This document shows, piece by piece, positions 1 through 64,000 of a DNA stretch of 64,000 nucleotides (within the stretch, counting starts at the first letter, position 1; every line of letters starts with the position of its first letter). The stretch is from Cyanidioschyzon merolae (lineage: Eukaryota). Made by a program: the position numbers and the translations under genes. The DNA is taken from NCBI GenBank assembly GCA_000091205.1, contig AP006485.2; one strand, written 5' to 3'. The notes below the pieces were generated by a model. It made no database searches. It had not been told where the DNA came from and saw only the letters and a list, made by a program, of their open reading frames with translations.

Positions 1-1139
1 GTCGTTTGGAGGCGTCATGGTCTCTGTTTTGTCCGAATGCCGTCGACGTCGTTGGTCGGTCTCCTTTCGGTTCCGGGCTTGCCGCCGTGGAGCCATCGCT
101 CTCCTCTCACTGCAGTACCCTAGAGTCGCTCGCGCACTGTACAGAATACTTAACTCTTTGGTGGCTACTTCTCCAGGTCAGAACAAGAATAAAACACCTA
201 GGAAACAGTTGAAAGCGAAGTTCGGTTACGGAGTGCGGCACAAGTCTGGACGATGAACCTTCGTCCGAATGGTGGCGTTCCAAGCAGGAGCTTCGTTCAT
301 CGATGTATTGTTGTCAAGTGAACGTCTTGGTTTACGTACGAGAAGTATCTTATAGTGTAGTTTTGAGAAATTGAGGTGCTTGTCTGTAATTCGAGGGGCA
401 CTGAACGATCACAAGTTCACATACGCGACGGACGAGTGCGGTCAGGTACTGGAAACGAGTGCTTTTAGCGGGTAACGACGAGGGAGCAAGTTCCCGAACC
501 TGCTGCGACGCGTGCTGGTGTCCTTAATGCGCTCCCTAGACAAGGAACTATAGGAGGTCATGGGAAGACTTGCGATCCAAGTGGTACGAGCGTCAAGCGC
601 TTACTTACAGCCTCGTCACTTTTCTGCTACGCGACTCAAGGGGTAGTGGGGCTTTCTTCAAAGTCTCATCGTTCTCTACACGCTGCATCACAGGAAGCTG
701 TACCGGGTCGTGCGGTTATGGATCAAACCTAGGAAAGGTAACAGCTGAAAGCTAGAACAAACAGTAGCTCGTGAGGCAGTTATACACGAGCCGTGTTCCA
801 AGTAGCCTGCACGCGTGCGTCAGTGGACAAGGGATAAAACGGCTTGCGCAGCAACTCCAGCGAACTCGCTTGCTTCTCGCGATGTTCAAGAATCATTCAA
901 TCTCGAGCGTTCTGAAACATTCGAACACGTCTCCACTCATTGCGGTAGCAGAGGCGCTGCACCAGTCCACGTCGCTGGACACCGGTATCTTCCACCGTAT
1001 CTCATGCGCTTCCCTTTACCCATCGATGTGAGAAAAGCGCTCCACAATGCGTTAGGATTTCACGAAAAGCACCTAGCGCCACAGCATGTCGACTAATTTA
1101 CCTCCTCTTGTCGAGAATGTAGCTCATTTCGCAGATGTC

Positions 1140-3904
1140 CTAGTCGTAGGCGACGAGCCTCTTCAATATGCTGCGCAGCGTTCGACAACGTACTGGCCAG
1201 TGAGGATCCGCAGTGGTGCTGGTGCTGGTGCTGGTGCTGGTGCTGGTGCTGGTGCTGGTGTCTCTTCCAGGGCCCATCAGGGACGCAAAATAAGCCGACA
1301 ACACCTTCTCCGTCTGCTGCCGAAAGCTCCGCAACAAGACAGCCGTTCGTGCAGCACAACGAAAGCGGATCCAACCATCAACGATAACCCGCTGAGCTTC
1401 GTGTTCAATACGGATATCGCGGCCGCTGAAAAGCAACACGGCAAAGACAGGTACAGCGCTTACCTGCTGTACAAAAGCACGACTCGTAGTGACCCGCTGG
1501 GCGTAGGTAAACCACCGGACTGCGTGAGATGACAGCTGCTGCCGCTGCTCCTCGCTACGTTCCAGACGTACCAACGATGACGGGTGCAGCCACACCGGGG
1601 TATTGGTTTCGTCAAAGAGTTGCCATGTGGTTGAATTCGGTGTCGCTCCATTCCCGTGCTTCGCAGAAGATGTATCCTTCTGCTGCTTTCCACTCACTGG
1701 GGTCGCTCGCAACAGTTGCGGCACCAGTGCTGCGTATAGGACTGCTCGGTGGATCCGTTGATGCTGTTCGTTTTCGTGCCAGTCGATGGGCCCTGGCTCG
1801 AGTCCAATGTCGTCGAGCGTTCGCTCCAGAGAAAGTCGTGTCTGTTGAATTTGTTCCATGACGCGTTCGGAGAGTGCATTCTGTGCGAGGAACGCAGCCA
1901 ACGCCCCTTTCCCCGCAGAGGCCGCCTGTGCGCACAGCGTCTGCCACTGCTGCCAAACGTAAACCGCACTTGCTATATCGCTATCGAATGAGCTGTAGGC
2001 CTCTAAGCGATGCCTCTGGATGAGACTTGAGCCACCGCCAGTGATGCGCGCAAAAGGTGAACCTTCGATCAGAACCGCTGCAGCAGTGAGACTCCAGGAC
2101 AAACAGCCAAATATGGCTCCGTAGAGGAGCAACTTGCCCACAGTCGGATCCAACGGCAGTGCGGAGAGGATGCACCCCAGGGGCGTGCATTCCAGATCCT
2201 TCAGCGACGACGACAACGACGACAACGACCAGAGTTCCGCGCTAGGACCCGTTTCCCCGTTCAGCGTTCGAGGCAAGTGCTGCGTTGCACTCGATGCTCC
2301 CGCGGGGACGTCTCCCGAGGCCTCATCGTGGACGACGACTGCGTCGCGCCTCGTCTTTTGCGCAGCAACCTTGATGCCGTTCGCCGTCCATGCAAGCCCA
2401 GATGCGGCAAGCATATCACCTGACGATAACTGCAGAGCGCCCATTTGCCACAGTCGCACGATTGCTGCCTCTGTGTGTGCCTGCGGTGGTGCCGTCATCA
2501 TCTCGCGTTGCAGCAGCTGCACAACCTGCTCGAGGCTGTGACGCGCTCCACGCTCTGCAGTCGACCAGCCGAGCAGCCAGAGGATCCAGCGCTCCAGCGG
2601 CGTGCGTACCAGTTCAGGTTCAGTGTCCTCTGGGAGATGCTTCAACCAGAAGGGATCACGTGGTATCAGTCGCCAGCAGATACCGGCGGTTACACGGCCA
2701 GCTCGTCCAGCCCGCTGTGCCGCAGACGCTTTGGAGCACCAGGACTCGCGCAACTGGAGCGCACCCCGGGTAGCGGGTTGCATCTGCAGACTCCGCACTC
2801 GACACGTGTCGATGACTGCAACAACATCCGGAACGGTAATGCTCGACTCGGCAACATTGGTTGCACATATGACTTTGCGTTGCTGTAGCGGATCCGGTGC
2901 TTCCGCGAAGACACGTTCCTGTTCGACGGCGGTTTGATTGGCGTGCAGCGGCAACGCCCAAAACGATGCTACTCCTCGGGCTTGAAAAGTGCTCGACAGC
3001 TCAGCGTCTGGGCGATGCGCGCTGCTACGACCTCCCAGTCGATGCAGTCGCCGACACAGCTGTTCGGTTTCCACGACGCCCGGCAAGAACACCAGAATAG
3101 CTCCGCGTTTCCCGGATCCACAGCGTGCTTCCTGAGCGCTCAGCTCCTCGTCTAAGCGTCGTACTACGAACTCGACTAGGGCCAGGGATGCTCCTTTGAC
3201 GCTGCTGAACCCCAGCGGTGTCCATTGTTGGGCGTCGGACGCAGCGCAGGACTCCTCGTCTGCGGGGTCGACGTTTTCGCCCCAGGTACCAGCAGCAGTG
3301 CTTCCCGACGCTTGGCGTTCCGCACTACGCTCTGGATGCCGTCCAAACACGTCCGCAGCGTTGTTACTGGCAGCGTTCGCAGTTTCTTCGAGCTGAAGCG
3401 CATCGAGCATGGGCGAGAGCTTCGTTTCCGTATTAGCGCCGGCATCAAGTGCAAGATCCATCTCTGGCGTTCTCTGGGCGCTCGCTGCTGTCGCTTCCAA
3501 ACATCGTATCTGCTCCAGCGAGCGGGCATCGGTCGCTGCTAGCTGCTTCATGGACAATGGCTTGGTATGAGCGGCACCAGCACGACCTGCCCGATGATCA
3601 GCATCATCCGTAGGGTGCTGGTGAGCGCACCGCTTTGCCAGCTGGAACGCTTGCCAGGAGGCGGCATCCTTCGCTCCCGTGTCGAGCTCATGGTGCTCGT
3701 CCTGTTCACAGAGCGACACGACTTGCGCATCATCACAGACGTGAAGTATTGGATGAGCAATGGTGGTAGCGGAGCGTTCTACGGAAGCGGTACCATGCGC
3801 GCTACCGTTCCGCCAACTGGGTAGATCCTCAAGCCAACGAATCATCACCGGAAACGTGCGACCAGGTATCTGAAGGACTCGAAGAGTGCGTGGTGTTGAC
3901 GCAT

Positions 3905-3935
<31 letters not shown>

Positions 3936-6591
3936 CCCCAGATAGCGCTCCAAAGACGCAGCGTTTGCAGTTGCACTCATGAATACGACTTGGAGATCAG
4001 ATCGTGAAGCCAGCAACCTCCGAACACAGCACAGCAGCATGTCCATCTCCGCACTACGTTCGTGAACCTCATCCAAAATTAAATGCGAAATATTCGTTAA
4101 ACTGGGGTCCTGCTGCAGCATCCGCAGCACGATACCGGTCGTGCAGAACGCCAGACGCGTGTGCGGTGAGATTCGGCCCTGCAGACGGACTTGATAGCCG
4201 ACAAGTCCAGCTTCGTGTGCGTTGTCGTCAGTTCTTGTGCGCTGTCTTTGCGGTGTTTCCGAGTCGGCGGTTAGGCGTTCACCGCGCTCATCAGCGACTC
4301 GTTTGGCAACGGTGATCGCCGCAATCCTCCTCGGTTGGGTCACTAGAATGCGTGTTTGCGAGGCTCGGCCCTGCAACAGTGCATTCTCAAGGATCATTGC
4401 GGGGCATTGGGTTGTTTTTCCCGATCCCGTCTCCGCTTGAATGAGAACGGGATTTGTTCCCGCAGCCAGCAAAGACAAGAATGCCTGCTGGTATTGACGA
4501 GCGGGTAAGCGGGTCAGTGCTGGTGGCGAATGCCGGCGCTCTATACGCTCTAAGCGTTCACGTTCTCGCTGCTGCAACTCGCGGTCTAGAGCGGGATCCG
4601 GTTCAATGCCTGCGCTGGAGAAGCTGCTCGAAGGCCCAGCCTTTCGAGAGCTGCTCTTTCGAGCAGTCAAGCTCCTGGAAGCGCCAGCAGGGCCAGGGCG
4701 AAGATGCGTCGGCCTCGAGTCTGGGTCAAATGCACGGCATGATGGGAGCGTAGGTGTCGCTCCTTGCTTGCTTTGCCATTCTGTTAGCCAATCGTAAATG
4801 GTTGGTGCAAGTACGGCTCCTCTGGCCGGTACACACTCAGGTGCTTGGCGACTACGATCCATCGCCAACAGCACCGCTCCATGGAGAGAACGAAGCCAGG
4901 CCCGCCGCACGCGTCGAGGCGGACGCCGCGTCGCTCGAACCGTCTCCAAAGTTGTCGTCGTTGTCGTCGAGTCTTCAAACCAGAGAATCGGAAGCGTCTC
5001 TGGATAACCATAGAGATGGCCACAGAGACGGGATAGTCCCCAACGTGTCGCCGTTGGTGTCGTTGGTGCTCCCGCTCCGGTTCGTGCTGAGGGCGTATCC
5101 AGCTTGGGCGCTGTTCTGCTGAGATCCATCTGCAAGTCGATTTCGAAGCCTTCGGCATCCACGTGATCATCGATCGACGATAGCGGTTGCGGTAGACTGG
5201 ACGAGGGGAGAACCTCACGAGTCCAGCGGAAAGCACGGCCGAAGCGTGCCTCCAGTTCCTGGCGTTCGAGTGCCCAGCAGCTACGGCGGAAATCGACGGT
5301 ATCCAGCCGTTGCTCTTTCTCTACTGAAGACTGCGTATCTGCAAGAGACCTGGAGCGAGGATCAAGTACATGCTCCGTTTCCTCGAAAAGCTCTGTCTCT
5401 TCAGAAAGAGGATCTCCCAACATATCCTCAGTAGCTGTCGCGTTCGCCGATGAAGCATACCTGAACATACAATCACCGCTGTCTCTGTTCCCGTTATAGA
5501 GGGTACCCTCCGAATGACGAAGAGAATTCTTATCCCCACTCAATTCTCGATGCTGGAGACGGCCAGTGCGTATCTTCGACGGCATCCGGACCCGCTCCAG
5601 CAGAAAAGCGATGGACTCGGTCGGTGTGAAGATCAAGAGCTCTCTTATCCAGTCGTGTGCAGCGTCAAGCACTCGATCCCTGTTCGCAAGAAGAAGCCTC
5701 TCTCCTTGAGCACGATTCATCAGCGCCATGGTGTTCACGAGCCATTCGAGCGCCCTTAGACGCTCGCTCTCGCTGTACGCACCCGAGTTGCTCTTCGCAA
5801 TACCAGCGCCTTTTTGAGTTGCGCCAGGCGTGCGCACCGTTGAGCAGGCCGGAGACGGGTCCAGGGACGCTTTCGGATCTACAGCCTTTGCACGGTTGTT
5901 TGCAGCTTCCAGTGCTTGTTTTGCATGCTCAGCACGAAAGGCGACAACCTCCGTGGCCTGCTCTGGTCTAAACGAGGGCGGCAATTCATCCTCATCGAGA
6001 TGAAGACATAACCAGTCGAGCGCCTGGGATCGCTGCTGCTCAGCAGAGCGCATCCCAGAGCCTGCAGGTTCCACGACACATCGTGCGGCTGCTTCCGCCG
6101 CTGCCTCAGCATCAAACCCGAGCTCCCGGAGCTGTTGCCAGAGCCAGTGCTGCTCCGCGCCTAGTGCCCGTGATGCCTGCATCCACATGCTCTCGAGAGA
6201 CGCCGACGCATCGAGTTCAAGGAGACAAACAAGCGCTTCCTCGACAGCAGCCCGCGTTCTATCTTCCAGTCGCAGTGGGACTAGGAGCTGCTGCTCTCGA
6301 TACGCTTTTTTGGCTTCCGCTCGTGCTCTTGCTCGAGCGTTCGCGGCTTCTGCTGCTTGTGCGGCAATCTGCTTTTCTTTAGCCTCGTGAGCAGCCACGA
6401 AGCGAGCCCAGAATGGCCGCAGGGACGGTTCTAAGCGCAAGGCATGGTTGCGCTGACGATCGACTGAAGCCAGCACCCACAAGGCAGCCAGCTTCGCTGC
6501 TTTTTCGTCTGTATCCACCATGTGGGCGTCTGCAGGTGATAAGGCCTCCCCATTCCAACTATAGACAGATGCTACTTGGTGATATGAACCC

Positions 6592-6624
<33 letters not shown>

Positions 6625-7136
6625 GAATGATGGCCCTTTCCGAGTCGTATGAGCCACCCGCTGGAAGGTTGCTTGGCGAGTCGCGGTTGACCTCGCAGTC
6701 CCGCCCGCTGCATCCACTCCTGCAGCAGCAGTTGAGGCGTCGCACCAACCCAGGTCCGCTTCGTGATCGTTTGCTCTTCATTTGTTGAAGCAGGCGAGCC
6801 CTGCGCCCTTCCTTGACCCAGAGACGCTGCCGAGAACGCTGCGCTAGACTGTGTCCGGCAGACACTCGCACCCATTTCAGTGCTGGTCGAGTCCGCGTCC
6901 AGGCGCTGAGCACGTAAACGCCGTGCGGCAGCTTTTCGCTCCTTGTACGCCTGAACGGGGTCCAAGTTGGTTTCCGTGGTTGTGAGGCCAGCTCCTAAGC
7001 CCGCTGCAGGGCCCGCACTAGACGCCACATCGCCCGTGCTTCGAACAACGCCACCAGCTCGTGTGGAGAGTGACGAGACCACTGCACCGCCGGGTCCGAC
7101 TCGAGTACGTCGTCGATGACGCCCTGAGCCACCCAT
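1140..7136 (-). CDS. DEAH-box (DExH) ATP-dependent RNA helicase, ~2000 aa, with long N-terminal extension and low-complexity insertions
   Basis: Single 1998-aa ORF. Walker A 'AETGSGKTTQ', motif II 'ILDEVHERS' (DEAH), motif III 'FMSATANA', motif V/VI 'ICATNVAESSITVPDVVAVIDTCRVR' and 'QRAGRAGR'. A long insert separates motifs III and IV. Poly-Q and (TS)n tracts present. The true start codon within the ORF is uncertain. Confidence 0.7.
1208..1262. repeat. (GCTGGT)n hexanucleotide microsatellite, ~9 units
   Basis: Read directly: ggtgctggtgctggtgctggtgctggtgctggtgctggtg. Encodes a (TS)n run at the C-terminus of the helicase ORF on the minus strand. Confidence 0.8.
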
Positions 7137-7549
7137 TGTTCAGTCAGTGTGCCCGAGTTGCACCTCCTCGATCGACTGTGCGCTGCTGGAGCGCTGTGCT
7201 CGCAACACTGCCTCCCGGACCTGCGTTTCTTGAACAGAATGGACAGTGCGTTCAGTGGAACAGGATGAAAAGCGAGACAATCTGTTCGCTAATTCGTATC
7301 CGGTACCTGCAAAAGTTCTGATCGTGCTTATTGCCCCGCATCCGGCAACGAAAACGCTCGACTCATGAGACTCTCACACTGACCCTGGAGACGCTGGTGT
7401 TGGCGTCGGCGTCGCGGTTGGCTTCAGAGGACTGGCGAGCCGCTGGCACTTTCGCGCCTGCTACGTCTCTGGTCTGGTGATAATCCTCATCAGACCTGGG
7501 TGTGTAGGTACTTGGGTGACGCTCTTCGTGAAGACGACGAAACTGATTC

Positions 7550-8347
7550 ATGTTCAGTGCTCAGGGTGCTGTGGAGCTAGGTCGACTGGATCGTGAATCC
7601 AGGCGCGACTTGTCGGCACACCGCTGCCCGCCACGCGTACCTGGAACGCTTCTGAAAGCTTCGAAACGGCGAAGAGCCGCGCAGTTGACGCTTGAGCGGC
7701 TTCCCTGCATAGTTCTCCGTACGTCTGAGGAAGAAAATGGACAAGGTGCAGGACCAGTGCGCCTGGAACAAGGCGCAACAGGCGAGAATGCACGTCCTGG
7801 TCATCTGCCAGCGATGCCGGCTCAGAAACGTGCCGTTTCGCCTCAGTCGCGCCGCTCCAACGGTGAGCAACCTGCCCCGCGAACTGACAAACATCCCAGG
7901 GCTTCTATGTTGGACTATCGGACGCGTTTGGACTTGCGTCAGTTTCAGCTGCGGTTCCAGATCTTTGTGGAAGACATCGTCGCCTTCCCGTTGACCTGGT
8001 ACAACATGCTTCGTAATCGCAAGTCCGAGTTTGCGAAGCTACCTCGAAATCCGACGACGGCGCCACCCGAGTTAGACTGCCGTGGCTGTCACGGGCTCGG
8101 ATTCGAGACTTGTCGTTACTGCGAAGGCGTTGGGCATCGGTATTTTTGGGGTAGTTCTCGTCGCCAAGAGTACGATCGTATGCGTCGGGCGGGAGAAGCG
8201 CGTCACTGGCGGACGATTGTATACGGACTCTTTCATATCGAGCGACGTGAAGTGCGATGTCGGCATTGTCGAGGCTTCGGTTGGGTTTCGTGTCGAGTTT
8301 GTCATGGGCATCAGCTTCCCAAGGAATGGGAGACGATGTATAGGTGA
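7550..8347 (+). CDS. Small protein with DnaJ-type CR zinc-finger repeats (CxxCxGxG x4; BSD2/DnaJ-CR-like)
   Basis: 265-aa ORF contains 'CRGCHGLGFETCRYCEGVGH' and 'CRHCRGFGWVSCRVCHGH', i.e. four CxxCxGxG units. The N-terminal 100 aa are low complexity, so the true start may be an internal Met. Divergent from the helicase gene. Confidence 0.4.
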   Translation: MFSAQGAVELGRLDRESRRDLSAHRCPPRVPGTLLKASKRRRAAQLTLERLPCIVLRTSEEENGQGAGPVRLEQGATGENARPGHLPAMPAQKRAVSPQSRRSNGEQPAPRTDKHPRASMLDYRTRLDLRQFQLRFQIFVEDIVAFPLTWYNMLRNRKSEFAKLPRNPTTAPPELDCRGCHGLGFETCRYCEGVGHRYFWGSSRRQEYDRMRRAGEARHWRTIVYGLFHIERREVRCRHCRGFGWVSCRVCHGHQLPKEWETMYR

Positions 8348-10693
8348 GGGGTCGGCACGAGCTCTCCAGGTTCTGCGACTCGGGTGCGGGAGGTCGTCAC
8401 AGGTGCAGCCGCTTTGCGCCCACGTAGCGCTCTGCTGCAAAGTTTCTATGCATCTGGGCGAAGCGACGCATTTATAAAGCCGTTCACGCAAGCCGAAGCA
8501 AATAACAAGTTCGTCAGCAGAACAAGTGAGATCAACGCCTCGTCGATTCCTCTACCGCTACTGCTGTTACTGCAACATGCATGGCAATTGCTATGATAGG
8601 TGCTATGATGACAGCGATGTCAGAACAGAATAGAACTACTTCTCCAAGTTGGATGTATAATCTAAAGTGTGGGTGCCTTCCCAATGCCATCAATGGAAGC
8701 GTTTGTGTGATTTTTATGCGACTACTTCTTTTTTTGCTCAGTGTTCTCTGGCTTTGAATACGCCGGTCTCTCCTTTCCATCCAGTTCTGTTGTCAGTGGT
8801 CCAGGAATATTGACGAGAGCGTCTTAGTTCCGATTTCCGAGTTTTCGGTCGCTGTCGACGCTTTTCATGCACAGACGGAAGTTGCGATCTATGCTTCCCG
8901 TGCGATGTTCGCATTCAATGTAGACAGCTTCGGAGGGCATTTCGCAGCAGCGAAACTAGATTATGACCAGGTGTGCTCGTGTGTCCAACACACATTCTCT
9001 AGCGAGCGCCTTCTCGTCATGCTTGAAGGCTCGCCTCATCGCTCAGTACACGCTTTTGACCAGTACAGAAGACGCCTCTCAATACCGTCGTAAACTTGCG
9101 CTTCCGATGCCCGTACCTTTCGAGTATGTGCCTCCTATTGGCCATCCCTTCGTCGAGTGCTCTGTCCGCTGGACATGCAAGCGCACGCAGTACCGGTCGA
9201 TGTAGGATTTGTGGCACGTGATGTTGTCCAGGATGGAAAAAAGTATAGGTAGTGTAATCCAGGTCAGAGAAGCCGTTGGGAGATTTCCACCCGTTTTTCG
9301 TTTGAACTGGTGACGTATTCTCCACTTGAAGTGATCACAGCGACGACGCAAGTCGATCTCGGAATCCAAGGCCTCTTTCCGTACCAGCAAAACAAAAACG
9401 GGGAGTCCCTGACAGCATTCCCTGGGAAAGCGATCATGCTGCTATCGAATATTGTTGAATTGATTGGACCGAGTAGACCAGAATTCGTGTTTGGAACGGA
9501 ATCGATTTTTGAGCATGACAAGTTTAGTGAAATTCCGGGATAAGCTTGTAAACAAGTCGTCCGGGGTGAAGTCGAGTCTTCTTCCTGATCAGTGCGGCTG
9601 TGCGTGTTGCTGCGCGACTAGCTCCATTGAAACAGAAACATAGAAGACTTCAAGAGCATGTGATTTAAGCACGCTACACGTAAAGCGGATAGAAGCGTAG
9701 AGGCTCGTACGTAGGAATTGGTGAATGATATCGGTTACGAGAGGAATTCTTGTTTGACGGCGTCGGGAATCATCTTTATCCCGATGGCGTGACGGATTGT
9801 AGCAGCAAAGCATCATCGCAACCACGCCGAAAGCTCAACCAAGCATCACGAGACTAGCTATGAATTCGTTGCCCACGACTATTGAAATTTGAGTGCTGGG
9901 CTTCCACATCTGCAAAACTTCCAACAAAAATCCCAAGGCATGTCCAGTGCAAACAGCGCACAGTTCAATTTTCATCTGCCAAGAGCACAGTGCTTCGTTT
10001 ACTGCAACTGCTATTGCTACTGTTACGATCAGATTAACTAGACCGCATGCGTCATATTAGTGTCGCGGCATTACACCTGATGCATATTCAACGGATATCG
10101 CATGCGGCATTGGGGAGGCTTGCTCTCCTCTAGGCAGTCTCACTTGGATCCTGAGCGCGAGAACACATCCCAGGCAGCCATGATAAGCGGCCCTGAACCA
10201 CGCAGGCGATACCGCCTCGACAGCTCCAACATCAGTTGAAGCGTTTTTCGCATCAAGCGGTAAGGGGAAAGGTTTCGGCCGGTTCCAGAGCTGGGCAGCT
10301 GCGCAGGTGGATTCTGGAAGTTTCCAATACATACGACCATGCTTTCGTCAATCTACGGGCTATGGGGATCGCACGTGCACGGCTCATCGCCAGCTGGAAA
10401 ACGACGCTTCATGAGGTAGTCCACAGCAATCATGAATGCGCTGGCGTTTGGATGGATTCATTGCGAGTTCAAGCAGCGACACAAGGAAAGCACTCTCGAC
10501 GACGACGACGACGACGACAACAACAACAACAACGAGCGATCGCCACAACAGGAACCGTGCGAGGTCGAGTGCAATGCTCACAGCCAGTACCGTTCTGCAC
10601 TCGTTGCCGGGCGGGTAGAGCGATTCTGTGCAGCTGAGAAGGATTGCCTCTCTTCGCGAGTTCGAGTGCTTTTTGCAGTGCAGCACAAGAGCA

Positions 10694-12202
10694 TCAGGTT
10701 GAGTTGGGCGTCACCACTTTTCGACGAAAACGCGGCACGTAGCGAGTGTCCGTATACTCTTCCAGGAATTCGCCATGAAGCATCTCCTCTGTATAGTTGC
10801 ATTTGAGGTACACGAAAACTTCCAGAATAAAATTCGGGTCCGCGAGGGCGCGAACCAAAGTGCGTTCCCGATGATAGTTCTCGCCGACATTTTCCAAGAC
10901 GTCGAGCATGGCGAGCTCCTCATCATCGACTCGATAGACTTCGCCTCGGACGTGCTTGCCAACTCCGGTTCGGTTCAAAAGAAACGGTGTGAAATGCGGA
11001 CCTCCGATAATCAGTGGATATCGCTCTATGGTTACGTAGCATCCCTCAAAAATGGCGTGATGGAGCAGCGGATGATTCGGATATCCCCGCTTCAGCGTGC
11101 CGTAGACAAAGACCCAGTGAGGGCGATGCTTGATCGGTTCGTGCGATCCCATGGATCGAGCTGCAAGCCACCGCTGAAGATTACTCATGTTCAGTGAAGC
11201 CGGTGAAGCGGTCGTTGAGGACATCGCAGCAGCAGAATCAGCAGCTGTTGTTGCCGATGCAACCTGCTCTACACTGTCTAGCTCGTGCCACAATGGAGAC
11301 GTCTGATGAGGGTCCGAGTGCTCCCGTCGAAAGAGGCTCGGCTCGCTGCGGATCGGATACAGACTTGCACGAAAGGACCCCGCCACTGAACCTTGCGTCG
11401 GAGATATGCAGATACCCTCACGCTCCTCGTTCTCCTCAGCCAAGCTACATCTTGAGCTCGGCGCATGCGAGTGTTCGGAGTATGCAGGAGAGCTAGTACC
11501 GACAGCGCCTGCAGCCTGTGCTCTACCGCCGTAACCAGCATGACCTCCTCTGACGGAGTTCTCCTCAGAGTCGGCACTGCTCCCCTGGTACAGCTGCTTG
11601 CGACGTTGACGGCTCGCTTGGTAATAGGTGCCGCGGAGCGAGCCACCGATGCCAAGGTCAGAGTCGAGGTCAGCCAGCAGGTGTCGTGTATGTGGGTTGC
11701 TGCGAGCCATATCCGGATGGGTGCGCCCCGGAGCCCGCACCGGACCTGTGGGCGGTGCTGGATACTTGAGCTCGTAGGGGCCCTCGAACAGAACGTCATA
11801 CCACTGACGCAGCTCTTTGCGATGCTCAGTCCGTTCCTCGTCGAGTACGTCTTCGACAGTTAGAGGAGTACCTGGTCCCTGGGACGTAGCATTTTCCCTT
11901 GCGGCTCCGGGTTGCGGGCACCGAGCAGCCTTATCTGACTGAACTACTGCTGTACAGGGAACAGCAAGGGCGCTCGCTACGCTTTCGGCCTCAGGTTCTG
12001 GTGCAGTCTCTTCTGCAGTCGCAGCAGCAGTGGCAGCAACTGCCGATACTGGTGTGCGCTCCTCGCTGTGTTCCAGCGAATTGGGCTTCAGAACGTCTTG
12101 CTCCTCGTTGAGGCCAAGTTGTTTGAACCGCCGGTACCAGTCGGCACCGTGAACTTTCTCGCCGTCTGATTGACGACTGGCACGAAAAGCACCCGGTGAC
12201 AT
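10694..12202 (-). CDS. Protein with C-terminal gamma-glutamyl(amine) cyclotransferase / AIG2-like domain
   Basis: C-terminal ~160 aa carry 'HWVFVYGTLKRGYPNHPLL...VRGEVYRVDDEELAMLDVLE', typical of the GGACT/AIG2-like fold (YGTLKRG motif). The N-terminal ~330 aa are Ser/Ala-rich and disordered, so the start is uncertain. Confidence 0.5.
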   Translation of the reverse strand: MSPGAFRASRQSDGEKVHGADWYRRFKQLGLNEEQDVLKPNSLEHSEERTPVSAVAATAAATAEETAPEPEAESVASALAVPCTAVVQSDKAARCPQPGAARENATSQGPGTPLTVEDVLDEERTEHRKELRQWYDVLFEGPYELKYPAPPTGPVRAPGRTHPDMARSNPHTRHLLADLDSDLGIGGSLRGTYYQASRQRRKQLYQGSSADSEENSVRGGHAGYGGRAQAAGAVGTSSPAYSEHSHAPSSRCSLAEENEEREGICISPTQGSVAGSFRASLYPIRSEPSLFRREHSDPHQTSPLWHELDSVEQVASATTAADSAAAMSSTTASPASLNMSNLQRWLAARSMGSHEPIKHRPHWVFVYGTLKRGYPNHPLLHHAIFEGCYVTIERYPLIIGGPHFTPFLLNRTGVGKHVRGEVYRVDDEELAMLDVLENVGENYHRERTLVRALADPNFILEVFVYLKCNYTEEMLHGEFLEEYTDTRYVPRFRRKVVTPNST

Positions 12203-13212
12203 GAGCTGTTGACCCGTCCCCTACCCGAGAAAAGCCTCTGGGCGCTAATGCACTAGTCCGAGCAGCTCCAGCGTTGCGTCGCCCGTGTCGTTGCCCAGTT
12301 CGTTGAAGCCAACAGACCTGTTGCGGGCGTTCCAGCGATGATTGCATGGTGTCCATCGGTGGCGTTCGTAGCACTCACGGTTGACGTTCGCACAGAGCGG
12401 GAAGGTAAAGCCGCTCTGGGTCGATACGGCATCCGAAGTGGTGCTGTAGGCGGTATTGTGGAAGCTGGCGGTAGGATGGACACGTGACCGGTCGTATGAC
12501 CGAGCCATGAACTTCGACGGCAAGTAGGTGCAGTGGCTGGTAGAACTGAGGAGGTATGTTGCGTCACGACGTTCGCTTTATCTGATGCTGGCAGGAATCA
12601 CGCCGTTCGGGATCCCTGGTCTGTATACTCGTTGCGTCGATAAGAAAAACGGTGTTTCTAGAGTGCAACGCCGACACGTCCGGGAGCTTGCTTGCGCGAC
12701 AGCGCACGATACAGGGCAACTCGTAGGCCAAACGAGTCTTCTCGATAGATAGGCAGTAGACTGCTCTGGGCGGTACCATGCAGACACCCACGTATTTCGC
12801 GAACTGGCGAGAGCTCGAATACAGCACACGTCGAAGCTCTTCTACGAAAGCGACGTTCCCCGTAATTCCGAGTATCGCTCTTTACTGAACAAAGCACCTC
12901 TTTGACATTCTTGCTGGCGTCCTACGTAGAAAATGACAATTTCGTTGCGTCCATGGTGGTGTCAGCACATGCTTTGACGCTCTATTCGGAAGACAGAGCT
13001 CTAATCGACCTCACACGCTGTCGTTTCAAGCACGGAGCATGAGCGTCTCGACGCAAGGCGCTCCTAGTGCCGTGTGTGCAGCACAATGCACCACGAGAAG
13101 CGCACGGTGCTATGTATGGACGGCGCACGTGCGGAGCATCCAGAGCGCTGTGGCTACCCGGCGATGCACCAGAGTCTCGCTACCTCTCCATATATTGCGA
13201 GCAAACGCATCT

Positions 13213-13915
13213 GAGGCATTCCTTCGTACTATCGTTCATGTATATACTAAAGAATGTTTAAAATATCTATGAACATCCATGGGATACCTTCCGAGTGCCA
13301 TTCTGAATGGATATGAGGCATTCCTTCGTACTATCGTTCATGTATATACTAAAGAATGTTTAAAATATCTATGAACATCCATGGGATACCTTCCGAGTGC
13401 CATTCTGAATGGATATGAGGCATTCCTTCGTACTATCGTTCATGTATATACTAAAGAATGTTTAAAATATCTATGAACATCCATGGGATACCCTCCAAAT
13501 GCCATTCTGAATGGATATGAGGCATTCCTTCGTACTATCGTTCATGTATATACTGTAGAAAATGTTTAAAATATCTATGAACATCTATGGGATACCCTCC
13601 GAGTGCGATTCTGAATGGATATGAGGCATTCCTTCGTACTATCGTTCATGTATATACTAAAGAATGTTTAAAATATCTATGAACATCTATGGGATACCCT
13701 CCGAGTGCCATTCTGAATGGATATGAGGCATTCCTTCGTACTATCGTTCATGTATATACTAAAGAATGTTTAAAATATCTATGAACATCCATGGGATACC
13801 CTCCGAGTGCCATTCTGAATGGATATGAGGCATTCCTTCGTACTATCGTTCATGTGCATACTGTAGAAAATGTTTAAAATATCTATGAACATCTATGGGA
13901 TACCCTCCGAGTGCC
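13213..13915. repeat. AT-rich minisatellite, ~102-bp unit x ~7 tandem copies
   Basis: Unit 'gaggcattccttcgtactatcgttcatgtatatactaaagaatgtttaaaatatctatgaacatccatgggataccttccgagtgccattctgaatggatat' repeats with period 102 (first copies at 13213 and 13315). Copies differ by point changes and a 'ctgtagaaaatg' indel. No ORF overlaps it. Confidence 0.85.
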
Positions 13916-14068
13916 ATGCTGCCAACCTGCTGGTCAAGCGCAAGACGATCGCATCCACGCTCTAGTCGCAGTGCCGATCCGACGCTAGACAAGCAGCACG
14001 GTTTTTGTTGCTCGCAAGGAGCGAGCAGAAGCATTGATTCAGTTGGGGGATAGCTCTGGCGTCTGGAA

Positions 14069-15649
14069 TTGAACCAGGCTATACCTCACTGCCGACAAGG
14101 GCATGCAGATCTTCTCAGCAAGATTGCCGAAGGAATGGAACAGCGGCGGTCTGACCATAGGCGCTGGGGCCCACGGGAGCACTTGCGGCGCCTAGACTGG
14201 CAGTTTGCAGCGTTGCTGAACAGACACGCTCGCTGGGTCCATTTGCTCGAAGAAGCATTACACCTTGTCGCGGTGCTCGGTGCACCTGGAGGCAATGTGG
14301 AGCTGCGCGCAGAGGCAGTCTCCGTTCTCGCTGGAGCTCTGGAATGGTACCGTCGGAGACGTCGCACGCCTCTGAGAGAAGCAGCTGCGCTTCCTGCCAC
14401 GTTAAATTCCCTGCGCTGGGCCGAGACGCTCGTATCGATGCTCCGCGTGATCGAGCATACGGAGCTGCTCCTGGAAATGTTGAGCCAGAGCGACGTACCC
14501 GAAAGTCTGGACGGAACGGACCGCTGGCGACACGACGCAGACCCGAGCGGCGCCACAAACGACTCTGCTATGGACTGGATGCGCATCCGCCAAAACCATT
14601 GGTTTTATTCCTGGATTGGTACTCGAGTGCGAGCTGCAAACCTAGGAAACGCGCTTGAGTCGGCGCATGCGCGCACCCACTATTCCAGAGGCTTCCGACG
14701 CTCCTACAACATGGTACTGGTCCTTGAAACGCTCAAGGCGGTCCTGCGAACCGCCGTTCCCGAGCAGACGAACAACCTCTCCTCAACAAGAGGTGCATAT
14801 GACTGTGCGCAGAATGAACGTGCACAGATCAAGAAGATGCTGCTCGACTGGGAGCGACAGGGAGCACTGCAACTCCGGATTGTTCCTCGGCGCGGCGAGC
14901 GCAGTGGACGTTCATTTTTCACCTCAATACGTCCAACAACAACAACAACAACAACGGTTCTTGGTGACATAACGCCAACTGAACCCCCTCCATTGAGGCG
15001 GCCCAGTCAAGCAACCGTCGCTGATGAGCAGGCATGTGCGGAGCAAACCTGTTCCAAATACGCGAACATGGATCAGAGGCATCCGACTGCAGCCGCCTCA
15101 GTACCGATTGAGGACATCTTCATGTTTGTTGCTGATCGGCGCGGGCTCGTTATGGCTGAACGACTCTGGGCGGCGACTGAACGCTACCTACAGAGCATTC
15201 ACGAGCAAAATGCGCAGAGGAACCGGCGAAGCGCTGCAGGTGCTGCACCCTTCGTATGGGTTCCCGGTGACGATCTCCGTTCCAAGATCGCCACTTGGAT
15301 CCGCGTTTGGCGACCAGTTATCTATCTTGCCTTTGTGCCACGTGTCGCACCGTGGAGTAGTTGGCTCATTTCGTTCATGCTGGATGTGATATCGAGGCGC
15401 TGGTTGTTGCAGGGTGGCGGTGACGGCTCGCCTGCTGGCGACATTTCACACCGAGAAGGGGTCCGGATACCACCACCTTCGCCGCTGCTCTTGTACCTGT
15501 TACGAGAACCCGTATACTCCAACGTTATCGTTCGCTGTGTGCTTTTGCCGTGGATGCGTCGCGGCCGAATGCATCGATTTGTGGGATCATTGGCACTGGG
15601 CCTCACTCAGGCCGCTACAAAGTATTACTTCCTCACCGCTGCATCGTAG
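14069..15649 (+). CDS. Hypothetical protein (526 aa); possible membrane-associated protein, no confident family assignment
   Basis: Long ORF in a GC-rich coding-like region, with a (AAC)n tract encoding TTTTTTT. No recognisable catalytic motif. A weak, rejected resemblance to peroxin-16 was seen ('WFYSWIG'). Confidence 0.35.
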   Translation: MNQAIPHCRQGHADLLSKIAEGMEQRRSDHRRWGPREHLRRLDWQFAALLNRHARWVHLLEEALHLVAVLGAPGGNVELRAEAVSVLAGALEWYRRRRRTPLREAAALPATLNSLRWAETLVSMLRVIEHTELLLEMLSQSDVPESLDGTDRWRHDADPSGATNDSAMDWMRIRQNHWFYSWIGTRVRAANLGNALESAHARTHYSRGFRRSYNMVLVLETLKAVLRTAVPEQTNNLSSTRGAYDCAQNERAQIKKMLLDWERQGALQLRIVPRRGERSGRSFFTSIRPTTTTTTTVLGDITPTEPPPLRRPSQATVADEQACAEQTCSKYANMDQRHPTAAASVPIEDIFMFVADRRGLVMAERLWAATERYLQSIHEQNAQRNRRSAAGAAPFVWVPGDDLRSKIATWIRVWRPVIYLAFVPRVAPWSSWLISFMLDVISRRWLLQGGGDGSPAGDISHREGVRIPPPSPLLLYLLREPVYSNVIVRCVLLPWMRRGRMHRFVGSLALGLTQAATKYYFLTAAS

Positions 15650-16082
15650 GAGATTCTGAAGACATCGCTATCCGTATGCGGCTTGTAATCGCCGTCTCAC
15701 TCGGCATGCTTTCGGGCAGGCACCATCATTGTTTGAGCGAGGTGCACAGCTTCAGCGATTGGTTGTGACCAGTACGGGCACAGCTTCCTGAAGCATTCCC
15801 TTCAACTTATGCCATGTGTTTTCTGGTGCCGCGGTACCGAAGCAAGTATGCGTCCGCAGTGGCATTTTACGCATCCATCGAAAGCAGGATCCGGGCTCGT
15901 ACGAAAGCGCTACACCGCCCTGTCGTCCTGCAGTGAGGGGACCGCCCGTGTTCGCTTGTGAACATGCTCTTTCGGTAACAGCATACGTTTCTGAAAGGAG
16001 CGATGGACACACTATCGCGTGGACGCTCTCTCCTGTCCACCACAGACACGATTGAAGCAGCGCGGATGCATCTGCGCCAGCG

Positions 16083-16721
16083 TTAGCCCCACTGCGATCG
16101 CAGCTTCCACGCAGCCAACTGTGCATCGTTCAAAACGCCTTCATATGACTTAAGCTCTGCATCCCAGCTAAGGTGGCGATCAAGGCGACAACCAAGCGAG
16201 TCCGGATGCGTGCTCCCGCAGCACGACCAGCGATACTGGAGGACCCACCGACTCGCTGAGCCCGTATCTCTTCCGTACTCGGGCCAGGTGAGTGAGGCTT
16301 CGGCTTCTTCGCGAGGCACCATGAACAATCGATAGTAGCCGCGGTCGCCAAGCGGGTGTCCGTGGAAACGACAAGCTCGCTTGTGGTTGAGACGCTCTTC
16401 GAACAGCTCGCCACAACGTCGACAACGCCCAAGGCGCAACACAATTGGCTCTGTATCCACGTCTTTCGGAGCATTTTCCTCGGGTCCCGGTGATGAAGGC
16501 GTTTTCCTGGAGTTGTCCCCCGCACAGCTTGAGTGCCAGCCACGACGCGAGGTTCGCACGTGTCCGAGGCTGCGGACTCCCCGAGCACCCCGCCGACCAG
16601 CTTGCCTGGGTCGACCAGGTAACGAGCGAGACCACTCGTCACCACGGCGCAGGTCGTTGCGCAGCCTGAGCGCTCCTGTCCAGGATCTGGGAACACAAAG
16701 ATTAACCTGTATGGTAAACAT
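16083..16721 (-). CDS. Hypothetical Cys/His-rich (possible zinc-binding) protein
   Basis: 212-aa ORF with 'CRRCGELFEERLNHKRACRFHGHP' and 'WSCCGSTHPDSLGC'. A 228-aa ORF overlaps it in another frame. This frame was preferred for its Cys/His spacing, but the choice is uncertain. Confidence 0.25.
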   Translation of the reverse strand: MFTIQVNLCVPRSWTGALRLRNDLRRGDEWSRSLPGRPRQAGRRGARGVRSLGHVRTSRRGWHSSCAGDNSRKTPSSPGPEENAPKDVDTEPIVLRLGRCRRCGELFEERLNHKRACRFHGHPLGDRGYYRLFMVPREEAEASLTWPEYGRDTGSASRWVLQYRWSCCGSTHPDSLGCRLDRHLSWDAELKSYEGVLNDAQLAAWKLRSQWG

Positions 16722-18904
16722 AGTGAATTCGTCGTTTCCCGGGCACGATACGCTCGAGGAGAAGTACGCGCTTCGAAACGGTATCGCGTCATCGGGATTC
16801 CTGCTGGGCTACGCACGTGTCCTTGTATGCAAAGATTGTCTCATGTTCCCATAGACGCCCTCAGCGCTACCGCTTCTTCTATCCTCATATGCACCCGCGC
16901 TAGACTTGAAAAGACCAGGTACACGAACACGGGTGCATGCACGAGAGGTTTGGATGCCTTCCTCATGTCATGGACACCATTTTTAGGGGTTTTCCCTGCA
17001 GCTGCTTCGTTTGCCAGTCCACTCACGCCGTCCTTCAAAGAGGCCGGTCTGTCGTATCCCTGTAGCTCCGGTGCCAATAGTCGAAGGGTGATGCTGAAGC
17101 TCACGATGATCACGGCAGCGTCCAGGTTCCATAGCCGCTGATTCCGGCGGTTGTCAACGCATTCCATGCCCAGACGAAATGAGCGATCAAGATATCGCTT
17201 GACGCATTCGTCCTCTTTGTGACCGGCCTCGGTGCGCTTTGCGCAGCGGCGACGCCATGTGCTGCTCCGCTCTACTCACAGCTGTACCATAAAACCTTAT
17301 ATTCGGAGAACTGCTGTGTTGCACTTGAACATTTGCTTCATCGCTTGGTACACGCTCTTGTCGGGGACGAGAGAATCACCTTGTTGTCGGCCTCGGTTTC
17401 CGCGTTCGGTACCTACCCTACGATCACGTTCGCCTTCTGGGCGATTCCGTCGACGATGACGCTGGCGTATTCGATAGAGAGTTCTTGGAGCACGATATTG
17501 TCCGAGATGAAACAGGTACAACAGCGGGGATATCCAGACTGGAGGACATGTCGAGAGGTCTCCTCCCGTGTACGCTTACCTCATGCGAAGCGTTTCCATA
17601 CGCTCCACTGGAAGCGACCCCTCTGATGACTGCATTCTGTGTCGAGTAGTCTTCTCCGTGCAAATAGAACAGACGGGAGCCTCTGTTGGCACATCCCATG
17701 ATAAGTACCACGATGCTACGGAAAGCTGATTCGTCGACAGTAGCGCTAGAAGAAAAGCGAACCGTTTGTCGTTCGAAACGAATCTCATACGGATCGCGAG
17801 ATGTTCAGTGTGCTATCGGCATAAGCTGTGAACAAGTCGTCAACCTCGACATCAAGGTACTTTCCTCGTCGATCCAGCGGCATGCCTTGCTGCACATACG
17901 AGTTCCGTGGCAACAGAGCAAGCGTCCTGTTGTCTTCTGCGTTGTTCATGCGAGCTCCAATGATGGAAAGAAGAAGTTTGGAGTCCTCTACCAATAAACT
18001 TGATTATGATATAGGCTACGATACGAACGCTTGTTCGACGGCTTCGCGAACCATCTTGATCCAGTTGAGTTGACGAATTTCAGCAGCAAAGCATCGAAGG
18101 CAACATTCCTATACGACGACCGCGAATCCTGACACGACTTGTGAATCCGTAGGAACTGATGGTGCACGGTGAATGCCCAGGCTGTATACCCGAAAAGAAT
18201 ACGGAAAGAATCATAGCGCTAGAACAGTGCAAGCAGTTAAAAATGTTCTATTCGTGTCGGCAACGGACGAGGTGCACCAGAGCCCCTGTCCAGTTTCGTC
18301 GCATCGCGGCACATAAACGTGCCTACAGTATAAACAGCACTTGTGCACAAACGGATCGATGGATGGATTTTACGTAGTAGATGAGCGCATACCCGGGCGC
18401 CTGGCGGATCGTTCAGAGTCTTGCGTCCACAACGTTTCGGACGTACCGTCCCCGACGTTGCGTTCACAGAGACTACAAGCAACACCATCGGAAACCCGAC
18501 ACCGTCGAAAGCGCACCTATTGCGTTTCCGGACCTGGTGCCTTTGAGGCGCTACAGAGTTGTGAAAGTTTCCGCACATATCGCAGCGACGCCAAAGTGGG
18601 GTATTCGCTCTGCAAAGCAGGTACTTTGACGGACAGCAAGCGATCGAATGCTTGCCTGCGACACATCAAGATGCTGTAGCCCGAATATCCTCCACACTTC
18701 TGTTACGCACTGTCCAGAGCGTACCTCGGTACCGTGCTCGGCAATAAAAATTCATACAAGCTGCAGGTAAGTCGGCACATGAATGCTACAAATGGAAACC
18801 TTTACACGCGATGATAAACGATACGCATATCCCATGCAGGATGCACGTTCTCATGCAAGTCAACGTCGATATCAGGAGCCAGCGTGGACGCACTCGGTGC
18901 GACC

Positions 18905-20578
18905 CTACGCTACCTCAGAGACCCGTGTGCTGTACAATGCTGCGTGCTGAAATCCGCTTACAATATGGAAGGTCGAATTCGCAAACTCGGCTCCATCCGC
19001 AGGGCTTGCACGAAAGACATGTACAGGTTCCCAGAAATCGATCGTTCCCGCTCCAGCATCCGGTACCATACGATCGCCTAGTCCGAGTGCTCCACAGAGG
19101 CCGCTGCCCCAACTGTAGAGATCCACGTGACTGTTCTGTATGCCTACGCGAATCGCGTAACTCGTCCGGTAGCCAGCAGCAATGTCGATGATGCTCGCGT
19201 CAGACTGGGCATCCATGAAAGCTTCTATAGGCTGCGGTGACTGCACTGCATGGGAGGCTTGAGTCCCGTAACCCAGACCCAAGCAACCGTTTTCGTTACT
19301 GCCCCAGCTGTAGACCATCCGACGACGGAGCCCGTCTGGCGCCAACTCGACGAGCACCAGCACGTGGTTGAATCCGAACGCAACCTTTTGGACTCGCCCT
19401 CGAATCGACGGCAGCGGAGTCGGTTCCCAGAAGATCCTGTCGGAGAACTTGCCCCAGACAACGAGCTCACCGCTCTTCTTCAGGATTGCACCGGCTGCGT
19501 TGAAGCCAGCAAAGAGCTTTGCCACCGGTTCGCCGTGCAGTGCACGCAGCCGTCGAAAAGTCCCCACGAAGCGCTGTCCGCCTGGACCAGAGAGCGTCTG
19601 GTCCACAGTCGCAGGATGTCCTAAACCCAGTTGTCCGTACTCGATGGAGCCGCTGCCGTAGACACTGCCATCAGCAGCGCGTATGAGTGTGAACTGATCC
19701 CCACAGACTGCCTGCACGGCATGAACGTTTGATCGGGCCAATGCTTCGACAAGCAGCGGGCGTTCGATCGTTTTCGGAACGGATGCAATGCCCCGAGCGC
19801 TCCGTCCAGTAGACACATGCCCCAGTTGCCCGTGGGTGCCACGTCCACACGTATACACGTGTCCATCCGAGGACACCCAAACCGAATGGGCAGCACCAGC
19901 CGCTACATCCGAAAGGTGCGGCTGCTGCTGAGGTGCCCAGCGAACAGCGAGCGGTGTCCAACGCGACCAGCGCATCCAGCGCCATGGCCAACGACTGAAG
20001 CCAACTTGCTGCTGCTGGTGCTGCTGCTGGTGCAACCATGCAGTGAGCAGCGACTGGAGTGGTGCACGCGGCACCAGCGCTTCCGAAGGCAGTCCGAGCT
20101 GACCCTCGGACCCGAGACCGAAGCTATACGCGTCCCCGTTCTCCAGCAGCACGATGGAGTGCGCAGCTCCAAGCGCAACCCGTTTGATGGAACTCGGCAA
20201 ATTGTCGAGGGCCTCGGGCCTCGTACAGCGTCGCCCAGCACCAAAGTCGCGATCCAGCTCCGTTCGTGAGAGCGGTACCCCGAGACGGCCGTCGTCTGCG
20301 TTACCCCAAAACCAAACAACGCCTTTCGGTTTGCTGTGCGACTCCTCAGTGGCACCGAGGTCTTGCGCCTTTACCGAGAAGCGCCGAGCGCCGAGCTTGG
20401 GAGCGATGAACCCTAGCGCAGTACTGAGTGCCCGCTGCAGGTCACTCGGGCAGCGCTCTATTACCTGGAATCCTGCGAAGGGATGCAGGCCGGTAAAACC
20501 ACGCCCAAGCTTGAACGCGTATCGCAACTGCATTCGGTCTCCAGTCGACGATAGCAGTGCAGTAGTAGAACCAGTCAC
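18905..20578 (-). CDS. RCC1-repeat (regulator of chromosome condensation-like beta-propeller) protein
   Basis: Repeated 'YxWGxNxxGQLGLG' blades: 'YSWGSNENGCLGLG', 'YTCGRGTHGQLGH', 'YGSGSIEYGQLGLGH', 'YSFGLGSEGQLGLP', 'VWFWGNADDGRLG'. Carries a poly-Q insertion (QQQHQQQQ). Confidence 0.7.
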   Translation of the reverse strand: MTGSTTALLSSTGDRMQLRYAFKLGRGFTGLHPFAGFQVIERCPSDLQRALSTALGFIAPKLGARRFSVKAQDLGATEESHSKPKGVVWFWGNADDGRLGVPLSRTELDRDFGAGRRCTRPEALDNLPSSIKRVALGAAHSIVLLENGDAYSFGLGSEGQLGLPSEALVPRAPLQSLLTAWLHQQQHQQQQVGFSRWPWRWMRWSRWTPLAVRWAPQQQPHLSDVAAGAAHSVWVSSDGHVYTCGRGTHGQLGHVSTGRSARGIASVPKTIERPLLVEALARSNVHAVQAVCGDQFTLIRAADGSVYGSGSIEYGQLGLGHPATVDQTLSGPGGQRFVGTFRRLRALHGEPVAKLFAGFNAAGAILKKSGELVVWGKFSDRIFWEPTPLPSIRGRVQKVAFGFNHVLVLVELAPDGLRRRMVYSWGSNENGCLGLGYGTQASHAVQSPQPIEAFMDAQSDASIIDIAAGYRTSYAIRVGIQNSHVDLYSWGSGLCGALGLGDRMVPDAGAGTIDFWEPVHVFRASPADGAEFANSTFHIVSGFQHAALYSTRVSEVA

Positions 20579-21050
20579 GAAGCCAAAGTGCTTTGCATAT
20601 GTTCAGTGCATCTCCTGGAAGCTCCGTGTTTTGTACGATACCAGTATACACACAAACACGAACACGAACAAACAAAGCCCTGCTAACGTTCACGTTTCCA
20701 CCCCGAATACCCCTGAATGCCTCGAGGCGATAACGATCCGCCTGTACCGCTGGGCAGTTGCCGGCGTCTATCAAGTAGTCGTACGGGAAAACAGGGGAGT
20801 AGGAAGCGTGTCTTCGACTGCACCTGTTTCACTGGGGTTAAGATCGAGCACTCGTGTCCAGGACTGCTCTTGCGTTGCTGCTTTCTTGATCGGTCGCAAG
20901 ATACCAGTCTCTTCGGTGCGGGCTTGGACGGCTTCTACAGAGGCTGCGGAGCAGCCGACAGGGATCAGCGCGCTCACGCGGTTTCGAGTCCGAGCACTGG
21001 GACACTTGAGGCGGCTTAGGACTTGAGCACTCGCGTGCTCACTGCACGAG

Positions 21051-22049
21051 GTGCCGCATGCAGCGATGCTGGAGTTCGTGAACCGCGACAGCGGGCGAGG
21101 CATCAACTTGTTGGTCGACACCCTGGCTGGCGGTCTCGCCGGAGCACTCGCTGACCTACTGATGCACCCCGTGGACACCATAAAAGCTCGCCTCCAAGTC
21201 CAGCAGTCTAGTCGAGTCAAGCGATCCGGGGAGTCGCGCTGGTCGAGTCGCGATGAGCTGGCTCACGGGCGACCCTATCGCGGTATGTTGGACTGTGCGG
21301 TTCGCATCGTTAGGGAGCAGGGCGTGCGCGGCGGCCTGTATGCAGGACTTTCAGCTGTACTACTCGGAAGCGTACCATCCCATGCGATTACCTTCGCTTC
21401 GTACAAATACCTTAAATCCTGGACACCTGGCGGCGGCTACGGAGCAGACGGCATCCCCAACTGGTGGAGCGACGTGGTATCCGCGTCTGCAGCCGACTTG
21501 TTAGCCCTGTCAACGTACGTTCCTGCAGAGGTTGTGGCGAAACGTCTGCAAGTTGCTGGTATGGGGCCTGCTCGGGACTACAGCTCGCCATTTCACGCTC
21601 TGCGAGTGATCGCTCGAACCGAAGGCATTCGCAAGGGTCTGTATGCTGGGGCAACTGCCACCATGTTTCGTGATGTGCCGTTTACGGCGCTCCAGTTTGC
21701 CATTTTCGAGCAGATGAAGTCGCTGTTGGGAGATTTTGCCCAGACTTCGGGCGGCATGTTGTTGTGCGGTTTGACGGCCGGCGCTGGTGCCGGGGCGGCA
21801 ACAACCCCTCTGGATGTCGTCAAGACTCGCTTACAAACGCAACACATTGGTGCGGATCGCGCTTACCGAGGCGTGCTCCATTGTCTTCGCACGATTCTCG
21901 CTGAGGAAGGGCCTGCAGCGCTCTTCAAAGGCGTATTCCCGCGAATTGTTTGGGTAGCGCCTGCGTCTGCAGTTACGCTAGCAGCCTATGAGCAGTTGAT
22001 TCGCTGGATCCAACCGAACCGTCAGACGCTCACGCCCGCGTCTGAATAG
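21051..22049 (+). CDS. Mitochondrial carrier family (SLC25) protein, S-adenosylmethionine-carrier-like
   Basis: Three Mito_carr repeats with signature 'PVDTIKARLQ', 'PAEVVAKRLQ', 'PLDVVKTRLQ'. About 330 aa with six predicted TM helices. Divergently arranged with the RCC1 gene (~470-bp shared upstream region). Confidence 0.8.
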   Translation: MPHAAMLEFVNRDSGRGINLLVDTLAGGLAGALADLLMHPVDTIKARLQVQQSSRVKRSGESRWSSRDELAHGRPYRGMLDCAVRIVREQGVRGGLYAGLSAVLLGSVPSHAITFASYKYLKSWTPGGGYGADGIPNWWSDVVSASAADLLALSTYVPAEVVAKRLQVAGMGPARDYSSPFHALRVIARTEGIRKGLYAGATATMFRDVPFTALQFAIFEQMKSLLGDFAQTSGGMLLCGLTAGAGAGAATTPLDVVKTRLQTQHIGADRAYRGVLHCLRTILAEEGPAALFKGVFPRIVWVAPASAVTLAAYEQLIRWIQPNRQTLTPASE

Positions 22050-23671
22050 TGCAGCGTTGGTAAGATGATTGGCGTTATTTGGAGCTCCACTGTTCCTGTG
22101 CCCAAGGCACACCGGCATGCGGTGCAAGGCCGTAGACCTGGGTACTCTGTACGATTCTGGGCACGCCAGTAGAAGCTGATCTATCAGCGATGTGACCCTT
22201 TGGAAGCCGACAGTTTCTCTGACAGATCCGTTCGCAACGAAGATACGGAATGCATTTTGCATCAGAGCGGCCGTCGTTATTCGCTCTGCGCATCTACGCT
22301 GCCTGGATCGCTAACTTTTTTGTGCCCCAGAGCATATATGAACACAGACATTCCAAGTCCTTCGGGATGCTTGATGCTCCCGATGCAGTTCGTGTCGCGT
22401 ACGCAGCAGAGGAGGTGTGTGGGGCGCTAGTGGCGTCCTGCGAGCGTCGCCAGGCACAACTTTAGCCTCTGTTCTTGAGATACAGACACCTGTCACGCAA
22501 TATTCCTGCCATGCTAGCACCAGTAAATGAGCTCGTAGACAAGTGCAGCGCCGAGACGCCACTCATGCTCTCTGCTGGCTCGCTCCAGCTTCCCGTATCC
22601 AGCACCACTTCGGATCTCGATTCATCGGGTCTGGATAGGATGCCAACGCATGAGTTCTGGCACAGTCGTGCTTTCGCCTCCCATTGAGACGAGATGTACG
22701 GCGACCAGACACGATTCATGCGATGAACGACGTGCATTCGTTCGGCAGCCGCCGGGCAGCGTAGCCGAGGCCCACGCCAAAAGCAAAATCAGTCGCTGGT
22801 GTGGTATCTTTTAGGCTGATGGCGACACCTTACGTCCCGTGGACACGGCCTTGGGCATCGACACGTTCCAGGAACCTGTCGTGGACGCACATGTGGTGTC
22901 TAGTGCCCGGAAACGCCTCACCAGAGCGTCAGGGCATCGTCCAATGTCTTCCGCTCGGAATCCCTCGACATCGTGGATGCAGCGTATTGCCGCAGGGCGC
23001 TTGTCCGCGACACATGGAACCTCGATGTGCTTCGATTCCGATTATCATGGAATTTTGCGGTCTCCGAGTTGAACCGAATGCAAGCTTTCTCAGCAATCAG
23101 AGCAATGAACGTCATGGATGCTTGTTGAAACATGCGTTCAGCTTGCCCTGGACCCGCATGTTGCGCAACGTGCCTCTCATGGACACGCTGGTCGACTCAT
23201 TTGGTGGTATCGTTCCGCTGCATCCAACAAGGCATCCTCGAGACGCCCGTCGACGTGAGCACACAGCACTCCTGGGACGCACTGTTTGCACCTTCGACCC
23301 TGCTGCAGGGCATGCGGTGCACTCATGTCGGCTGGTCCGATAGCGTGCATGTATCCACGCTCATGCGACCACGAAGAGCGCTGACTTCCACCTCACTTCG
23401 ATGCAAGGGATACCTGCACTACTCCCGAACGCGTATCAGCGATGCTCTTCGGGTCATCGATACCATAAGAGGAAACGTGAACGACGGCAATGGCGCTGTT
23501 GCTTCTCTCAGTGGTGCTCGTATACGCCATGGATCAACCAAGCCTCCAATGCATTGTAGACGGGTACACTGCAGATGCTAGACAGCGCCAGCATCGTCTG
23601 GATCGGATTTCGATTGCGCTTACCTCCCGTAAACGTACTTGGAATCTCGCGAACGCAATCTTCTTACACAA

Positions 23672-23940
23672 ATGATCACGACTGCTTGTATACAAGGATA
23701 GCTTTCATTCTTGAAAAGAAAAGCCTAGCGGTACGCAGTCAGTGAGCGCAATACGCATATCATGAAGACTGCTTGTAGAAAAGGTCATGTTCCATTATGG
23801 AAAAGAAAAGCATAGCGTTACACGGCCAGCGAGCGCAATACACATATCATCACGACTGCTTGTATACAAGGTCTGCTTCCATTCTTGAAAAGAAAAGCAT
23901 AGCGTTATATGGCCAGCGAGCGCAATACACTTTTGAACGG
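23672..23940. repeat. Tandem repeat, ~87-bp unit x 3
   Basis: 'atcacgactgcttgtatacaagg...cattcttgaaaagaaaagc(a/c)tagcg...cagcgagcgcaatacacatatc' recurs three times in an intergenic region upstream of the glycosyltransferase-like gene. Confidence 0.7.
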
Positions 23941-24165
23941 CACGTTGCGCCCTCGCCGAAAGACTGTTGGCGCCGCCAACGCTTCTGACGGATGCGTTTT
24001 TTCTCCTCCAATCGCTCTCTAAGGGACATTTGCTGTTGTTCGCCATACCTTTCAATCAAGTTGCCCGCTGCTTCCTGTTTACTTCTACTAGTGAGGTACT
24101 GGCGTCGCTTGTACCTTGGGGAAGGTATATCCGCGTGTAATCTCACTAGATTCGCGTTCTAGGAC

Positions 24166-25602
24166 GTGAACCTTATGGAAGACGACGGGACACGACAATC
24201 CTTGCTTAAGCTCGGGGCAAGCCAGCGAAAGCCGAGTTCTAGGACAGCATGCGTCGCTTCCGGCAACGCTTCTGAGGAGTTTGCGGGTTCACGGCGGCGG
24301 GCCAAGGTGCGTGCCAAGCACTTGATTGCGCTGACTTTTTGTCTGCTGTTTGTGGGCGTCACTGCGTGGTGCGAGCTTCGTTTCGCGCTTCTTCAATACG
24401 TGATCAACGGGGGCTACCCCGAGGACACCGCGCCGGTAACCGATAAGAACCCACGATATCACATACAGATGAGCCTTCAACGACAACTGGGAAACTTTTG
24501 TACCTTTTTAGATCTTTACTACGGGCGCTGCGACGGTGACTACGACTGCTACGCGAAGCTGCTACCGCGGCGTCGAAGAGTGTGGTATCGAGGGCGCCTT
24601 CGCCCAGTGTTTGAGCGGCCTGTAACCGTATCGCCGCTTCCGCGAGGCAGCCGTCTTGACCCGGCGTACTGCCTAACCTCGAACAGTCTGATGCCGCTGT
24701 CCGCAGAGCAGATAGAGCGGGTGCGGCTCGCGCGGAACTGCCCAGTGCGGCCGCGGTACCTCTGGTTTGTGTACATCGTTCGCGACGAGGCGAGACTGCT
24801 TGTCCAAAACATCCTGCATCATCTTGGGCAGGGTGTCGAGCATTTCCTCGTGTACGACAACGAATCGAGCGATAACCTCTCCAACGCGTTGGAACCATTT
24901 CAAAAGCTCGGTCTGGTGAGCCTCTACAATATTTCAGGCCAGGGAGTGCAGCTGCGCGCCTACGACGATGCGCTCAGCAGGGCGCGACGTGCAGGCGTGT
25001 CCTGGCTCGGAGCTATCGATGCCGATGAGTTTTTCATTTCGACGCGTGCGCCCTGCATACCGAGCGTACTCGAGAAGCTGCAGCGTGAGAAAAATGCGAC
25101 AATGGCTGCGCTTGCGGTCAACTGGCGATTCCCAGGGCGGTATCCAAAGCTCTTGAATGCAACAACATTTCCTGCGGAGAGCGCGGTTTTTTCCATCGGG
25201 AGCCCAAACAAGCACGTCAAGTCCATCGTCTACGCGCCCCGCACGAGGTTCTTTAGGTCGCCTCACCATGCGCGTTATGACCCTGGAATGAAAGCGCTCA
25301 GCGTGTCCGGCGAGGTAGTAGAGGGCCCGTTCCAGGAGCCTCCCAGCGCCGAGAACACGGCACTCTTTCACTTCCACTCCAAAAATGTGAATGAGTGGAT
25401 ACAAAAACGGATCCGAGGTCGCGCCGATGTTTCCTGGGCTTTCATGAAGACGCAGCCCGAAATATTTTTCAATGATGATCTCGTCTCGTTTTTCACAGAA
25501 TGGCTGGGATACACGAAGGCCACCGGGCCGAAAGGCCATCCGCTGGCATTGGCCCTGCGGAACCACACCATAGCGCTAAAACGGGCCATTTGGGGCTGGT
25601 GA
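24166..25602 (+). CDS. Putative type-II membrane glycosyltransferase (DxD-type; GT92/DUF23-like)
   Basis: 478-aa ORF. N-terminal TM segment 'LIALTFCLLFVGVTAW', then 'HFLVYDNESSDN' and 'GAIDADEFF' (DxD) motifs typical of GT92/GT2-like Golgi glycosyltransferases. Confidence 0.55.
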   Translation: MNLMEDDGTRQSLLKLGASQRKPSSRTACVASGNASEEFAGSRRRAKVRAKHLIALTFCLLFVGVTAWCELRFALLQYVINGGYPEDTAPVTDKNPRYHIQMSLQRQLGNFCTFLDLYYGRCDGDYDCYAKLLPRRRRVWYRGRLRPVFERPVTVSPLPRGSRLDPAYCLTSNSLMPLSAEQIERVRLARNCPVRPRYLWFVYIVRDEARLLVQNILHHLGQGVEHFLVYDNESSDNLSNALEPFQKLGLVSLYNISGQGVQLRAYDDALSRARRAGVSWLGAIDADEFFISTRAPCIPSVLEKLQREKNATMAALAVNWRFPGRYPKLLNATTFPAESAVFSIGSPNKHVKSIVYAPRTRFFRSPHHARYDPGMKALSVSGEVVEGPFQEPPSAENTALFHFHSKNVNEWIQKRIRGRADVSWAFMKTQPEIFFNDDLVSFFTEWLGYTKATGPKGHPLALALRNHTIALKRAIWGW

Positions 25603-26524
25603 GCTAATCGATCCCAGCGCGTGTACGGTGCAGAGATCGTCGCGTCTTGAGCGGGCGTTTTGGCTCGCGGCGAACACGGTGCCTGGATCTGTTCGTCTCT
25701 GGTTGCAAAACCTGACTGAGCGCGTTGGCAGCCACAGTCGCGCAGGATGGCAACGACGTTTGATTAGTATGGGTACATGCGAGCCGAGCATCCCTGGATG
25801 CAACGGCACATAAAGCGCGCTCACGAAATTCCGTTCGCGATGGGCGTCGTGTAACGCCGAGGCTCGATGCCGGTGCGATGAATGGGCTGCTTTGTAAAGT
25901 TTATTCCTTTTTGTGTAGTAATGATAGTATATGACGCATATGGTCCGCATCCGCGCACGCAACGTGTCCTTTCGTATGGCGTTCCGTGCGCGCACCGACA
26001 CGACGGCACGGCCTGTCGTGCGCCGTCCGCTATATGCGCCAGTCTGAAGACGCTCACCTGTCCGGCGACCGTGTCATAGAGCAGCACACGAGGACACTGG
26101 CTCGGGGAAGAGCAACGACCCGTTGAGCACCCAACTATGGTCGAGGCATCATATATCAGATATCCTCTGCTGGCGTTGAGCGCAGGGCACGCACCAAACA
26201 CGAAGCATGGGATTCGCGTGCCCCTGCGCCAGCATCCAGTTCGATCGAATACATGGTCACCAAAAGACACCGTGGTATATTATAGTCAAAACCTATATAT
26301 AACGGCATTTTTTGGCCATTTTATTGACATACTCAAGCTGCGCGTTCATGTCGCACATCGCCGCCGCCGCTGCCGCTGCCGTCGTCAATGTCCGGCTGTC
26401 GATCAAGAGCGCCAGCACTGCGCTGCGGTGCGCTGCCCAGCGAAGCGCGAACGTGTCTGTAGACACGTGCCGCGTTTTCGAGTCTTAGCGACCTCGATCG
26501 GTCTAGGAACAGTTCAGGGGTGCT

Positions 26525-28111
26525 ATGCGTTTGTCAAGGATCTCTCGTGCGGTGGCGTTTTGCCTGCTTCCTCTGTTATTCGCAGCTGCAGTTTTGGCTG
26601 CGAAGAGTGGAGCGTCGGCTTCAGTGTCGCTGAACGAGAAAACGTTCGATAAGCAGATCAACGCGCACCGCATAGCGTTGGTCAAGTTTATTGCCCCATG
26701 GTGTGGTCACTGCAAGCGAATGAAGGAAGACTGGGACGCAGCTGCGGTGGATTTGAGCGGACAGAAGGATCTTTTGGTTGCAGAGGTCGACGCAACCGTG
26801 GAAACCAAGTTACGTGATCGTTTCGAGATTCGAGGGTTTCCGACCATTAAACTATTCGTGAACGGCAAGCCGGTTGCCGACTATAACGGTGAACGCACCA
26901 AAGACGCGCTGGTCAACTTTGTTCGTCGGCAAATGACACCTCCCGTCGTGGTTGTGAACAGTTCCGCACAAGTCTCCGCGTTGAATGTGGATAAAGAGCG
27001 GGCTCGGGTGGTTGCCTATCTGCCAGAGACGCTCTCGGCAACAGAACGAGCAGCGCGGCTGACACAGCTCGAACAGGCAGCCCGAACTTTGCGCGAGCTC
27101 TTCCCAGACCTGATGTTTTACCAAACGAGTGACGTGGAGGCTGCCCACGCGCTCGGTGCAGACGCGCATCCAGCGCTCGCGAAGGATACGGCTGCTATCG
27201 TTGTGGCGCGGCCGCATACCGAGTCCGAGTCCGTTCAGGAGCGCGTGCATATTAAGGCATGGGATGCACCAGGTGCGGCAGGCACTCGACAGGACAAAAC
27301 AGAGGACACGACGGAGCCACTGCAGCAGTTCATTCGGCTGCATGCGGTGCCACTCGTTGGCGAGATCTCCCAGGCAACTGCAGAGTTGTACCAGGATATC
27401 GGGAACCCGTTGTTTATTATGTTCGACGATGCACCACACAAACCAGAGCAAAAGGGCGTGTCCATCATGAAGCAGATGGCGAAGAAGTATCGTTCGCGAA
27501 TCAGTTTCGTGCTGGCGGACGCGGAGAAACTTGCACGATTTCGCGAATACATCGGGTGTACGGACGGCAGGCGTTTTGCGATCCATGTGCTTGGCGAGGA
27601 TAGCAATTTCATTTACGACGGTGCAACCGACGAGGCGTCCATCGAAAAATTCATCTCGGATTATCTCGATGGTAAGCTGCAGCCGACGCTACGCTCCGAG
27701 GAGCCTCCAGCAGAGAACACGGGTCCCGTACAGGTTGTTGTAGGCAAAACCTGGGATCAAATCGTCATGGACCCGGAGAAAGACGTCTTTGTGGAACAGT
27801 ATGCTCCCTGGTGTGGACACTGTCGCAATCTGGAACCAGCATATGAAGAACTTGCACGCAAACTAGCACCAGTGAAAACCGTGGTCATCGCCAAGATGGA
27901 TGCGACGAAAAACGATGCGCCTGGCGAGTACAAAGCTCGCGGTTTCCCGACGCTGCTCTTCTTCCCAGCAGGTTCGACAAAAAAATCCATTCGATATGAG
28001 GGTGATCGTTCCGTTGCGGACATGCTTTCGTTCATCCAGAAACATGCGACGCACAAGTTCACGCTCCCGAGCAGCGCGGACTCGATAGAAACAGAAAAGG
28101 ACGAATTATAA
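26525..28111 (+). CDS. PDI: Protein disulfide isomerase (two thioredoxin a/a' domains, ER-retained)
   Basis: Signal peptide 'MRLSRISRAVAFCLLPLLFAAAVLAA'. Two 'APWCGHCK/R' active sites at the N- and C-terminal ends. C-terminal 'KDEL' followed by TAA. Confidence 0.9.
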   Translation: MRLSRISRAVAFCLLPLLFAAAVLAAKSGASASVSLNEKTFDKQINAHRIALVKFIAPWCGHCKRMKEDWDAAAVDLSGQKDLLVAEVDATVETKLRDRFEIRGFPTIKLFVNGKPVADYNGERTKDALVNFVRRQMTPPVVVVNSSAQVSALNVDKERARVVAYLPETLSATERAARLTQLEQAARTLRELFPDLMFYQTSDVEAAHALGADAHPALAKDTAAIVVARPHTESESVQERVHIKAWDAPGAAGTRQDKTEDTTEPLQQFIRLHAVPLVGEISQATAELYQDIGNPLFIMFDDAPHKPEQKGVSIMKQMAKKYRSRISFVLADAEKLARFREYIGCTDGRRFAIHVLGEDSNFIYDGATDEASIEKFISDYLDGKLQPTLRSEEPPAENTGPVQVVVGKTWDQIVMDPEKDVFVEQYAPWCGHCRNLEPAYEELARKLAPVKTVVIAKMDATKNDAPGEYKARGFPTLLFFPAGSTKKSIRYEGDRSVADMLSFIQKHATHKFTLPSSADSIETEKDEL

Positions 28112-31100
28112 ACGGGTATCATTCGTGTTGCGTGCTCATTCCGGGTATGGTGCCGCGTCCGTCATGTGCTGGGCATATGGCACGTTTCCGTTCCAAGGAG
28201 CGTCTCTGGTACCGCGCAACGCTTCCTCTGAGCTGGAGGCATGCCGATGCACCTCGCAGAGAACCGCGAACGCCTCCTCGTGATGCTGTTGCAACAGCAT
28301 CACAAGAATCACTGCACGGGACCTCACTCGAAACGTTGAGATGAGCGCATCGCGCCCCTACCCCGACGGTACGCTTTGGCGGTGCGACTTGTCGACTCCG
28401 ACGCATCAGCGATGTGCGGCTCGGACAAGCACAACGGCGATGATAACGATGGTGCTGGTGATTCTGCAGCGCTACACGCGATGCGAGAAAGGCATCCGTT
28501 TGCCGACGCTGTCGATCGAGGATACGCAAAGCTGTCTCGAGTCGTGGAACCCCATGATCGTCGATTTGTTACCTCTGGGCATTGCCCGCGGTATGCATGT
28601 GGTGCTCTAGACTCTCCGGAATGCCCAGGTGTATGAAAGGAGAGCCCTGCTCAAGGCGAGCGTTGAATGCGCCCTCACCAGATCACGGATTCTAGACGTG
28701 CAAGTCCTCAGCGATGCGGTACAATGCCGAAAAGCGCACGTGACCCGATCACTTTGGACATTCGCTCGACAAATAGCCCGTAGACGCTGCAGTTGCACAA
28801 GACCTTTCCATATGTTGATCGAAGCATTCGAGTCTCGATACGATGAGCACTTGCATGCAATGGTGGTGGTGATGGGGGTTGTGCAACCACACCCTTGCAA
28901 GCCTCCCAACAACAATGCTCGTACCGTACAGCAATCGGTACGTTTACCACCCACCATCTTATGTGCAAAATGGTCTGTTTCACGCGCTTCTTCTCGATCT
29001 GTATCCACATGCGTCCTTGCTCATGTCGCGGCAACTTCGTCATGAAATCGTCCACGGGTATTGTGTAGAAACGATTCCGGGACTCGTCGTATGTCGCCTT
29101 CGAAGGAGCAGGCGTGCAGTCAGTTCGAAAAGCAGCATGTAGAGCGCATTAACCTTGCACCGGCAAACGCCTCAATGATCGGTCGTTGCCTTTGGCATTT
29201 CATGGAACAAGTCGGCGAGTACATGCTTGTAACCGGTTCGTTCAACCGTATCCGTTGGCGACGCCAGCGCGTTCTCATGAACGTCTGCGGGAGAGCGTTC
29301 GCATGCGCCAGTTGGACGCTTGTGGACTCTCTGAACAAGGCAGTCAACGCATCTCACGCTGCTCAGTACGATGCATGGAGCCTCGAAAGGGGTCCTGACG
29401 CTGCCGCTGCGCCACCGTTCTGTATGTCGTATGGCGCGCATCATGTCCGACTCTCAAAGAAACCTACCCGCTGGATAGCTGAGCATCCTCATCTGCTATC
29501 CGCACATGTCCTGCGCTCCAGCCTTTTGAGCTGGAGGTACGTTTATGCCCACGAGGGACATCGCCTGGGATCCACGGTCACGATGAACGCACTCGCGTTA
29601 TCGCCCATGAGACATTGAGAAAGAGTCTCGGAGTTAATCTAGACCTAGGTTTTGCATAGTGCATGCAAGTAGATAGCATGGCGGTGTTTATCGTTCGTGA
29701 GGATATCGTTACGTTTCCTCATTGGAAACGGCTGTCCTCGAACGAACTCTGCAGATGCCCTTGGCAACAGCGCTCGAGTACTTGATACCTGCGTCCAGCC
29801 ATGACTTGTAGCTCAAAAAAGCGGCAATGCAGCACATTATAGAAAAGTCTGCAGGGATAACATCGGCCTCGATCTGACATATTGGAGCCATATCGAGTAG
29901 GCGCTGCTAGAATCGAGGGCGCTCAGATCCTTTCTGGATGTCTGTTTCAGCGTGGAGGACGCTGTTCAGGAAATTATATGAGCGCAAGGTGCACGACCGG
30001 CAGGTATTACGTCTTCGCAATCCCCTGTATGCAACGTCCATCAGTCCGAGGACGAGTTCGGCACACCAAGTTCGGACGATCCCACGCGACCGCTGCTCCC
30101 GTCACACAGGTTGCACCGAACGTGCACCAATCTCTTCCGCAACCACCAGGTCCTCGTTTGCAGCCATCAAGACCGAACGGGTCCCTTTTCCCGTGTGCCT
30201 ACTTTCGAGGCCAATAAGGTGAGGTTACACCTGCTCCAGGATGCAGTTTGTGAATCGGTCGATACGGACCGGCATCGAGTTTTGGCTTGCAAGGTTGCCT
30301 CGAAACTTGTCAACGTGTGCGCTGTTGATGTTCAGGTCATCCATGTGGCACGACTACTCGTCAAAATATTCTGGGAGGCGTGTGTGCGCTCGTCTTTGAT
30401 GTTACGATCAGTACTCCATGCATTTTCGGTGCCGTACCTCAGTTTTGTTGCCGCACAGATGTTCGATCGAACAATGCCAATGCCATGCGGACAGCGGGGC
30501 GTTCTGCGTCTAGAAATGCCAACGGAAGATAGCTTGACGAGGTGCCTGATGGAACGAGACGCTAGACGAGGCTTCTTTGAGCCAAGAGCTACGCGAACTG
30601 TCATGATGCCCGGGAGCTCGCTTTTGCGGAGATCCACGCGTTTGACATGTTTCGCTAGGGATGCGTCGACAATGGTTTCAGACTGAAACCCACATTCCGA
30701 TCGTTGCTCTTTTCTGTTCCTTCTTGTCCTCTTTGTCTGATGTATTCTTCTCCTTCCCTATCTATGATCTTGCGGGCTAGCATCCATGCGGTCAATGTAA
30801 TCTGTATCCGTTTACTCCCGAAGGATGCACGCGGCCTGTATGGATACTGAAGCTGCTACGCACCTTCTCTACGCACTTGCACAGCATTCCACGAGGGCCT
30901 TCTCGTTACAGTCTCCATCGCGAGCTGGTCCACAGTCCGAAGCGAGCCTCTCAGCTCCCTCTCGTGCAAGAGCAGAGAACCAACAGACAGGTTCAGGCCA
31001 GGTGAATGTCGTAGAAAACGATTCTTTGCGGATGCGAAGGGCTCCTCTATTGATCCGAACTGGTAAGCATCGCGTTCGACAACCGAGAAGACGCCCCTCG

Positions 31101-32131
31101 ACCGTATTGTAGCGGGTACAAGACGCTCGCCTGAAGAGCAGCTCCATACCAGTCTCAGTCGCGTACTTGCTGGCCTTTTCTGAGCGATGTACAGCGATTT
31201 TGACCTTGTGCAGGACAGAGCAATACGACTGGGAGAATTTCCAAAATACCTCGACAAGTCATGAGGTATTGAACGACCCCGTCCTTTCGGCAATTTCTAG
31301 GCGACCGCACTTGACAGCATCAGCGCTGGGCCTGATGTCGTCGGAGAGCTCGCCTGCAACTTGGTAACGCATACAAAAGTGCGCTTATTTGAGTACCCGT
31401 ATTCGGGACTACCATTCCTCCCAAATCAAGTTTCTTCGAGTGAGATGCATACACGTCCATCCTGGAGCAAGCCTTCACCCTGTCGTATAAAATCGATGGT
31501 GGGTGGTTCAATGCGCGAGTCGCTCTCCCAGAGAAGCCCTCGTTTGTCTGCATCTATGCGGACCTTTTCATGGCCTGTTGTATTGAGGGCATTCAATTCA
31601 ACAGCTTGTATCCTCTATGGATGTATTTCTAGAAGACCGTGTAGAGTAGCACGGCTTCTCGCGGAGGCAGTCGTATCCATGTAGATTGACGTGTTCTGTT
31701 TCGGGTGCATGTTGCTCATGGTAACGATTACAAGAATTATGTCTGATGCACCTGCTTGTCATAGATCACCTGACTTGGACAATGGTAACCGTTTGTTACG
31801 CAGCCCAGCAGACACCTGCATCAATGCTCTCACCGCGGCTTGTCACCAGTCCATAGGATACACGGCGTTCGCTGAAGATCTGCAACAAGAATACACGAAT
31901 TAGACTACACTGGACCAATATTCCAGAATGCATCGCGCTGAGCATACCCGTCCATAGAGTGCAACAGCGCTGATGCGCACGAGGAGCCTCGATATCACCC
32001 ACGAACGCTCGAAAGTTTTACCTAGTCAGTAAACATACGTCATTCCCGAAGACGCATATCGGTTGTGCGCTCATGTCGTTCCAGCGCCAGTGTCCTCGTC
32101 CCGATTCAGCATTTGGTGGTGTTTTGTGCGA

Positions 32132-32300
32132 TCACTGTGACGCCGAATTGGACTCTTGATGCTGCTTTCTCCTTTGAGCAAACCGAGCTTCTAAGTACGC
32201 CCGCACTGTCTCCCGATCACCACCTCGTAGCACGATTTCGCGGGCAGTCAGAGGTTCGGACGCCAGCGTCGTCGAAGCGCTTTGGCCATCGCTTGCAGGT

Positions 32301-32331
<31 letters not shown>

Positions 32332-34141
32332 TATTGGCGGCATTCATGGTGCTGCTGGTTTTCGATGCTCCACTTGCTGCTGCACGCGTTCCAGTCGTCC
32401 GGTTGCGCATGCGCAAGGTAGACTTGGCAATTCTTTGCGTGGCGAGCCTCTGCAGCAGCAGCTTCCGCTGGGCTGGTGTGAGGCTCGAGGAAGCCTCCGT
32501 GCTCCGCTCTTTTGGTGCGCACGCCTCCGGCTCAGTACGCGTCGATCCGGGAGCACCGAGCGCAGCGAACGACGACTGCAACTCGTTTTCTTCAGCGTCA
32601 GTGGACGACAACTGCGAGTCCTCCGCATCCGTGTCAGTCTTGTGCAATTCATCGAGCGGATACGGAAGCCCCAGGTACTCCGTAGAGCGACGTGACGGCA
32701 CGAAAAGAATGACAGAGAATTCGTCGGATCCCTCGTTGGCAGCCTGCGCCATCCGATGCAAGACATCCTCGAGCGTACCTACATCGACTTCGCATTCTTC
32801 GGGCACTTCATCCGGTGGCACCGGCACGCCAACGTTGAACTCGACGTCCGGGTGCTCGATTTGTCGACCGCTTTGCATTGCCTCTTCGGCAGTTAGACGG
32901 AGCTCACGCCATGCAAAGTCCAGATCATTCTTATCGAAGAAGAGCGGCACGCGCTGGCGATAATTCTGGAGTACCGTTAAACCCTTGGCTTGGAAAATCG
33001 GAATCCCGTTGAAATTCTCGACTGTAATTTCATCCAGTTCATTGTTTCCGGTATGGTCATCGGATTCGGGATTCTCCCGTAAGGCTTTCTCTTGTGCCCG
33101 CCACAGATGTACCGCCGTCTTGACGGCCTCGAGTGATGGACGAAACTGGAACGTATGCGTCGAGCGATAGCATGCCGATATGCCTGCGGCGGCACCGTCC
33201 TTGAGCCCGCGACGCAACGTCCGCTCGAAGCGCTCTCGCTGAGTATCCGCCACTAGGCGCAGGGCACGTGGAAGGTCAACGGATACGATTTGGGCTCGCA
33301 TGCCGAGCTGCTCATCCTCCGACCGTATCCACTCAAGGGTTTCCTTAACGTCGTCCACATCGAAATAGAAGGAGCATACCTGCTCACCGTCCTCATCGGT
33401 GAGGAAAAACGGCTGCCCGAGCTCGTCGGTGATGGTGAATACCGGGCAGTTACGAAGAAGGCCCAGCGCTGGCTCCGGCGGAAGCACGAACATCGCCGCC
33501 TGCAGGTCACAGAGTAACGCAGCGAACACCGCCACAGTCTCGATCTCTTGCAGTGCCGGAGGCTTGGGCGGTAACGACTCGGGCACTGGTGGCTTCGAGT
33601 TCGCAAGTGCGGACGCATTGTTCTCCAGCTTCTCATACGCGGCAATAATAGCATCCGCATCACAGCCGTCACGGAGGAGTTCCTTTTTCCACTGCTCTTG
33701 CGCAAGCTGTTGTGCAGTCTGTAGGGCATCAGCGGCGGCCTCGAGGTTGCCCAGATGAAGCAGCGACTGTCCGCGGCGACGATGCGCTTTTGCCCACTGC
33801 GGCCGCAGCGCAACGCATCGATTGGCGTCGTCCAGCGCTTCCTGGAAACGCAGCAAGTTGTACAGTGCTGCCGCCCGGTTCGATAGAAGCAGCGCCTCTG
33901 TCTCTTCCAGTTTCGAAGTATCCGCTCCGTGCACTGTAGAACGCAAACGCTCGATGCTGTCCAACGCGCGGGTATAGCACCGCACGGCCTTGCCGCTAGC
34001 GCCCCGCTTCAGGAACGTGTTACCCTGCTGACGTAGACTCTCTATGCTTCGAAGAGAACTTTCAAGAGAAACAGCACGTCCCGGACTGCAACTCTGCTCA
34101 ACGGAGTGCACACTACCATCGCTTGCGTCCGACTCAACCAT
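32132..34141 (-). CDS. TPR-repeat protein (N-terminal tetratricopeptide repeats, C-terminal acidic/Ala-rich tail)
   Basis: TPR-like helices 'QGNTFLKRGASGKAVRCYTRALD' and 'AALYNLLRFQEALDDANRCVALRPQWAKAHRRRGQSLLHLGNLEAAADAL'. The ORF extends to 34189 through a (CA)n tract. Start assigned to Met17 (codon at 34139-34141). Confidence 0.6.
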
Positions 34142-34155
34142 GGACACAGACGCAA

Positions 34156-34175
34156 ACACACACACACACACACAC
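34156..34175. repeat. (CA)n dinucleotide microsatellite
   Basis: 'acacacacacacacacacac' at the 5' end of the TPR gene. Translates as CVCVCV in the ORF N-extension. Confidence 0.8.
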
Positions 34176-34796
34176 AAGTGGACGGCCACAGTGAACGAAA
34201 CCTCGTCTAGGTATTAAAAACCGTAGTTCCCCGCTTTGACACCGGGTCCCACGCGCTCTTGCCTCACAATTCGAAAAGAACTGGCCCAGCCTGCCCGGAT
34301 AATCGCTTACCAAACGTCCGTGGACCGAAAAAGCGCACCAGGCACACGACACCCCTGGGCACAAGAAGCGTACACCTCTACGCTGTTGCACGTGGTACCC
34401 CGGTACAGGATCGACACCGTCGCCGATGCGCAGAGCGCAGATTGCGGCGGCGTCTCGTGGCGACGTCGACTTCGACGGCGCCGTCGACGTGATGATGAGG
34501 ATCACCATGAGGGTAAATAGGGTAAAGAGGGTTGTGATGATCATGATCAACATGATGCTTGTGGTGATCATGGCAGCGATCGATGCTCTGGGGCTGCTCC
34601 CTGGTGTCCGAGAAGTGCGATGGGATCCGAAACGCGCGCGGATGCCGTATGGATAGAAGCACAGTGCATATTGTGGATCGGTAAGTAGGAAGCGGCTGAG
34701 GAGCATGGTACACGACCTCTGAACGGTATTGTAGTTGGCGACTGGGGCGCTGGCTACGCAGACGAGTATCTCGAGGGAACTCCTGATGGGGTAAAC

Positions 34797-35070
34797 CGGG
34801 GCGACACTGATCATTAAGGAGAAATGGGTCTTTGGTAGGTACCGGTCTATACGATTGTGGGGCGATGCTGATCATTCAGGAGAAATGGGTCTTTGGTAGG
34901 TAACGGTCTATACGATTGTGGGGCGACACTGAACATTAGGGAGAAATGGGTCTTTGGTAGGTAACGGTCTATACGATTGTGGGGCGATGCTGATCATTCA
35001 GGAGAAATGGGTCTTTGGTAGGTAACGGCCTATACGATTGTGGGGCGACACTGAACATTAGGGAGAAATG
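34797..35070. repeat. Tandem repeat, ~61-bp unit x ~4.5
   Basis: 'ggggcga(c/t)(a/g)ctga(t/a)cattaaggagaaatgggtctttggtaggtaacggtctatacgattgt' repeated head-to-tail. Intergenic, upstream of the TPR gene. Confidence 0.8.
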
Positions 35071-36700
35071 ACAATGTGGTGGCAAGCAGGCTAGCTAGAA
35101 AGCTACCTTCAACAAAGCACATTCGTCGACTGAGCGCAATCTACCCGAGTCGCTGCTTACCGATACCTTATCCGACATCCTTAATCTACGTACGACTTCT
35201 TAACGGTCTGGTACAACGGCGCTGGAGCTATTCGTTGATCATGGTGGTGCATCCACAGGAACCGTCGCAAGCACCCGCGGCCAGTGCAGTGTACGCGCGG
35301 TCACTAGATGGACCAAGCTTCTGTTCCTGGGAAAACATCGTGCTACACTCGTGGAATATGAATGCTACTGCGAAGCAACGCAAGTGCCTTCAACGAAGAC
35401 GCGCAGCGTATGCGCATCTGCGCTAGTCGCTTATACCCATCCGACACCGGGAAATCCAGAATGTTCAGTGCTTTATCGTAGTGAGAACATGCAATAGACG
35501 CACATCTACGAGTATCCAGCTGACGGGTTGCGCCTGTGTCCTGCACGGGCACCTGACACTGCAGAGGACTCGCGGGTATATTCGCATGCCTTCATGAATG
35601 CGAGTCAGTAAACCGCAGTGCACTGCTTGTCTGGTACGCAGAGCGAGAAACGCTCTAGAAACCGGTGCAACCATGGACTCCGCTCCAGCTACCAGCAGGC
35701 TACCTTCAAAGTAAACAGTTTCTTCCACGTCCGAGTTTTGGCTTTGCTGGACCCCACCGAGCGCTTCCGTAAACCGCTTATGTGCTGTATGAGCAGTGAA
35801 TGGCTAGTCCCAGCTACCGGGGAAAGCGTCGACGCTTTTCACTTGTCTACGTGCAAGCTCATTCAGTACCCTGGAACGATAGGCGTCTAGCATGTTGCAC
35901 ACTGCACCAAAGATAGCACTTCCAGTCCCTTTTAGAGCGTTTTTCACGTGCCACGAGGCAGCAGACTCTTGCACCGAATACGCATTCTGCAGGGCCATGT
36001 CGATAGGGCGCGTGTCGCCCGAAAAACGTCGCTCGTTCCATAGAACGCGTCGCATGCCGATTGTTTACCTGTACTTGTTGTTGAACGTGTAAACACAGCA
36101 GTGCACACGCGTTTCCCGAGCACACACACCGAAGCGTTCCGCACCGCTGGCTGGGCCCGGAGGTAGCCCTACTGCCACAGCGACTGCGATCGGGAGGTTT
36201 CGTCGACGCTCCATTCGGGGTGTGAATCATATCGCCCCCGAGGCACTCTTCTGGGTGTACTGGTGCACTCGCAGCCAGCACCAGAGCTCAAGACTGACGA
36301 CGAGCCATCATATCCGGTTGCCGGTAATGATCCAAGTTCGACACATGAGGGCCAGGCACCTTCGACGATGCACGCTAGGTGGCGTCCCGGGCTACAGCGG
36401 TGCAAAAGAGCACCGCATCCGCAGACCTGCAAGCCAACGAGTACCCGGAATACCTATCGTGTGTGCAGGTTGCGGGGCATGAGCCGGCACCTACGAAACG
36501 GAAGCATCCACACTGACTCTACACGACGCAGCCGGATGACGCTCGCACACAGGCCCGGGGCACATTCACCTGCCTCCGGCTGACAGAGACTATTGGAGGC
36601 GGACCCTTCAGATGCCTCTGTATTGCAGGCAGCGAGTCACATACGCCACGGAGGTCTCATGACCCGGCATACCTGCGTTGCGTGCTGCCGCAGGCAACGT

Positions 36701-39700
36701 TCACGAGTCCGGATACAGCAGCAGCTTTCGTAGATCCGCATCTACGCATGATGGTGATGATAATGCTTCGACGGCATTGTGGGCGAACGACTGCAAGGCC
36801 AACGTCGCTGCTTCTTCTGTTCCAGATTCGTCGTCATCCCACTGAATAAGCGAATCCGAGTCTGCCGCTGGCACAGTGGCATCGATCGTGGCGCTAATGG
36901 TCGCAGCTACCGGCTCATCGTCCAGCAGCGTCGTTTCGGTGCTCGCTTTCGACGGCTCTGTGGCGATACCGCCGGGATGCGTCTGCGTCCGCACCAAATG
37001 CCGCGCTCGTGGTGATGCCGTCTTACCTGAGCCGAGTCTCCTGAGGCCACGCGCCAGAAGGCGTAGTCCAAGCGCTCCCGCGGTGCGAGCCATGGCGCCT
37101 GCTGCTGGCTGCGCAACAACGCGCTTCCCTGTCTCCACACTGACCCGTTCCGCCGCCGATACCGCGCTGTAGGCTCCGTAGGAGAACCGGCGAGCGGTGC
37201 TGCGTCCCGCCATAAGGTTGCTGTACATCTCCTTGAGGTGCGTAACCGGCGATCTTGTAGCCGTCAATGGTGCACCAATGACGTCGAGGGAGCCCAACAG
37301 CTTGTACCATTGGTTGAGGATACTGCGCGTCCAGCGCGTCCACACCATTGCCGATAACTCATCGGGACTTGCGAGCGCGTGCCGACGCAGCTCCAAACCT
37401 GCCAGCTGGAGACTCGCCTGATCGATGGACGGGATGCTCGCAAAGCGTTCCAACGTAGAGAGGTATGCGGCTCGTGCCAACAGCGATGCAGCCTCGAGCT
37501 GCGCTTCAGAGATCTGTGTTTGCCGTCCGCGTTGGAACGATAAGAGCACCTCCACGGGTGTCAGCTGCAGGTACGCAAGTACCAACCAACTGATGCCTCG
37601 ACTTCCGTCACGTGGTGGCGAGCCAGCACCGGCCTTGGGCATCCAGACAAGGTCGTCGATCGGTGAGCGGCCTGAGCGGTCGCTTGCAGCATCTGCGGTA
37701 TCACCAGATGTCGATTCCGACGCTGCGTCATGGTGCACAGCCCAGTCGTGTGCACAGGCCGTAGCCAAAGCAGCCAGCTGCGCCATCAGTACCGCATCCA
37801 GTTGGAGCTGAACCCCAGCGACCAGAACTCGCAGCGGCGCGCACTCGCGCTCTCCAAAACGCTGACGAAGGACGAGTTCCGCCTCCAAAGCCATGAGTTC
37901 TGCTGACGCTGCGCTCTTGTCTTCACCAGTGGCGGCAGTGGCCCCGCTGTGCAACACCACCGGAAATGGCGTTGTGGGCTCCTCATTGCGCAACTCGATT
38001 CGTTGCAACGACACCTGCACATGGGTGCGTGTGTGCATCCCTACATCCACGTCAGCCGCTAGCTGCAAGTTGTTCAGGAGAATTTGGCATCGGGCACCAC
38101 CGGCAGCCGCAGTAGCGTGCACCTGGATGGCTAGTTCCGGCACCAGCACAAACAGATGAAGGCGCTGGATGCCCACCGGGGCCAGCACCGGCGCCTCCTC
38201 ACCACCGAATGCCTCGGAAATGGGTACCTCAGCAGCGTCCGCTGTCGAGTCGGCCCGGAACACCAACACGCGCTGCGTCGGTGTTGCGCGCATCTGCACC
38301 CAAAGCACCGCGGGAGGTGCCCCAGTGCCCGTTGTATCCGCAACCAGACGACGCTGCCAGGCCTGTTGCTGCAACTCCGGCTGCAGCATGGATCGTTGCG
38401 AGCCTATCCAGGCATCCTCGTTGTCGCTGGCGTTATCGTGAACGTCAGCAGCAGGATCCGGCACCGGCACCGGCACCGGCACCGCCATCGTATCCGGATC
38501 CTCCTCGGAAGCATCCAAGAAGGCCGCCTCCAGACTCGGTAGGAAGAAACATTGCACAGGATCCGCGTCTATGCGCATCACACAGAGCGTATGCTCCGCA
38601 AGCGGCTCACAGAAAGCGAATCCGACGGATGTTCGTGGTGGTGCCCAGGTCAACCGCTGCCGCTGGTCTGCTAACAGCTGCAGCGCCTGAACACGATCCT
38701 TCGCCTGTGTAAAGCAGAGCAGGCCTGGAGTCTCATTCACCAGCCGGAAGGGTACAGCGTTTGCCGGCGTCTTCTGAAACCGTATCACTTGACAACCATT
38801 CCGCTCTAGAAAAGCTTGTACGGTTAGGTATCCGGGTAGGCCGTCAGCGACATCCACCACAAAGCTTCCCGTAATCGCCAACGGCAAGACACCAGACCAA
38901 ACGAGTGGTGTTTCAACGCGCGGTGACGACTCGAGCGACTTGCTGCCTGCAGGCGAGACGCCCGCATCTGTGCAACGTTGTTGCTGTTGTCGCTCGAGCG
39001 GCTTTCGAGCTAGACGAATCTGCAATGCAGCACTATCTGCAGGTGCCTTCTCCCGTGTGATCGCGTTACCCTCGATATCGCGACCTGCGTACACCGGGAA
39101 CAGGAATGGTTGCAGGCCGCCAGGTGCTATCTCCAGCGTGGATGCCGCGTCGTCGGTATCGACTGGCGAGTGCGACCGACGTACCAGGAGCTTGGTGTCC
39201 GTCAACTCATTCACCAGCACCAGCTCGGGACGAAGTGCAAACACACGGGCTCTACCGATGCCACTGGTGTTATCAAAAGTGCTGCGGCGGTTGCGCGGGG
39301 CTTTCACGGGCACCCCCTCCACATCTTCATACCACCGGGCGCGTTCCAGTTGTTCCGCTTCGTAACTGGACGCAAACGAGAGCACCAGAGGTATACCTTG
39401 GAGCCGCAGAAAGTAACCCTGTGCGGTCACCAGCTCCAGACGAACAGGTTCGCGCCACCCAAACAGGCGGCAACAGGGCGTCCGCAGAAATCCCGCCTGT
39501 TGGGGTTCCAGCATCACCGGATGCGGCTGGTATCGCTCGAACTCCGGCATCTGGCCACTTTCCTGGATCTGAACGGTCAATCCAGGTACCATATTGAACA
39601 CAGTATAGACCGCTGTGATCAGTAATGTTGCATTCCGCGTCAAACGCCCAAGATAACAGGACGCTTCGACGTAGCCATAACGGGTATCGAGCAGTTGCGA

Positions 39701-41510
39701 AAAGAGTGCCACTGTGGATGCTGTGGGTGTCTGGCGGAGCGGCTCGACGTGTTCGCGATCACTCAACTGAAAGCGCGCTACAGGTTGACGTTGTTCGAGC
39801 AGCAGCGCCTCCCCGATGCTTGCTGCAAGTTCACAACGACCATCCGCGGGGAAGCGAAAGAGCTCTTGGCGCGAGCGAGGCTCCAGGCACACGATCTGTT
39901 CGTTGATTGTGATCAAGGCCGGAACCGGAAGCAGGTTTCGAAATTCCAGAACCGGTGCTAACCACACCTCCAGGCTGCCGTCTTCGTGGATGTGTCGGGA
40001 TACCCGGAGTACGCGGTTATCGCACCAGTGCACCATGTGAGCGACCGTTACCGCCTCGCCGTACAGTGCTCGCATCGCTGCTGCCTGCACTGAGAAGCTC
40101 TCACACCACACCGTAGCATCTGCGCTGGCAGGGTTCGCACCGGAGTCAGTCAGCGTCTCCTCAAAAGCGACTGCCAGTGCTCTAATATCGGCAAGGGCGC
40201 CAATGCGGATACTCTTCTGTGGCGGTAGCCGATGGAAAGTCTCCAGCACCAGCGACAAATCCCGTCCACTGCTACCTCTACCACCAACACTACTACCACT
40301 ACTACTACTACTACTACGAGTAGTGGTAGTGGTACGAGGCATACGACTGCTCGTCTGCCCTAGACAGCGCAGACGCAGCGTCGTATGCGCACAGGCATTG
40401 TGTACGGTTATAGGCGCCTGAAGGCAGAAGTGCCAGCCCGTTCGGCATCGCGTCACTCGCCAGTGGAGTCGCTCCCACAGCAGCTGTGCTGAGCAAGGAG
40501 GTACGGTTGTGCACTGTTGCGCATCAAGTGGGTGCGCAGATGTCGCTGACAGCTGTGCGACTGTTCTAGCGTCGCCGCTTTTGCTACTGCTGGTACTGCT
40601 GCTTGCAGTTGACGTCACTGCTGCTGCTGACCGTGTCCCTGGCAAAGCTGCAGCGACGCTGGGTCGATTCCCAATGAGCGACCTTGCAGAAGTTTCTGTT
40701 GCTGAAGCCTCACTCGCGACGAGCGCGTCGCCAGCTCGAGTCCAAGAGAACCACGTAGGCGTATCGCCTTCGATGGAGAGCGCTCGAACGCCCAGTTGCA
40801 GCGTCTTCATAGAGGCACTCGAACTCGTGACCTGGGTCGAGCCCTGAGCTCTTGACTGGATCCGCCGGAGCGCGTTTGGTGCCCAGCTGGATTGCACCGG
40901 AAGCACCGCATGCACCGTTCCCGCAGCGACACAGAATCCTGAAGCTCCAAGGCGTGCTGGATGCTCCTCGGGCGTTGTGCTCGTTGCTGGGCGCTCCGGA
41001 GCGCTTTTCTTGCCAGCTGCAGGCGCTGAAGGCATCTGGTGCACCGCATCTGGCCCGTGTGCTTTGTCACCGCTCTTCTGGTTGCCGGATGCCGGCATAA
41101 GCGCACCATTGTTGCTAGGGATGATGATCTCAAGGTCCGCATCCGTCTCATTGGAGAATCGATACGCTCGCTGGTACACTGTCGGCAGATGCGCTCGTCG
41201 ACCGGTGAGATACTCCCAGAGCAGCGCGAGCTCGAGTGCATCCTGCTCGGAGCCTTGAATCCGAACAGGCTCCCGATGCAGCGGACTCAACCATATCCGA
41301 AGCAAGCCAGAGGGTCGATGCTCATGCAGACGCAACTGCAGTCGAAACGGGTGCAACCGTGGCTCATACCGATCCTGTCCACCATCGTAGGCGTCGACGG
41401 CGAACGTGCACTGCGTCTGCAGCTCCTGGTATGTGTCAGTGACCTGATAAACCAAGGCGAGTTGGCTCATGGTCAGCGCCACCAGGGGGAGCACCCCACC
41501 GCTACTGCTA

Positions 41511-41544
<34 letters not shown>

Positions 41545-44500
41545 TTAACGGGCTATCCGTCAGACGCACTAGCACGCCAGCACTCGTCACGCGCACCTGC
41601 AAGGAAACTGCCGTCTCCATGCCGGTCTGGGAAAACGCAGCAGGTGCTGTTTCTGGTGTCATCTCCGCTTTCCGCGCACTTGCATTCGCTTGCCACGGTG
41701 CGCCTAGCAGCAAGACGGTCTCTGGTAGACTGGTTTCGATCGCTTGACCTTGGAGGTTCCAACTCAGAAACTTACCGGTATGTGCATTCATGAGGCAAAA
41801 TCCATCCGGTGAGACAAAGCACGCTCGCCAGATAATCGGTTCACCAACGGAAACACCGGCGTCTGACATGCTCGTAGGTGGAGCGGTGTTATCAGGGTGC
41901 CCTGAAAAGCGCCCCAGGCAACCGATGCGCGGCGTAGAGTCACCAGCACTAGCGCGTGCTGACTCCACCGAGGTCCCTGCGCGTCTCAGAGAGGAGGTGC
42001 TTCGACGCCGCCCAGGAGGTTCAGCTGAAGACCCGGGCACGCCTGCGGGGATCGGGTTTGCCTGGCGTTGAAGAGCACTCGCCTCTGTGGCTGGATACGG
42101 GAGCACAGAGACGGGTCGCAGCACTCCTGAGGGACCTTCGCTATCGTCGGGGCACCAGGCCAGGAGACTAAAGAGCGTCTCGTCATCGGGATCAGTGCGC
42201 TTGACCAGGAACGTGCTGTACGCCGTGCTAGCTGCCGAATAAGGCGGGGCATCGGTGCTCGCCAGCGCCAAAACGTATATGGGTATGGAGGCATCCGCCT
42301 GGAGGACACACGGCAACTGCGTAGCGCTATCCCAGAGCGTGATCAGCGTACCCGGCTGCGGACTCATGCCAGGAGCTGGGCATTTTCTGGGCGAGAACAC
42401 AGGCCGCTGGTTACCAAAGCTGGATCGCTGCTGCTGCTGCTGCTGCTGCTGGCCAGGTACTGCCCTGGACAAGTGACGCTGGGTGCCACTGCGGCGCCGA
42501 TGACTCAGTGCGGAGGGTGCTGGAGCGCCCAGCGCACCCCCCAGCACTGCAGCAAGAGCGTCCCAGAGCAAAGGCACGCTGCTGACCCCGGCTTGCGCAC
42601 TGGACCGCAGGCGAAAGGCGCCCGAACCTGCCGGCATTGCACTGAACGAGCCGGTCCCAGTACCTTCAGCAGCATTCGTATCTGGGACCAGCGTATGCGA
42701 TGCAGGTGTATGCCCCGGTGCTGCTGCTGTACTTGTTACCGCTGTTGCCTCACGATGACCTTTGGGAGCGGACGCGCTGCCGGTACCCGCACCTGCCTCG
42801 TCGCATAGAACATCACCTAACTCTGGATACGCTGGTGCATTGAGCCTCGTCGACCAGCGGTGCAGCCAACTCCGCCACAGGTCCATGTCTTGGCGGCAGA
42901 ATATGGCGTCAAATGCGGAAGTCTGCAGCTCAACCTGCACCGAGAGCAGAGGCGCTCCTCGCGATGCTGCTACTGCCGTATAGTGGCCATGGATGCGCAC
43001 GCCAACAGAGCACGGGGATAGGAGCACAAGCGGCTTATGATCCGCAATGCGTTGACGGACGAATGCCTCGGGAGCATCCGCAGCAAACGAAAGTCTCCAC
43101 TGAATCGGTGCAGTGCCTGCGTACGCCAACCCCAGTGCAGCATCGAGACCAGCTGACGCCAATACAAGCTGAGCTGGCGGATCCGTTGGCGAGCACAGCA
43201 CCACCTTGGTATGGGCACCTCTCCAGTGCATCTCCAGCAGCAGCGAGGTCTCTGTCTTGGTCCACGACACAGAGCGAGGGGCGTCTGCGGGCGACGTTTC
43301 TTGCCACGTCCGCGTGCTCGTAGCAGCAGCAGCATCATCAGCAGCATCATCAGCAGCAGCATCAGCAGCAGCATCAGCAGCATCATCAGCAGCATCAGCA
43401 GCAGCTGTGGCAGCAGTAGCATCAGTGGTACCGGCAGCGGGTGACTTGTTTCCGGGGCATATAGGTTTGCGCGATGAACGCCCGGGAACTTTTTCATCTC
43501 GTTGACTCGCCCGGGAACGTGTTGGCATCTCAGCTCCCGTCGATAACGTGGATACTTTGGGCGATACCGCGACTGCGCCGCGCCCTACACGACGTGCTGC
43601 CTGATGGAGGCTCCACCAGCGCTGCCAGCAAGCTGCGTACTGCCATAAAGCCGCAGTCAAATGCAGCTCGATATCGGATATCTCGATGAGGCAGCCCAGT
43701 CGCACGGATGCCGTCGTCGACGAACTGAAGTGCGTCGAGTAGGAGGAGGAGGCCTCGGCTGTTGCCGCTGCGCTGCCCCAAACACTTCCAGCTGGTGCCG
43801 CATACGCCAGCGCAAGATGCGCAGAGCCACCACAAGGAAGCAGAATAGGAACGCTGGCACACCCGAACAGTGCCGCTGCATCCGCGTCCAGTTCAAGGCT
43901 CATGCTCAGCTGCTGAACAGCAATGTCGTACAGGAGAGGCGGCTGATGCGAAGCAGCCAGGTTCTCGGGCATCGCCCGGCTGCTCGTGCCCGTGCTGGAC
44001 GCTGCAGCACATCCACCTGAGCGATGCTTTAATGCCAACCGCTGTTGAACTCGATCGAGGTCGCTGAAGAGGCGCAACGGGTCGCGCAGCTGGCAGCAAG
44101 TGCCGCTCCGAAGTGAAAGCCTCCCCAGCTGAACCTGCACAGCGAATGCATCCAAGCGGGTGCCACGACGCAGTCGCTCAATGACATGTATCCAACGATG
44201 CCGCGGTGATGTCACCGGTGCCGTTGCCTCGCTACTGGTGGGCGAAGCGCGTTCACGTATAAGCCCCAAGCCCTTGGCTAAGTTAGCAACTACGTAGATG
44301 CGCGGCGCCGACACCATGATATCCAGGTCCAGGGTGCTCGCCGCCTCCAACAGCGTTTCACTATCCGGCAACGCTGCAGCGATCGACGTGCGATACGCAG
44401 CGAACTGTGCCTTGGCTTCCTGCATCCAAACGCGCCAGGGTATGTTCTGTCGTCTGCCAAAGGCAAGTACATGTCGAACGAGTGCCGGCGATAGCAGCAG

Positions 44501-47152
44501 AACCAGCGGCCTGCTGCGTACGCTCATCCGATGTCGCGTTTCAACATGTGAACGCGCTGGTGCCGTCAACGCTGTCGCATCGCCAGACCAACTGGTGTTG
44601 CGTATTGGATGCTGGTGCTCATAGGCGAGGCGCAACAGTGCTCCTGACGATGCGTCGGTGCTTGCGTCGACAAAGACTACTGGATAAAGGTCGTCGTGTA
44701 GGTGCTCACGCGCCTGCACAACAACATCACCCGTTTGTAGCGAGATGCACGTGCGATTGGGTGTCCTCTCCAAAAGCAGATGCAGATGTCGGAGTTGGAT
44801 GTCGGCGAAAGGCCTTCGATCTGAAAGCTGCAGGCTCATCTGGGTATCGTCGATCCGCAATTCGATGCGGAGACCTGCAGCATCTGGTTTCCACTGAATC
44901 TGCTGGAGCGTAGACTCCAAATCGGTGACTTGCTCATCCACGTGCTCCTGTACAAAGCCTTGAAAACGTTCACCGAGCTCCTGCGCCAAGCTAGCCGGCT
45001 CAACGACGATTTTGGATTCCTCGCGCTGCTCCGAGTCTAGCCGAGCAGAGCGCGCATCAGCCTGAGGCTGGTGCTCGGATGGTTGACACAAAGTGTCAGT
45101 AGTTGCGGGCCAAATCCGCTCCACTGCGGTGTGACGCTCTTCGCGAGCAGCAGGAGCAGCAGTCGACCTAGCAGTTGGCGTCGGTATTCCCGATGTGACG
45201 TCCACACCAGACGCTGAATCCTTTGTCGCAGGTGGCGCTGAGCTCCAGCCGAGTGTGGTGGAGATCCAGCCCAGCCAGCCGGTCGACGCTGTGGCCCCAG
45301 TTCGAGCTGTTTCTGCTGTCCCGCTGGCGTCTTCAGCGGAGCCAACGACTGCGGAAACAGCTCGACCTTGATCAACGATGCTGCGTTTGGTGTTCGCTCC
45401 TGGTGTATACTGAGGCCTTTCGGCGTTAGGCTGCAGTGGTGCTCGTCTGCTGGGGTCACGTTCAAGCGCCCTGTGGTATCGTTGTATTGCCAGACTCCGA
45501 AAGTAGCGGATTTCATCGATGCTTAACTGTTGCTCCAGAGCTGCGACTGCCTCTTCCAAGTCCGCTGGATCGTTGGCAAGAGAGAGTGCCAGAGCTTCCC
45601 GTGTACCAGTGGATGCTTGGGTGCGGTCATCAGTTTCCAGTTTCACTCGCGTGTAGAGCGATATGTAGCGTTCTTTGCGTCGATGCCAAGCACCAAGATC
45701 CTCGAGCACGAATGGACGATACAAACTGGATACAAATGCTCGAACACAAAGAAGCGCAAATTTCCAACGGTTTCGCGCCCTACTCGGGTGCTGCTGCTCT
45801 GTCGCCTCTAGGGCCTGGATATCGCGCGGAAGCTCTGCGGATTGCCGCTCCTCCGGAGGAGGCATCCAGTTCAGATATCGTGAGCGATAGCGATTCCCAA
45901 ACATCCACAGATAAGGTTCGGGGGCGTTCATGAGCACCAACAAGTCTGAGCGTCGTCGCCATCCCAACCAGGTTGCGTAGCTCTTCAGTGCCGTCACCGT
46001 CTCTACCTGAGACTGTTGCAGTTGCAAACACCAGCGTTCAACACCGAGACAGAGTGAGACTCTGGTGGTGCTGTCGCTCGTCGACTGGCCAGACGAATCG
46101 TGGGGCGCTTCTGTATCCGTCGCCAAGGTGCTTGGGTACGGTCGCTCTATTCGTAGTCCGACATACCCATAGCTGGGCCTGCACAAAAGAAAGGGTTCCA
46201 TGATCTTCGCGAAACGCTCATAGTGCTCCGACAAAGATTCTCCCGCTAAGGCTGTGAATGCGGCATCCGCTGGCGTCGACTGCGAGCGATGCTGGCTCCT
46301 CATTGGTGTCAGGTAGCAGGCCAGACCATGCACCCGTAACTGTCGATCGAGGATCAAGCGCATCCTGGGTGAGGTCGCGGCCTCATTCTGGGTAGGATGA
46401 TCCAGATGAGGTCGCCATTCATGACGATAATCGGGGTCTGTCGACTTATCAGAAGCAGCGGCATTGCTATCGATCAGGCTGAGTTGCCGGAGCATCAATC
46501 CGCAACTGCTCTTTCGTGTGCCTTGAGACCGCCTCCCTTCGAGCAGGTTTGTTTCCGGTTCGACAGCGATGAAGTCGACATGAATATGCACCCGTTCTAT
46601 CTGCAACTGTAGACGACGAAGCAGAAATGCAGTGGCTCTTCCAGCAAATGTCTGCAGCCAGCCGCCGTCTCGAGCGCCTCCTGTCGAGGCACCGTTGTGC
46701 TTGCTGGACGCAGGCAGCGTCTCTTGCGAGAGCTGCTGCTCTCGTGTCGCAAGTGTCCGAGCCCAAGACTCGAGACTCTGACGCTGCTCCTCGTCGTCTA
46801 GGCGGAGAAGTTCCGCTCGAGTGGTCTGAAACGAGTCAGCGTTGTTACTGGGGGCTTCACCCGGATACCAGCACAGCTCCAGGTACACGTCTGCGATGCT
46901 GATGCTGATGATTCCATTCCACCGCGCTTGGATGGATAGCGTGCCTAGGCCAGCCCGTTGGAGTTGAAGTTCTTTGATTCCGAGATCTTGACGCCAATAG
47001 CGCTCGACCGCACCGGTTTCGAGTTCGAGATCGTGAACCTCAAAGTAGCCCCGCTGCCCTAAAGCGATTAGGACTTGCTCCCGATCTAGTCCACCTCGAA
47101 TAAACGTACCGACCTTGCTCGCAAGAAATCGATACAGCGCTTCTTCGAGCAT
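36701..47152 (-). CDS. VPS13: VPS13/chorein-family bridge-like lipid transfer protein (3483 aa)
   Basis: N-terminal chorein-N motif 'MLEEALYRFLASKVGTFIRGGLDREQVLIALGQRGYFEVHDLELETGA...LGTLSIQARWNGIISISIADVYLEL' matches the VPS13/ATG2 N-terminus. Single uninterrupted 10.4-kb ORF. Low-complexity inserts include poly-Q, (GN)n, (DAA)n, (PV)n. The C-terminal region is consistent with VPS13 ATG-C/PH-like tails. Confidence 0.8.
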
Positions 47153-47199
47153 CGAATTGAGTTGGTGTCAAGCAAGTGATACGTTGCTCGACGAGTAAC

Positions 47200-47850
47200 A
47201 GAACCGGACGACGGCCACGCACCAAACGCCGTTCTGAAGCAAAACGTTGTCGCCGTCAGCGGTGGACAGTTGTGGCGAGAAACTCGCTATGGACAAGACG
47301 TCCCCAACTGACGTGCAGACGCCTCCCCGCCGGTTTGGACCGGCCACCCACAACTGATTCCAACTTTTTTTTTTAATATAGTTCCACTTTGAGCGGTTGT
47401 CCCTTAAAATTCTCTCTTGTCCACTCTGGAGGTCTTCTCTCCAGCACCGCACATCTCCTCATATTGATTGCTGCGTTCAGGTCTCGGTTCACGAACTCCA
47501 TACGTCCACTGCCTCTTGCTAAACTCATCATTGCGAGCAGTCCTGGCACTCGCGCCTTCTGTTCCACGACAGTCTTGTCACCTTCTTCTTCTGCTTGGTT
47601 CATTGCTGGTCTTCTCTCGATGGTCGACGAGAAGAGAAATTTTTCTATTTTCACCGGTACCTGGCAATGGCGGCCCTCCAGAATCCCAGACTTCCGTCTT
47701 CACACCTCTCCCTCGGTGTTTTTCCTCAAATAAACGCAATTCGACCACGTCTGCTATCAACTCGCGAGAGAGAATTTGACTACACGCACCTGGGGGTATC
47801 ACGCAATTGAGCTGAGAGATTATACCAAGCGAAAACACTCCGACACGATC
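47200..47850 (-). mobile_element. Fragment (copy C) of the Fanzor/TnpB-like element family: 3' end only, retains the RuvC-III motif
   Basis: ORF 47373..47654 (-) encodes '...MEFVNRDLNAAINMRRCAVLE...' (RuvC-III). Shares the invariant block 'ccaactgacgtgcagacgcctccccg' and 'ggaccggccacc' with copies A, B and D. About 80% identical to copy A over ~450-650 bp. Lies immediately upstream of the VPS13 start codon. Confidence 0.55.
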
Positions 47851-48222
47851 GATGCGCTATGACGTCAGATCATCCGCTGGAAACGACGACTACATATGAG
47901 CGCGCGCTGTACGACGAGTCTACCATCATCAACAGCGGTAATATTCAGATCACTTTGGCGGTGTATCTGTGCATTGTGGCAGCTTTACAGTCCAAGGCCG
48001 CGCGTGAAAGCGTCTCTTGTGATCCTCGATCTGAGGCAACGTATGCGTCATGTGCATGAATCGAGCGGCGATTTCCATTCAAGGCTACTCCAAACCCTAA
48101 TTCCAGCTTGCGATCATGAAAAGCCTCCGCAAAGTGTTCGCAAGCTCAAAGACTGTCGTTTCCGCTAAGATTCGGCTCGTGCACGGCTGAGTCGTCATCA
48201 TTCTGAATCGTATTTTCGGCGG

Positions 48223-49431
48223 CTACCGCTCACGCTCAACTGATTCCAGCATTTCCGACACATATCGCCACACCGTGTTCGGATCCTGGTCGTGCGGGCA
48301 ATGACCGACAGCTTTCAGAGCAACAAATCGATCCACATGTGGATTGCGTGCAAACAGCTCTCGTCCGAGGGCGAAAGGTTCCCACGGATCACGCTCTCCC
48401 CAGAGGACCCAGATTGCGGGCGGATCTTTTCGAGCAGTTGCAGCCATCTGTGCAATGCTTTCGACGAGCTCCTCTGCCAGCGGGCCGCGATCATACGACG
48501 TGAACGCTAGAAATACATCCAGAGCACCGGGGCGCCTGCTTGGGGCCCGAATCCGCTCTACGAGCTCGGTACTGATGATCTGGTCCGCCTCAGGGCCATC
48601 AACAGCGTAGGCTGAGCAGAGTAACCTGCGGAGCGTCGCTGGCCGAGATACCAGAGAGAAGAAAAACTTCGCCACGGGACGAAATCCCAATACGCGCAAC
48701 GCTAATGGAGTCGTCCAGACGCGCAGACCCCGTCGTTTCTTATAGTGCAGCTGGCGAAGAGACGGATTCAGACACATAACTGCCCGAATACGCGTGCCCT
48801 GCATACCAGGATGCTCTACTGACTGGCGCAGCATGTCGCAAGCAGCTTGAAGTGCGGCAACACAACCGATTGAATTTGCAACGAGAACAACATCACGCTG
48901 TTGCGAAATCCCGGTATCTGACGCGGTCACCACAACAGTATTGATGAAATGAAGGATCTGCTGTGCCCAGCTTTCAAACGTGTACGAAAATGTCGGAGAG
49001 CCAACTTTGCCGTCGCCTTGCGTCGTGAACAGCGGTGGTGGCATATCAGCATCACCAAAGCCCAGCAAATCCAGCGCATACGCGTCGTAGCCCGCCTCCG
49101 AAATGATGTTGAGCATCTTCTGCCAGTGAAATGCCCCAGCACCGAAACCGTGAATGCATATCACAGCAGGCCTTGCCGGTGACGCCGGCGGAGCTGCAGG
49201 TTTCGCCCAGTACGTACAACGGAATCTTTCAAACAAGTAATCTTCTTGCCGAAAACCTGGCGGCAACGGTAGGAGCGGTTGAACACTCCTTAAACATTCC
49301 TCGAAAACACCACCTACATTCGTAGTGGGGTCAGCGCTCAAAGTAGAGTCGAAGTCACGACGGCCCGTTGCTCTCAGAGCGCTGTTCACCGAGTGCCCGT
49401 TTCCTTCATTTACGTCAGCCTTAACACCCAT
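48223..49431 (-). CDS. Alpha/beta-hydrolase fold protein (~402 aa)
   Basis: 'VICIHGFGAGAFHWQKM' (HGxG oxyanion region), 'GHCPHDQDP' (His of the triad near the C-terminus) and 'LVANSIGC' (nucleophile elbow GxSxG-like). The six-frame ORF extends to 49851, but its first 140 codons lie in the repeat element, so the start is set at Met141 (codon 49429-49431). Confidence 0.65.
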   Translation of the reverse strand: MGVKADVNEGNGHSVNSALRATGRRDFDSTLSADPTTNVGGVFEECLRSVQPLLPLPPGFRQEDYLFERFRCTYWAKPAAPPASPARPAVICIHGFGAGAFHWQKMLNIISEAGYDAYALDLLGFGDADMPPPLFTTQGDGKVGSPTFSYTFESWAQQILHFINTVVVTASDTGISQQRDVVLVANSIGCVAALQAACDMLRQSVEHPGMQGTRIRAVMCLNPSLRQLHYKKRRGLRVWTTPLALRVLGFRPVAKFFFSLVSRPATLRRLLCSAYAVDGPEADQIISTELVERIRAPSRRPGALDVFLAFTSYDRGPLAEELVESIAQMAATARKDPPAIWVLWGERDPWEPFALGRELFARNPHVDRFVALKAVGHCPHDQDPNTVWRYVSEMLESVERER

Positions 49432-49555
49432 AACGGCTCCAGTGCCTCCAGGCCGAGGGAGCTGACGCCTTCTAGCACTCAAGAGCGAGCGTCGCGGCCG
49501 TTCGTTACTTTTCGAGTGAAGCAGCACCGGTGCCAGGCGACAATGACCGAAGCGC

Positions 49556-50167
49556 TCACCCGTACAAACCTCTGAAACGTACCCTGGGTGGACACTCGCA
49601 CCAACACAAAACATCTTTCCAAAGACAAACGTTGCCCCCGGCCGTGTACAGTAGTGGCGAACGCGCCCTAGGCAAGGGGTCTCCAACTGACGTGCAGACG
49701 CCTCCCCGTTTTTTTGGACCGGCCACCAACGTCTGCTTCCATTTTTTCTCATATAGATCGACTTTGAGAGGTTGTCCAATAAAATCCTCTTGTGTCCAGT
49801 CTGGAGGTCGTTTCTCCAGCACCGCACATCTCCGTATATTGATAGCGGCATGAAAATCTCGGTTCACGAACTCCATACATTTCGTGCCGTTGGGAGCTGT
49901 ACTCACCAATACGAGTAACCCTTGAACTTTCGCCTTCCTTTCCAGTTGCTCCTCCGCCAGCGGTCCGTACTTTTGCAATTTCCTCAGCGCTCTTCTGGCA
50001 CTTTTCCATCTCCACCCTCTGAAGCGTGCAGCCCAGTTCCTGGTATGTATAGGACGTCCGGAACTCATATACAGGTATCGTAACGAGACGCCGGGCGCAC
50101 TCCTTGTACAGCTTCGTCGCTGGAGCTGGCGTAGTTCCTTTTCTGTTCTTCCAGTGCCTTGCTCCAT
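49556..50167 (-). CDS. Fanzor/TnpB-like nuclease, C-terminal segment with RuvC-III (copy A)
   Basis: '...[26 protein letters not shown]...' matches the TnpB/Fanzor RuvC-III consensus (NRDxNAAxNI) preceded by a Zn-finger Cys. The last ~20 codons read into flanking DNA beyond the repeat boundary. Confidence 0.55.
   Translation of the reverse strand: MEQGTGRTEKELRQLQRRSCTRSAPGVSLRYLYMSSGRPIHTRNWAARFRGWRWKSARRALRKLQKYGPLAEEQLERKAKVQGLLVLVSTAPNGTKCMEFVNRDFHAAINIRRCAVLEKRPPDWTQEDFIGQPLKVDLYEKKWKQTLVAGPKKRGGVCTSVGDPLPRARSPLLYTAGGNVCLWKDVLCWCECPPRVRFRGLYG
49600..49760 (-). ncRNA. Candidate omega-RNA (scaffold/guide) region at the 3' end of the copy A Fanzor-like ORF
   Basis: A nucleotide-invariant 26-mer across all four copies plus conserved 'ggaccggccacc' and 'aaacgttg' blocks, located where TnpB/Fanzor omega-RNAs map. 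Assigned by inference only. Confidence 0.15.
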
Positions 50168-50837
50168 ACGCTTCTACGAGCTTCTGACGGTCATCCTCCT
50201 TGAGGGCGCTCAACTGATTGAAACAATTCGCAAACGCCCGCTGCTTCACACCGTATAGATTCATTCGCAGACGAGCCCACCGGGGCTTTCTATACTCCTC
50301 CCACAGCGCATCCCAATGGGCAACACGAAATTCCATGAATTTCCGAAAAGCTTCACAGACCGCTCCGCGGCTCGTCGCCTCGCTCAAAGCTTCCAGGTGA
50401 TGCTTTATTCCTGCATTCCACGTAACGATTATCATCCTTGCATTCACTACAACGGATTCTCGATAGTATCTCGCTCTCGAGAACCTCAGCAGACGCATGT
50501 CTTTCTGGCGTAAATTACCGTCCATGCCATCTTCCGCACGCTTCGGTGCTGCGATGGTGATGATATTCGTGTTCCCAGGATCCGCGCCAACCACAATGTC
50601 TTTATCCTGCACTTCCTGTGTGGCAGGATCCGCCTCTTTCTTTCCTTGATGCTTCGTCGCGTCAACCATAAAGTCGTTATCCTGCACATTCTGTTCGGCA
50701 GGATCCGCCTCCTTCTGACCTTCATCCTTCACCGCGCCAACGACACGGTCGTTATCCTGCACTTTCTGCATCACAGGTTCCGCCTCTTTCTCTTTTTCAT
50801 CCTTCACCGCGTCAGCGACAAAGTCGTCATCCTGCAC
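49749..50837 (-). CDS. Fanzor/TnpB-like nuclease, central segment with RuvC-I and RuvC-II (copy A)
   Basis: '[18 protein letters not shown]' (RuvC-I, GxDPG) and '[22 protein letters not shown]' (RuvC-II Glu plus the first Zn-finger Cys). Frame shifts relative to the RuvC-III segment between ~50000 and ~49900. Confidence 0.55.
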
Positions 50838-50872
50838 CTCCTGTGTCGCAGGATCCGCTTCTTTGATTTTTT
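50575..50872. repeat. 75-bp tandem repeat (x ~4) inside the Fanzor-like ORF, copy A
   Basis: Encodes 25-aa units '[25 protein letters not shown] / [25 protein letters not shown] / [25 protein letters not shown] / [24 protein letters not shown]'. The last unit is the RuvC-I strand. Confidence 0.6.
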
Positions 50873-51182
50873 AATGCTTCGCAGAGGGCGAAGCGAAAGG
50901 CACAATCGGACGGTCCACTTTCAAGCGCCGATAGTGTACATACAAGGTTACTCCATCGGTCTCGATCAACGCAGTGAATACCTTTTGGCTTCTCACTTTG
51001 AGCCGTTTGAAATTGAAGATGTTCTTCAAGTACGTCGCCCGGTTTTCACCGGTGAAGTCATCCCTGCTAACAGTGAACACTGGACTGATCTCCTTCATGA
51101 TGCCGTAAAACACGTCCGAATCGATATTCACGAAACGTGACTTGATGCTGCACATTGGAACCACGTTGAAGCGCTTACCCAT
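50871..51182 (-). CDS. Fanzor-like nuclease, upstream segment '[21 protein letters not shown]...' (copy A)
   Basis: Identical to the copy B segment 57672..57983. Separated from the RuvC-I segment by a single in-frame TAA. Reading through in frame gives '[17 protein letters not shown]', a further unit of the internal repeat. Confidence 0.4.
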
Positions 51183-51203
51183 TAGGAAAGCCTTCCGTCT
51201 CTC

Positions 51204-51941
51204 CTACTCTTCATTTGTCTTTTCGCTCAGGTTCATCTCCGCTTCGCGTTCGAGCTCCGGGTCCAAGAACACAGAATACCGTACGACGATGCGATAGTAT
51301 CTCCCCTGATCCTTTTTCAACTCTGATATCTTTTCTGTTGGATTCACCAGCCCCAAGATTGCACGGCGCTCTTGTATAGCCGCACGGATCACAGATGCTT
51401 CATTCGTGCTCCTGCGTGACGTCTTCTTGTCGACAAATTCGACCTCATCTTCATGCTTGCGATCTTTCGTTATGCCATTGATAGTCGCCTATATTCATTT
51501 GAGAGAGCTGCCTGGGTAGAGTGCAAAAACGGCGCGTATCATGAAACGTTCGAGTTTCACGATCACGTGACTCTCCAGTTTCGTGATGTACTTCGTCGCC
51601 CCTTATATGTAAACATTCGAATCACCCCTGTATGGAGTACTGTTGAAGCTGTAGAGGGGATGTTTTTCGTAAAGGCCATGCACTAGCACATTTTCCCTCC
51701 GCGTTTCCGCTGTTCCAAGCATCAGGTATCGAATAAAGGTCTCGTCGAATAACTCGTCCAGAATCTCGACCGTTTCCATGTTCGCGACGTCTTCGTACAT
51801 CTCCCTCGCCAAATGCATCAGTCTTGACGACGCCTTGAAAATACTCTTGGAGTACGAATCGAAACGTTTTTCGATAGCGTCTCGCAACTTTTCCCTGTAC
51901 GGATCCTTGATGTGTCCAAGAAGAAAGATTTTCACCTCCAT
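51204..51941 (-). pseudogene. Disrupted N-terminal region of the copy A Fanzor-like gene
   Basis: Homologous to the continuous 252-aa ORF of copy B (57983..58741) but split into 51603..51941 and 51204..51392 by a 1-nt deletion and an in-frame TAG (tgg->tag) 7 codons upstream of the MGKRF Met. Confidence 0.4.
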
Positions 51942-52151
51942 CTCATTCTACAGTCATCTTTCCCGCCGCCTTCGACGTAGGGCCTCTCGCTTTCAGTTCT
52001 TCTTCTCTCCTGTTTCTTCTGGACTCGGCACTGCTTTTTGTTTGTCTCTAGCGGCCGGCGACCCCGGCCCTCCAGGAGCGTCGACTTGCTTTTTCATAGC
52101 TTTCCGTTTTTTAGTTTTTTCTTGAAAAACAACGCTCTGTGAACCCTTCTG

Positions 52152-52158
52152 TTATATA
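52152..52158 (-). promoter_or_regulatory. TATA-like box (TATATAA on minus strand) ~210 nt upstream of the copy A nuclease ATG
   Basis: 'gaacccttctgttatatactgcg' is conserved in copy B ('gaacccttctattatatactgcg') at the same distance. Confidence 0.2.
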
Positions 52159-52813
52159 CTGCGAAAAACACTTGACTAGACTTGTTTGAAGTTTCAAACA
52201 GAAACGAACTTAAAGCCTGTACTTGGCTACGACCTGAACGGAAATACAACTTTTTACAGATGAACAACACGCTACTGATCCCAATCGCGTTTCCCTTCAA
52301 CGAAGGCATACGCATCGTGTCAGTTGATTCCCCGATCTCCCAGATGCGATTACCGAGCGCGATGCGTGCGCCTCGCGAGACACCACGCCGATCGATGAAG
52401 GACACGTGCCTCAAGCCCATAGTGCAAAGAAACAGAGCTCGCTCGGGGGCACGCCTGCGCTATCGCTTTTGGCGCGAAACGCGAAATCGAAACCGCGCCT
52501 GCAGGGATCGTCTCGAACCGTTTCTCCTTCGCCGTGATCATCGATTGCCGCGGATTCGAGGCATGGTGCGGGGGAATTTGAATCGCTCGTGGGCTCTGTC
52601 GTTGCCGCTGCTGGACGTAAATATTTTTTTAGAGTTGGTGTTGTTCAACGGACGGCTGGGAACGGGCTCTTTCTCGTTCACGACACTAAATATTTTCCAT
52701 CAAAAGAAGTTTTATACAAAGGTTTCCAAAGTATAATATCAGGATTTGCTACGCTCATGGTATTTTTGGAGAGCAATATACGTAGAGGCCGCCCAGGAGG
52801 TCAAGGCTTTCGG

Positions 52814-53006
52814 ATGAAGCCTTCGCTATTTATTATTTGTTTCATACTTTGCAGTGTGTTCGCGTCTCTCGTACGGGCAGCGACTGTGACACCTACACCG
52901 ACTGCGACTGCGACACCGACTGCGACACCGACACCTACACCTACACCTACACCGACACCTCCATCGGCTACGACACCGACACCGACACCGACACCTCCAT
53001 CGGCTA

Positions 53007-53043
<37 letters not shown>

Positions 53044-53066
53044 TCCATCGGCTACGACTACGACTA

Positions 53067-53097
<31 letters not shown>

Positions 53098-55207
53098 TCC
53101 ATCGGCTACGACTACGACTACGACACCGACTGCGACACCGACTGCGACACCGACTGCGACACCGACTGCGACACCGACTGCGACACCGACTGCGACACCG
53201 ACTGCGACACCGACACCTACACCGACTGCGACACCGACTGCGACACCGACTGCGACACCGACTGCGACACCGACTGCGACACCGACTGCGACACCGACTG
53301 CGACACCGACTGCGACACCGACTGCGACACCGACTGCGACACCGACACCGACACCGACTGCGACACCGACTGCGACTGCGACTGCGACTGCGACTGCGAC
53401 TGCGACGGCGACTTCTACGGCAACTCCGACACCGATTGCGACGATGACTCCGACAATTACATCATCGCCAACGATTACTGTAACAGCGTCTCCAACGACA
53501 GTGACGATGACACCGACGATGACTCCAACTGCAACAACGTCACCAACAATCGTGCCGACGACGATTGCCACCTCGATTGCGATATCCGTTCAGAATCTTT
53601 CTCTTTGTTTGGCCGTGGCGACGGATTTGCAGAACGATCTCGAGGCTCGCTTCACGGGCCTGGTAGTGAATGTCAGCGTGACTGATAACTGCGACACGGT
53701 CTTCGGTTCGGGCACATCAAGGCGCCTCGCCACCACATTAGACAAGAGCAATCCTCGTCTGGAACGAGCATTGGTGCGCACGTCGGGCGGCAGTGTTGTG
53801 ACCTATGTGATTAAGATCTCAGGAGACACATCCCTCGCCAGTGATGCGCAAAGTGTGCTTCAAACTTTCACCGACCAGCTTTCTACAATTCTACCCTCTG
53901 GTGCGACACTTGCTATTATAACCCCGACACCGAGTGCAACGCCAACACCAGTTTGCACGAGTGAAATCTGCGGTTCTCCGGGCCAGTACACAAACCGGGA
54001 CGCTTGCGAGCAAGTCGGGTGCTGCTTTAACTCCCAGACGAACGCGTGCACCCTGAAGAGCGTCTCAGCGGCCTGCAGCGCTGTTCCAGTGACGCAGCGC
54101 GTCCCCTGCGGCTGGAGCTACATCTACCCCGACGAGTGCACTGCGATACCGGGATGCTGCTGGCAGCCAACGGCGAACGGCATCCTGGCACCCTGGTGCT
54201 ACTACGACATCAACCATGCACCGCAGGCCTCTGTAGCGCTGCAGGAGGTGCAGGCACCGGTTCCCCTCTGCCCGTCACCGGGAGCGCAGCGCCAGCCGTG
54301 CGGCAACGCGGGCATCAACCAGTTTACGTGCTATGCCCAGGGCTGCTGCTACGACTCGCAGGCGCAGAACCAGTGGGTGCAGAACGGCAAGCAGCAGAGC
54401 GACTTTGCGTCGAACCCGTACTGCTTCCAGCCCGAGAAGACGTGCGCGGTGGGCGAGTTTGAGCGCCAGCCGTGCACGAACGCGGTGAATCAGAACCAGC
54501 AGCTGAACAATAACATCAACAACAACCAGTTTGTGCGTCTGCTGAACACGCTTCTGTACGGAGAGCAGCACGGGACGCAGCGCACGAGCTACTCGCCGCA
54601 GCAGTGTCTGGAGGCTGGTTGCTGCCTGGGGCTCAGCAACGAGTGCTTCCAGCCGATGACCGAGTACGTGTGCCAGACCTACGGGTATGTGTCGAACTCG
54701 CTGAGCGGCACGACCGGCAACGTATCGAACTCGAGCTATATTCCGTGTGGCCCGGAGTGCTGCAACGCCGAGACGCAGAACTGCACGTACAACCCGTTCA
54801 GCAACAACAACAACCAGCAGCAGCAGCAGCAGCAGCAATTGCAACAACTGCAGCAACAACAGGTGCTGCTGCCGTCATTCTGTGTGTGCAAGGACCCTAC
54901 GAAGCAGTGCGGGACGTACCTGATCCCTTCGGATAACCTTGTGAACAAGGTGCGTTGCTGCCGCGCTGACGAGGAGTGCATCAACAACCAATGTGTGGTG
55001 ATTAGTCCAACACCGACTCCGAGTCCCGTGGCTGTGACAGCGACACCCTCTGCGACGGTGTCTGCAACAGTCTCTGCGACAGCTTCTGCGACGGTGTCTG
55101 CGAGTGCATCAACGAGTGCATCAGCGAGTGCTTCAGTTTCAGCCTCTGTGTCGACGTCTGCGAGCGCCTCGGAATCAGCGACATCTTCAGCTCCACCGAC
55201 TGCGTGA
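52814..55207 (+). CDS. Secreted mucin-like Thr/Pro-rich protein with 3-4 trefoil (P-type)-like cysteine domains
   Basis: Signal peptide '[23 protein letters not shown]'. Contains ~180 aa of (PTPTAT)n. Cys modules are '[21 protein letters not shown]', '[22 protein letters not shown]...APWCYYD' and '[22 protein letters not shown]...NPYCF', all matching the trefoil pattern RxxCGxxG..C...GCC[FWY]D..PWC[FY]. Also has a poly-Q/N tract and a Ser/Ala/Thr-rich C-terminal tail. Start taken as Met76 of the 872-aa ORF. Confidence 0.75.
52884..53440. repeat. 12-bp coding minisatellite (accgactgcgac)n encoding (PTAT/PTPT)n
   Basis: Read directly. It creates long shadow ORFs in other frames and on the opposite strand. 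Confidence 0.85.
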
Positions 55208-56355
55208 GCGAACGTTTCAACTGTTAATTTGCCCACAGTCTAGATCACGTCTATGCTGATCCTCTGTTGCGACAATATTCCACTCATGTTCACAAGACCC
55301 GAGAGTACGAATGAACGAATGCGTTAATGTGGATATTTGTGCGCGGAGTGTCATCTGAGGTCCTCTTCGGGAACTTACATTCAGAGATCTGATGAACGGA
55401 AAGAATGGACCAGAATTTGCTTTTGGAACGTAAAGGAATGATTACCTATGCCTATGAGCTTGCCCCCGATGATAGCCTTGGTGGTAATGGCGGTATCTTG
55501 GTACCCTTTCTTCTCTTTGTAGTCGGAATACGGTTTCCGAGTTGCATGTAGCGAGTATGTCTGCAGTAGAGCGTCTGGAACTGTTTTTTTAGTTTCGTTG
55601 TACTTGAGCACATTCTAGTCCTGAGGAGAGGTTCTGGAGCAAGTTTGACTCGATCCGTACAACCGCAAATTTCACCAAAATACGATTCCTCTTGAGGAAA
55701 AGCTGGTATTCGTGACGCCTGCATACGGGCTCCGGCTCCGCTTGGCACGAATGGAAGCAGGGCCGCCAGCCTCACAGCGCACTTATAGCTCTAACATTGA
55801 AAGTGCTTATAGCTTGTTCTGTCGGTCGAGGCATCCTCTCGATATATTCACCACTGTTGCCTACCGTTGCTCGTAGGCTACGTCCATAAAACCGTCTGAA
55901 GTGTTGTGCTGATTTCCGGATTATGTTTATGTCTTGTACACTAGAAAAAAACGAGAACGAAGTGGTGGTAAGCCGTGAAGACGTAGATGCGCAGTTACCG
56001 TTACTCGGTCCAGAGGCACATCATGCCAGGCAGTCACATCCTGAGACGAGCTGTACGCTATGTAAGCATTACCACAGCACCTTGAGCACAGCTGGAGGCA
56101 TTCTAGAAGCGGCCAGTATCGATTCTAAACAATTGATCTTGTTCTATATCATTGCAAACAAATTGGTAAACGGATCCGTTGCTAATAAATGGACACAGGG
56201 CCCTCGGAAGATAGATAAACGACAAGGCAGCGGATGATGTATCGAATACAGAAGAACTCGAGTTGCCCATTTTCCACATTTTCTGTCACATCAGTCCTGT
56301 TACAGCCATGGCAGCAATATCTTCACGAAAAGCATCAACTATTACCACATATACT

Positions 56356-56967
56356 CTAGGTACTCTTCGCAAATACGTTCTGAATAAGCGACGTGACGCG
56401 CCCGCACCGAACGCCTCTCAAAAGACAAACGTTGCCCCCGGCCGTGTACAGTAGTGGCGAACGCGCCCTAGGCAAGGGGTCTCCAACTGACGTGCAGACG
56501 CCTCCCCGTTTTTTTGGACCGGCCACCAACGTCTGCTTCCATTTTTTCTCATATAGTTCAACTTTGAGAGGTTGTCCAACAAAATCCTCTTGTGTCCAGT
56601 CTGGAGGTCGTTTCTCCAGCACCGCACATCTCCGTATATTGATAGCGGCATGAAAATCTCGGTTCACGAACTCCATACATTTCGTGCCGTTGGGAGCTGT
56701 ACTCACCAATACGAGTAACCCTTGAACTTTCGCCTTCCTTTCCAGTTGCTCCTCCGCCAGCGGTCCGTACTTTTGCAATTTCCTCAGCGCTCTTCTGGCA
56801 CTTTTCCATCTCCACCCTCTGAAGCGTGCAGCCCAGTTCCTGGTATGTATAGGACGTCCGGAACTCATACACAGGTATCGTAACGAGACGCCGGGCGCAC
56901 TCCTTGTGCAGCTTCGTCGCTGGAGCTGGCGTAGTTCCTTTTCTGTTCTTCCAGCGCCCTGCTCCAT
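56356..56967 (-). CDS. Fanzor/TnpB-like nuclease, C-terminal segment with RuvC-III (copy B)
   Basis: '...[20 protein letters not shown]...'. About 98% identical to the copy A segment. The C-terminal tail diverges where the ORF reads into flanking DNA. Confidence 0.5.
   Translation of the reverse strand: MEQGAGRTEKELRQLQRRSCTRSAPGVSLRYLCMSSGRPIHTRNWAARFRGWRWKSARRALRKLQKYGPLAEEQLERKAKVQGLLVLVSTAPNGTKCMEFVNRDFHAAINIRRCAVLEKRPPDWTQEDFVGQPLKVELYEKKWKQTLVAGPKKRGGVCTSVGDPLPRARSPLLYTAGGNVCLLRGVRCGRVTSLIQNVFAKST
56400..56560 (-). ncRNA. Candidate omega-RNA region at the 3' end of the copy B Fanzor-like ORF
   Basis: Same invariant blocks as copy A, but the adjacent distal segment differs ('gcaccgaacgcctctc' vs 'gcaccaacacaaaacatctttcc'). 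Confidence 0.15.
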
Positions 56968-57136
56968 ACGCTTCTACGAGCTTCTGACGGTCATCCTCCT
57001 TGAGGGCGCTCAACTGATTGAAACAATTCGCAAACGCCCGCTGCTTCACACCGTATAGATTCATTCGCAGACGAGCCCACCGGGGCTTTCTATACTCCTC
57101 CCACAGCGCATCCCAATGGGCAACACGAAATTCCAT
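56558..57136 (-). CDS. Fanzor/TnpB-like nuclease segment with RuvC-II / Zn-finger start (copy B)
   Basis: '...[32 protein letters not shown]...'. Separated from the RuvC-I segment by a private frameshift. Confidence 0.5.
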   Translation of the reverse strand: MEFRVAHWDALWEEYRKPRWARLRMNLYGVKQRAFANCFNQLSALKEDDRQKLVEAYGAGRWKNRKGTTPAPATKLHKECARRLVTIPVYEFRTSYTYQELGCTLQRVEMEKCQKSAEEIAKVRTAGGGATGKEGESSRVTRIGEYSSQRHEMYGVREPRFSCRYQYTEMCGAGETTSRLDTRGFCWTTSQS

Positions 57137-57152
57137 GAATTTCCGAAAAGCT

Positions 57153-57638
57153 TCATAAGACCGCTCCGCGGCTCGTCGCCTCGCTCAAAGCTTCCAGGTG
57201 ATGCTTTATTCCTGCATTCCACGTAACGATTATCATCCTTGCATTCACTACAACGGATTCTCGATAGTATCTCGCTCTCGAGAACCTCAGCAGACGCATG
57301 TCTTTCTGGCGTAAATTACCGTCCATGCCATCTTCCGCACGCTTCGGTGCTGCGATGGTGATGATATTCGTGTTCCCAGGATCCGCGCCAACCACAATGT
57401 CTTTATCCTGCACTTCCTGTGTGGCAGGATCCGCCTCTTTCTTTCCTTGATGCTTCGTCGCGTCAACCATAAAGTCGTTATCCTGCACATTCTGTTCGGC
57501 AGGATCCGCCTCCTTCTGACCTTCATCCTTCACCGCGCCAACGACACGGTCGTTATCCTGCACTTTCTGCATCACAGGTTCCGCCTCTTTCTCTTTTTCA
57601 TCCTTCACCGCGTCAGCGACAAAGTCGTCATCCTGCAC
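57153..57638 (-). CDS. Fanzor/TnpB-like nuclease segment with RuvC-I and the 75-bp repeats (copy B)
   Basis: '...[18 protein letters not shown]...' identical to copy A. Truncated at 'RGAVL*' by the private 1-nt insertion. Confidence 0.5.
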
Positions 57639-57671
57639 CTCCTGTGTCGCAGGATCCGCTTCTTTGATTTT

Positions 57672-57983
57672 TTAATGCTTCGCAGAGGGCGAAGCGAAAG
57701 GCACAATCGGACGGTCCACTTTCAAGCGCCGATAGTGTACATACAAGGTTACTCCATCGGTCTCGATCAACGCAGTGAATACCTTTTGGCTTCTCACTTT
57801 GAGCCGTTTGAAATTGAAGATGTTCTTCAAGTACGTCGCCCGGTTTTCACCGGTGAAGTCATCCCTGCTAACAGTGAACACTGGACTGATCTCCTTCATG
57901 ATGCCGTAAAACACGTCCGAATCGATATTCACGAAACGTGACTTGATGCTGCACATTGGAACCACGTTGAAGCGCTTACCCAT
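57672..57983 (-). CDS. Fanzor-like nuclease upstream segment 'MGKRF...' (copy B)
   Basis: 100% identical in amino-acid sequence to 50871..51182. Confidence 0.4.
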
Positions 57984-58741
57984 TAGGACAGCCTTCCGTC
58001 TCTCCCAATCTTCTTTTTTTCTTCACTCAGCTTCATCTCCGCATTTCGCTCGAGTTCTCGGTCGAGAAACATGAAATAGCGCAGAATAAGACGATAGTAT
58101 CTTTCCTTATCTTTTTTCAACTCTGATGTCTTGTCTGTTGGATTCGCCGGCCCCAAGATTGCACGGTGCTCTTGTATAACCGAATGGATTACAGAAGTAT
58201 CATTCGTGCTGTCGTTAAACGCCTTCGTGTCGACGAATTCGACTTCACCTTCATGCTTGCGATCGTTCTTGATGCCGTTGATAATCTCCCATATTCCTTT
58301 GCGAGAGATACCCGGGTACAGCGCAAACACGGCGCGTATCATGAAACGTTCGAGTTTCATTGTCAAATGGTTCGTCAGGTTCGTGAGGTTCTTCATCTCC
58401 CCATAGTCGTAAATACTCCGGTCCCCCTTGTATCGAGTACCCTCGAAGCCGTAAAAGGGATGTTTTTCGTGGAGGGCATGAACCCGCTCGTTTTCCTCCC
58501 GCGCTTCCACTGTTCCAAGCATCAGGTATCGAATAAAGGTCTCGTCGAATAACTCGTCCAGAATCTCGACCGTTTCCATGTACGTCACGTTTTCGTACAT
58601 CTCCCTCGCCAAATGCATCAGTCTTGACGACGCCTTGAAAATACCCATGGAGTACGAATCGAAACGTTTTTCGATAGCGTCTCGCAACTTTTCCCTGTAA
58701 GGATGCTTGATATGTTTAAGAAGACAGGCTTTCACCATCAT
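57983..58741 (-). CDS. Fanzor-like nuclease N-terminal domain (copy B), 252 aa continuous
   Basis: 'MMVKACLLKHIKHPYREKLRDAIEKRFDSY...'. About 80% identical to the split copy A region. Ends at a TAA overlapping the MGKRF ATG ('cTAATGg'), caused by a 1-nt loss in a poly-A run. Confidence 0.5.
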   Translation of the reverse strand: MMVKACLLKHIKHPYREKLRDAIEKRFDSYSMGIFKASSRLMHLAREMYENVTYMETVEILDELFDETFIRYLMLGTVEAREENERVHALHEKHPFYGFEGTRYKGDRSIYDYGEMKNLTNLTNHLTMKLERFMIRAVFALYPGISRKGIWEIINGIKNDRKHEGEVEFVDTKAFNDSTNDTSVIHSVIQEHRAILGPANPTDKTSELKKDKERYYRLILRYFMFLDRELERNAEMKLSEEKKKIGRDGRLS

Positions 58742-58951
58742 CTCGTCGTACAGTCGTCTTTCTTGCCGCCTTCGACCTAGGGCCTCCCCCGTCGGTCCTT
58801 CTTCTCTCCTGTTTCTTCTGGACTAGGCACTGTTTTTTGTTTTTATTTCTGGCAGCAGGCGACCCTGGACCTACGGAATCGTCGACTTGCTTTTTCATAG
58901 CTTTTCTTTTCATTTTTTTTGTGTGAAAAAGAACGCTCCTTGAACCCTTCT

Positions 58952-58958
58952 ATTATAT
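58952..58958 (-). promoter_or_regulatory. TATA-like box upstream of the copy B nuclease ATG
   Basis: Conserved with copy A at the same spacing (~211 nt). Confidence 0.2.
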
Positions 58959-60209
58959 ACTGCGAGAAATCAATTGAATATGTTTACTTGAGGGTTGAGA
59001 CACAATCGAACTGGAAACTATGATTTGTTACGACTTCCACGCAAATACAGCTTGCCCGTTAGAACATCAAGAAAACGTGTCGTCACGGTCGCGTTTCTCT
59101 TCAAAGGCGACAGATGCGTCGTGTCTCGTAAGTGCCATACTTGGAGATGCACGTATCAAGCGCGCCATACAGGAAAAAGGACAGTGACCTACGATTTACA
59201 AGAAACGATATAAAATTTTTTCCCGCTCTACGATAAGCGTTTAAGGGGAAACAGATCGCCGTATTATCGGAAGCTTATGTTCGAGGCGGTAGGTCCCGCG
59301 AGCCGGTCGAGTCTACCGGGCTAGAGCTCGGTATCCCTCTTAAGTGGCTGCTGCCGCTGCTGCTGCTGCTGCTGCAAGACCTGCGCAGCTCGTTCACAAC
59401 GCATTTTATCCTGAGACTATGCACAGGATGCTGCGTTGGGCCTCGCCCTGGTCGCAGTGGAACCCTAGTATAGCGCTTCGCGCTGCCGTAGGTAGTGGGT
59501 CTGTCTGCCCATTTTGCATGTTTCCAGAATGACAAATAGCCCTGATTCCGTTTCAGGTGAATCATCCTCCCAGAGGACGCCCTTATTGGTATGGCAAAGC
59601 CGTTCTGTCTCTGTACAGCACCTGCTTGAGCGGTATAAGCGCAACAGCGGGTGCTCACAACAGGCTCGGCGCTCGATAGAACATACGAAACGACCAGTGT
59701 ATCAGAGAGGAAGTATGGGTAATGGGACTTGAGGACAGGTGCACTATGACAGTGATATCCCCGGAAGCCATTATCCGTTCCGAATTCTGGGATCCATGGG
59801 CAATGTAAACGTTTTTTCATCAAAAAGAAAAAACGCCCCGAGGCGGACTCGTCATCGAGACGCACATCCCTCTGGATCGAATCTCCGGAAGGCGCTTCTG
59901 GGCGATCGCAAAAGCCCTCAAGTGCATCTTTGTATTCTCAACGGATAGCATGCTTTATTCGGAGCGCTCAGTCTCGAGCGTTCCCTCTAACTTTAAGCAA
60001 TAGCTTCGTAGATCAGACAGCTGTGTTGTCAAAGAGCACTGTACCTAGTTTTGGCGAGGTCTATAGTGCTGGAGAACAAAACGATCACGGGTTTGTAGCG
60101 ATCTCGGCACCAGTGCTAGAAACAACCCTGCACTGGAGCTCGTGCGATCTAAAACCTGTAGTCGGACTTTTTAGAAGATCTGTCTGGCAAGGAAACAAAT
60201 CGTGGAACT

Positions 60210-61286
60210 GTGCTCTTTGGAATGACGTCGGGGATCGACGAGGCAGCGGCTGAGCTTCAGGGAAGTCTCTTTGGGGAGGTCTCGCCTGCGATCGACTCGC
60301 CGGGTGCGGCGCTTGCACGTTCGTACCCCGTCCGCATCACCGTTGTCGGAGCTGGTGACGTTGGCGTTGCTTGCGCCTATAATATTTTGACCCGAGATAT
60401 TTGTAGTGAGCTGGTACTGGTGGACGTTCTCAAGGACAAACTCAAAGGTCAAGTTATGGACTTGCAGCATGGAGGTGCGTTCTACAGCACCCGCATCCGG
60501 GCTGCCGAGTCCTACGAGGATACAGCACATTCGGCAGTATGTATTATAACGGCAGGTGTGCGTCAGCGGCCCGGAGAAAGTCGTCTTGAGCTCATGGATC
60601 GCAATGCCGCATTGTTCAAAGGCATTATTCCGCCCCTGGTGCAGTATTCGCCGAACACAATCCTGTTGATTGTGAGTAACCCCGTTGATCTATTGACACA
60701 TCTAGCGTGGCAGATGAGTGGCTTGCCTCGCGAACGTGTGATTGGCTCAGGGACATATTTGGACTCTTCGCGTTTCCGCACACTTCTGGCGCAGCGGCTG
60801 GGCATCGATACCGCTTCCGTCCAGGCCATGGTACTGGGCGAGCACGGAGACTCCTCGTTCGTGTACCGGAGTGGTATTACGGTTGGTGGCGTGCCGTTGC
60901 GAACATGCTTCGAGCGCATGACCGACGCTGCGAGCGCGTCCACAGCATTCTATGATCTGGTGAAAGGTGTCCATCAGCAAGTTGTAGCCGCGGCTTACGA
61001 GGTCATTAAGCTGAAAGGCTACACCAACTGGGCCATTGGCAGCGCTGTTGGAAGTATCGTTACAACGATTGTGCATGATCGGCGCAAAGTGCTGCCAATA
61101 ACGACGCATGCGGGCTCGATGCGAGGCCTCGAGTCGGCGGATGTATTCTTGTCGTTGCCTTGTGTGCTAGGTCGGAATGGTGTCGTTGAAGTACTACAAA
61201 TACTGCCGTTCATGGAAAGTGACGAGAAAGAAGACCTCCAATCCAGTATAGAGGCACTCCAGAGCACGCCGAAGAAAGCATCTTGA
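60210..61286 (+). CDS. L-lactate/malate dehydrogenase family protein (LDH-like, Rossmann NAD-binding)
   Basis: 'ITVVGAGDVGVACAYNIL' (GxGxxG), the 'ITAGVRQRPGESRLELMDRN' substrate loop, 'LLIVSNPVDLLT' and the catalytic His region 'VLGEHGDSSF'. About 358 aa with an N-terminal extension. Confidence 0.8.
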   Translation: MLFGMTSGIDEAAAELQGSLFGEVSPAIDSPGAALARSYPVRITVVGAGDVGVACAYNILTRDICSELVLVDVLKDKLKGQVMDLQHGGAFYSTRIRAAESYEDTAHSAVCIITAGVRQRPGESRLELMDRNAALFKGIIPPLVQYSPNTILLIVSNPVDLLTHLAWQMSGLPRERVIGSGTYLDSSRFRTLLAQRLGIDTASVQAMVLGEHGDSSFVYRSGITVGGVPLRTCFERMTDAASASTAFYDLVKGVHQQVVAAAYEVIKLKGYTNWAIGSAVGSIVTTIVHDRRKVLPITTHAGSMRGLESADVFLSLPCVLGRNGVVEVLQILPFMESDEKEDLQSSIEALQSTPKKAS

Positions 61287-62399
61287 GCATGTTGCCTGCG
61301 CATGGTAACGCGTTGGATGCGGATCGTTTACAGGGACGTTAATCAAATGCCTCGTCGAAGTGCGGGCTCTGCACAAGCGTGCTCGGTCTGTACTCAAAAT
61401 AAGCGGATGGACAAGGAGGACTGAACTATGCTGGATACCTATGCCAAACTGGTAGGTCTTGGCACCGTAGAAAAGGTGTGGAGGGGAGCGTCCGTAGCCA
61501 TCTCGGCGAGCTTGTTTCAAATGGACAGCATTGCTGAAGGACCAGGTGGCACCAGAATTGCAGCTGCAGAGTAGCGTTCGCCTACTATCATCATTGAAAC
61601 CTGCTAGTCGTGTCATGGATACCGGACGTGCTGGAGTTCGCATCCGCAACAGCGAACAAGGATCAAATCAACTGACTCAAAATTCTCCAAAGCGATGCGT
61701 GGATGAAAGCTGGCGAAAGTTGCGGGTCTGGTACGGCATAACGTACGCTTACCCGGATGCCGATATGTATCGCGCCTGACCCGAGATACCCTGGTTCAGG
61801 TCAACCATTCTAAACCGCAGGATAAAAGTATGCCATGATTTAACGTTCACTGATGTTGGCTGGACGGCATCGCAACGCTCCACGAACCTGGGCGCGGCGC
61901 CGAAGGCTTAGTTTCCGAGTATGACCGTGACAGACTTTGCTCTATGCGTACGGATCTGGAAAACACGAGTCGAAAGTGTGCATCAGCACGCATGGGCGAC
62001 GAATAAAACCCTTAAAGCGACGTGCGAACAGTGACCTAACGATGCAAGTGGAACGAACCGAATACCCTGAGGTAGGTATGATGGCACAGCTTCTGCCTTG
62101 AGAGCAGCTGCACAAGCGCTTCAGTGCGGTAAAGCCGAAATCGTGCCGAAACGTCCGAGTCGCGTCAGCGCTTCTAGTGAACAGGAATGTGCCTCCAGCT
62201 TCTCTGACGTTCCTCTCGCGTCCCAGCAATTCTGGTACAAAGTTTCGCTCTATGCAGCACAGGCGCTGATGCAGCGCTCCTTCGGAAGCCCTGCCTTCCG
62301 CAAACTTGCACCGAGACGTTCCGTACGCAGCTATCGTGGTTATGCTTCAAAACCGGAACGGTATTGCAGTGTCTTGGAAGCGTCGGCTAGAGCTTCTGA

Positions 62400-64000
62400 G
62401 ACCGAAACGTCTCGTAAGACCACCGCACCCGACGACAACAAACATCTTTCGAAACAAAAACGTTGCTGCCGGCAGTAGACAGTACTGGCGAGAAACTCGC
62501 CCTAGACAAGAAGTCGCCAACTGACGTGCAGACGCCTCCCCGTCTTTTCCGCCCGGCCACCTACTGTGGGTACCATTTGTTCTTATATAGTTCCAGTTTA
62601 AGAGGTTGTCCAACAATGGACTCTCGTGTCACCGCTGGGAGCTTTTTGTCTATTCCCGCACATCTCCGTAGATTGATTGCAGCGTTAAAGACTCGGTTCG
62701 CGAACTCCATACGTTTCTTGCGGTTGACAGTCGTACTTACTAATGCAAGTAGTCCACGAGCTTCTCCCCTCCTTTCCATTTCCTCTCCCGTCAGCTGTCC
62801 CTTACTTTTTTATATCATCAGGACTCCACTGGCACTTTTCCATCTCCATCTTCTGAAGAGTACATCCCAACTCGTGGTGTGTATACGATGTTCGGAACTC
62901 ACCCACAGGTACCGTAGCGAGACCCAGTGCGCACTCCTTGCCCATTCCTGCCGTTGGAGCTGGTGGAGTCCCTTTTTTTCGGAGCCCAGCTCCCTACACC
63001 ATATGTAACAACGAGCCTCTGACTTGATCCTATTTCAAGGCGTTCAATCGATTGAAAAAGCTCGCGAATGCGTGATGCTTACCACGGCACAGATTCATAC
63101 GCAAACGTGCCCAGCGGTGCTTTGTATACTCGCCCTACAGCGCCACGGAATGAGCAACCCCAACTTCCAAAAATTTCAGAAAAGCTTGAATGTCCGCTCA
63201 TCGGCTCGTCACCACGCTCAAAGCCTCCAGGTGATCCTTCATTCCTACATTCCACGTAACGATCTTCTTCCTTGCATTCATTATACCGGATTCTCGATAG
63301 TATCTCTCTCTCTCGAAAACCTCAGCAGAAGCATATGTTTGTGGCGTAAGGTGCCGTCAGTGCAATCTTCCCTTCGCTTGTGAACAGCGATGGTTATGAG
63401 ATTCGTGCTCCAGGGACTAAGGCCGACGCCAAAGTGGTTTTCATGGGGCTTATACGTTCCATAGCCCGTCAACCTGTGTTCGTTCTTCGGCAAGGGCCGT
63501 AAAGAAAACGGGATAGGACGAGCTGCCTTCAACCGCTGATGGTGTACACATATGTGCGCCACATCGAGATCGATTGTTCCAGTGAATAACCTTTTTTTGG
63601 CCGGTTCGGGACACTTGAAATCGAAGATATTCTTCTCGTAGGCGTCCCGATCTTCACCGGAGACCTATTTGTTGATTACATCGAGCTATGGATAGATCTC
63701 TATCCTGAAGATGCAAAAGGACTATGGGGTCAATATACACAAAATGTGACTTGAACGCGCATAACCGACCGACATTGAAGCGCATCTGGAGAAGACTTCA
63801 ATGTCGTTTCTCGCACTCGTCTTTTTTTCCACACTCAGCTCCATGCCGACCCTGCGATCGAGGTCTCGGACCGAAAACATGAAGCAGGGCAGGATAAGAG
63901 AGTAACAACTCTCTCCGTCGTTTCTCATATCCGAGAGTTTTCTCTTGGGTTGACATGACCCAAGACCGAACGATGTTTTAGAATAGTCGCGCGAATTACA
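62400..64000 (-). mobile_element. Degenerate copy D of the Fanzor/TnpB-like element (continues past the window end)
   Basis: About 75% identical to copy A from the 3' end through the RuvC-I region and beyond (63600-63960 aligns to A 50990-51260). The RuvC-I Asp is lost ('GLSPWSTNLITIAV') and the RuvC-III Asp is replaced ('MEFANRVFNAAINL'). The invariant 26-mer is nevertheless 100% retained. Confidence 0.5.

Follow-up and report, generated by a model that had tools for sequence, protein, structure and literature searches.

Four repeats on a Cyanidioschyzon merolae chromosome interpreted as decayed insertions of CMe-1A, a Fanzor1-carrying transposon

CMe-1A was described by Bao and Jurka in 2013 (Mob DNA 4:12, PMC3627910), who listed it in Cyanidioschyzon merolae with ~150 copies and provided its consensus DNA and protein in the supplement. 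The consensus is 3169 bp long and has no TIR; it encodes a protein of 734 aa, CMe-1, in a single exon, and its 5' arm is in part common to the short element TE-N2_CMe. In the Fanzors, the guide RNA derives from the 3' non-coding region adjoining the right end of the element, while the protein bears an N-terminal NLS and a C-terminally shifted catalytic glutamate (PMC10530073). The Fanzor guide is flanked by a stem-loop, its scaffold comprises ~120 nt, the RuvC-I motif is defined by a DPG signature, and a CCCC zinc finger is ascribed to "many", not all, of these proteins (bioRxiv 10.1101/2023.08.09.552727).

The window, i.e. the whole 64,000-nt stretch of DNA analysed here, belongs to chromosome 3 of C. 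merolae 10D, as judged from the exact matches of its proteins to XP_005535383.1 (CMC182C) and XP_005535386.1 (annotated as LDH). It contains four repeats, all in the same orientation on the minus strand, as the first-pass annotation had claimed (Table 1). With a probability of about 95%, we regard them as decayed insertions of CMe-1A, the only transposon family with a Fanzor1 in C. merolae. The published consensus maps onto all four: it covers copy B end to end, with its 5' 630 nt on 59182-59821 (77% identity) and its 3' 579 nt on 56412-56987 (85.5% identity), and its 3' piece maps onto copies A, D and C at ~80–85%. CMe-1 shows 74% identity to the frame-corrected window protein over 578 aa. 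Both ends of CMe-1A, CGATGACAAAACGTTTACATTGACC... on the left and ...TTTTGAAAGGCG on the right, recur in the window copies, and TIRs are absent from consensus and copies alike; the left end of copy B reads TGATGAAAAAACGTTTACATTGCCCATGGATCC, compared to CGATGACAAAACGTTTACATTGACCATGGATCC in the consensus. The lineage is not new, because CMe-1A and CMe-1 come from the same genome, and the earlier suggestion that it may not have been described has to be withdrawn. The copies A and B had been taken to be ~2.85 kb long each; B turned out to be longer owing to its 5' non-coding arm, and A is truncated at the 5' side by ~0.8 kb. The fragment C retains the RuvC-III motif RMEFVNRDLNAAINMRRC at 47451-47504.

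Table 1. Positions of the CMe-1A copies and their features in the window
Feature	Position	Strand	Remarks
Copy B, full-length CMe-1A, pseudogene	56412..59822	-	3.41 kb; from consensus mapping, frames and lesions
Copy A, 5'-truncated CMe-1A, pseudogene	49612..52252	-	consensus 3' end at 49615-50187; several stop codons; similarity to B begins at 52252
Copy D, degenerate CMe-1A	62443..64000, continues beyond window end	-	consensus 3' end at 62446-63022, 80.5%
Copy C, 3' fragment (RuvC-III and 3' non-coding arm)	47227..47566	-	positions 243-579 of the consensus 3' piece, 79.9%
RuvC-I, DPG signature, 15 residues including GADPGN	B 57351..57395; A 50550-50594	-	Asp invariant in 63 family members
Shifted RuvC-II Glu motif, 15 residues	B 56828..56872; A 50028-50072	-	family consensus VDEFRTS
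RuvC-III, RD..NAA.N, 18 residues	B 56626..56679; A 49826-49879	-	aligns to the NRD motif of three solved Fanzor1 chains
In-frame TAA (GAA to TAA)	B 57672-57674; A 50871-50873	-	common to A and B; consensus KHEEKKEADP
Frameshift between RuvC-II and RuvC-III, caused by a run of A lengthened by one	B 56771-56774; A 49971-49974	-	common to A and B
Tandem repeat of 75 bp, 3.8 copies of an acidic 25-aa unit	B 57383..57665; A 50582-50864	-	between WED strand (IETDG) and RuvC-I
5' non-coding arm of copy B	59182..59822	-	CAG microsatellite at 59347-59375
Conserved 3' non-coding arm and terminal hairpin	B 56412..56532; A 49612-49732; C 47227 to ~47355; D 62443 to ~62570	-	candidate omega/fRNA scaffold

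Searches with a single sequence and with 11 sequences returned no match in Pfam or in the PDB, so the assignment of CMe-1 rests on a deeper profile and on the predicted fold. In the profile test set beforehand, the family profile built from 63 sequences gave significant matches in the PDB solely to Fanzor1 chains (PpFz, SpuFz and GtFz, with E = 1.3e-22, 4.6e-16 and 2.5e-11), and 20 of the 63 family members showed a weak match to the Cas12f1-like TNB family in Pfam. The AlphaFold (AF2) model, which represents an intact relative (62% identical) and not a window copy, was obtained with pLDDT 82 and pTM 0.80. In the Foldseek comparison of this model with the PDB, the top seven matches are all Fanzor1 (SpuFz, PpFz and GtFz; E-values from 3e-16 to 3e-13, TM 0.70 on target length), and Cas12 proteins begin in the list only at E ~0.01. 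All three RuvC motifs of the family line up with the catalytic ones of these Fanzor1 enzymes. Both the profile and the predicted fold thus indicate that CMe-1 is a Fanzor1 protein, in keeping with the TnpB/Fanzor-type RuvC nuclease element of a eukaryote proposed by the first-pass annotation. Inspection of the sequences revealed also a basic N-terminal tail, a putative nuclear localisation signal, in the CMe-1 consensus (KKRK...KKQKREARRQRLQERRQ) and in the relatives P0055 and P0060.

All three RuvC motifs were found in copies A and B at their previously assigned places. In RuvC-I, the D and G residues are invariant among the 63 relatives and the P residue is conserved in at least 90%; the profile alignment pairs this motif with DPGRRD and DPNKRD of PpFz and SpuFz, respectively. 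The Glu residue of RuvC-II is invariant as well and aligns to IDEFRTSSFC (PpFz) and LDEYKTSSVC (SpuFz). The identification of E-x-R-T-S as RuvC-II was correct as far as this Glu is concerned, but the residue occupies the C-terminally shifted position typical of Fanzors, not the canonical position of TnpB, which is lost: the upstream strand (VVAYGAG/AYGsAkf) has no Glu and is aligned to a Gly-containing strand of SpuFz. R724, D725, N727, A729 and N731 of RuvC-III are invariant, and so is the complete set of catalytic residues (D484, E656, D725) in the 63 sequences. What had been read as the start of a zinc finger is not one, as the CxxC pairs are missing from the CMe-1 clade: the two pairs expected of a CCCC finger between RuvC-II and RuvC-III occur in 0 of the 44 parsed relatives, 41 of which have none at all. 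Because the literature gives the finger to "many" Fanzors and not to all, its lack marks a variant, not an exclusion from Fanzor1; nonetheless, the finger is present in SpuFz1 and TnpB, and the activity of the CMe-1 clade therefore cannot be assumed.

All four window copies carry stop codons and/or frameshifts and an intact ORF is found in none of them; they are pseudogenes, unable to make the protein, and hence nothing in the window can be active. To credit A and B with coding for a protein of ~795 aa was too strong, since both are interrupted and a product of ~790 aa emerges only after frame correction. Apart from the TAA codon and the extra A common to A and B (intact relatives read EEIAKYGPL through the latter site uninterrupted), several further lesions were found. 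Two frameshifts break the N-terminal tail of copy B, and copy D has lost the Asp residues of both RuvC-I (GVGLSPWS, in which GLSPWS stands for the motif; 63386-63430) and RuvC-III (NRVFNAA, 62660-62713). The window copies are thus individual decayed members of CMe-1A, with features of their own. The CAG microsatellite in the 5' arm is a feature of copy B that differs from the consensus. The internal 75-bp repeats noticed before are indeed present in A and B; the published consensus contains a single unit and copy D none, and the equivalent stretch of the AF2 model (residues 374–470) is disordered, with pLDDT <50. The repeat represents a disordered linker that has grown from one unit to ~3.8.

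The 3' non-coding arm (~120 nt) is conserved at 80–99% per column among 65 copies, equally to the coding sequence, and the conservation falls a few bases past position 56412. Frame-breaking indels occur in this arm among the copies. Its predicted folds are stabler than those of shuffled sequences (z -2.6 and -4.3) and the terminal hairpin coincides with the right end; the covariation observed in the arm equals the shuffle mean, RNAalifold gave almost nothing and no match was found in Rfam. By analogy with the characterised Fanzors, the 3' arm is predicted as a candidate scaffold of the guide RNA. As regards the ends of the element, conservation extends ~7–10 nt beyond the published right end (TTYGNTG), and a T-rich octamer adjoins the published left end.

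Could the four copies stem from a single host region that underwent segmental (tandem) duplication, instead of from separate insertions? They share one orientation, which is only a 1-in-8 event, and the copies A and B, spaced by 6800 bp, are 97–100% identical over 1.3 kb. However, the similarity ends at the ends of the element, with no homology of the flanks beyond, and the intervening genes, i.e. the alpha/beta hydrolase, the Trefoil-domain mucin and the annotated LDH that the first-pass annotation had also located there, are unrelated. The comparison of flanks between different copies, which revealed no relationship, implies independent insertions, and dozens of metagenome contigs carry the same element in surroundings unrelated to one another. 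Moreover, A and B are only 71–89% identical in the 5' third; such a mosaic does not fit a recent duplication and suggests that the two old copies were homogenised later by gene conversion. A segmental duplication is therefore very improbable. Four copies in 17 kb are far above the genome average (~0.15 would be expected from 150 copies in the 16.5-Mb genome of C. merolae), but transposons often cluster, and the copies are remnants within a part of the chromosome that is rich in transposons. A family of domesticated host genes, in which a nuclease or a DNA-binding protein has been co-opted, would explain why some copies remain intact despite ~20% divergence (PMC3627910) and why intact ORFs are found in related genomes, yet it is hardly credible in view of the ~150 copies, the lesions in all four members inspected here, the conserved non-coding ends typical of a mobile element and the varying contexts of insertion.

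More serious is the alternative that CMe-1 is a Fanzor1 relic devoid of nuclease function, which for instance binds DNA under RNA guidance or is carried along inertly, and that the 3' arm does not yield a guide RNA but acts in cis as the end that a transposase recognises, similarly to the 3' hairpins of Helitron or IS200/IS605 elements. The zinc finger missing across the clade, the hairpin placed precisely at the right end and the lack of support from covariation for a larger RNA fold all agree with this scenario, and Chlamydomonas CrFNuc-1 was found to bind its own RNA without cleaving (PMC10530073). On the other hand, the invariance of D/E/D in 63 diverse members argues for retained catalysis, and it is the whole 120-nt arm that is conserved, not the hairpin alone. 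Besides, the roles in transposition and in guiding are not exclusive, as the right end of TnpB elements serves both. On balance, the loss of nuclease function appears rather unlikely, if worth keeping in mind.

On the reading of the locus as decayed CMe-1A insertions, an intact element of ~3.2 kb consists of a 5' non-coding arm of ~0.85 kb, an intron-less ORF of ~734 aa and a 3' arm of ~120 nt, which the hairpin closes on the right. Its protein, a Fanzor1, comprises a basic tail at the N-terminus, an extended helical REC region, the WED domain and a split RuvC domain, whose catalytic residues are the Asp of DPG, the C-terminally shifted Glu of DEFRTS and the Asp of NRD. If intact copies behave like the characterised Fanzors, their protein may associate with a transcript of the 3' arm, and the 3' end of this RNA would run into the flanking DNA and act as the guide; the complex may then cut matching DNA beside a short adjacent motif, and the cutting could help the element to persist or spread. 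The copies A and B of the window would have undergone gene conversion after insertion, and their linker repeat grew to ~3.8 units. Intact relatives include an ORF of 752 aa on a metagenome contig of hot-spring type as well as full-length proteins with 31–38% identity. It is conceivable, though doubtful, that the intact members in Cyanidiales populations form an active zinc-finger-less Fanzor1 clade of an acid- and heat-loving alga, with the ~120-nt 3' arm (three hairpins plus the terminal one, and CAGUAGUGG/CCACUACUG as the closing helix) as the guide RNA and the T-rich motif of the left end as the target-adjacent motif. In itself, our result matters little: the family was already on record for this genome in 2013, and its copies at this locus are dead. 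Nevertheless, the first-pass annotation recognised a Fanzor from the letters alone, which single-sequence searches and Pfam had missed, so that the locus is a useful positive control for such annotation, and the candidate guide-RNA arm with its defined ends, the finger-less clade and the metagenome relatives could aid the testing of a Fanzor from a thermo-acidophilic eukaryote.

Among the known systems, Fanzor2 (IS607-type, e.g. ApmFz2) resembles CMe-1 in its DPG motif and in the shift of the glutamate, but CMe-1 is much longer, CMe-1A lacks a serine recombinase, and no Fanzor2 structure appeared among the significant profile or Foldseek matches in the PDB. TnpB of IS200/IS605 (e.g. ISDra2) and Cas12f share with CMe-1 the split RuvC domain with D/E/D, and the weak TNB matches mentioned above point in the same direction; CMe-1A would also follow the logic of TnpB in that its guide RNA is read from the right end. 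However, the structural match to these proteins is far weaker (E of 0.01 or higher for Cas12). The canonical RuvC-II Glu is replaced in CMe-1, with the catalytic Glu moved towards the TS motif; CMe-1 also has roughly double the length, large insertions in REC, a basic N-terminal tail and a eukaryotic host, and its clade lacks the zinc finger present in TnpB and, within Fanzor1, in SpuFz1. The closest solved structures are those of SpuFz1 (8GKH, 9CEU-9CEZ), PpFz (9CF0-9CF3) and GtFz (9CER-9CET). Their identity to the CMe-1 family is only 13–15%, and CMe-1 is known here from its sequence and predicted fold, but the homology is evident at the profile level, the overall fold (WED, large helical REC, split RuvC and NUC) is shared with the AF2 model, and all have the Asp of DPG, the Asp of NRD and, within (D/E)E(F/Y)(R/K)TS, the shifted Glu.

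Self-BLAST and four-way alignment of the window, together with ORF listing and repeat finding, revealed four mutually related copies (A–D), each on the minus strand, so that the cluster of four same-strand repeats proposed in the first-pass annotation is borne out, and the RuvC motifs that it quoted were found where it had placed them. The regions flanking and separating the copies show no mutual similarity by self-BLAST within the window, hence the copies represent separate insertions rather than a duplicated block. C. merolae has been reported to harbor one Fanzor1 family, CMe-1A (Bao and Jurka, Mob DNA 2013, PMC3627910), with ~150 copies, each ~80% identical to a 3169-bp consensus that lacks TIRs, has undetermined target duplications, encodes a 734-aa single-exon protein and shares its 5' 635 bp with the short element TE-N2_CMe. 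Over 578 aa, the published consensus protein and the frame-corrected protein of the window are 74% identical; the consensus DNA was aligned to copy B (from 59821 to 56412), and its 3' part to A (from 49615), D (from 62446) and C (47227–47566). Thus, the literature already covers the family, with its long N-terminal region, and the genome, and the suggestion that the lineage and its long N-terminal domain might be undescribed is not upheld: they are those of CMe-1A. The internal 75-bp repeats, also proposed as possibly new, are indeed present, but their novelty reduces to a copy-level detail, namely the expansion of a 25-aa linker unit from 1 in the consensus to ~3.8 in A, B and some metagenome relatives. 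The observation itself is therefore confirmed and the Fanzor interpretation supported, while the hint of novelty is not.

Features of the window discussed in the text
Feature	Coordinates	Strand	Remarks
Copy A	49612-52252	-	
Copy B	56412-59822	-	
Copy C	47227-47566	-	~340-nt piece of element 3' end
Copy D	62443 to past 64000	-	
75-bp tandem repeat, A	50582-50864		3.8 units
75-bp tandem repeat, B	57383-57665		3.8 units
In-frame TAA, A	50871-50873		consensus GAA
In-frame TAA, B	57672-57674		consensus GAA
Extra A in A-run, A	49971-49974		
Extra A in A-run, B	56771-56774		
CMC182C	36701-47152	-	3483 aa; exact match XP_005535383.1
542-aa "hydrolase" ORF	48223-49851	-	artefact
Alpha/beta hydrolase	start 49428	-	402 aa; between copies; Pfam Abhydrolase_6, E=2e-17
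Thr/Pro-rich Trefoil-domain protein			between copies; Trefoil E=7.5e-13
12/18-nt tandem array	52881-53412	+	~44 units
Lactate dehydrogenase			between copies; exact match XP_005535386.1 (C. merolae 10D)
CAG/GCT microsatellite	59347-59375	-	9.7 units
snR75 match (Rfam snoRNA)	59784-59872	-	E=0.35
T-rich octamer	59823-59830		

Pfam searches with the raw ORF pieces and the frame-corrected protein returned no match, neither phmmer nor an 11-sequence profile detected any PDB sequence, and the only precomputed Pfam label on the relatives was a weak DUF8286. The homology search identified 66 close relatives, nearly all from JGI metagenomes; an intact 752-aa ORF (P0001) exhibits 62% identity, and three full-length relatives (31–38% identity) carry basic N-terminal tails. 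When 1.84 billion representatives were searched with a profile, 2933 relatives were found with E<=1e-3 (405 with E<=1e-30), mostly of 600–650 aa. The catalytic Asp/Glu/Asp columns (D484, E656 and D725 in P0001) are invariant in a 63-sequence alignment, and the corresponding profile, the only one among the sequence searches against the PDB with the depth needed to reach Fanzor1, matched at E<=10 exactly three distinct sequences, each of them a Fanzor1: those from Parasitella parasitica (9CF0, E=1.3e-22), Spizellomyces punctatus (8GKH, E=4.6e-16) and Guillardia theta (9CER, E=2.5e-11). All three RuvC motifs align with the corresponding catalytic motifs of these proteins, and the Glu of "EFRTS" occupies the C-terminally shifted position of the RuvC-II glutamate, a Fanzor hallmark (PMC10530073; bioRxiv 10.1101/2023.08.09.552727). 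The Pfam Cas12f1-like TNB domain was matched by 20 of the 63 members (best E 7.5e-8). From this alignment, AlphaFold2 modelled P0001 with good confidence (pLDDT 82.4, pTM 0.80), the repeat region being disordered. When the model was compared with the PDB by Foldseek, Fanzor1 structures took the first seven places (E 3e-16 to 3e-13, TM 0.70 by target length), Cas12 families first appearing at E>=0.01. With the family profile leading to Fanzor1 chains and the predicted fold to Fanzor1 structures, the TnpB/Fanzor RuvC nuclease assignment of the first-pass annotation stands on both counts on which it could have failed. The family belongs to Fanzor1, and its catalytic residues are kept across the wider family.

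The copies in the window are relics: three-frame translations and alignment identified no intact one among the four. Two lesions are common to A and B: an in-frame TAA where the repeat block begins and, between the RuvC-II and RuvC-III motifs, an A-run that is longer by one A. B has in addition lost one nucleotide near 58018, gained one near 57157 and acquired two frameshifts in its basic N-terminal tail; A lacks the first ~0.8 kb of the element and contains several additional stop codons; D has many lesions, including loss of the RuvC-I Asp (GLSPWS) and of the RuvC-III Asp (NRVFNAA). The frame break between RuvC-II and RuvC-III, apparently common to A, B and D, was considered as a programmed frameshift or an intron, but this was rejected because intact relatives read through the site uninterrupted (EEIAKYGPL); moreover, D seems to have gained another base there (an extra G). 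The identity of A and B at this site is attributed to gene conversion: mid-element they are 97–100% identical over ~1.3 kb (A 49880-51214 versus B 56680-58014), compared to 71–89% in the 5' third and 93–98% at the 3' end, a mosaic which suggests that conversion took place between old copies separated by 6.8 kb.

The exact matches of CMC182C and the LDH to C. merolae 10D proteins place the window on chromosome 3, in keeping with its G+C content of ~55% and its lack of introns; no inverted repeats of >=40 nt were found in the region by the repeat search. The 542-aa ORF owes its first ~140 codons to the 3' end of copy A, translated in a different frame, and the true hydrolase is the 402-aa form; metagenome gene callers repeat this mis-call (542-aa cluster representative). 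The 12/18-nt array codes for the Thr-Pro-Ala repeats of the mucin-like Trefoil-domain protein, and a weak match at the N-terminus of CMC182C to an ATG2/VPS13-like chorein domain (ATG2_CAD, E=1.5e-10) stays below the Pfam cutoff.

Scanning of metagenome contigs with a 17-mer from the conserved non-coding 3' arm returned 120 loci; with L001 counted, the element is present in 77 of 121, and just one of these 77, L001, retains an intact Fanzor ORF. Loci L023, L056 and L069 (JGI) are 96–100% identical to the window, flanks included, so close relatives of strain 10D exist in public environmental data. According to the alignment of 5' ends, B reaches ~59822 and conservation begins with TGATGAAAAAACGTTTACATTG, the published left end. 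The T-rich octamer directly adjoins this end in 9–10 of 12 independent insertions (copy B and loci L005, L016, L032, L059, L071, L082, L089, L107), the farther-out sequence being unrelated; it could reflect a target preference or adjacent motif, or else a few unrecorded terminal bases of the element. The microsatellite in the 5' non-coding arm of B recurs in the near-identical L056 and is missing from other aligned copies. The snR75 match overlapping the left end of B (23 bits versus a gathering score of 40) is most likely due to chance, and so may be the short match, seen by eye, of the left end GACAAAACGTT to the right-end hairpin arm AACGTTTGTC.

The consensus ORF ends with TAGTAG after ...LYEKKWKQ, and the following ~120 nt equal or exceed the coding part in conservation (80–99% per column in 65 copies), although frame-breaking indels distinguish copies there; the arm ends with ...GAAAGGCG, and conservation fades ~7–25 nt beyond the published right end. 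This non-coding right arm is thus conserved; an RNA structure in it is plausible but unproven. Minimum-energy folds are more stable than shuffles for the consensus (z -2.6) and L001 (z -4.3), and both predict a closing helix CAGUAGUGG/CCACUACUG, three internal hairpins and a terminal hairpin. The latter is predicted in most copies (mean z -1.5, 15/42 below -2), sometimes shifted in register or with a wholly different stem sequence (L054). RNAalifold on 42 copies gave almost no structure (-6.9 kcal/mol), a brute-force helix scan gave many G/U-rich candidates without a clear winner, and Rfam only sub-threshold chance matches. The L001 structure projected on the copies equals shuffle means in pairing and covariation, in a sample of closely related, mostly dead copies with the 17-mer fixed by the locus search; it beats slid controls because it was derived from one of the sequences. 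By analogy with characterised Fanzors, an intact copy would be expected to supply its nuclease with an RNA that runs from the right arm into the flank, and the loaded nuclease would cut matching DNA beside a short motif. The right ends of C (47227) and A (49612) lie ~75 bp and ~184 bp upstream of the same-strand start codons of CMC182C and the hydrolase, respectively, so a read-out transcript or "guide" would stem from those promoter regions.

What remains of value is the candidate guide-RNA arm and a zinc-finger-less clade from a thermo-acidophile. The predicted arm fold resembles Fanzor1 RNAs, described as "three stems plus a stem-loop flanking the guide" with a ~120-nt scaffold (bioRxiv 10.1101/2023.08.09.552727). 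Two CxxC pairs between RuvC-II and RuvC-III were found in none of 44 relatives; among the ~60 nearest representatives (the whole subfamily) the CCCC zinc finger is likewise absent, with at most scattered Cys, the consensus from RuvC-II to RuvC-III being DEFRTS...VRGLLWCxST...FVNRD. SpuFz1 and TnpB possess a CCCC zinc finger, whereas the CMe-1A clade is without it.

Follow-up and report, generated by a model that had tools for sequence, protein, structure and literature searches.

What is conserved at the 3′ end of the nuclease open reading frame (ORF) that recurs four times in a 64,000-nt window of algal DNA, the window being the whole stretch that was analysed? A preliminary description of positions 49560–49760 had seen there a block conserved beyond the needs of its coding sequence, and had read it as the candidate scaffold of an ωRNA with copy-specific guides beside it. 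Fanzor proteins are eukaryotic RNA-guided nucleases. The analysis described here identifies 49560–49760 as the right end of a dead copy of the transposon CMe-1A, the tail of which is, in well-preserved members of the family, most likely a Fanzor ωRNA scaffold. Position and structure fit a scaffold, but the guides had been misplaced.

The element, its host and its nuclease

The window is part of chromosome 3 of Cyanidioschyzon merolae 10D, and two of its proteins, CMC194C and CMC182C, are exact matches to that strain. This thermo-acidophilic model alga has a small genome, grows at ~42–45 °C, is transformable via homologous recombination and carries ~150 copies of CMe-1A. The repeats in the window are CMe-1A, a Fanzor1 transposon family published in 2013. 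In the part of the original account that deals with the family (Bao & Jurka 2013, PMC3627910), CMe-1A is described as ~3 kb long, with copies ~80% identical, without terminal inverted repeats or target-site duplications, of no known class, and with a 5′ part common to another element; TE-N2_CMe, present in ~70 copies, consists of just the 5′ 635 bp of CMe-1A. The same part leaves the ends of the element unplaced and makes no mention of a 3′ structured region or RNA. The assignment of the window copies, which rests on this family description rather than on alignment to the published consensus sequence, agrees in host, length (~3–3.4 kb), identity (~77–93%), the lack of terminal inverted repeats and a separable 5′ module. 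No inverted repeats were found in the window. The 3′ end of CMe-1A can now be placed at GGTGYG, and its 5′ end at a variable T-run ahead of GACAAAACGTTT.

That the ORF encodes a TnpB/Fanzor-type nuclease, as had been proposed, is supported by catalytic motifs and by profile and fold matches. Comparisons drew on sixty-odd unique related copies from hot-spring metagenomes (62 in the count of ORF ends) and, for the block and the catalytic residues, on 74 related loci or homologues. The RuvC triad D421, E592 and D658 is invariant in the 74 homologues. The window copies keep the RuvC motifs GADPGN and YEFRTS and a third motif of 10 residues, which on three-frame translation sit in different frames of copy A. 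A broad family profile (A5) matches PpFz1 (9cf0, 9.5e-23), SpuFz1 (8gkh, 6.6e-16) and GtFz1 (9cer, 2.1e-12), and 19 of the 74 family members match the Pfam family Cas12f1-like_TNB; a narrow profile (A2) found no match in the PDB, and phmmer searches of the window ORF fragments against Pfam and the PDB returned nothing useful. AF2 modelling was applied to P0108, a relative which is full-length and shares ~38% identity with the window protein, and reached pLDDT 88.7. The model's top Foldseek matches are SpuFz, PpFz and GtFz (E ~1e-18 to 1e-15, TM 0.5–0.71), followed by Cas12 proteins. As modelled, this relative has the bilobed REC/WED/RuvC/TNB fold of Fanzor1.

An nhmmer scan of the window for extra or orphan right ends returned four copies only:

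Copy A, 49597..52175, minus strand: CMe-1A Fanzor1 element with ~850 bp missing at the 5′ end; a pseudogene
Copy B, 56403..59833, minus strand: full-length CMe-1A of ~3.4 kb, a pseudogene too
Right end of copy B, minus strand: block 56483-56508; terminal hairpin 56409-56447; GGTGCG 56403-56408
Candidate guide flank of copy B, 56383-56402, minus strand
Copy C, 47218..47503, minus strand: 3′ fragment with ORF end and right end; block 47304-47329
Copy D, 62424..63445, minus strand: diverged and partly present; block 62517-62542; GGTGCG 62424-62429
Terminal hairpin of copy D, 62440-62478, minus strand: intact as RNA (z = -3.23)

Relative to copy B, identity is 93% for copy A (across 2.56 kb), 79.3% for copy C and 76.9% for copy D, the last close to the ~75% previously estimated for its coding sequence. 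The GGTGCG of copy C (47218-47223) lies 66 nt upstream of the ATG of CMC182C. An intact nuclease ORF was found in none of the four copies: that of copy A is broken by an in-frame stop and two or more frameshifts, and copy B has an in-frame stop and frameshifts in common with it. Since both ORF and RNA fold have decayed in these two copies, they are relics.

Conservation and reading frame at the right end

The right end of copy A comprises the following features, the stems being those of the predicted family fold:

49727..49736, minus strand: 5′ strand of helix P1; family consensus GCAGTAGTRG, mutated to GCAGACGTTG in copies A and B
49683..49708, minus strand: 26-nt block, CGGGGAGGCGTCTGCACGTCAGTTGG; 5′ arm and 13-nt loop of stem-loop P3
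49671..49682, minus strand: 3′ arm of P3, AGACCCCTTGCC
49668..49670, minus strand: position of the family-consensus stop TAG, out of frame in copies A and B
49648..49657, minus strand: 3′ strand of P1, CCACTACTGT; a conserved island past the stop codon
49603..49647, minus strand: terminal hairpin region; the 5′ arm holds CAACGTTT, and 49603-49626 are the loop and 3′ arm
49597..49602, minus strand: terminal hexamer GGTGCG; closes the element and forms the base of its extended terminal stem
49577..49596, minus strand: flank 3′ of the element, where similarity between copies stops; candidate guide position

Within the window the block is indeed invariant. Exact matches to the 26-mer CCAACTGACGTGCAGACGCCTCCCCG lie at 47304, 49683, 56483 and 62517 on the plus strand (0 expected by chance), and the flanking motifs GGTGGCCGG(T/G)(C/G)C, CAACGTTT and GGTGCG, read on the minus strand, are present in all four copies. 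Invariance does not extend to the family: the 26-mer carries 0 to 6 substitutions among the 74 related loci, near-fixation being limited to the core GGCGTCTGCAC. Past the stop codon CCACTACTGTAC forms a conserved island, and entropy at the island of the P1 3′ strand is 0.1-0.8 against ~1.9 in its flanks. The element boundary is sharp, entropy rising from ~0.7-0.95 before it to 1.7-1.9 directly past GGTGYG, and the terminal GGTGCG is common to copies with unrelated flanks.

The ORFs of copies A and B, each 203 aa long, overrun the boundary by 41 and 47 nt respectively, as had been noticed. This read-through is a pseudogene artefact. Both copies have a 1-nt deletion upstream of the consensus stop (AAAAA-TGG versus AAAAGTTGG), which puts the TAG out of frame. 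The family consensus frame ends at a TAG 13 nt past the block, which in that frame encodes (T)GRRLHVSW and lies in a weakly constrained C-terminal extension of the ORF.

Might the block then be conserved merely as a basic C-terminal protein tail (…GGRSKKTGRRLHVSWRRFV*, possibly nuclear-localisation-like), with the remaining similarity owed to the shared ancestry of young copies? The consensus frame does run through the block to the TAG. Moreover, third-codon entropy is no different in the final 150 nt of the ORF than upstream (p = 0.12), and the entropy of the noncoding tail (0.69-0.95) is not below that of third codon positions (0.66), so that common descent could account for much of the similarity. 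The claim that conservation exceeds the coding level is thus only weakly true family-wide. The nine codons of the block have low third-position entropy (rank 16/304 windows) and an inverted ratio of position-3 to position-1/2 entropy (rank 7/304; position 1/2 = 0.61/0.46, position 3 = 0.43). Over the final 36 nt of the ORF codon periodicity disappears, with the third positions of the block unusually conserved (a further rank of 5/309). Nonsynonymous changes are tolerated (GTC to ATC/CTC/TTC, AGT to GGT/CGT/AAT), yet the third positions of AGG CGT CTG CAC are nearly fixed. The block is also kept in the 34 of 62 unique copies whose ORF stops ahead of it, the wider Fanzor family consensus seems ~20 residues shorter when its consensus line is judged by eye, and a protein tail leaves the excess folding of the sense strand, described below, unexplained. 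A role confined to the protein is therefore improbable.

Predicted structure of the 3′ tail

The structured region begins ~64 nt (~21 codons) ahead of the consensus stop and is ~140 nt long, ending with the terminal GGTGYG. In well-preserved members the predicted sense-strand fold of this tail has two parts. In the first, a long-range helix (CAGTAGTGG / CCACTACTG) would close a domain that contains a stem-loop, with the 26-nt block as its 5′ arm and loop. The second would be a terminal hairpin of 13-19 bp, at the base of which GGTGCG pairs with CAC(C) on the 5′ side in loci L010 and L037.

The RNA- or DNA-level function put forward for this region accords with an excess of predicted structure. 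Relative to shuffled sequences the 146-nt tail has a mean z of -2.3, against -0.15 and -0.17 in ORF windows, and in 40/40 copies the sense strand folds more stably than the antisense (-57.7 versus -43.7 kcal/mol). For the terminal 55 nt, z is -1.83 compared with -0.86 antisense (p = 2e-5), -0.02 in the flank and +0.31 in the ORF. Two hairpin types exist, a 3-nt register shift apart, and stems of 13-19 bp are kept in both. Owing to this shift RNAalifold was nearly blank on plain MAFFT alignments (4 pairs in one, 0 in another), and per-sequence folds, arm swaps and a type-1-only count were used in its place. Swapping hairpin arms between copies weakens the fold (native -16.0, chimeric -13.7 kcal/mol; p = 0.0125). 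Double changes exceed those in shuffles (39 versus 28.9, 3/500; 18 versus 11.5, 11/500), although the related copies are phylogenetically non-independent and shuffle controls can overstate support.

Covariation is modest in the terminal hairpin, but absent or minimal in helices P1–P3, where arm swaps have no significant effect (p = 0.21) and 79.6% of cells are paired against 78.6% on shuffling. These helices are kept mainly through sequence conservation. The same P1 pair has nevertheless changed from A-U to U-A in two lineages, one comprising copy C and its orthologue L049, the other L003; copy C keeps P1 by this compensatory change (CAGTTGTGG/CCACAACTG) and has z = -1.71. For copies A and B folding shows no gain over shuffles (z = +0.4); P1 is lost in both through the mutation of its 5′ strand to GCAGACGTTG, and the terminal hairpin of copy A has decayed (z = 0.09, against -4.9 in L010, -2.7 in L037 and -2.6 in L028). 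Rfam returned 0 matches at gathering scores across the whole window, and a permissive search of 49450-49950 gave only a chance-level match to MIR396 (E = 8).

Structure at and past a stop codon on the sense strand would also be consistent with a 3′-UTR element of the Fanzor mRNA, serving 3′-end formation or stability with no guide-RNA role. No known signal of this kind was identified, the structure begins within the ORF and runs exactly to the last base of the element, and related Fanzor1 proteins all use RNA from the same position (PMC10432273, PMC11423790). This explanation is very improbable indeed.

A more serious competitor is that the right end acts only or mainly as a transposition signal in DNA, an unknown transposase recognising the hairpin and GGTGYG in single- or double-stranded form, in the manner of the Helitron 3′ hairpin or the subterminal hairpins of IS200/IS605. 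The hairpins fold with DNA parameters on the sense strand too (z = -2.5 to -3.5), so that a role at the DNA level fits equally well on this count. Similarity stops sharply past GGTGYG, and the 3′ end is constant, in contrast to the 5′ boundaries, which group into discrete classes. The lack of terminal inverted repeats, target-site duplications and a known class in the published family description (PMC3627910) likewise accords with such a signal. Set against this, the hairpin of copy D is stable just as RNA (z = -3.2, versus +0.8 as DNA), and a ~140-nt structure with a long-range helix across the stop codon and several conserved G·U pairs exceeds what a recognition hairpin needs. The terminus is GGTGYG rather than the Helitron CTRR; across the four copies the base that comes next is A, G, T and G. 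Unlike IS200/IS605, CMe-1A shows no significant hairpin at its left end (first 80 nt, mean z = +0.2; antisense -0.02), and no transposase gene was seen beside any copy examined. Furthermore, TE-N2_CMe, which on the part of Bao & Jurka that describes it lacks the right end, would have to spread without this signal. A DNA signal is accordingly the less likely explanation, albeit one compatible with an ωRNA encoded by the same sequence.

Affiliation with several known element types was considered. A Helitron was rejected, as the GGTGYG terminus is part of a stem and the left end begins with a T-run, in place of 5′-TC … CTRR-3′. IS200/IS605-like subterminal hairpins at both ends were rejected because the right end alone is structured. 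Replitrons were likewise set aside, not having been reported in red algae (PMC10288648).

Guides, mobility and relation to known systems

If the tail is an ωRNA scaffold, as we favour, it would be transcribed with the Fanzor transcript, or processed from its 3′ end, and would bind the Fanzor nuclease. Host DNA directly beyond GGTGYG, ~15-20 nt of it and different at each insertion, would serve as the guide and direct TnpB-like cleavage at sites matching the flank. The segments previously proposed as guides lie elsewhere. They had been delimited by 'cgcacc', the complement of GGTGCG, which is the last hexamer of the element, so the segments are internal. They are in fact homologous stretches of hairpin loop and 3′ arm (12-28 nt). 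Aligned by hand between GGTGCG and CAACGTTT, they agree at ~15/18 positions in copies A and D and ~11/18 in copies B and C, and a match between those of A and D has 3 mismatches in 16.

By analogy with SpuFz1, the guide of which lies beyond the conserved region (PMC10432273), any guide in copy A would be the flank 49596→49577. From copy to copy the true flanks bear no relation to one another; the ωRNA model requires this, but it holds for any transposon. The suggested search for targets, conducted within the window with both the earlier segments and the true flanks, yielded chance-level matches only at ≤3 mismatches. At the left end, where any TAM would be expected, no TAM-like motif was found alongside the element; unrelated sequence precedes a variable T-run and then C(A/G)(A/T)T, which could be the element's own or reflect a target preference.

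The interest of CMe-1A lies in the native roles of Fanzor proteins and in the movement of Fanzor elements of no known class. It is conceivable, if rather a long shot, that the Fanzor nuclease and its ωRNA maintain or spread CMe-1A by break-repair homing with no classical transposase, an unusually large scaffold of ~140 nt being the sole conserved terminal structure. The host is a red alga with efficient homologous recombination. Were homing to operate, right-end fragments such as copy C might persist as orphan guide-RNA genes. A literature search found no paper on Fanzor RNA in C. merolae. To a specialist, a scaffold at the 3′ end of a Fanzor gene would otherwise come as no surprise; what is gained here is the 3′ boundary of CMe-1A, a candidate scaffold and the expected position of its guide. 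A nuclease from a warm-growing alga could also interest genome-editing work.

Comparison with known systems brings out both parallels and differences. The scaffolds of TnpB and Fanzor ωRNAs overlap the ORF end and adjoin the transposon end (PMC10432273). Known Fanzor1 ωRNAs are 75-150 nt long with a conserved 7-bp SL1, and that of GtFz1 overlaps 17 ORF codons, with the guide beyond the conserved end (PMC10432273, PMC11423790); the SpuFz1 guide is 14-15 nt (PMC10432273). Like the ωRNAs of SpuFz1, GtFz1 and PpFz1 (Saito 2023, PMC10432273; Xu 2024, PMC11423790), the structured segment of CMe-1A sits at the 3′ end of the ORF and adjoins the transposon end. It overlaps ~21 codons, its ~140 nt fall inside the known range, and unrelated sequence starts directly past it. 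In contrast to the known Fanzor1 examples, which end in an inverted repeat, CMe-1A has none, and its tail has no detectable sequence similarity to known ωRNAs.

As in the ωRNA of ISDra2 TnpB, an IS200/IS605 element, the template would overlap the 3′ end of the nuclease ORF and the right end, with the guide in the outside flank. IS200/IS605 elements share with CMe-1A the lack of terminal inverted repeats and target-site duplications, but CMe-1A differs in its eukaryotic host and has no TnpA nearby, no left subterminal hairpin and no TAM-like motif 5′ of the left end. With Helitrons CMe-1A has in common a hairpin near the 3′ end, variable 5′ parts and, again, no terminal inverted repeats or target-site duplications. 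Unlike them, it ends in GGTGYG and not CTRR, lacks the A/T insertion signature and any visible Rep/helicase gene, and carries its hairpin to the very end of the element rather than 10-12 nt short of it.

Copies of CMe-1A and their nuclease

The 26-nt motif CCAACTGACGTGCAGACGCCTCCCCG, near the 3′ end of the nuclease ORF, occurs four times exactly on the + strand of the window, against an expectation of zero by chance, and each occurrence lies within a minus-strand repeat (copies A–D).

47304, 49683, 56483 and 62517, + strand reading: starts of the exact 26-mer matches
49597-52175, minus strand: copy A
5′ limit ~59833, beyond the extent of A, minus strand: copy B, 93% identical to A over 2.56 kb
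47218-47503, minus strand: copy C, a 3′ fragment with 79% identity to B
62424 to ~63445, minus strand: copy D, 77% identical to B

The other motifs listed in the preliminary description are likewise present in all four copies, and a profile scan found no right ends in the window beyond these. Exact protein matches (CMC194C, CMC182C) assign the window to C. merolae 10D, chromosome 3. The copies agree with the published description of CMe-1A, a Fanzor1 family of this species. According to that paper (Bao & Jurka 2013, PMC3627910), the family comprises ~150 copies of ~3 kb with ~80% identity to the consensus, lacks terminal inverted repeats and shares its 5′ 635 bp with TE-N2_CMe; target-site duplications are given there as undetermined and the class as unknown.

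The translations of A and B represent a TnpB/Fanzor-type nuclease (GADPGN … YEFRTS …), with the ORF disrupted by an in-frame stop common to both and by frameshifts. Three independent tests (catalytic columns, profile and fold) support Fanzor1 membership. The D/E/D columns are invariant across 74 homologues, taken from 2,704 matches in 1.84 billion representatives, and the profile of these sequences matches the solved structures of PpFz1 (9.5e-23), SpuFz1 (6.6e-16) and GtFz1 (2.1e-12). P0108, a full-length relative sharing ~38% identity with the window protein, gave an AF2 model (pLDDT 88.7) whose best fold matches are SpuFz, PpFz and GtFz, with Cas12 proteins next. Directly upstream of the RuvC-I motif the ORF carries a 75-nt (25-aa) tandem repeat (50582-50864 and 57383-57665, minus strand; 3.8 copies, 78% identity). 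Since unit number varies between homologues, for example in P0001, this repeat is taken to be a variable acidic linker.

Some features of the surroundings may be recorded here. The right end of copy C lies 66 nt upstream of the CMC182C ATG (47152), in the same orientation (47152-47223), and that of copy A ~165 nt upstream of a similarly oriented α/β-hydrolase-like ORF (49432-49602; likely ATG 49432), which a 542-aa ORF (48223-49851) artificially extends into the element. Between copies A and B, a 12-nt tandem array of CGACTGCGACAC (52881-53412; ~44 copies, 83% identity) lies inside an 872-aa + strand ORF (52589-55207).

Reading frame and conservation at the 3′ end

The family comparison drew on 80 related loci from one metagenome scan of a handful of JGI samples, which from their accession series we take to be hot-spring communities; they include orthologues of copy B (L026, L048) and of copy C (L049). 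The block had been called invariant, which holds for the four window copies but not family-wide: it is found in 74 of 81 loci with 0 to 6 substitutions each, and only GGCGTCTGCAC is nearly fixed. The consensus frame crosses the block and ends at a TAG 13 nt beyond. The ORFs of A and B do cross the element boundary, as was noted earlier, but owing to a 1-nt deletion (AAAAA-TGG for AAAAGTTGG) that shifts the frame. Only 13 of 62 unique copies stop at the consensus TAG, and in 34 the ORF ends upstream of the block. The same two stop sites recur in several independent copies, directly after RPPE (TTG/TGG/TCG→TAG; L013, L017, L019, L032, L050, L055, L069) and after NFIG (GGA CAA→GGA TAA; L007, L009, L029), which suggests shorter C-termini, recurrent or inherited, ending before the structured region.

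Across the ORF, entropy rises from ~0.3-0.45 in the first two codon positions to ~0.66 in the third; this periodicity is gone in the last 36 nt (0.65, 0.63, 0.56). The wider Fanzor family appears, by eye from the consensus, to end ~20 residues earlier. Together these point to a block lying in a poorly constrained ORF extension and conserved at the nucleotide level. The proposed conservation above the coding level thus receives modest backing: among windows along the ORF, the block's nine codons rank 16/304 for low third-position entropy and 7/304 for the ratio of position 3 to positions 1 and 2, and AGG CGT CTG CAC ranks 5/309, but over the final 150 nt of the ORF third-position entropy is not different from that upstream (p = 0.12). 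A purely coding or neutral origin of the conservation would fit the latter test and is considered less likely. Past the stop codon, entropy is 0.69-0.95 over 60 nt, compared with ~1.9 in the flanks. A 3′-UTR element would be a less likely reading of the region than an ωRNA scaffold.

Predicted structure of the 3′ tail

Mapping per-sequence folds onto the family alignment yielded the following recurrent helices, all predicted.

P1: CAGTAGTGG (within the ORF) with CCACTACTG (downstream of the stop)
P2: GTCC with GGGC
P3: GAC…GAGGCGTCT with AGACGTCTT…GTC, loop GCACGTCAGTTGG
Terminal hairpin: CACCGTTGGCGTCGTTCGA-CTT-TCGAACGGCGTTGATGGTG in locus L010, stem up to 19 bp

In these folds the 26-mer forms the P3 5′ arm and loop, and CAACGTTT, singled out earlier, belongs to the terminal hairpin's 5′ arm. 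The adjacent variable segment, previously put forward as the guide, is the loop and 3′ arm of this hairpin and so lies inside the element. Nor are these segments copy-specific: being mutually alignable (A vs D ~15/18, B vs C ~11/18, by hand count; A and D cross-match with 3 mismatches in 16), they are diverged homologues, unrelated inserts being ruled out. 'cgcacc' (GGTGCG), at the base of the terminal stem, is the element's last hexamer and is common to copies with unrelated flanks.

Against dinucleotide shuffles the 146-nt tail has a mean z of -2.3 (ORF windows -0.15, -0.17), and in all 40 copies folded the sense strand is more stable than its antisense. For the terminal 55 nt z is -1.83, compared with -0.86 in antisense (p = 2e-5), -0.02 in the flank and +0.31 in the ORF. 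Two hairpin types, a 3-nt register shift apart, both keep long stems. When hairpin arms are exchanged between copies, 2.3 kcal/mol of stability is lost (p = 0.0125); exchanges across P1-P3 carried no significant cost (p = 0.21). Compensatory changes are few outside the terminal hairpin, with an A-U to U-A change at one P1 pair in two lineages. Pairing exceeds the shuffled controls overall, with 79.6% of cells paired vs 78.6% (0/500), and so do double changes (39 vs 28.9, 3/500); the same holds for type-1 hairpins only (75.8% vs 73.6%, 10/500; 18 vs 11.5, 11/500). Because the copies are related, significance against shuffle controls is overstated. The left end gave no excess structure in the fold test.

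The window copies are unequally preserved. The A and B tails show no folding advantage over shuffles (z = +0.40, +0.38) and have a mutated P1 5′ strand and decayed terminal hairpins (z = 0.09, -0.18); preservation is better in C (z = -1.71) and D (-2.10; hairpin -3.23). In A the mutated strand, GCAGACGTTG (49727-49736), is complementary to CAACGTTTGTC (49626-49636) in the terminal hairpin 5′ arm, and the same is true of B. The minimum-energy folds of both contain this alternative 10-bp long-range helix, whose sequence is identical in L026 and L048; it may reflect chance or a refolded variant.

Element ends and comparison with known ωRNAs

Full-length copies begin, after unrelated flank, with a T-run (5-10 T) and C(A/G)(A/T)T-GACAAAACGTTTAC… (window ~59820-59845; L018, L027, L032, L061, L066, L072). 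With its variable length, the T-run resembles an antisense retroposon's poly(A) tail, and TE-N2_CMe might be such a retroposon. Among copies that contain Fanzor, the 5′ boundaries form discrete classes (about 59833, 59054, 59021 and 58978 in copy-B coordinates, the last being the start of copy A), a modular 5′ part set against a constant 3′ end. In L066 (minus strand, ~5339-5470) a tandemly duplicated left-end unit of ~63 bp contains GGTGCG, the hexamer of the right-end terminus, and in L015 (~1262-1330) a right end (…GGCGTTTGGTGTGG) directly adjoins an internal left-end fragment. Both may be traces of end-to-end junctions.

The terminal hairpins can also fold as DNA, on the sense strand, and the chief alternative explanation of the right end is a DNA-level end signal, albeit one compatible with an ωRNA. 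On balance, the CMe-1A 3′ tail is probably an ωRNA scaffold, whose candidate guides would lie in the flank.

49596→49577: candidate guide flank of A
56402→56383: candidate guide flank of B
47217→47198: candidate guide flank of C
62423→62404: candidate guide flank of D

No convincing targets of these flanks or of the segments proposed earlier were found within the 64-kb window. The transposon family and the general ωRNA principle are already known; the literature searched yielded no description of the CMe-1A 3′ scaffold, its boundaries or the corrected guide position.

Known Fanzor1 ωRNAs are 75-150 nt long; that of GtFz1 overlaps its ORF by 17 codons, and the SpuFz1 guide of 14-15 nt reaches past the conserved region (PMC10432273, PMC11423790). 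An ωRNA scaffold is rated the most likely reading because the CMe-1A tail resembles Fanzor1 and TnpB ωRNAs in its position, its size of ~140 nt, its ~21-codon overlap with the ORF end, its sense-strand bias and the abrupt loss of similarity after the terminal GGTGYG.

Follow-up and report, generated by a model that had tools for sequence, protein, structure and literature searches.

Two neighbouring Fanzor1 pseudogenes of Cyanidioschyzon merolae probably share their lesioned 3' half through ectopic gene conversion

The window analysed here, a stretch of 64,000 nucleotides from Cyanidioschyzon merolae contig AP006485.2, holds two elements of ~2.8 kb, A and B, in which Fanzor1 is the sole gene. 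They lie in direct orientation, 6.8 kb apart, with 3.9 kb between them; that spacer and both flanks are unique sequence, and self-BLAST of the window revealed nothing beyond the element that the two loci have in common, their flanks being unrelated. Terminal inverted repeats were looked for in both elements and none was found. The 5' limit of each element was placed where family homology begins, ~420-470 nt upstream of the ATG. Neighbouring host genes in the window include Tic22 and Pex16, and a PDI is 76% identical to that of Cyanidiococcus, 55% to that of Cyanidium and 99% to a protein cluster. The anatomy of the two elements, all on the minus strand, is as follows.

49597-52408, minus: copy A, whole Fanzor1 element (self-BLAST; 3' end by family alignment, 5' boundary approximate)
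56397-59150, minus: copy B, whole Fanzor1 element (5' boundary approximate)
49739-51941, minus: Fanzor1 coding remnant of copy A, running from ATG 51941 to roughly LKVDLYEKK (three-frame translation)
56539-58741, minus: copy B Fanzor1 coding remnant, starting at ATG 58741
A 50508-50880 and B 57309-57681, minus: 75-nt (25-residue, acidic) tandem repeats, directly upstream of RuvC-I
A 50568-50585 and B 57369-57386, minus: RuvC-I motif ADPGNT, aligned with DPGR of PpFz1
A 50052-50069 and B 56852-56869, minus: RuvC-II motif YEFRTS (alignment to PpFz1)
A 49835-49864 and B 56635-56664, minus: RuvC-III motif of 10 residues (alignment to PpFz1)
A 49597-49770 and B 56397-56570, minus: 3' tail beyond the conserved protein end, a candidate omegaRNA (fRNA) scaffold by analogy

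A and B are pseudogene members of a Fanzor1 (eukaryotic TnpB-like, RuvC) family. A shallow profile and Pfam alone returned nothing, or sub-threshold matches to PF07282 only, while a profile built from 43 diverse relatives and compared with PDB sequences retrieved PpFz1 (E = 3.2e-20), SpuFz1 (2.5e-10) and GtFz1 (7e-6), with the DPG, EFRT and NRD motifs of the profile lining up with those of the Fanzor1 structures. In the relatives the order is D (RuvC-I), E (RuvC-II) and RD..NAA.NI (RuvC-III); D484, E656 and R724-D725-N727-A729-N731 are invariant across all 43, and the RuvC codons are kept in A and B. As a stand-in for modelling we took P0001, an intact relative that shares 68% identity with the stitched A/B protein. 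Its AF2 model has a pLDDT of 80.6, and the Foldseek hits ranked 1-7 in the PDB are all Fanzor1 (SpuFz, E 6e-17, TM normalised to the target 0.71); the acidic 25-residue tandem repeats appear disordered in the structure model. On these grounds the intact family protein is predicted to be a eukaryotic TnpB-like, RuvC-type nuclease and, by analogy with characterised Fanzor1 enzymes, would be guided by RNA from the element 3' end. The family matches CMe-1A or a close relative's counterpart, the match being one of description and not of consensus sequence.

Two further pieces of the family, absent from the original prediction, were found in the window.

62413-64000, minus: copy C, a decayed third copy (~77% identity), interrupted by the window end
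47210-47505, minus: fragment D, a 3'-end-only remnant running from RuvC-III to the element end

Copy C carries 6 stops and 11 frame-breaking indels. An ORF of 3483 residues has its ATG ~60 nt downstream of fragment D.

The coding remnants of A and B are broken at two common positions and at several private ones.

A 50871-50873 and B 57672-57674, minus: shared nonsense codon TAA, where the family has GAA
A 49971-49974 and B 56771-56774, minus: shared +1 frameshift, one A too many, A4 here as against A3 in the family (GCAAAAGTAC vs GCAAAGTAC)
51603-51605, minus: TAA stop private to A, at a codon for Tyr in B and in the intact relative L001
51489-51497, minus: A-private stops TGA (51495-51497) and TAG (51489-51491)
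51204-51206, minus: A-private TAG for Trp (TGG in B and in L001)
58014-58020, minus: loss of one base from an A7 run (-1 frameshift), private to B, at a slippage hot spot of the family
57158, minus: B-private +1 insertion of T, at the edge of a sub-tract that is 100% identical between A and B

Both shared features were as originally described: reading through the in-frame TAA resumes the repeat motif (17 residues), and the frame change between RuvC-II and RuvC-III is accounted for by the extra A, which lies inside a GCAAAG run. The original prediction had left room for these being an unrecognised intron, a programmed frameshift or stop read-through, and had proposed a comparison with paralogues. 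In that comparison the codon changed from GAA to TAA in A and B reads GAA, GCA or GGA in 48 of 48 other members of the family, the extra A is carried by 0 of ~76 other copies, and L001, the one intact copy found, recovered on a metagenome contig from a related organism, runs through both sites as a single uninterrupted ORF. That A and/or B are coding, with the stop and the frame change acting as functional recoding (read-through, programmed frameshifting, slippage) or a very short intron, might be argued from the presence of both features in two copies, from the position of the frameshift inside a short A run, and from another +1 in copy C just 3-5 nt away. However, neither feature recurs in the family, the intact relative has one ORF, further breaks occur in both copies (four stops in A, two frameshifts in B), and the +1 of copy C is a separate event, its 11 frame-breaking indels giving a chance of ~8% of one within +/-6 nt. 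We therefore regard recoding as very improbable. A and B share the two features only because the whole tract in which these lie is 99.4% identical, and the two lesions are simple mutations, such as accumulate when a mobile element decays. Active copies elsewhere, also raised in the original prediction, are plausible, keeping in mind that the intact copy lies on a metagenome contig from a related organism.

Codon alignment against L001 counted six lesions in A, five of them in-frame stops and the other the +1 frameshift, and in B three frameshifts beside one stop; six of these ten lesions are substitutions. For the private lesions the original prediction stood in part. In copy A, the TAG replacing Trp before MGKRF is present, but the 1-nt deletion reported in the N-terminal domain is not, as A holds one frame from ATG 51941 to the shared frameshift; on the 5' side, A and B differ in length only at A 51989 and 52044, both in the leader that precedes the ATG. 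In copy B, the extra T lies at 57158 and a base has indeed been lost, from the A7 run at 58014-58020 rather than from an A8 run at ~57990. The three A-private stops at 51603-51605, 51495-51497 and 51489-51491 had been overlooked. With 6 lesions in A and 4 in B, neither copy is predicted to be able to make Fanzor1 protein. Among the full-length copies in 81 loci one is intact and most others have several lesions; pseudogenes are the rule in this Fanzor1 family.

Assembly error, which the original prediction had named as what would overturn it, is contradicted for at least copy A by independent metagenome contigs that carry the same TAA and extra A. Contigs assembled from different samples, five at JGI and two at ENA, match copy A at 98.5-99.9% identity and reproduce its TAA, its private stops and its mosaic junction; the ORF of 103 residues that ends at the TAA is present on five independent JGI contigs, one JGI contig covers 52114-49725 and so crosses the 5' boundary of the near-identical tract, and the extra A is also seen in L082 and L086, the two contigs that reach its site. 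In exact-ORF look-ups copy B was not found in independent assemblies, so that its private lesions rest on the window. This lack of an independent counterpart for B, together with the position of three of the four indel lesions in or beside homopolymer runs and the breaking of independent contigs within the identical tract, which marks the repeat as hard to assemble, is what would speak for the mosaic and the lesions being artefacts of assembly or polishing (a collapsed or chimeric repeat, homopolymer errors). Set against the contigs that agree with copy A, and against the substitutions that make up six of the ten lesions, such an origin appears improbable.

Two contig observations bear on the history of the tract. 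Over a patch of 52 nt (A 50224-50173), the A of the window is unlike three independent copy-A contigs and the same as the B of the window. Contig L084, which keeps the frame at the A run and 5' of ~49875 matches A/B at ~80%, looks like an unconverted copy A; as its junction falls within the block of highest conservation, it may be a metagenome chimera.

The mosaic identity first noted between A and B was borne out: 98.8% over 1625 nt (A 51240-49616), falling to 82.3% in the N-terminal part of the ORF (51940-51241) and to 77.6% in the leader (52230-51941). A list of the differences delimits the tract more closely.

49621-51187, minus: proposed conversion tract of A, 1567 nt with 99.4% identity to B
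56421-57988, minus: proposed conversion tract of B
50358-51187, minus: sub-tract of 830 nt in A, 100% identical

There are 9 differences in the 1567-nt tract as against 198 in the 1043 nt 5' of it (Fisher p = 2e-71), where identity is 81%, and the last ~24 nt of the element hold 9 differences (p = 3e-13 compared with the tract). The tract edges are sharp and the homologous sequence on both sides is 20-35% diverged; within the tract, all 9 differences fall in its 3' 738 nt (non-uniform, p = 0.001). The divergence of A from B in the 5' kilobase equals that of either copy from unrelated family members. Direct orientation at a distance of 6.8 kb could bring to mind a block duplication, tandem or segmental, that took in the 3' half, but we give this almost no credence, as the loci are alike only within the element, the 3.9-kb spacer and the flanks are unique, and the 5' kilobase of the element is diverged as much as between unrelated family members.

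An internal, near-identical tract with sharp edges and diverged homologous flanks agrees with the suggestion, made in the original prediction, of gene conversion of an already-lesioned 3' half, and ectopic gene conversion of such a segment between A and B, both of them dead Fanzor1-only elements, is in our judgement the probable explanation. A and B would have started as separate insertions of family members ~80% identical, and later the internal 1.57-kb tract would have been copied between them by ectopic (non-allelic) conversion, with a second event or patchy repair leaving 830 nt perfectly identical. The donor tract would already have borne the GAA-to-TAA change and the 1-nt A insertion, which is why both copies show the two. 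Private lesions would have accrued in the unconverted 5' part, four stops in A and the -1 in the poly-A run of B, and the T at 57158 in B may have arisen after conversion or at its edge. We infer the mechanism of conversion, in which either copy may have been the donor, and likewise the role of RNA.

Alternatively, the tract could in principle have passed between source elements before either was inserted. In a fuller version of this scenario, A and B were each copied, mobilised in trans, from recombinant, lesioned sources with a common 3' half, and no conversion took place in situ. It gains from the 3' ends of the family being mosaics of subfamily features, from the non-autonomous propagation assumed for the family (PMC3627910), and from the conversion mechanism being one that we infer rather than see. 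Yet identity would reach the terminus because of the shared source; instead, the tract ends ~24 nt short of the 3' terminus, with 9 differences there. Further, no sequence more than 82% identical to the tract was present in the 81 related loci, A and B are neighbours in direct orientation, and a small patch within the tract varies between strains. We consider recombinant sources unlikely and retain ectopic conversion between the two resident copies.

The 3' tail is common to all copies; the frame in which it can be read varies from copy to copy, and no stop is conserved in it. Its conservation is no higher than that of the ORF, RNAalifold returned no structure for it, covariation analysis gave pair counts not above those of shuffles, and no Rfam match was obtained. 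On folding, a long-range stem of the tails of other copies is broken in A and B. Of 40 informative loci, 30 have a same-strand ORF as the first one downstream, mostly no more than 150 nt away; at A, D and related loci the element 3' end lies directly upstream of a host gene start codon in the same orientation, and 3'-end-only fragments persist among the loci. That these 3' ends have a life of their own, either because red-algal Fanzor1 elements home to or are retained at gene 5' ends or because their 3' ends (putative omegaRNA or promoter) were co-opted, with local conversion keeping neighbours alike, is a doubtful but conceivable reading.

The description of CMe-1A in C. merolae (Bao & Jurka 2013, Mob DNA 4:12, PMC3627910) is of ~150 copies of ~3 kb, ~80% identical to the consensus, some of them intact, with no terminal inverted repeats, no recognisable target site duplications and a Fanzor1 protein only. 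The A/B family resembles it in size (~2.8 kb vs ~3 kb), Fanzor1-only content, lack of terminal inverted repeats and of recognisable target site duplications, and a host of the Cyanidioschyzon clade; copies here are 75-90% identical to one another, and in both most copies are decayed and few intact. Gene conversion between copies, proposed here for A and B, is not described for CMe-1A (PMC3627910).

With SpuFz1, PpFz1 and GtFz1 (PMC10432273; PDB 8gkh, 9cf0, 9cer) the family shares profile homology, full-length fold and motif order at a sequence identity of only 12-15%, and its element likewise runs on past the conserved protein end, where Fanzor omegaRNAs are encoded, the omegaRNA here being putative. 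It differs in that no CxxC...CxxC zinc finger is clearly present between the RuvC-II and RuvC-III motifs, and in the acidic 25-residue tandem-repeat insert before RuvC-I; and whereas those three are characterised RNA-guided nucleases, A and B are pseudogenes. Fanzor 'ghost loci' have the omegaRNA present and the protein absent (Saito et al. 2023, PMC10432273). Fragment D and L055:1103-1360, which retain only the element 3' end, recall such loci. Ghost loci lack the protein, however, while fragment D still has a RuvC-III coding remnant and, for that reason, may simply be a 5'-truncated copy.

Ectopic gene conversion is known between dispersed repeats and copies of transposable elements, for example yeast Ty and primate Alu and L1. 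It is an established process in those systems, whereas the case of A and B is read from sequence. A and B have in common with it a sharp-edged, near-identical tract within diverged paralogues, nearby copies in direct orientation, and lesions carried along with the tract.

Self-BLAST of the window resolved a single repeat family into four minus-strand pieces in the region:

47210-47505, minus strand, fragment D, the element 3′ end alone (RuvC-III through terminus)
~49597-52408, minus strand, copy A
~56397-59150, minus strand, copy B
62413 to the window end, minus strand, copy C, badly degraded, with ~77% identity to A and B

In the same self-comparison no sequence beyond the element was common to the loci. 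The element measures ~2.8 kb, with family homology beginning 420-470 nt upstream of the ATG; family copies are 75-90% identical to each other, and examination of the termini revealed no inverted repeat linking them. Between A and B lies a large plus-strand ORF (52589-55207) of Thr/Pro and Ala/Thr repeats; its C-terminal half is rich in Cys, and it also contains poly-Q/N runs. Its 12-nt repeats dominate the repeat report of the region, and its product may be a mucin-like surface protein. The window as a whole has 55% G+C and long intron-free ORFs, including Tic22, Pex16, PDI and RCC1 genes. The encoded PDI shares 99% identity with an environmental cluster, 76% with Cyanidiococcus yangmingshanensis and 55% with Cyanidium caldarium. 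The host belongs to the Cyanidioschyzon clade of red algae. Exact-protein look-ups of this PDI and of an LDH/MDH-like gene returned no match.

Three-frame translation of A and B yielded a protein of the TnpB/Fanzor type, arranged as an N-terminal helical part, 25-aa acidic tandem repeats, RuvC-I, RuvC-II (VYEFRTS) and RuvC-III. A database search recovered 36 close relatives, all from JGI metagenomes, among them P0001 (752 aa), the product of the metagenome locus L001, aligning with 97% of the stitched A/B protein at 68% identity; among 1.8 billion representatives, a profile search recovered 1369 relatives. Pfam gave no significant family for either the stitched protein or P0001, just a sub-threshold PF07282. 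With a shallow 19-sequence profile the PDB sequence search found no match, and AF2 with the same shallow alignment produced an unusable model (pLDDT 32), but both succeeded with 43 diverse relatives from the representative search. In the alignment of these 43 full-length sequences, D484, E656 and R724-D725-N727-A729-N731 are invariant, and the profile matched the Fanzor1 structures of Parasitella (E = 3e-20), Spizellomyces (E = 2.5e-10) and Guillardia (E = 7e-6), with the catalytic motifs aligned in all three. Further, the AlphaFold model of P0001 built on the same relatives was confident (pLDDT 80.6), and its best seven Foldseek PDB matches were all Fanzor1 (E down to 6e-17, TM 0.71), with Cas12 and Fanzor2 ranking far below. 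On the basis of these profile and structural matches, the A/B gene family is Fanzor1.

Several features of the coding region were observed alongside. The 75-nt (25-aa, acidic) tandem repeats lie directly before RuvC-I (50508-50880 in A, 57309-57681 in B), the last unit continuing into the VVGADPG strand; their number differs among family members (none in C, two in the relative P0003, six or more in P0008), with disorder predicted for this part of the protein (P0001 residues 385-470). Conservation also extends over roughly 150 nt ahead of the first ATG (window 51995-52100; L001:5930-6095). In L001 this stretch stays open in the frame of the ORF, its translation (…PSPEEKEEKKNRKGDALRRRRQERQLYDEM…) being basic and NLS-like, and an upstream ATG (MKKQ[VI]D…) lies out of frame in L001 and B and in frame in A.

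Counted against the reading frame of L001, the two copies carry the following lesions, all on the minus strand:

A, 51603-51605, stop TAA, private
A, 51495-51497, stop TGA, private
A, 51489-51491, stop TAG, private
A, 51204-51206, stop TAG, Trp in B and L001
A, 50871-50873, shared TAA
A, 49971-49974, shared +1
B, 58014-58020, -1 in an A7 run
B, 57672-57674, shared TAA
B, 57158, +1 T
B, 56771-56774, shared +1

The stop and the frame change that the original prediction had placed in both copies are thus present, as are the TAG that replaces Trp in A alone and the B insertion noted at ~57150. Three of A's stops had been missed, and the 1-nt deletion proposed for its N-terminal domain does not exist in A's ORF. 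The loss of one base from an A run in B was also real, although the run is A7 at 58014-58020 and not A8 at ~57990. At this site AGACAAA has turned into a pure A run in many family members, and frameshifts at codons 240-242 were found in about 28 copies. Because the segment length is scattered among copies with the pure A run (52 to 56 nt), the site (window 58010-58024; L001 codon ~241) is a hot spot for slippage. L001 is the only full-length copy free of lesions, most others having several; decay is the norm in this Fanzor1 family.

It had been suggested that the two shared lesions might be real features, such as an intron, a programmed frameshift or stop read-through, and we compared them with 80 related metagenome loci and L001. 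Where A and B read AAG CAT TAA AAA, L001 reads AAG CAT GAA GAA, and each of the 48 further copies spanning this codon has GAA, GCA or GGA in place of the stop. At the frame change, A and B have GAAATTGCAAAAGTACGG, whereas L001 has GAAATAGC-AAAGTACGG, which translates as EEIAKYGPLTEEQ in one frame. Of ~76 other copies, two are one base shorter in the corresponding 32-nt segment; all the rest keep the in-frame length, and none is longer. From these lengths and the single frame of L001, the frame change comes down to one inserted A (A 49971-49974 / B 56771-56774). An intron is ruled out, as the contiguous ORF of the intact relative differs by just one base, and so is a slippery site used by the family, since none of the ~76 other copies has the extra A. 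With both lesions missing from the other family copies and from intact L001, the notion that they are functional features is wrong. Copy C has its own +1 (window 62770-62790), 3-5 nt from the A/B insertion; it is a separate event (GTAAGGGAC vs. GTACGGAC), and given 11 frame-breaking indels in 1.6 kb of C, the chance of one falling within 6 nt is ~8%.

The mosaic identity that had been noted between A and B proved to be sharply bounded. Between 52230 and 51188 the two copies disagree at 198 of 1043 positions, between 51187 and 49621 at 9 of 1567 (eight substitutions and the additional T of B), and over the last 24 element positions (49620-49597) at 9, the contrast of the tract (A 51187-49621 / B 56421-57988) with its neighbours having p = 2e-71 and 3e-13. 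In the 5′ kilobase, A-B divergence equals that of either copy from L001, which argues that A and B are ordinary family members inserted separately. A shared source element would have left identity up to the terminus, and in the last 24 positions A and B each resemble a different subfamily terminus. Segmental duplication was rejected, as it would reach into the flanks, and those of A and B are unrelated. A near-identical tract inside a homologous region, with diverged homologous sequence on either side, argues instead for ectopic gene conversion, in which an already-lesioned segment would have been copied between the separately inserted A and B. Of the two alternatives raised originally, conversion of an already-lesioned half is the one supported, and the TAA and the extra A, both inside the tract, are common by descent through it. 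All nine tract differences fall in its 3′ 738 nt (p = 0.001) and 830 nt are perfectly identical, which points to patchy repair or to a second event of more recent date. For the 5′ halves as for the tract, the best relatives reach just 82-91% identity and do not settle the donor direction. Conversion between repeats is a well-known process; keeping in mind that a converted tract carries its lesions along, lesions common to neighbouring paralogues need be neither ancient nor functional, and a family-wide comparison offers a quick settlement of such questions.

Assembly error, the remaining source considered for the lesions, does not explain copy A. Its exact 103-aa ORF ending at the TAA was found on five JGI contigs, all five representing copy A (98.5-99.9% identity), one of which, covering 52114-49725, extends across the tract's 5′ boundary. 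From 50488 downstream, two ENA contigs match the window at 99.4% identity, extra A included, and the exact hydrolase protein occurs on nine contigs from other samples. As independent contigs reproduce them, neither the lesions nor the chimeric structure of A can be put down to errors in the present assembly; exact look-ups with three B-specific ORFs did not find copy B in independent assemblies. In a 52-nt patch (A 50224-50173), three of the independent contigs have 6-7 differences while A and B of the window are the same, as expected if the lineage of the window underwent one more small conversion. Another JGI contig, L084, has the same flank as A, is ~80% like A/B from ~49875 upstream, is in frame at the A run and shows at most 88% identity to any other known copy. 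It may be an unconverted haplotype, in which case B would be the donor, or it may be a chimera with its junction inside the conserved RuvC-III block.

Beyond about LKVELYEKK the copies are open in differing frames, and the position of the stop varies: about 80 copies include 21 that end at codon 715, L001 ends at 722, and in A and B the frame runs on to 49556/56356. Codon 715 of L001, the Trp715 codon (PPE*TRENF in the copies that stop there), is equivalent to ~49795-49797 in A. The functional end of the protein is probably near its conserved end, and a non-protein role would fit the 3′ tail beyond. Characterised Fanzor1 systems encode their guide RNA at the element 3′ end. Here the tail is no more conserved than the ORF, and conservation stays level from one end of the element to the other. 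Given 45 sequences, RNAalifold predicted no structure in the tail, and Rfam held no relevant match. Neither in a ribosum-scored consensus nor in a hand-built long-range stem plus hairpin did pairing or covariation exceed that of shuffles. A 7-9-bp long-range stem (CAGUAGUGG/CCACUACUG) is found in most copies and is broken in A and B (CAGACGUUGG). Single-fold z-scores were mixed (A 0.05, B -0.9, C -2.7, L010, a related locus, -3.9), and the A and B folds, no more stable than shuffled sequence, agree with a tract that would be dead at the RNA level too.

In a crude count on raw ORFs at 41 non-redundant related loci, 40 of them with a downstream ORF of at least 120 aa, the first such ORF shared the element's strand at 30 loci and had the reverse orientation at 10; 23 of the 30 begin no more than about 150 nt from the element 3′ end. 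The elements tend to lie directly ahead of a co-oriented host gene. In the window, ~60 nt separate the end of D from the ATG of a 3483-aa ATG2-like ORF, and the alpha/beta-hydrolase ATG is 166 nt downstream of the end of A; the two placement sites are 47152-47505 and 49431-49597. At least one intact family member, L001/P0001, comes from what seems to be a hot-spring red alga; P0001, which has a confident Fanzor1-like model, could serve as a candidate in a search for Fanzor nucleases of thermo-acidophilic eukaryotes.

Two remnants consist of the 3′ end only, namely D and L055:1103-1360, in which ~130 nt of the 3′ tail follow unrelated sequence. Both are reminiscent of the Fanzor 'ghost loci' of Saito et al. 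2023, in which the omegaRNA lacks its protein, and may be no more than truncated copies. Bao & Jurka 2013 (PMC3627910) described CMe-1A, a Fanzor1 element of C. merolae with about 150 copies, each ~80% identical to a ~3-kb consensus, without TIRs, with TSDs that were not determinable and with some copies still intact. Compared by description only, the window element agrees with CMe-1A in its ~2.8-kb length, lack of TIRs and 75-90% inter-copy identity. Copies A and B are Fanzor1 transposon pseudogenes, probably of the family described in 2013, and Fanzor1 (CMe-1A-like) transposon pseudogenes is the proper annotation for the region, rather than a gene with an intron or recoding.

Follow-up and report, generated by a model that had tools for sequence, protein, structure and literature searches.

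Fanzor1 nucleases are under development as compact eukaryotic genome editors. Intragenic coding minisatellites (VNTRs), for example those of yeast cell-wall adhesin genes, consist of head-to-tail units that are joined in frame and are associated with slippage or unequal recombination. VNTRs of the yeast adhesin type occur mostly in surface proteins, their length gives a phenotype, and alleles and paralogues differ in length.

The transposon family CMe-1A has already been described. In the main-text passages devoted to it by Bao & Jurka (2013, Mob DNA 4:12, PMC3627910), the family is represented by approximately 150 copies in Cyanidioschyzon merolae, each approximately 80% identical to a consensus of approximately 3 kb; the elements are without terminal inverted repeats, and some copies are stated to be intact. 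An insertion within the nuclease core of a Fanzor1 protein is also on record: according to the passages on PpFz1 in a 2024 paper (PMC11423790), FRI is a folded domain within RuvC that binds cyclophilin. The array of 75-bp units described below adds a new detail to this known family, since the main-text passages of Bao & Jurka (2013; PMC3627910) retrieved by search term do not mention the repeat, and a search by term of the Fanzor papers returned no description of such a repeat.

Identity of the gene

The DNA analysed, referred to as the window, is a stretch of 64,000 nucleotides from C. merolae contig AP006485.2 (assembly GCA_000091205.1). A TnpB/Fanzor-like protein, whose reading frame is interrupted by stops and a frameshift, is encoded on its minus strand between approximately positions 52100 and 49600. 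No match was found for the window ORFs in an exact-sequence look-up, and Pfam assigned no significant family to the nuclease when window ORFs and close relatives were searched; a faint match to Cas12f1-like_TNB was located at RuvC-III (E 0.15-0.23). An exhaustive HMMER search yielded 2535 relatives, and the results of a second homologue search were dominated by fragments of the CMe-1A family. A profile built from 70 diverse relatives matched the Fanzor1 proteins PpFz1 (9cf0, E=1e-22), SpuFz1 (8gkh, 4e-16) and GtFz1 (9cer, 2.9e-12), while a shallow profile of close relatives alone matched no Fanzor in the PDB sequence search.

A relative with four units, P0001, which was 67% identical to the window protein, was modelled with AlphaFold (pLDDT 80.4, pTM 0.76; a single model from 37 sequences, whereas the use of 20 close relatives only gave an unusable result with a pLDDT of 37). 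The seven best Foldseek matches of this model in the PDB were all Fanzor1 (E 1e-13 to 4e-15, target-normalised TM 0.49-0.70), and the next were Cas12 proteins. Thus, the P0001 model displayed the WED-REC-RuvC-TNB arrangement of the Fanzor1/TnpB fold.

The published 3169-bp CMe-1A consensus DNA and the CMe-1 protein of 734 aa (supplements of PMC3627910) were used as the reference. The window copies were 76-87% identical to the consensus along the element, in agreement with the approximately 80% expected of the family, and the conceptual protein of copy 1 shared 71-77% amino-acid identity with the published protein. Judging by these comparisons, the gene is a Fanzor1 of the CMe-1A transposon family of C. 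merolae. The first-pass annotation of this DNA had spoken of a nuclease gene, and both the profile matches and Foldseek agree with this by placing it in the TnpB superfamily as Fanzor1. The codons for the catalytic Asp (RuvC-I), Glu (RuvC-II) and Asp (RuvC-III) are all encoded in copy 1, RuvC-III being out of frame. Upon inspection of the sequences, the paired zinc-finger cysteines of the TNB (CxxC…CxxC) between RuvC-II and RuvC-III were found to be absent in the CMe-1 clade. The cysteines are missing family-wide, as in the window at 49870..50060 and in P0001-P0036, where the region reads LLALVSTT..KRMEFVNRD.

Structure of the 75-bp array

The nuclease gene contains four head-to-tail, in-frame units of 75 bp, which are joined without spacers or introns (Table 1). 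Tandem Repeats Finder reported a period of 75 bp with 3.8 copies, 78% matches and a score of 320 at 50582..50864, and it also called the 150-bp harmonic. In a self-comparison of the array region, the identity at a lag of 75 was 0.778, whereas the best lag did not exceed 0.438 in any of 2000 shuffles; the signal was limited to approximately 50525..50900. The pairwise identity of the four units of copy 1 was 73-80%, corresponding to 15-20 differences per 75 bases in each pair. The register of the array was set by the CMe-1A family consensus, which has one unit at positions 2121-2195 with the catalytic Asp codon directly after it. The sole large difference between copy 1 and the consensus was an insertion of 225 nt at the unit, i.e., three extra units. 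The length of the unit is a multiple of three, and the units are spacerless and in frame, as in a coding minisatellite.

Table 1. Positions of the CMe-1A copies and of the features of copy 1 in the window
Feature	Position	Strand	Basis
CMe-1A copy 1, 5'-truncated pseudogene	49615..52361	-	consensus 648-3166, 81-86% identity
CMe-1A copy 2, full-length pseudogene	56412..59821	-	consensus 2-3169, 81-87% identity
CMe-1A copy 3, runs off the window	62446..64000	-	consensus 1610-3166, 76% identity
CMe-1A solo 3' fragment	47227..47566	-	consensus 2833-3169, 80% identity
Conserved beta-hairpin before the linker, taken as WED by analogy to the solved Fanzor1 structures	50919..50960	-	
Array of four in-frame 75-bp (25-aa) units, WED-to-RuvC-I linker	50583..50882	-	TRF, translation, lag test, 225-nt insertion relative to consensus
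Unit 1, 24 residues and a stop	50808..50882	-	translation in gene frame
TAA nonsense codon in unit 1	50871..50873	-	GAA (Glu) in published consensus
Unit 2, 25 residues	50733..50807	-	translation in gene frame
Unit 3, 25 residues	50658..50732	-	translation in gene frame
Unit 4, 25 residues; sole unit adjoining the catalytic DPGNTN	50583..50657	-	translation in gene frame
RuvC-I catalytic Asp codon GAT	50580..50582	-	aligned with DPG of PpFz1 and DPN of SpuFz1
RuvC-II motif YEFRTS, Glu codon 50064..50066	50052..50069	-	
+1 insertion, frameshift at EEIAK/YGPL	49975	-	consensus alignment
RuvC-III motif (Asp codon 49856..49858), frame differs from that of the remaining gene	49835..49864	-	

Each unit is made up of two parts, the acidic linker that follows the WED hairpin and, after it, the hydrophobic half of strand beta1 of RuvC (FVVGA). 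The unit ends with an Ala codon, one codon short of the catalytic Asp, and the array is directly followed by GAT CCT GGG AAC (DPGN; GADPGN occupies 50571..50588). The RuvC-I Asp codon therefore lies directly 3' of the last unit and is no part of the repeat, and since the duplicated segment ends before it, the upstream units never held the catalytic Asp. The unit both starts and ends with GCG, which provides a microhomology of 3 nt at the duplication junction. A longer word, the 10-nt GCGGATCCTG present in both 'EADPA' and 'GADPG', was considered as the site of duplication and was rejected because its two sites are 48 nt apart within the unit and not 75. Exon duplication and mutually exclusive exons were also rejected, as the units abut directly.

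The observation that the first-pass annotation had drawn from the letters alone was confirmed. It had placed four tandem 75-bp copies at 50575..50872, which is correct to approximately 10 bases, and the peptides that it quoted are correct as well. It had held that a self-alignment without 75-bp periodicity would speak against the repeat, and the self-comparison gave a strong signal at exactly this period. The duplication that it saw is in frame and does take in the first RuvC strand (FVVGA), and the last unit is indeed the only one that adjoins the catalytic DPG.

Repeat-bearing ORFs are also present in another frame at 50486..50725 (-) and on the opposite strand at 50646..51140 (+); one example of what they encode is the basic peptide RRRILP.R.CRI.TLWL, which is repeated. 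These ORFs are by-products of the periodicity and no evidence of genes.

CMe-1A copies in the window and their state

Three copies of CMe-1A and one 3' fragment, all on the minus strand, were found within 17 kb (47227..64000) with host genes between them. None of the three copies has an intact ORF; they are pseudogenes, and the gene is dead in the window. Copy 1 contains eight in-frame stops (51995, 51956, 51950, 51605, 51497, 51491, 51206 and 50873), and where the protein alignment covers them, the consensus has sense codons for Tyr, Gly, Trp, Ser and Glu. In addition, the +1 insertion puts RuvC-III of this copy out of frame, and a compensating -1 deletion is located at 49742. Copy 2 carries the unit 1 TAA of copy 1 together with six frameshifting indels; a stop at this position is absent from the other arrays listed. 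Copy 3 contains 14 stops in the aligned region and a single unit at approximately 63419..63493, and it reads GLSPWS instead of GADPGN, with Ser instead of the first catalytic Asp.

An alternative genetic code or programmed readthrough of the stops was rejected, because neighbouring ORFs run uninterrupted for up to 3483 codons in the standard code and because sense codons stand opposite the stops in the consensus. Introns behind the stops or the frameshift were rejected as well: relatives have an open frame at these positions, and each lesion amounts to a one-base change from the consensus.

Copies 1 and 2 have identical arrays, that of copy 2 being at 57384..57683. The two copies, which are 7 kb apart, are approximately 100% identical over approximately 1.5 kb (~49700..51230 and ~56500..58030), a tract that takes in the array, the TAA and the +1/-1 indels, whereas they are only 75-80% identical further 5'. 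This difference indicates a recent gene conversion between neighbouring pseudogenes, so that the arrays and shared lesions of copies 1 and 2 stem from a single event.

The clustering of CMe-1A copies could reflect a local insertion hotspot or repeated homing. The host genes among them are an alpha/beta hydrolase (48223..), a PT-rich ORF (52589..55207) and a malate/lactate dehydrogenase (60210..61286). The first of these lies in a 542-codon ORF at 48223..49851 (-) that is in part artefactual: the 3' end of the Fanzor, in another frame, supplies its first ~100 codons, and the Abhydrolase_6 domain begins only at residue 230. The ORF at 52589..55207 (+) has 872 codons with very long Thr/Pro/Ala dipeptide-like repeats, followed by cysteine-rich modules and poly-Gln, and its product looks like a mucin-like secreted or cell-surface protein; antisense and shifted frames of this region give spurious long ORFs. 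Outside the CMe-1A copies, the window encodes the plastid-import protein Tic22, Pex16, RCC1, PDI and MDH. It is intron-poor, and the part sampled for base composition has a G+C content of ~50-60%. These features are in keeping with C. merolae or a close relative.

At the 3' end of the element (~49615..49680, and likewise at 56412.., 62446.. and 47227..), a conserved GC-rich hairpin is followed by a T-run. In the consensus, the hairpin reads GCCGCCA-N14-TGGCGGC and stands just before the point where similarity among the copies stops. It may be part of an omegaRNA scaffold or a terminator; an Rfam scan of 47-64 kb gave no match, this hairpin included.

Variation of the unit number

The first-pass annotation had proposed that the repeat number be compared among paralogues. 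For this comparison, 80 loci from one scan of JGI metagenome contigs (231 relatives) were analysed together with the window copies, and the unit number was read from the distance between the anchors HYRRLKKDRP and DPGNTN. In almost all copies, this distance was 99+75(n-1) nt with n = 1..6. The window and the 80 metagenome loci together contained 61 distinct arrays, five of which were frameshifted. The distinct in-frame arrays had one unit in 7 cases, two units in 14, three in 14, four in 12, five in 7 and six in 2. The window copies had 4 (copy 1), 4 (copy 2) and 1 (copy 3) units, and among the database proteins found in the first pass, 9 of 36 had one unit only. The same family with the same 75-nt increment was present in contigs of at least eight independent metagenome data sets.

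The unit number also differed between alleles. Contigs L020 and L021 represent one locus in two samples and are 99.1-99.4% identical over 10 kb, flanks included, but the former has 5 units and the latter 3, so that their arrays differ by exactly 150 bp. Such a difference at 99% identity shows a recent gain or loss of units. Thus, the number of units varied both among paralogues and between alleles of one locus, as it does in VNTRs. The nearest relative of a unit was found in the same array for only 11 of 145 units and in another locus for the remaining 134, which indicates that the arrays were mostly inherited as the elements multiplied, with occasional local duplication. Distant homologues with a single copy read EDDFVIACDPG and DDTVVFGNDPG; 'DD-hhV' is therefore ancestral strand sequence that was later duplicated, and the sequences indicate that a single unit is the ancestral state.

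Among the 80 metagenome loci, none was completely intact and no fully intact multi-unit gene was found. The nearest to one was L004 (Ga0080006_1134363, 4001..6510), which starts with ATG, has five units and extends through all RuvC motifs (three) to the end of the C-terminus; its lesion is one stop (…ASN*FTNEAS…). Loci L001 and L003, with 4 units, are open from an internal Met to just beyond RuvC-III. Nonsense codons were present inside several metagenome arrays, namely those of L002 (2185-2189, compared with L003), L026-L028, L029/L030, L035, L040 and L076. Between L002/L006 and L001/L003, which are ~99.6% identical, there is an allelic CAG/TAG difference in the array.

Constraint on the units and their predicted disorder

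The ratio pN/pS was calculated crudely, as Nei-Gojobori proportions of pooled pairs, for units that are not strictly orthologous and derive from few ancestral unit types; it was 0.93 for the last unit and 0.94 for the first unit between loci, 0.94 for units within arrays, and 1.02 for interior units of copies with at least three units. By the same calculation, it was 0.29 for the 165 nt immediately downstream of the array and 0.34 for the 300 nt downstream in all copies (0.31 in copies with at least three units). In multi-unit lineages, the RuvC core thus evolved under purifying selection, while the units appear to drift near neutrality, and there is no sign in these near-neutral units that linker length is under selection.

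The variation of the units was dominated by few alternative residues per site. Gly was retained at position 24 of the last unit in 51 of 56 arrays. In interior units, Asp occupied position 24 in 69 of 116 cases, and Val replaced Ala at position 25 in 38 of 116. These substitutions at strand positions indicate that the interior pseudo-strands are relaxed, and to this extent the description of the upstream units as decayed was apt. Positions Q14, V16, V23, K7 and P11 and the D-N-D triad were highly conserved, and the acidic character was retained. This conservation could reflect constraint rather than recency or homogenisation, which counts against neutrality.

In the AlphaFold model of P0001, residues 380-470 (units 1-3 and the first half of unit 4) had a pLDDT of 26-40 and no secondary structure, while the hairpin at 350-370 and the strand at 479-484 (FIVGAD) were confident and ordered. 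In 68 diverse relatives, the catalytic Asp lay at a distance of 22-54 residues (median 29.5) from the conserved His of the hairpin, and therefore the array is located in a linker that is naturally variable in length. In CMe-1, this distance is 41 residues with one unit and 116 with four, so the effect on linker length that had been suggested at the outset is real: the repeats lengthen the connection of the WED hairpin to the RuvC core.

Interpretation of the array

The feature is best explained as a coding minisatellite in the CMe-1A Fanzor1, tolerated and near-neutral in a disordered linker, with the window copies dead; this reading is given a probability of roughly 0.8. The 75-bp segment from the acidic linker to the Ala codon before the RuvC-I Asp would have undergone tandem duplication, with replication slippage or unequal recombination as the probable mechanism, and the array would then have grown and shrunk in steps of 75 bp. 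Because a unit of 75 bp keeps the frame and the breakpoint precedes the Asp codon, an added unit leaves an intact strand downstream; each unit would thus place 25 acidic residues upstream of an intact strand segment of 11 residues. The real strand could still enter the RuvC sheet, and the extra units are predicted by the model to form a disordered surface loop of up to ~125 additional residues. The array would be tolerated because the breakpoint keeps an intact beta1-DPG strand after the last unit, and since the units are near-neutral while the RuvC core evolved under purifying selection, the loop seems to be tolerated and not used. Copies 1 and 2 share one 4-unit array through the recent gene-conversion tract, and copy 3 has kept the ancestral single unit.

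Accordingly, the interpretation offered by the first-pass annotation can be kept with respect to the strand duplication, the linker length and the variation among paralogues, where unit numbers of 1 to 6 were found. It had to be corrected on three points. The RuvC-I strand and its gene were called functional, but the frame of copy 1 is interrupted by eight stops, among them the TAA in unit 1, and by a +1 frameshift before RuvC-III. The duplication is not one of a catalytic motif, because the Asp is outside the unit. Finally, the segment is not exon-like, as the units are contiguous without introns in an intron-poor genome.

Could the array have a function of its own? The units might form a module, either an acidic pseudo-beta1 (DNDFVV(D/G)A) that acts as a decoy or nucleic-acid mimic or a multivalent docking site for a host factor, with the copy number tuning the nuclease; a decoy would compete with the real strand or the omegaRNA/DNA-binding cleft (autoinhibition). 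A conserved motif core in all 172 units, the passage of arrays between diverged copies (134 of 145 units being nearest to another locus) and the purifying selection on RuvC in copies with at least three units (pN/pS 0.31) are in accord with such a role, for which there is also a precedent, as the FRI domain of PpFz1 binds cyclophilin according to the passages available (PMC11423790). However, pN/pS of the units is close to 1, AlphaFold predicts neither structure nor docking for them (pLDDT 26-40), their number is free to vary from 1 to 6 even between 99%-identical alleles, and nonsense codons occur inside arrays. Moreover, the published consensus and 9 of 36 first-pass database proteins manage with a single unit. 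A functional module, whether as a decoy or as a docking site, is thus considered improbable.

Still less credit is given to a role of the array as DNA or RNA, for instance as a recombination hotspot, a protein-binding array or a part of the guide RNA, with an incidental coding frame. It is true that pS in the units (~0.19-0.22) is below that of the flanking RuvC (~0.29-0.34), which hints at homogenisation or constraint at the nucleotide level, and that the gene-conversion tract of copies 1 and 2 spans the array; but unequal exchange among units already predicts a lower pS, and the array does not lie at the centre of the tract, which measures 1.5 kb. Furthermore, Fanzor omegaRNAs are reported to be located at the 3' end of the element (PMC10432273), ~1 kb from the array, and no Rfam family matched within 47000..64000. 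The idea that the periodicity is an artefact of assembly or chance is refuted: the window contains the array in two places, at least eight independent metagenome data sets have contigs of this family with the same 75-nt increment, and the shuffle control was far exceeded. Therefore, the tolerated coding minisatellite remains the preferred reading.

Whether multi-unit proteins work as nucleases bears on the use of this finding. As no fully intact multi-unit gene was present among the 80 loci, tolerance of the array in an active enzyme is what we infer rather than observe. It seems unlikely, on balance, that multi-unit CMe-1 Fanzor1 proteins are or once were active and tolerate 25-125 residues before RuvC-I, in which case the site would be insertion-permissive or the acidic loop would be a tunable throttle. 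In CMe-1A, the WED/RuvC-I junction has naturally received an insertion that expanded repeatedly and reaches up to ~125 residues, and if multi-unit proteins were active, this junction would be a candidate site for domain insertion. Otherwise, the feature is an ordinary slippage product in a decaying transposon family. For annotation, the lesson is that the published CMe-1 consensus collapses a length-polymorphic region into one unit and that the window copies should be annotated as pseudogenes and not as nuclease genes.

Comparison with known systems

The solved Fanzor1 structures (SpuFz1, 8GKH and 9CEU-9CEZ; PpFz1, 9CF0-3; GtFz1, 9CER-T) have the same fold and domain order as CMe-1. In all of them, as in CMe-1, the TDG-hairpin is followed by a linker, the hhhhDPG strand of RuvC-I, EFRTS of RuvC-II and RD.NAA.N of RuvC-III, although sequence identity to the CMe-1 clade is only 12-16%. 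The linker of the solved proteins comprises ~40-50 non-repetitive residues at this place, whereas that of CMe-1 carries repeat units. The TNB zinc-finger cysteines are kept in SpuFz1 and PpFz1 but not in the CMe-1 clade.

The FRI of PpFz1, as far as the passages on it go, resembles the array in being a lineage-specific insertion of ~100 residues in or next to the RuvC of a Fanzor1. It differs in that the CMe-1 array stands upstream of RuvC-I, consists of tandem repeats of variable copy number and has a prediction of disorder. With VNTRs, the array shares the arrangement of the units; its host, however, is a nuclease carried by a transposon, and nothing points to a phenotype. With respect to CMe-1A itself, the published passages give the family ~150 copies with ~80% identity and a length of ~3 kb, in agreement with what is seen in the window, but the family as described there has some intact copies, whereas the three window copies are not intact. 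A further difference concerns the number of units, which is 1 in the published CMe-1A consensus and protein, 4 in copies 1 and 2 of the window and from 1 to 6 in the relatives.

Follow-up and report, generated by a model that had tools for sequence, protein, structure and literature searches.

An uninterrupted open reading frame of 797 codons (52814-55207, plus strand, with the stop at 55205-55207) in the 64,000-nucleotide stretch of Cyanidioschyzon merolae DNA analysed here (the window; contig AP006485.2) raises the question of what a putatively secreted, repeat-rich protein with trefoil modules is doing in a red alga, between two copies of a transposon. The initial annotation presented this architecture as classically metazoan, and the surprise that it implied does not hold, since the family has been published in Cyanidiales (Nozaki 2007; Cho 2023; Plant Cell 2026).

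Layout of the gene and its product

All parts of the gene are given on the plus strand; an in-frame ATG 20 codons upstream of position 52814 is an alternative start. Residues 1-22 (52814..52879) are a predicted signal peptide, in agreement with the initial annotation: inspection by eye and Kyte-Doolittle (KD) scoring found one basic residue, a 16-residue hydrophobic core with a mean hydropathy of 2.93, and Val-Arg-Ala at positions -3 to -1 before the predicted cleavage, which resembles an AXA site. It is followed by a Thr/Pro/Ala-rich repeat region of about 230 residues (aa 23-253, 52880..53572), whose core is an array of 12-bp units. TRF delimits this array at 52881-53412 with a period of 12 bp, 43.8 copies and 83% matches, corresponding to about 177 residues, and the composition of aa 24-255 is 48% Thr, 26% Pro and 16% Ala. 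The period and the length of about 180 residues originally proposed are thus retained, but the encoded unit is PTAT and not PTPTAT.

Next comes an orphan middle domain of 117 residues (aa 254-370, 53573..53923) with two Cys and two N-X-S/T sequons, for which there was no match in Pfam and no homologue in a search of 5.8 billion proteins. The domain is present in metagenome contigs L006 and L007 at 98-99% amino acid identity, differing from L007 by one nucleotide, and is missing from L005, whose copy of the downstream cassette is 97% identical; AF2 confidence over the domain is low. A moderately hydrophobic segment, aa 251-269 (KD 1.73), is read as a buried helix rather than a membrane span. 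A second transmembrane segment at this place, the sole internal hydrophobic window, was rejected because the disulfide cassette would then lie on the cytosolic side, and a GPI anchor was rejected because the C-terminus has no hydrophobic stretch.

Beyond the cysteine cassette, and partly within it, low-complexity sequence recurs. A poly-N/Q tract (aa 661-683, 54794..54862) was read off the sequence and differs in length between paralogues, and a tail rich in Ser, Ala, Thr and Val, recognised by composition, extends from aa 731 to aa 797 and includes the stop (55004..55207), with 38% Ser and 31% Ala in aa 746-797 and 12-bp tandem arrays at 55049-55136. These, with the Q/N-rich aa 555-597, are the Q/N-rich and Ser-rich sequences that had been noted at the outset. 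A second trefoil gene was searched for within the window, and none was found.

Trefoil modules of the cysteine cassette

The Pfam Trefoil profile (PF00088, gathering cut-off 21 bits) matches the whole protein in three stretches with 49 bits (E=5.5e-13). On comparison of its sequence with this profile, the cassette consists of four trefoil-derived modules, two canonical and two degenerate, and two further Cys modules; when the modules were also scored singly, only modules 2 and 3 exceeded the cut-off. Module 2 (aa 421-462, 54074..54199) is a canonical trefoil or P-type domain with the spacing C-x10-C-x9-C-x5-CC-x12-C and the PWC motif kept; it scores 45.9 bits (E=5e-12) over positions 1-42 of the 43 in the profile and aligns with the structures of TFF3 and TFF1. 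Module 3 (aa 486-537, 54269..54424) is a trefoil domain with a 24-residue third loop (spacing x9, x9, x4, CC, x24) and PYC in place of PWC, scoring 32.1 bits (E=1.1e-7) over positions 1-43 of 43. Module 1 (aa 381-412, 53954..54049) is truncated and trefoil-like, with the spacing C-x4-C-x11-C-x4-CC-x7-C, and its 18.8 bits, below the cut-off, come from profile positions 12-33 only. Module 4 (aa 544-611, 54443..54646) is a degenerate trefoil, its loop 2 being enlarged by an insertion of 43 residues rich in Q and N (aa 555-597; spacing x9, x43, x4, CC, x6), and scores 7.5 bits as it stands and 17.9 bits with the insertion removed, both below the cut-off. The counterpart of module 4 in the distant proteins P0146, P0183 and P0139 is a canonical trefoil (GYPGIN...CC..P...VPWCYY), and the insertion is far shorter in Cyanidium caldarium. 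Sequences P0183, P0139 and P0146 come from metagenomes or Logan contigs.

The claim of at least three trefoil modules therefore stands for two modules above the Pfam cut-off and two degenerate ones, but not for the two C-terminal Cys modules, which match nothing. Module 5 (aa 620-657, 54671..54784; C...C-x3-CC-x6-C) has no Pfam match and is conserved in the C. caldarium homologue (P0007) and partly in P0146. Module 6 (aa 690-727, 54881..54994) is a C-terminal knot, CxC-x6-C-x15-CC-x5-C-x4-C, also with no Pfam match, nearly identical in P0007 and recognisable in P0146. The six-Cys trefoil spacing C-x9-10-C-x9-C-x4-CC-x9-12-C is found in the cassette, module 1 being truncated. The trefoil identity held up against other Cys-rich families: PF00088 is the sole Pfam family to score, and CBM1, CBM18 and PAN/apple were rejected, Trefoil being the only Pfam match at E<=10 apart from one noise match. 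A phmmer search of the PDB returned TFF3, TFF1, spasmolytic polypeptide and the trefoil domains of maltase-glucoamylase and sucrase-isomaltase, with E from 9e-6 to 7e-3. An AF2 model of the cassette from an alignment of eight sequences (mean pLDDT 43, pTM 0.24) is too poor to judge the fold or the disulfides.

The lectin mechanism of trefoil domains was described by Jarva et al. (2020), who placed the TFF site at an Asp or Asn immediately before Cys2 and a Trp immediately before Cys6 (Asp20 and Trp47). The Asp/Asn is absent from every module of the present protein, its place being taken by Pro in modules 2-4 and by Ile in module 1, and the Trp is present in module 2 only, with Tyr in module 3 and Glu in module 4. 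Given the absent Asp/Asn, lectin activity may have been lost or altered.

Family, conservation and genomic setting

The open reading frame is very probably a functional, trefoil-only ('T') member of the cyanidialean Kelch/Trefoil/Hint (K/T/H) family. No Kelch match was obtained with Pfam in the protein, which therefore belongs to the T-only subtype. The best named homologue is CDCA10G3079 of C. caldarium (P0007; 58% identity, E=3e-103), singled out by Cho et al. (2023) as the non-subtelomeric, trefoil-only K/T/H member, and homologues occur in three cyanidialean genera. The Thr/Pro/Ala linkers of K/T/H proteins were reported to contain 36% Thr, 19% Pro and 13% Ala and to reach 365 residues (Cho et al. 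2023), and the 'trefoil factor' genes of C. merolae were mapped at chromosome ends (Nozaki 2007). The Plant Cell 2026 study gives 13-16 TFF-like genes per species and, for the members quoted from its tables (sister species), SignalP Sec/SPI calls and 'K+T' or 'T' labels. Most of these quoted members are expressed mainly in diploid, cell-walled cells, and in Cyanidiococcus the single 'T'-only gene quoted has its higher expression in the haploid phase, so assignment to the diploid wall may not fit the present gene. A trefoil-factor-like family being already published for Cyanidiales, the gene adds a member and not a new kind.

The window itself is nuclear DNA of a cyanidialean, as indicated by a PDI that is 76% identical to that of Cyanidiococcus yangmingshanensis and 55% identical to that of C. 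caldarium, by Tic22, Pex16 and other eukaryotic genes, and by Fanzor1 elements of C. merolae type. Searches for identical sequences gave no match for either the trefoil protein or the PDI. Housekeeping genes lie on both sides of the trefoil gene, and there is no AATGGGGGG telomere repeat in the window, the right end of which is 8.8 kb from the gene. CDCA10G3079 likewise lies amid housekeeping genes with no visible telomere adjoining. The two proteins share a six-module Cys cassette in the same order, with 58-62% identity and every aligned Cys conserved, and a predicted signal peptide followed by a Thr/Ala/Pro/Ser-rich region without kelch. In contrast to CDCA10G3079, the present gene has a PT region about four times longer, the extra 117-residue domain, the Q/N insertion of 43 residues within module 4, a more extended poly-Q tract and a Ser/Ala tail of 67 residues; the neighbouring genes differ, and Fanzor1 copies flank the C. 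merolae gene only. A check for synteny between the two loci found none, so CDCA10G3079 is called a homologue here and not an orthologue.

In an alignment of five sequences, among them relatives with 26-29% identity, modules 1-4 keep every Cys, those of module 1 being conserved in P0007, P0146, P0183 and P0139; the Cys of modules 5 and 6 are common to P0007 and, in part, P0146. Many non-Cys positions of the cassette are also invariant across the paralogues and C. caldarium. Purifying selection acts on the cassette, for which dN/dS is 0.28 against L003, 0.22 against L002, 0.35 against C. caldarium and 0.08 against L007, the last from seven synonymous and two non-synonymous changes. The locus and its neighbourhood are conserved at 96.4% in L007, a collinear metagenome contig of 40.8 kb, relative to which the Thr/Pro/Ala region is about 354 bp longer here. 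Metagenomic paralogues of the cassette have 82-98% identity; those in L003 and L004 have a different upstream part, which is probably a kelch end, and L003 has stop codons just upstream of a kelch-like remnant. Eukaryotic metagenome proteins with 26-29% identity show the same module order (a truncated module, three trefoils and two C-terminal knots).

The trefoil gene is surrounded by decayed Fanzor1 elements of CMe-1A type, all on the minus strand, which form a local cluster. The query was the published CMe-1 sequence from the supplement of Bao & Jurka, and it was solely through this sequence that the Fanzor1 label was confirmed. Copy 1, of the CMe-1A family (49597..52408), is a degenerate element aligned by tblastn with CMe-1 aa 4-731 at 65-69% identity in a broken frame; homology to L002 extends to 52408, and the copy is also present in L007. 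Copy 2 (56397..59053) is degenerate, aligned with aa 38-731 in four pieces and two frames at 57-79% identity, with stops and frameshifts; the direct copies 49597-52252 and 56397-59053 are 91.7% identical. The two Fanzor-like flanks of the initial annotation were thus recovered, both as matches to CMe-1. Copy 3 (62446..63964), older and partial, matches CMe-1 aa 248-734 at 43-49% identity with stops and has 76% DNA identity to copy 2 over 62446-63411, and a 3'-end fragment (47210..47567) has 75.6% DNA identity to copy 2 and matches CMe-1 aa 643-734 at 73%.

The motifs GADPG, (Y/D)EFRTS and NRDF.AAINI are kept in the window copies, none of which has an intact ORF with the RuvC D-E-D triad: the coding sequence of each copy is spread across two or three frames and contains stops. 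Intact relatives occur in metagenomes. Pfam, NCBIfam and PHROGs gave no TnpB, OrfB or Fanzor match in the flanking ORFs or the intact metagenomic homologues, phmmer and profile searches of the PDB gave no TnpB or Fanzor, and an AF2 model of the Fanzor-like protein from 13 sequences (pLDDT 31) is too poor to judge the structure. The link between CMe-1-type proteins and TnpB is taken from Bao & Jurka 2013. A 3.2-kb element has been reported in about 150 copies in C. merolae, and the window copies fit, resembling CMe-1A in alignment (aa 4-731 of the 734-residue CMe-1 at 57-79% identity), in size (2.7-2.8 kb here versus 3.2 kb), in the presence of many diverged copies and in the lack of terminal inverted repeats. 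Unlike CMe-1A, all window copies carry frameshifts or stops, and copies 1 and 2 contain an expanded internal tandem repeat of 75 bp, which the published protein lacks. A Fanzor1 element stands just upstream in the same divergent orientation at two independent loci (the window and L002), and because of this it is a secondary possibility that recombination between these abundant elements helps to move and reshuffle trefoil cassettes.

Function, alternatives and origin

The proposed function is that of an acid-stable extracellular or cell-wall glycoprotein with glycan-binding trefoil modules. The protein would enter the secretory pathway, where the 38 Cys of its mature form would be joined in disulfides and the Thr/Pro/Ala and Ser/Ala regions would be heavily O-glycosylated, yielding an extended stalk resistant to acid and proteases. 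Its probable destination is an extracellular layer or proteinaceous wall, mainly that of the cell-walled diploid stage, in which the multivalent trefoil cassette could bind and cross-link glycans or glycoproteins in the way that the trefoil factors of animals act on mucins. The specificity for sugars is probably unlike that of TFFs because Pro or Ile replaces Asp/Asn throughout and Trp is limited to module 2. The flanking Fanzor1 copies would be neighbours with no functional part in the gene.

Vertebrate TFF1-3 and the P-type domains of GH31 enzymes (MGAM, SI and GAA) share the homologous domain, with its spacing C-x9-10-C-x9-C-x4-5-CC-x10-12-C and its R..CG and PWC motifs, with the algal protein. 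Like TFF1-3, the protein, predicted to be secreted, has several domains per molecule, allowing multivalent binding, and associates trefoils with heavily Thr/Pro-rich sequence of mucin type. TFFs, however, are peptides of 60-106 residues that bind separate mucins, whereas here trefoils with long loop insertions and the PT region are parts of one 797-residue chain, and the catalytic domain of GH31 enzymes is absent. Metazoan mucins also combine a signal peptide (predicted here) with long 'PTS' tandem repeats of variable number and flanking Cys-rich modules. The term 'mucin-like' is apt for the Thr/Pro/Ala composition, but Pfam found no VWD, C8, TIL, CysD, CK or SEA domain and the protein is far smaller; the likeness comes from composition, and red-algal O-glycosylation chemistry may differ.

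A rather unlikely alternative to glycan binding is that the protein is structural only, a wall scaffold rich in hydroxyproline or O-glycans like the HRGPs of plants and algae or arabinogalactan proteins, with Cys modules that would be cross-linking knots or caps resistant to acid and proteases, without glycan recognition. The residues missing from the lectin sites, the degeneracy of modules 1 and 4, the tolerance of a 43-residue insertion and a repeat length that differs between strains are all consistent with a scaffold, but purifying selection on the cassette reaches well beyond the cysteines (dN/dS 0.08-0.35), the invariant non-Cys positions are numerous, and canonical module 2 retains PWC, which contacts sugar in TFFs. 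The authors of the Plant Cell 2026 study proposed an acid shield, in which TFF-like proteins arose by convergence in Cyanidiophyceae and guard against an external pH of 0-3 as TFFs and mucus guard the gastric epithelium. The organism is an acidophile and animal TFFs are stable to acid and proteases, but this proposal is unlikely: its premise that TFF domains occur only in vertebrates outside Cyanidiophyceae fails in view of the dinoflagellate, protist and glomeromycete proteins described below, and the profile similarity across the whole 43-position domain points to homology and against convergence.

Decay of the gene itself, as a recently duplicated fragment carried in a transposon cluster with its function lost, might be suspected from its position between degenerate Fanzor1 copies and from the existence of paralogues with truncated N-terminal parts (L003); 797 codons without a stop, dN/dS far below 1, and conservation of the gene and its neighbourhood at 96% in an environmental relative with mostly synonymous change in the cassette make this very improbable. 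An animal origin, by recent horizontal transfer or through contamination of the assembly with metazoan DNA, is close to excluded. Beyond Cyanidiales and a few metagenome proteins the next best profile matches are indeed from Clytia, a newt, a pipefish and a coral, but these are weak (at most 117 bits, versus 616 for Cyanidium) and confined to single domains, and the gene lies among red-algal genes and red-algal Fanzor1 on one contig with a GC content shared with its surroundings, has homologues in three cyanidialean genera, and is not alone among protists in encoding trefoils.

A glycan-binding T-type member of the K/T/H family remains the preferred reading, and P-type domains also occur outside metazoans and Cyanidiales. 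A profile search found Pfam-confirmed multi-trefoil proteins in the dinoflagellate Crypthecodinium cohnii and in another MMETSP protist, the source of a transcriptome, and Pfam-confirmed P-type domains in a glomeromycete (fungal) GH31 enzyme; jellyfish (cnidarian) and coral proteins were also recovered, as profile matches only. Because the module order recurs at low identity, and because a dinoflagellate and one more protist have multi-trefoil proteins, it is possible, although on balance doubtful, that the cyanidialean cassette, rather than being an oddity of vertebrate type or a product of convergence, is a branch of an old multi-trefoil extracellular family widespread in microbial eukaryotes.

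As a discovery the gene has little value: annotation of the family goes back to the C. merolae genome papers, and analyses followed in 2023 and 2026. What it contributes is a T-only member with a new 117-residue insert domain and an expanded repeat, and a cassette of four trefoil-derived modules, not one, without the sugar-binding Asp/Asn of TFFs. The recent statement that restricts TFF domains to vertebrates outside Cyanidiophyceae is contradicted, and the argument for convergence is thereby weakened. If the family is old, the pairing of trefoils with a Thr/Pro-rich glycoprotein would predate animals, and these proteins, should their function be established, could reveal how a wall or a layer like mucus operates at pH 0-3.

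Reading frame and domains of the trefoil gene

The trefoil gene (52814-55207, plus strand) consists of one 797-codon open reading frame from ATG to stop; the frame is open upstream as far as 52589, with a second in-frame ATG 20 codons before 52814, and the N-terminus is hydrophobic with either start. The hydrophobic N-terminus (residues 1-22; mean Kyte-Doolittle hydropathy of the core 2.93, V-R-A at positions -3 to -1) is followed by a Thr/Pro/Ala-rich region (the PT repeat, residues 23-253; 48% T, 26% P and 16% A over residues 24-255), a middle domain of 117 residues (254-370) with ordinary composition, two cysteines and two N-glycosylation sequons, a short PT linker read from the translation (371-379), a Cys-rich cassette (381-727) whose 36 cysteines map to six modules, and a tail rich in Ser, Ala, Thr and Val (731-797). 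The initial annotation described about 180 residues of PTPTAT repeats encoded by 12-bp units; Tandem Repeats Finder detected an array with a period of 12 bp, 43.8 copies and 83% matches at 52881-53412, so the length was right, but the unit is PTAT. Long overlapping ORFs in other frames (52801-53571, minus strand; 52837-53685, plus strand) were rejected as by-products of the PT repeat.

The whole protein matches the Pfam Trefoil family (PF00088, curated cut-off 21 bits) in three stretches with 49 bits and E = 5.5e-13, and no other credible Pfam family was found in it; the middle domain had no match in Pfam scoring. Scored one by one, module 2 (residues 421-462) is a canonical, full-length trefoil (45.9 bits, E = 5e-12), module 3 (486-537) is also full length (32.1 bits, E = 1e-7) with a third loop of 24 residues, module 1 (381-412) is a partial match to profile positions 12-33 under the cut-off (18.8 bits), and module 4 (544-611) scores 7.5 bits, or 17.9 bits without the 43-residue Q/N-rich insertion in its second loop. 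Modules 5 (620-657) and 6 (690-727) have no Trefoil score and no assigned family. The equivalent of module 4 in three distant relatives of the cassette (P0146, P0183, P0139), aligned at 26-29% identity, is a canonical trefoil (GYPGIN..QC...CC..P....VPWCYY); therefore module 4 of the window is a decayed trefoil, and the cassette consists of four modules derived from trefoils and two knots of another kind. Matches of the protein to PDB sequences by phmmer were TFF3, TFF1, porcine spasmolytic polypeptide, and the trefoil domains of maltase-glucoamylase and sucrase-isomaltase, with E values from 9e-6 to 7e-3. The trefoil assignment proposed from cysteine spacing is thus borne out by both Pfam and PDB matches; the proposed minimum of three such modules compares with the four counted here, two of them above the cut-off individually, and the Q/N-rich tract and Ser-rich tail also noted are both present (Q/N-rich residues 555-597 and 661-683; tail residues 731-797). 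An AF2 model of the cassette (pLDDT 43) was too low in confidence for fold comparison.

Family membership, selection and modularity

A search of 5.8 billion proteins (E<=1e-3) returned only eight homologues of the trefoil protein: six are hot-spring-type metagenome fragments with 82-98% identity, one (P0008) matches the C-terminal fifth only, and the eighth is CDCA10G3079 of C. caldarium (58% identity, E = 3e-103), which Cho et al. (2023) named as an example of a trefoil-only, non-subtelomeric gene (PMC9812998). Genes with kelch (K), trefoil (T) and hint (H) domains are the most prevalent subtelomeric duplications in Cyanidiales, with 12-24 copies per species; the linker between the domains consists of Thr/Pro/Ala-rich repeats and can reach 365 residues (PMC9812998). 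"Trefoil factor" genes were drawn at C. merolae chromosome ends as early as 2007 (PMC1955436), and these genes respond to nickel stress (PMC12112623). As quoted from a 2026 Plant Cell paper (PMC13353863), there are 13-16 TFF-like genes per species, labelled "K+T" or "T"; the members quoted from its tables have SignalP Sec/SPI predictions, and for most of them expression is highest in diploid cells, which have a wall. The layout recognized in the initial annotation is therefore an established feature of this algal order (PMC9812998, PMC1955436, PMC13353863).

Over the Cys-rich part of the gene, dN/dS (Nei-Gojobori) is 0.28 and 0.22 in comparison with paralogues on two metagenome contigs (L003 and L002, respectively), 0.35 with the C. 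caldarium gene, and 0.08 (seven synonymous and two non-synonymous changes) with a collinear metagenome contig (L007). The intact frame of 797 codons and dN/dS values of 0.08-0.35 argue for a functional gene. The collinear sequence, which makes up the final 6.9 kb of a 40.8-kb contig, is 96.4% identical to the window at 47205-54451. Both Fanzor copy 1 and the trefoil gene lie within it, as does the middle domain, with a single nucleotide difference. The PT repeat is approximately 354 bp (118 residues) longer in the window (53022-53244) than in L007 (5672-5804), which implies either repeat-length polymorphism or collapse in metagenome assembly.

The N-terminal parts differ among copies of the cassette. 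On contig L005 (1-2298), a 97%-identical cassette is fused directly and in frame to more than 331 residues of PT repeat, and the middle domain (window 53573-53923) is missing; thus, this domain is present in some family copies and not in others. On contigs L004, L003 and L002, the cassette is preceded by a short PT linker and an upstream segment of another kind ("...DFLNGIFALKKTFP"), which probably represents the terminal part of a kelch domain; in L003, stops precede this segment. The search of 5.8 billion proteins and the metagenome contigs gave no homologue of the middle domain beyond its own alleles, and Pfam assigned it to no family; the domain is a lineage-specific insert.

Fanzor1 relics and neighbouring genes

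The trefoil gene has an alpha/beta-hydrolase gene on one side and a dehydrogenase gene on the other, and is surrounded by two direct copies of a Fanzor element with minus-strand ORFs (copy 1, 49597-52252, extended to 52408 by comparison with L002; copy 2, 56397-59053; 91.7% identical), an older partial copy (copy 3, 62446-63411 and beyond) and a fragment (47210-47566). Neither the ORFs of these flanks nor their intact metagenomic homologues were recognized in searches of Pfam, NCBIfam, PHROGs and PDB; the 169 metagenomic protein homologues include some tagged DUF8286, and an AF2 model of the Fanzor-like protein was too poor to use. The published Fanzor1 protein of C. merolae, CMe-1 (734 residues), is the product of a 3.2-kb element, CMe-1A, that lacks terminal inverted repeats; about 150 copies of the element are present, and each shares about 80% identity with the consensus (Bao & Jurka 2013, supplement; PMC3627910). 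Alignment of CMe-1 by tblastn covers residues 4-731 in copy 1 (65-69% identity), 38-731 in copy 2 (57-79%), 248-734 in copy 3 (43-49%) and 643-734 in the fragment (73%), which confirms the "Fanzor-like" label; every copy is split across frames with stops, so all are relics. Overall, the observation of the initial annotation is confirmed and its interpretation supported.

In the last 17 kb of the window, about 7 kb is element-derived DNA, versus about 100 bp in the first 47 kb, which places the trefoil gene inside a local transposon cluster. At the independent paralogous locus on L002, a nearly full-length Fanzor1 copy (773-3575) is likewise located some 3 kb upstream of the trefoil gene (6355-7104) and has the same divergent orientation, with a short-chain dehydrogenase ORF in between; the C. 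caldarium trefoil locus has no Fanzor1 copy. The adjacency may be a coincidence, because each genome has roughly 150 copies and both types of gene are concentrated near chromosome ends. Within the Fanzor1 coding region, a 75-bp tandem repeat of three to four units (61-78% identity; 50508-50880 in copy 1, 57309-57681 in copy 2) encodes acidic units of 25 residues, of which published CMe-1 has essentially one, just before the GADPG RuvC-I motif. An isolated fragment of 35 residues (29014-29118, minus strand; CMe-1 residues 580-614, 54% identity) is far from the cluster.

Genes of the window include those for Tic22, Pex16, an RCC1 protein, a DExH helicase, malate/lactate dehydrogenase, a chorein/ATG2-type giant protein, and a protein disulfide isomerase, so the window comes from a eukaryote with plastids. 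The isomerase shares 99% identity with a metagenome protein, 76% with Cyanidiococcus yangmingshanensis and 55% with Cyanidium caldarium; the source belongs to the Cyanidioschyzon/Cyanidiococcus group of cyanidialean red algae. The giant protein is an uninterrupted ORF of 3483 residues (36701-47152, minus strand) with an ATG2/chorein-type N-terminus (PF13329, 40 bits, under the cut-off of 50), and it probably acts in lipid transfer as a VPS13/ATG2-like protein. In its N-terminal part, the alpha/beta-hydrolase ORF (48223-49851, minus strand) overlaps the 3' end of Fanzor copy 1 (49597 onward); its Pfam domains begin only at residue 225, so translation probably starts further downstream, with part of the long ORF spurious. 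A GT2/GT92-type glycosyltransferase gene (24166-25602, plus strand) and the protein disulfide isomerase gene (26525-28111, plus strand) are about 25 kb upstream of the trefoil gene, and their closeness to a gene for a putative secreted Cys-rich glycoprotein is probably coincidental.

Trefoil distribution and proposed function

A profile of the cassette had 66 matches (E<=1e-3) among 1.84 billion cluster representatives. Beyond cyanidialean fragments, these include proteins of animals (the cnidarian Clytia, the coral Oculina, a newt and a pipefish), the dinoflagellate Crypthecodinium cohnii (P0149, five Pfam trefoils), a protist represented by an MMETSP transcript (P0142, four) and the glomeromycete Scutellospora (P0191, a GH31 enzyme, two), and eukaryotic metagenome or Logan proteins that share the module order of the cassette at 26-29% identity, among them P0183 (contigs L009 and L010, 3001-4236), P0139 and P0146, the last of which also has the two C-terminal knots. 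The statement quoted from the 2026 paper, that outside Cyanidiophyceae TFFs are found in vertebrates only and may be convergent (PMC13353863), is not supported by these matches, with the qualification that transcriptome contamination is possible.

Given the domain content and conservation of the protein, and the secretion predictions and diploid-phase expression published for quoted members of the family, the trefoil protein would be translocated into the endoplasmic reticulum, where the 38 cysteines of the mature protein would form disulfides; the PTAT and Ser/Ala regions would be O-glycosylated to make stiff stalks resistant to acid and proteases; and the protein would be deposited in a wall or extracellular layer, where its multivalent cassette of trefoils may bind and cross-link glycans or glycoproteins by analogy with animal TFFs. 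Animal TFFs act as divalent lectins that bind GlcNAc-alpha-1,4-Gal on mucins, and the only side-chain contacts of TFF3 with sugar are Asp20, just before the second cysteine, and Trp47, just before the sixth (PMC7221086). Unlike TFF3, every module of the window has Pro or Ile at the Asp20 position, and the equivalent of Trp47 is kept in module 2 alone. Should the cassette act as a lectin, it probably differs from TFFs in specificity; a purely structural role is a serious rival to glycan binding. The trefoil gene belongs to an already published family; the small points added here are the recognition of four trefoil modules in the cassette, the orphan insert domain that is present or absent by copy, the absence of the TFF sugar-binding residue, and the wider distribution of multi-trefoil proteins among protists.
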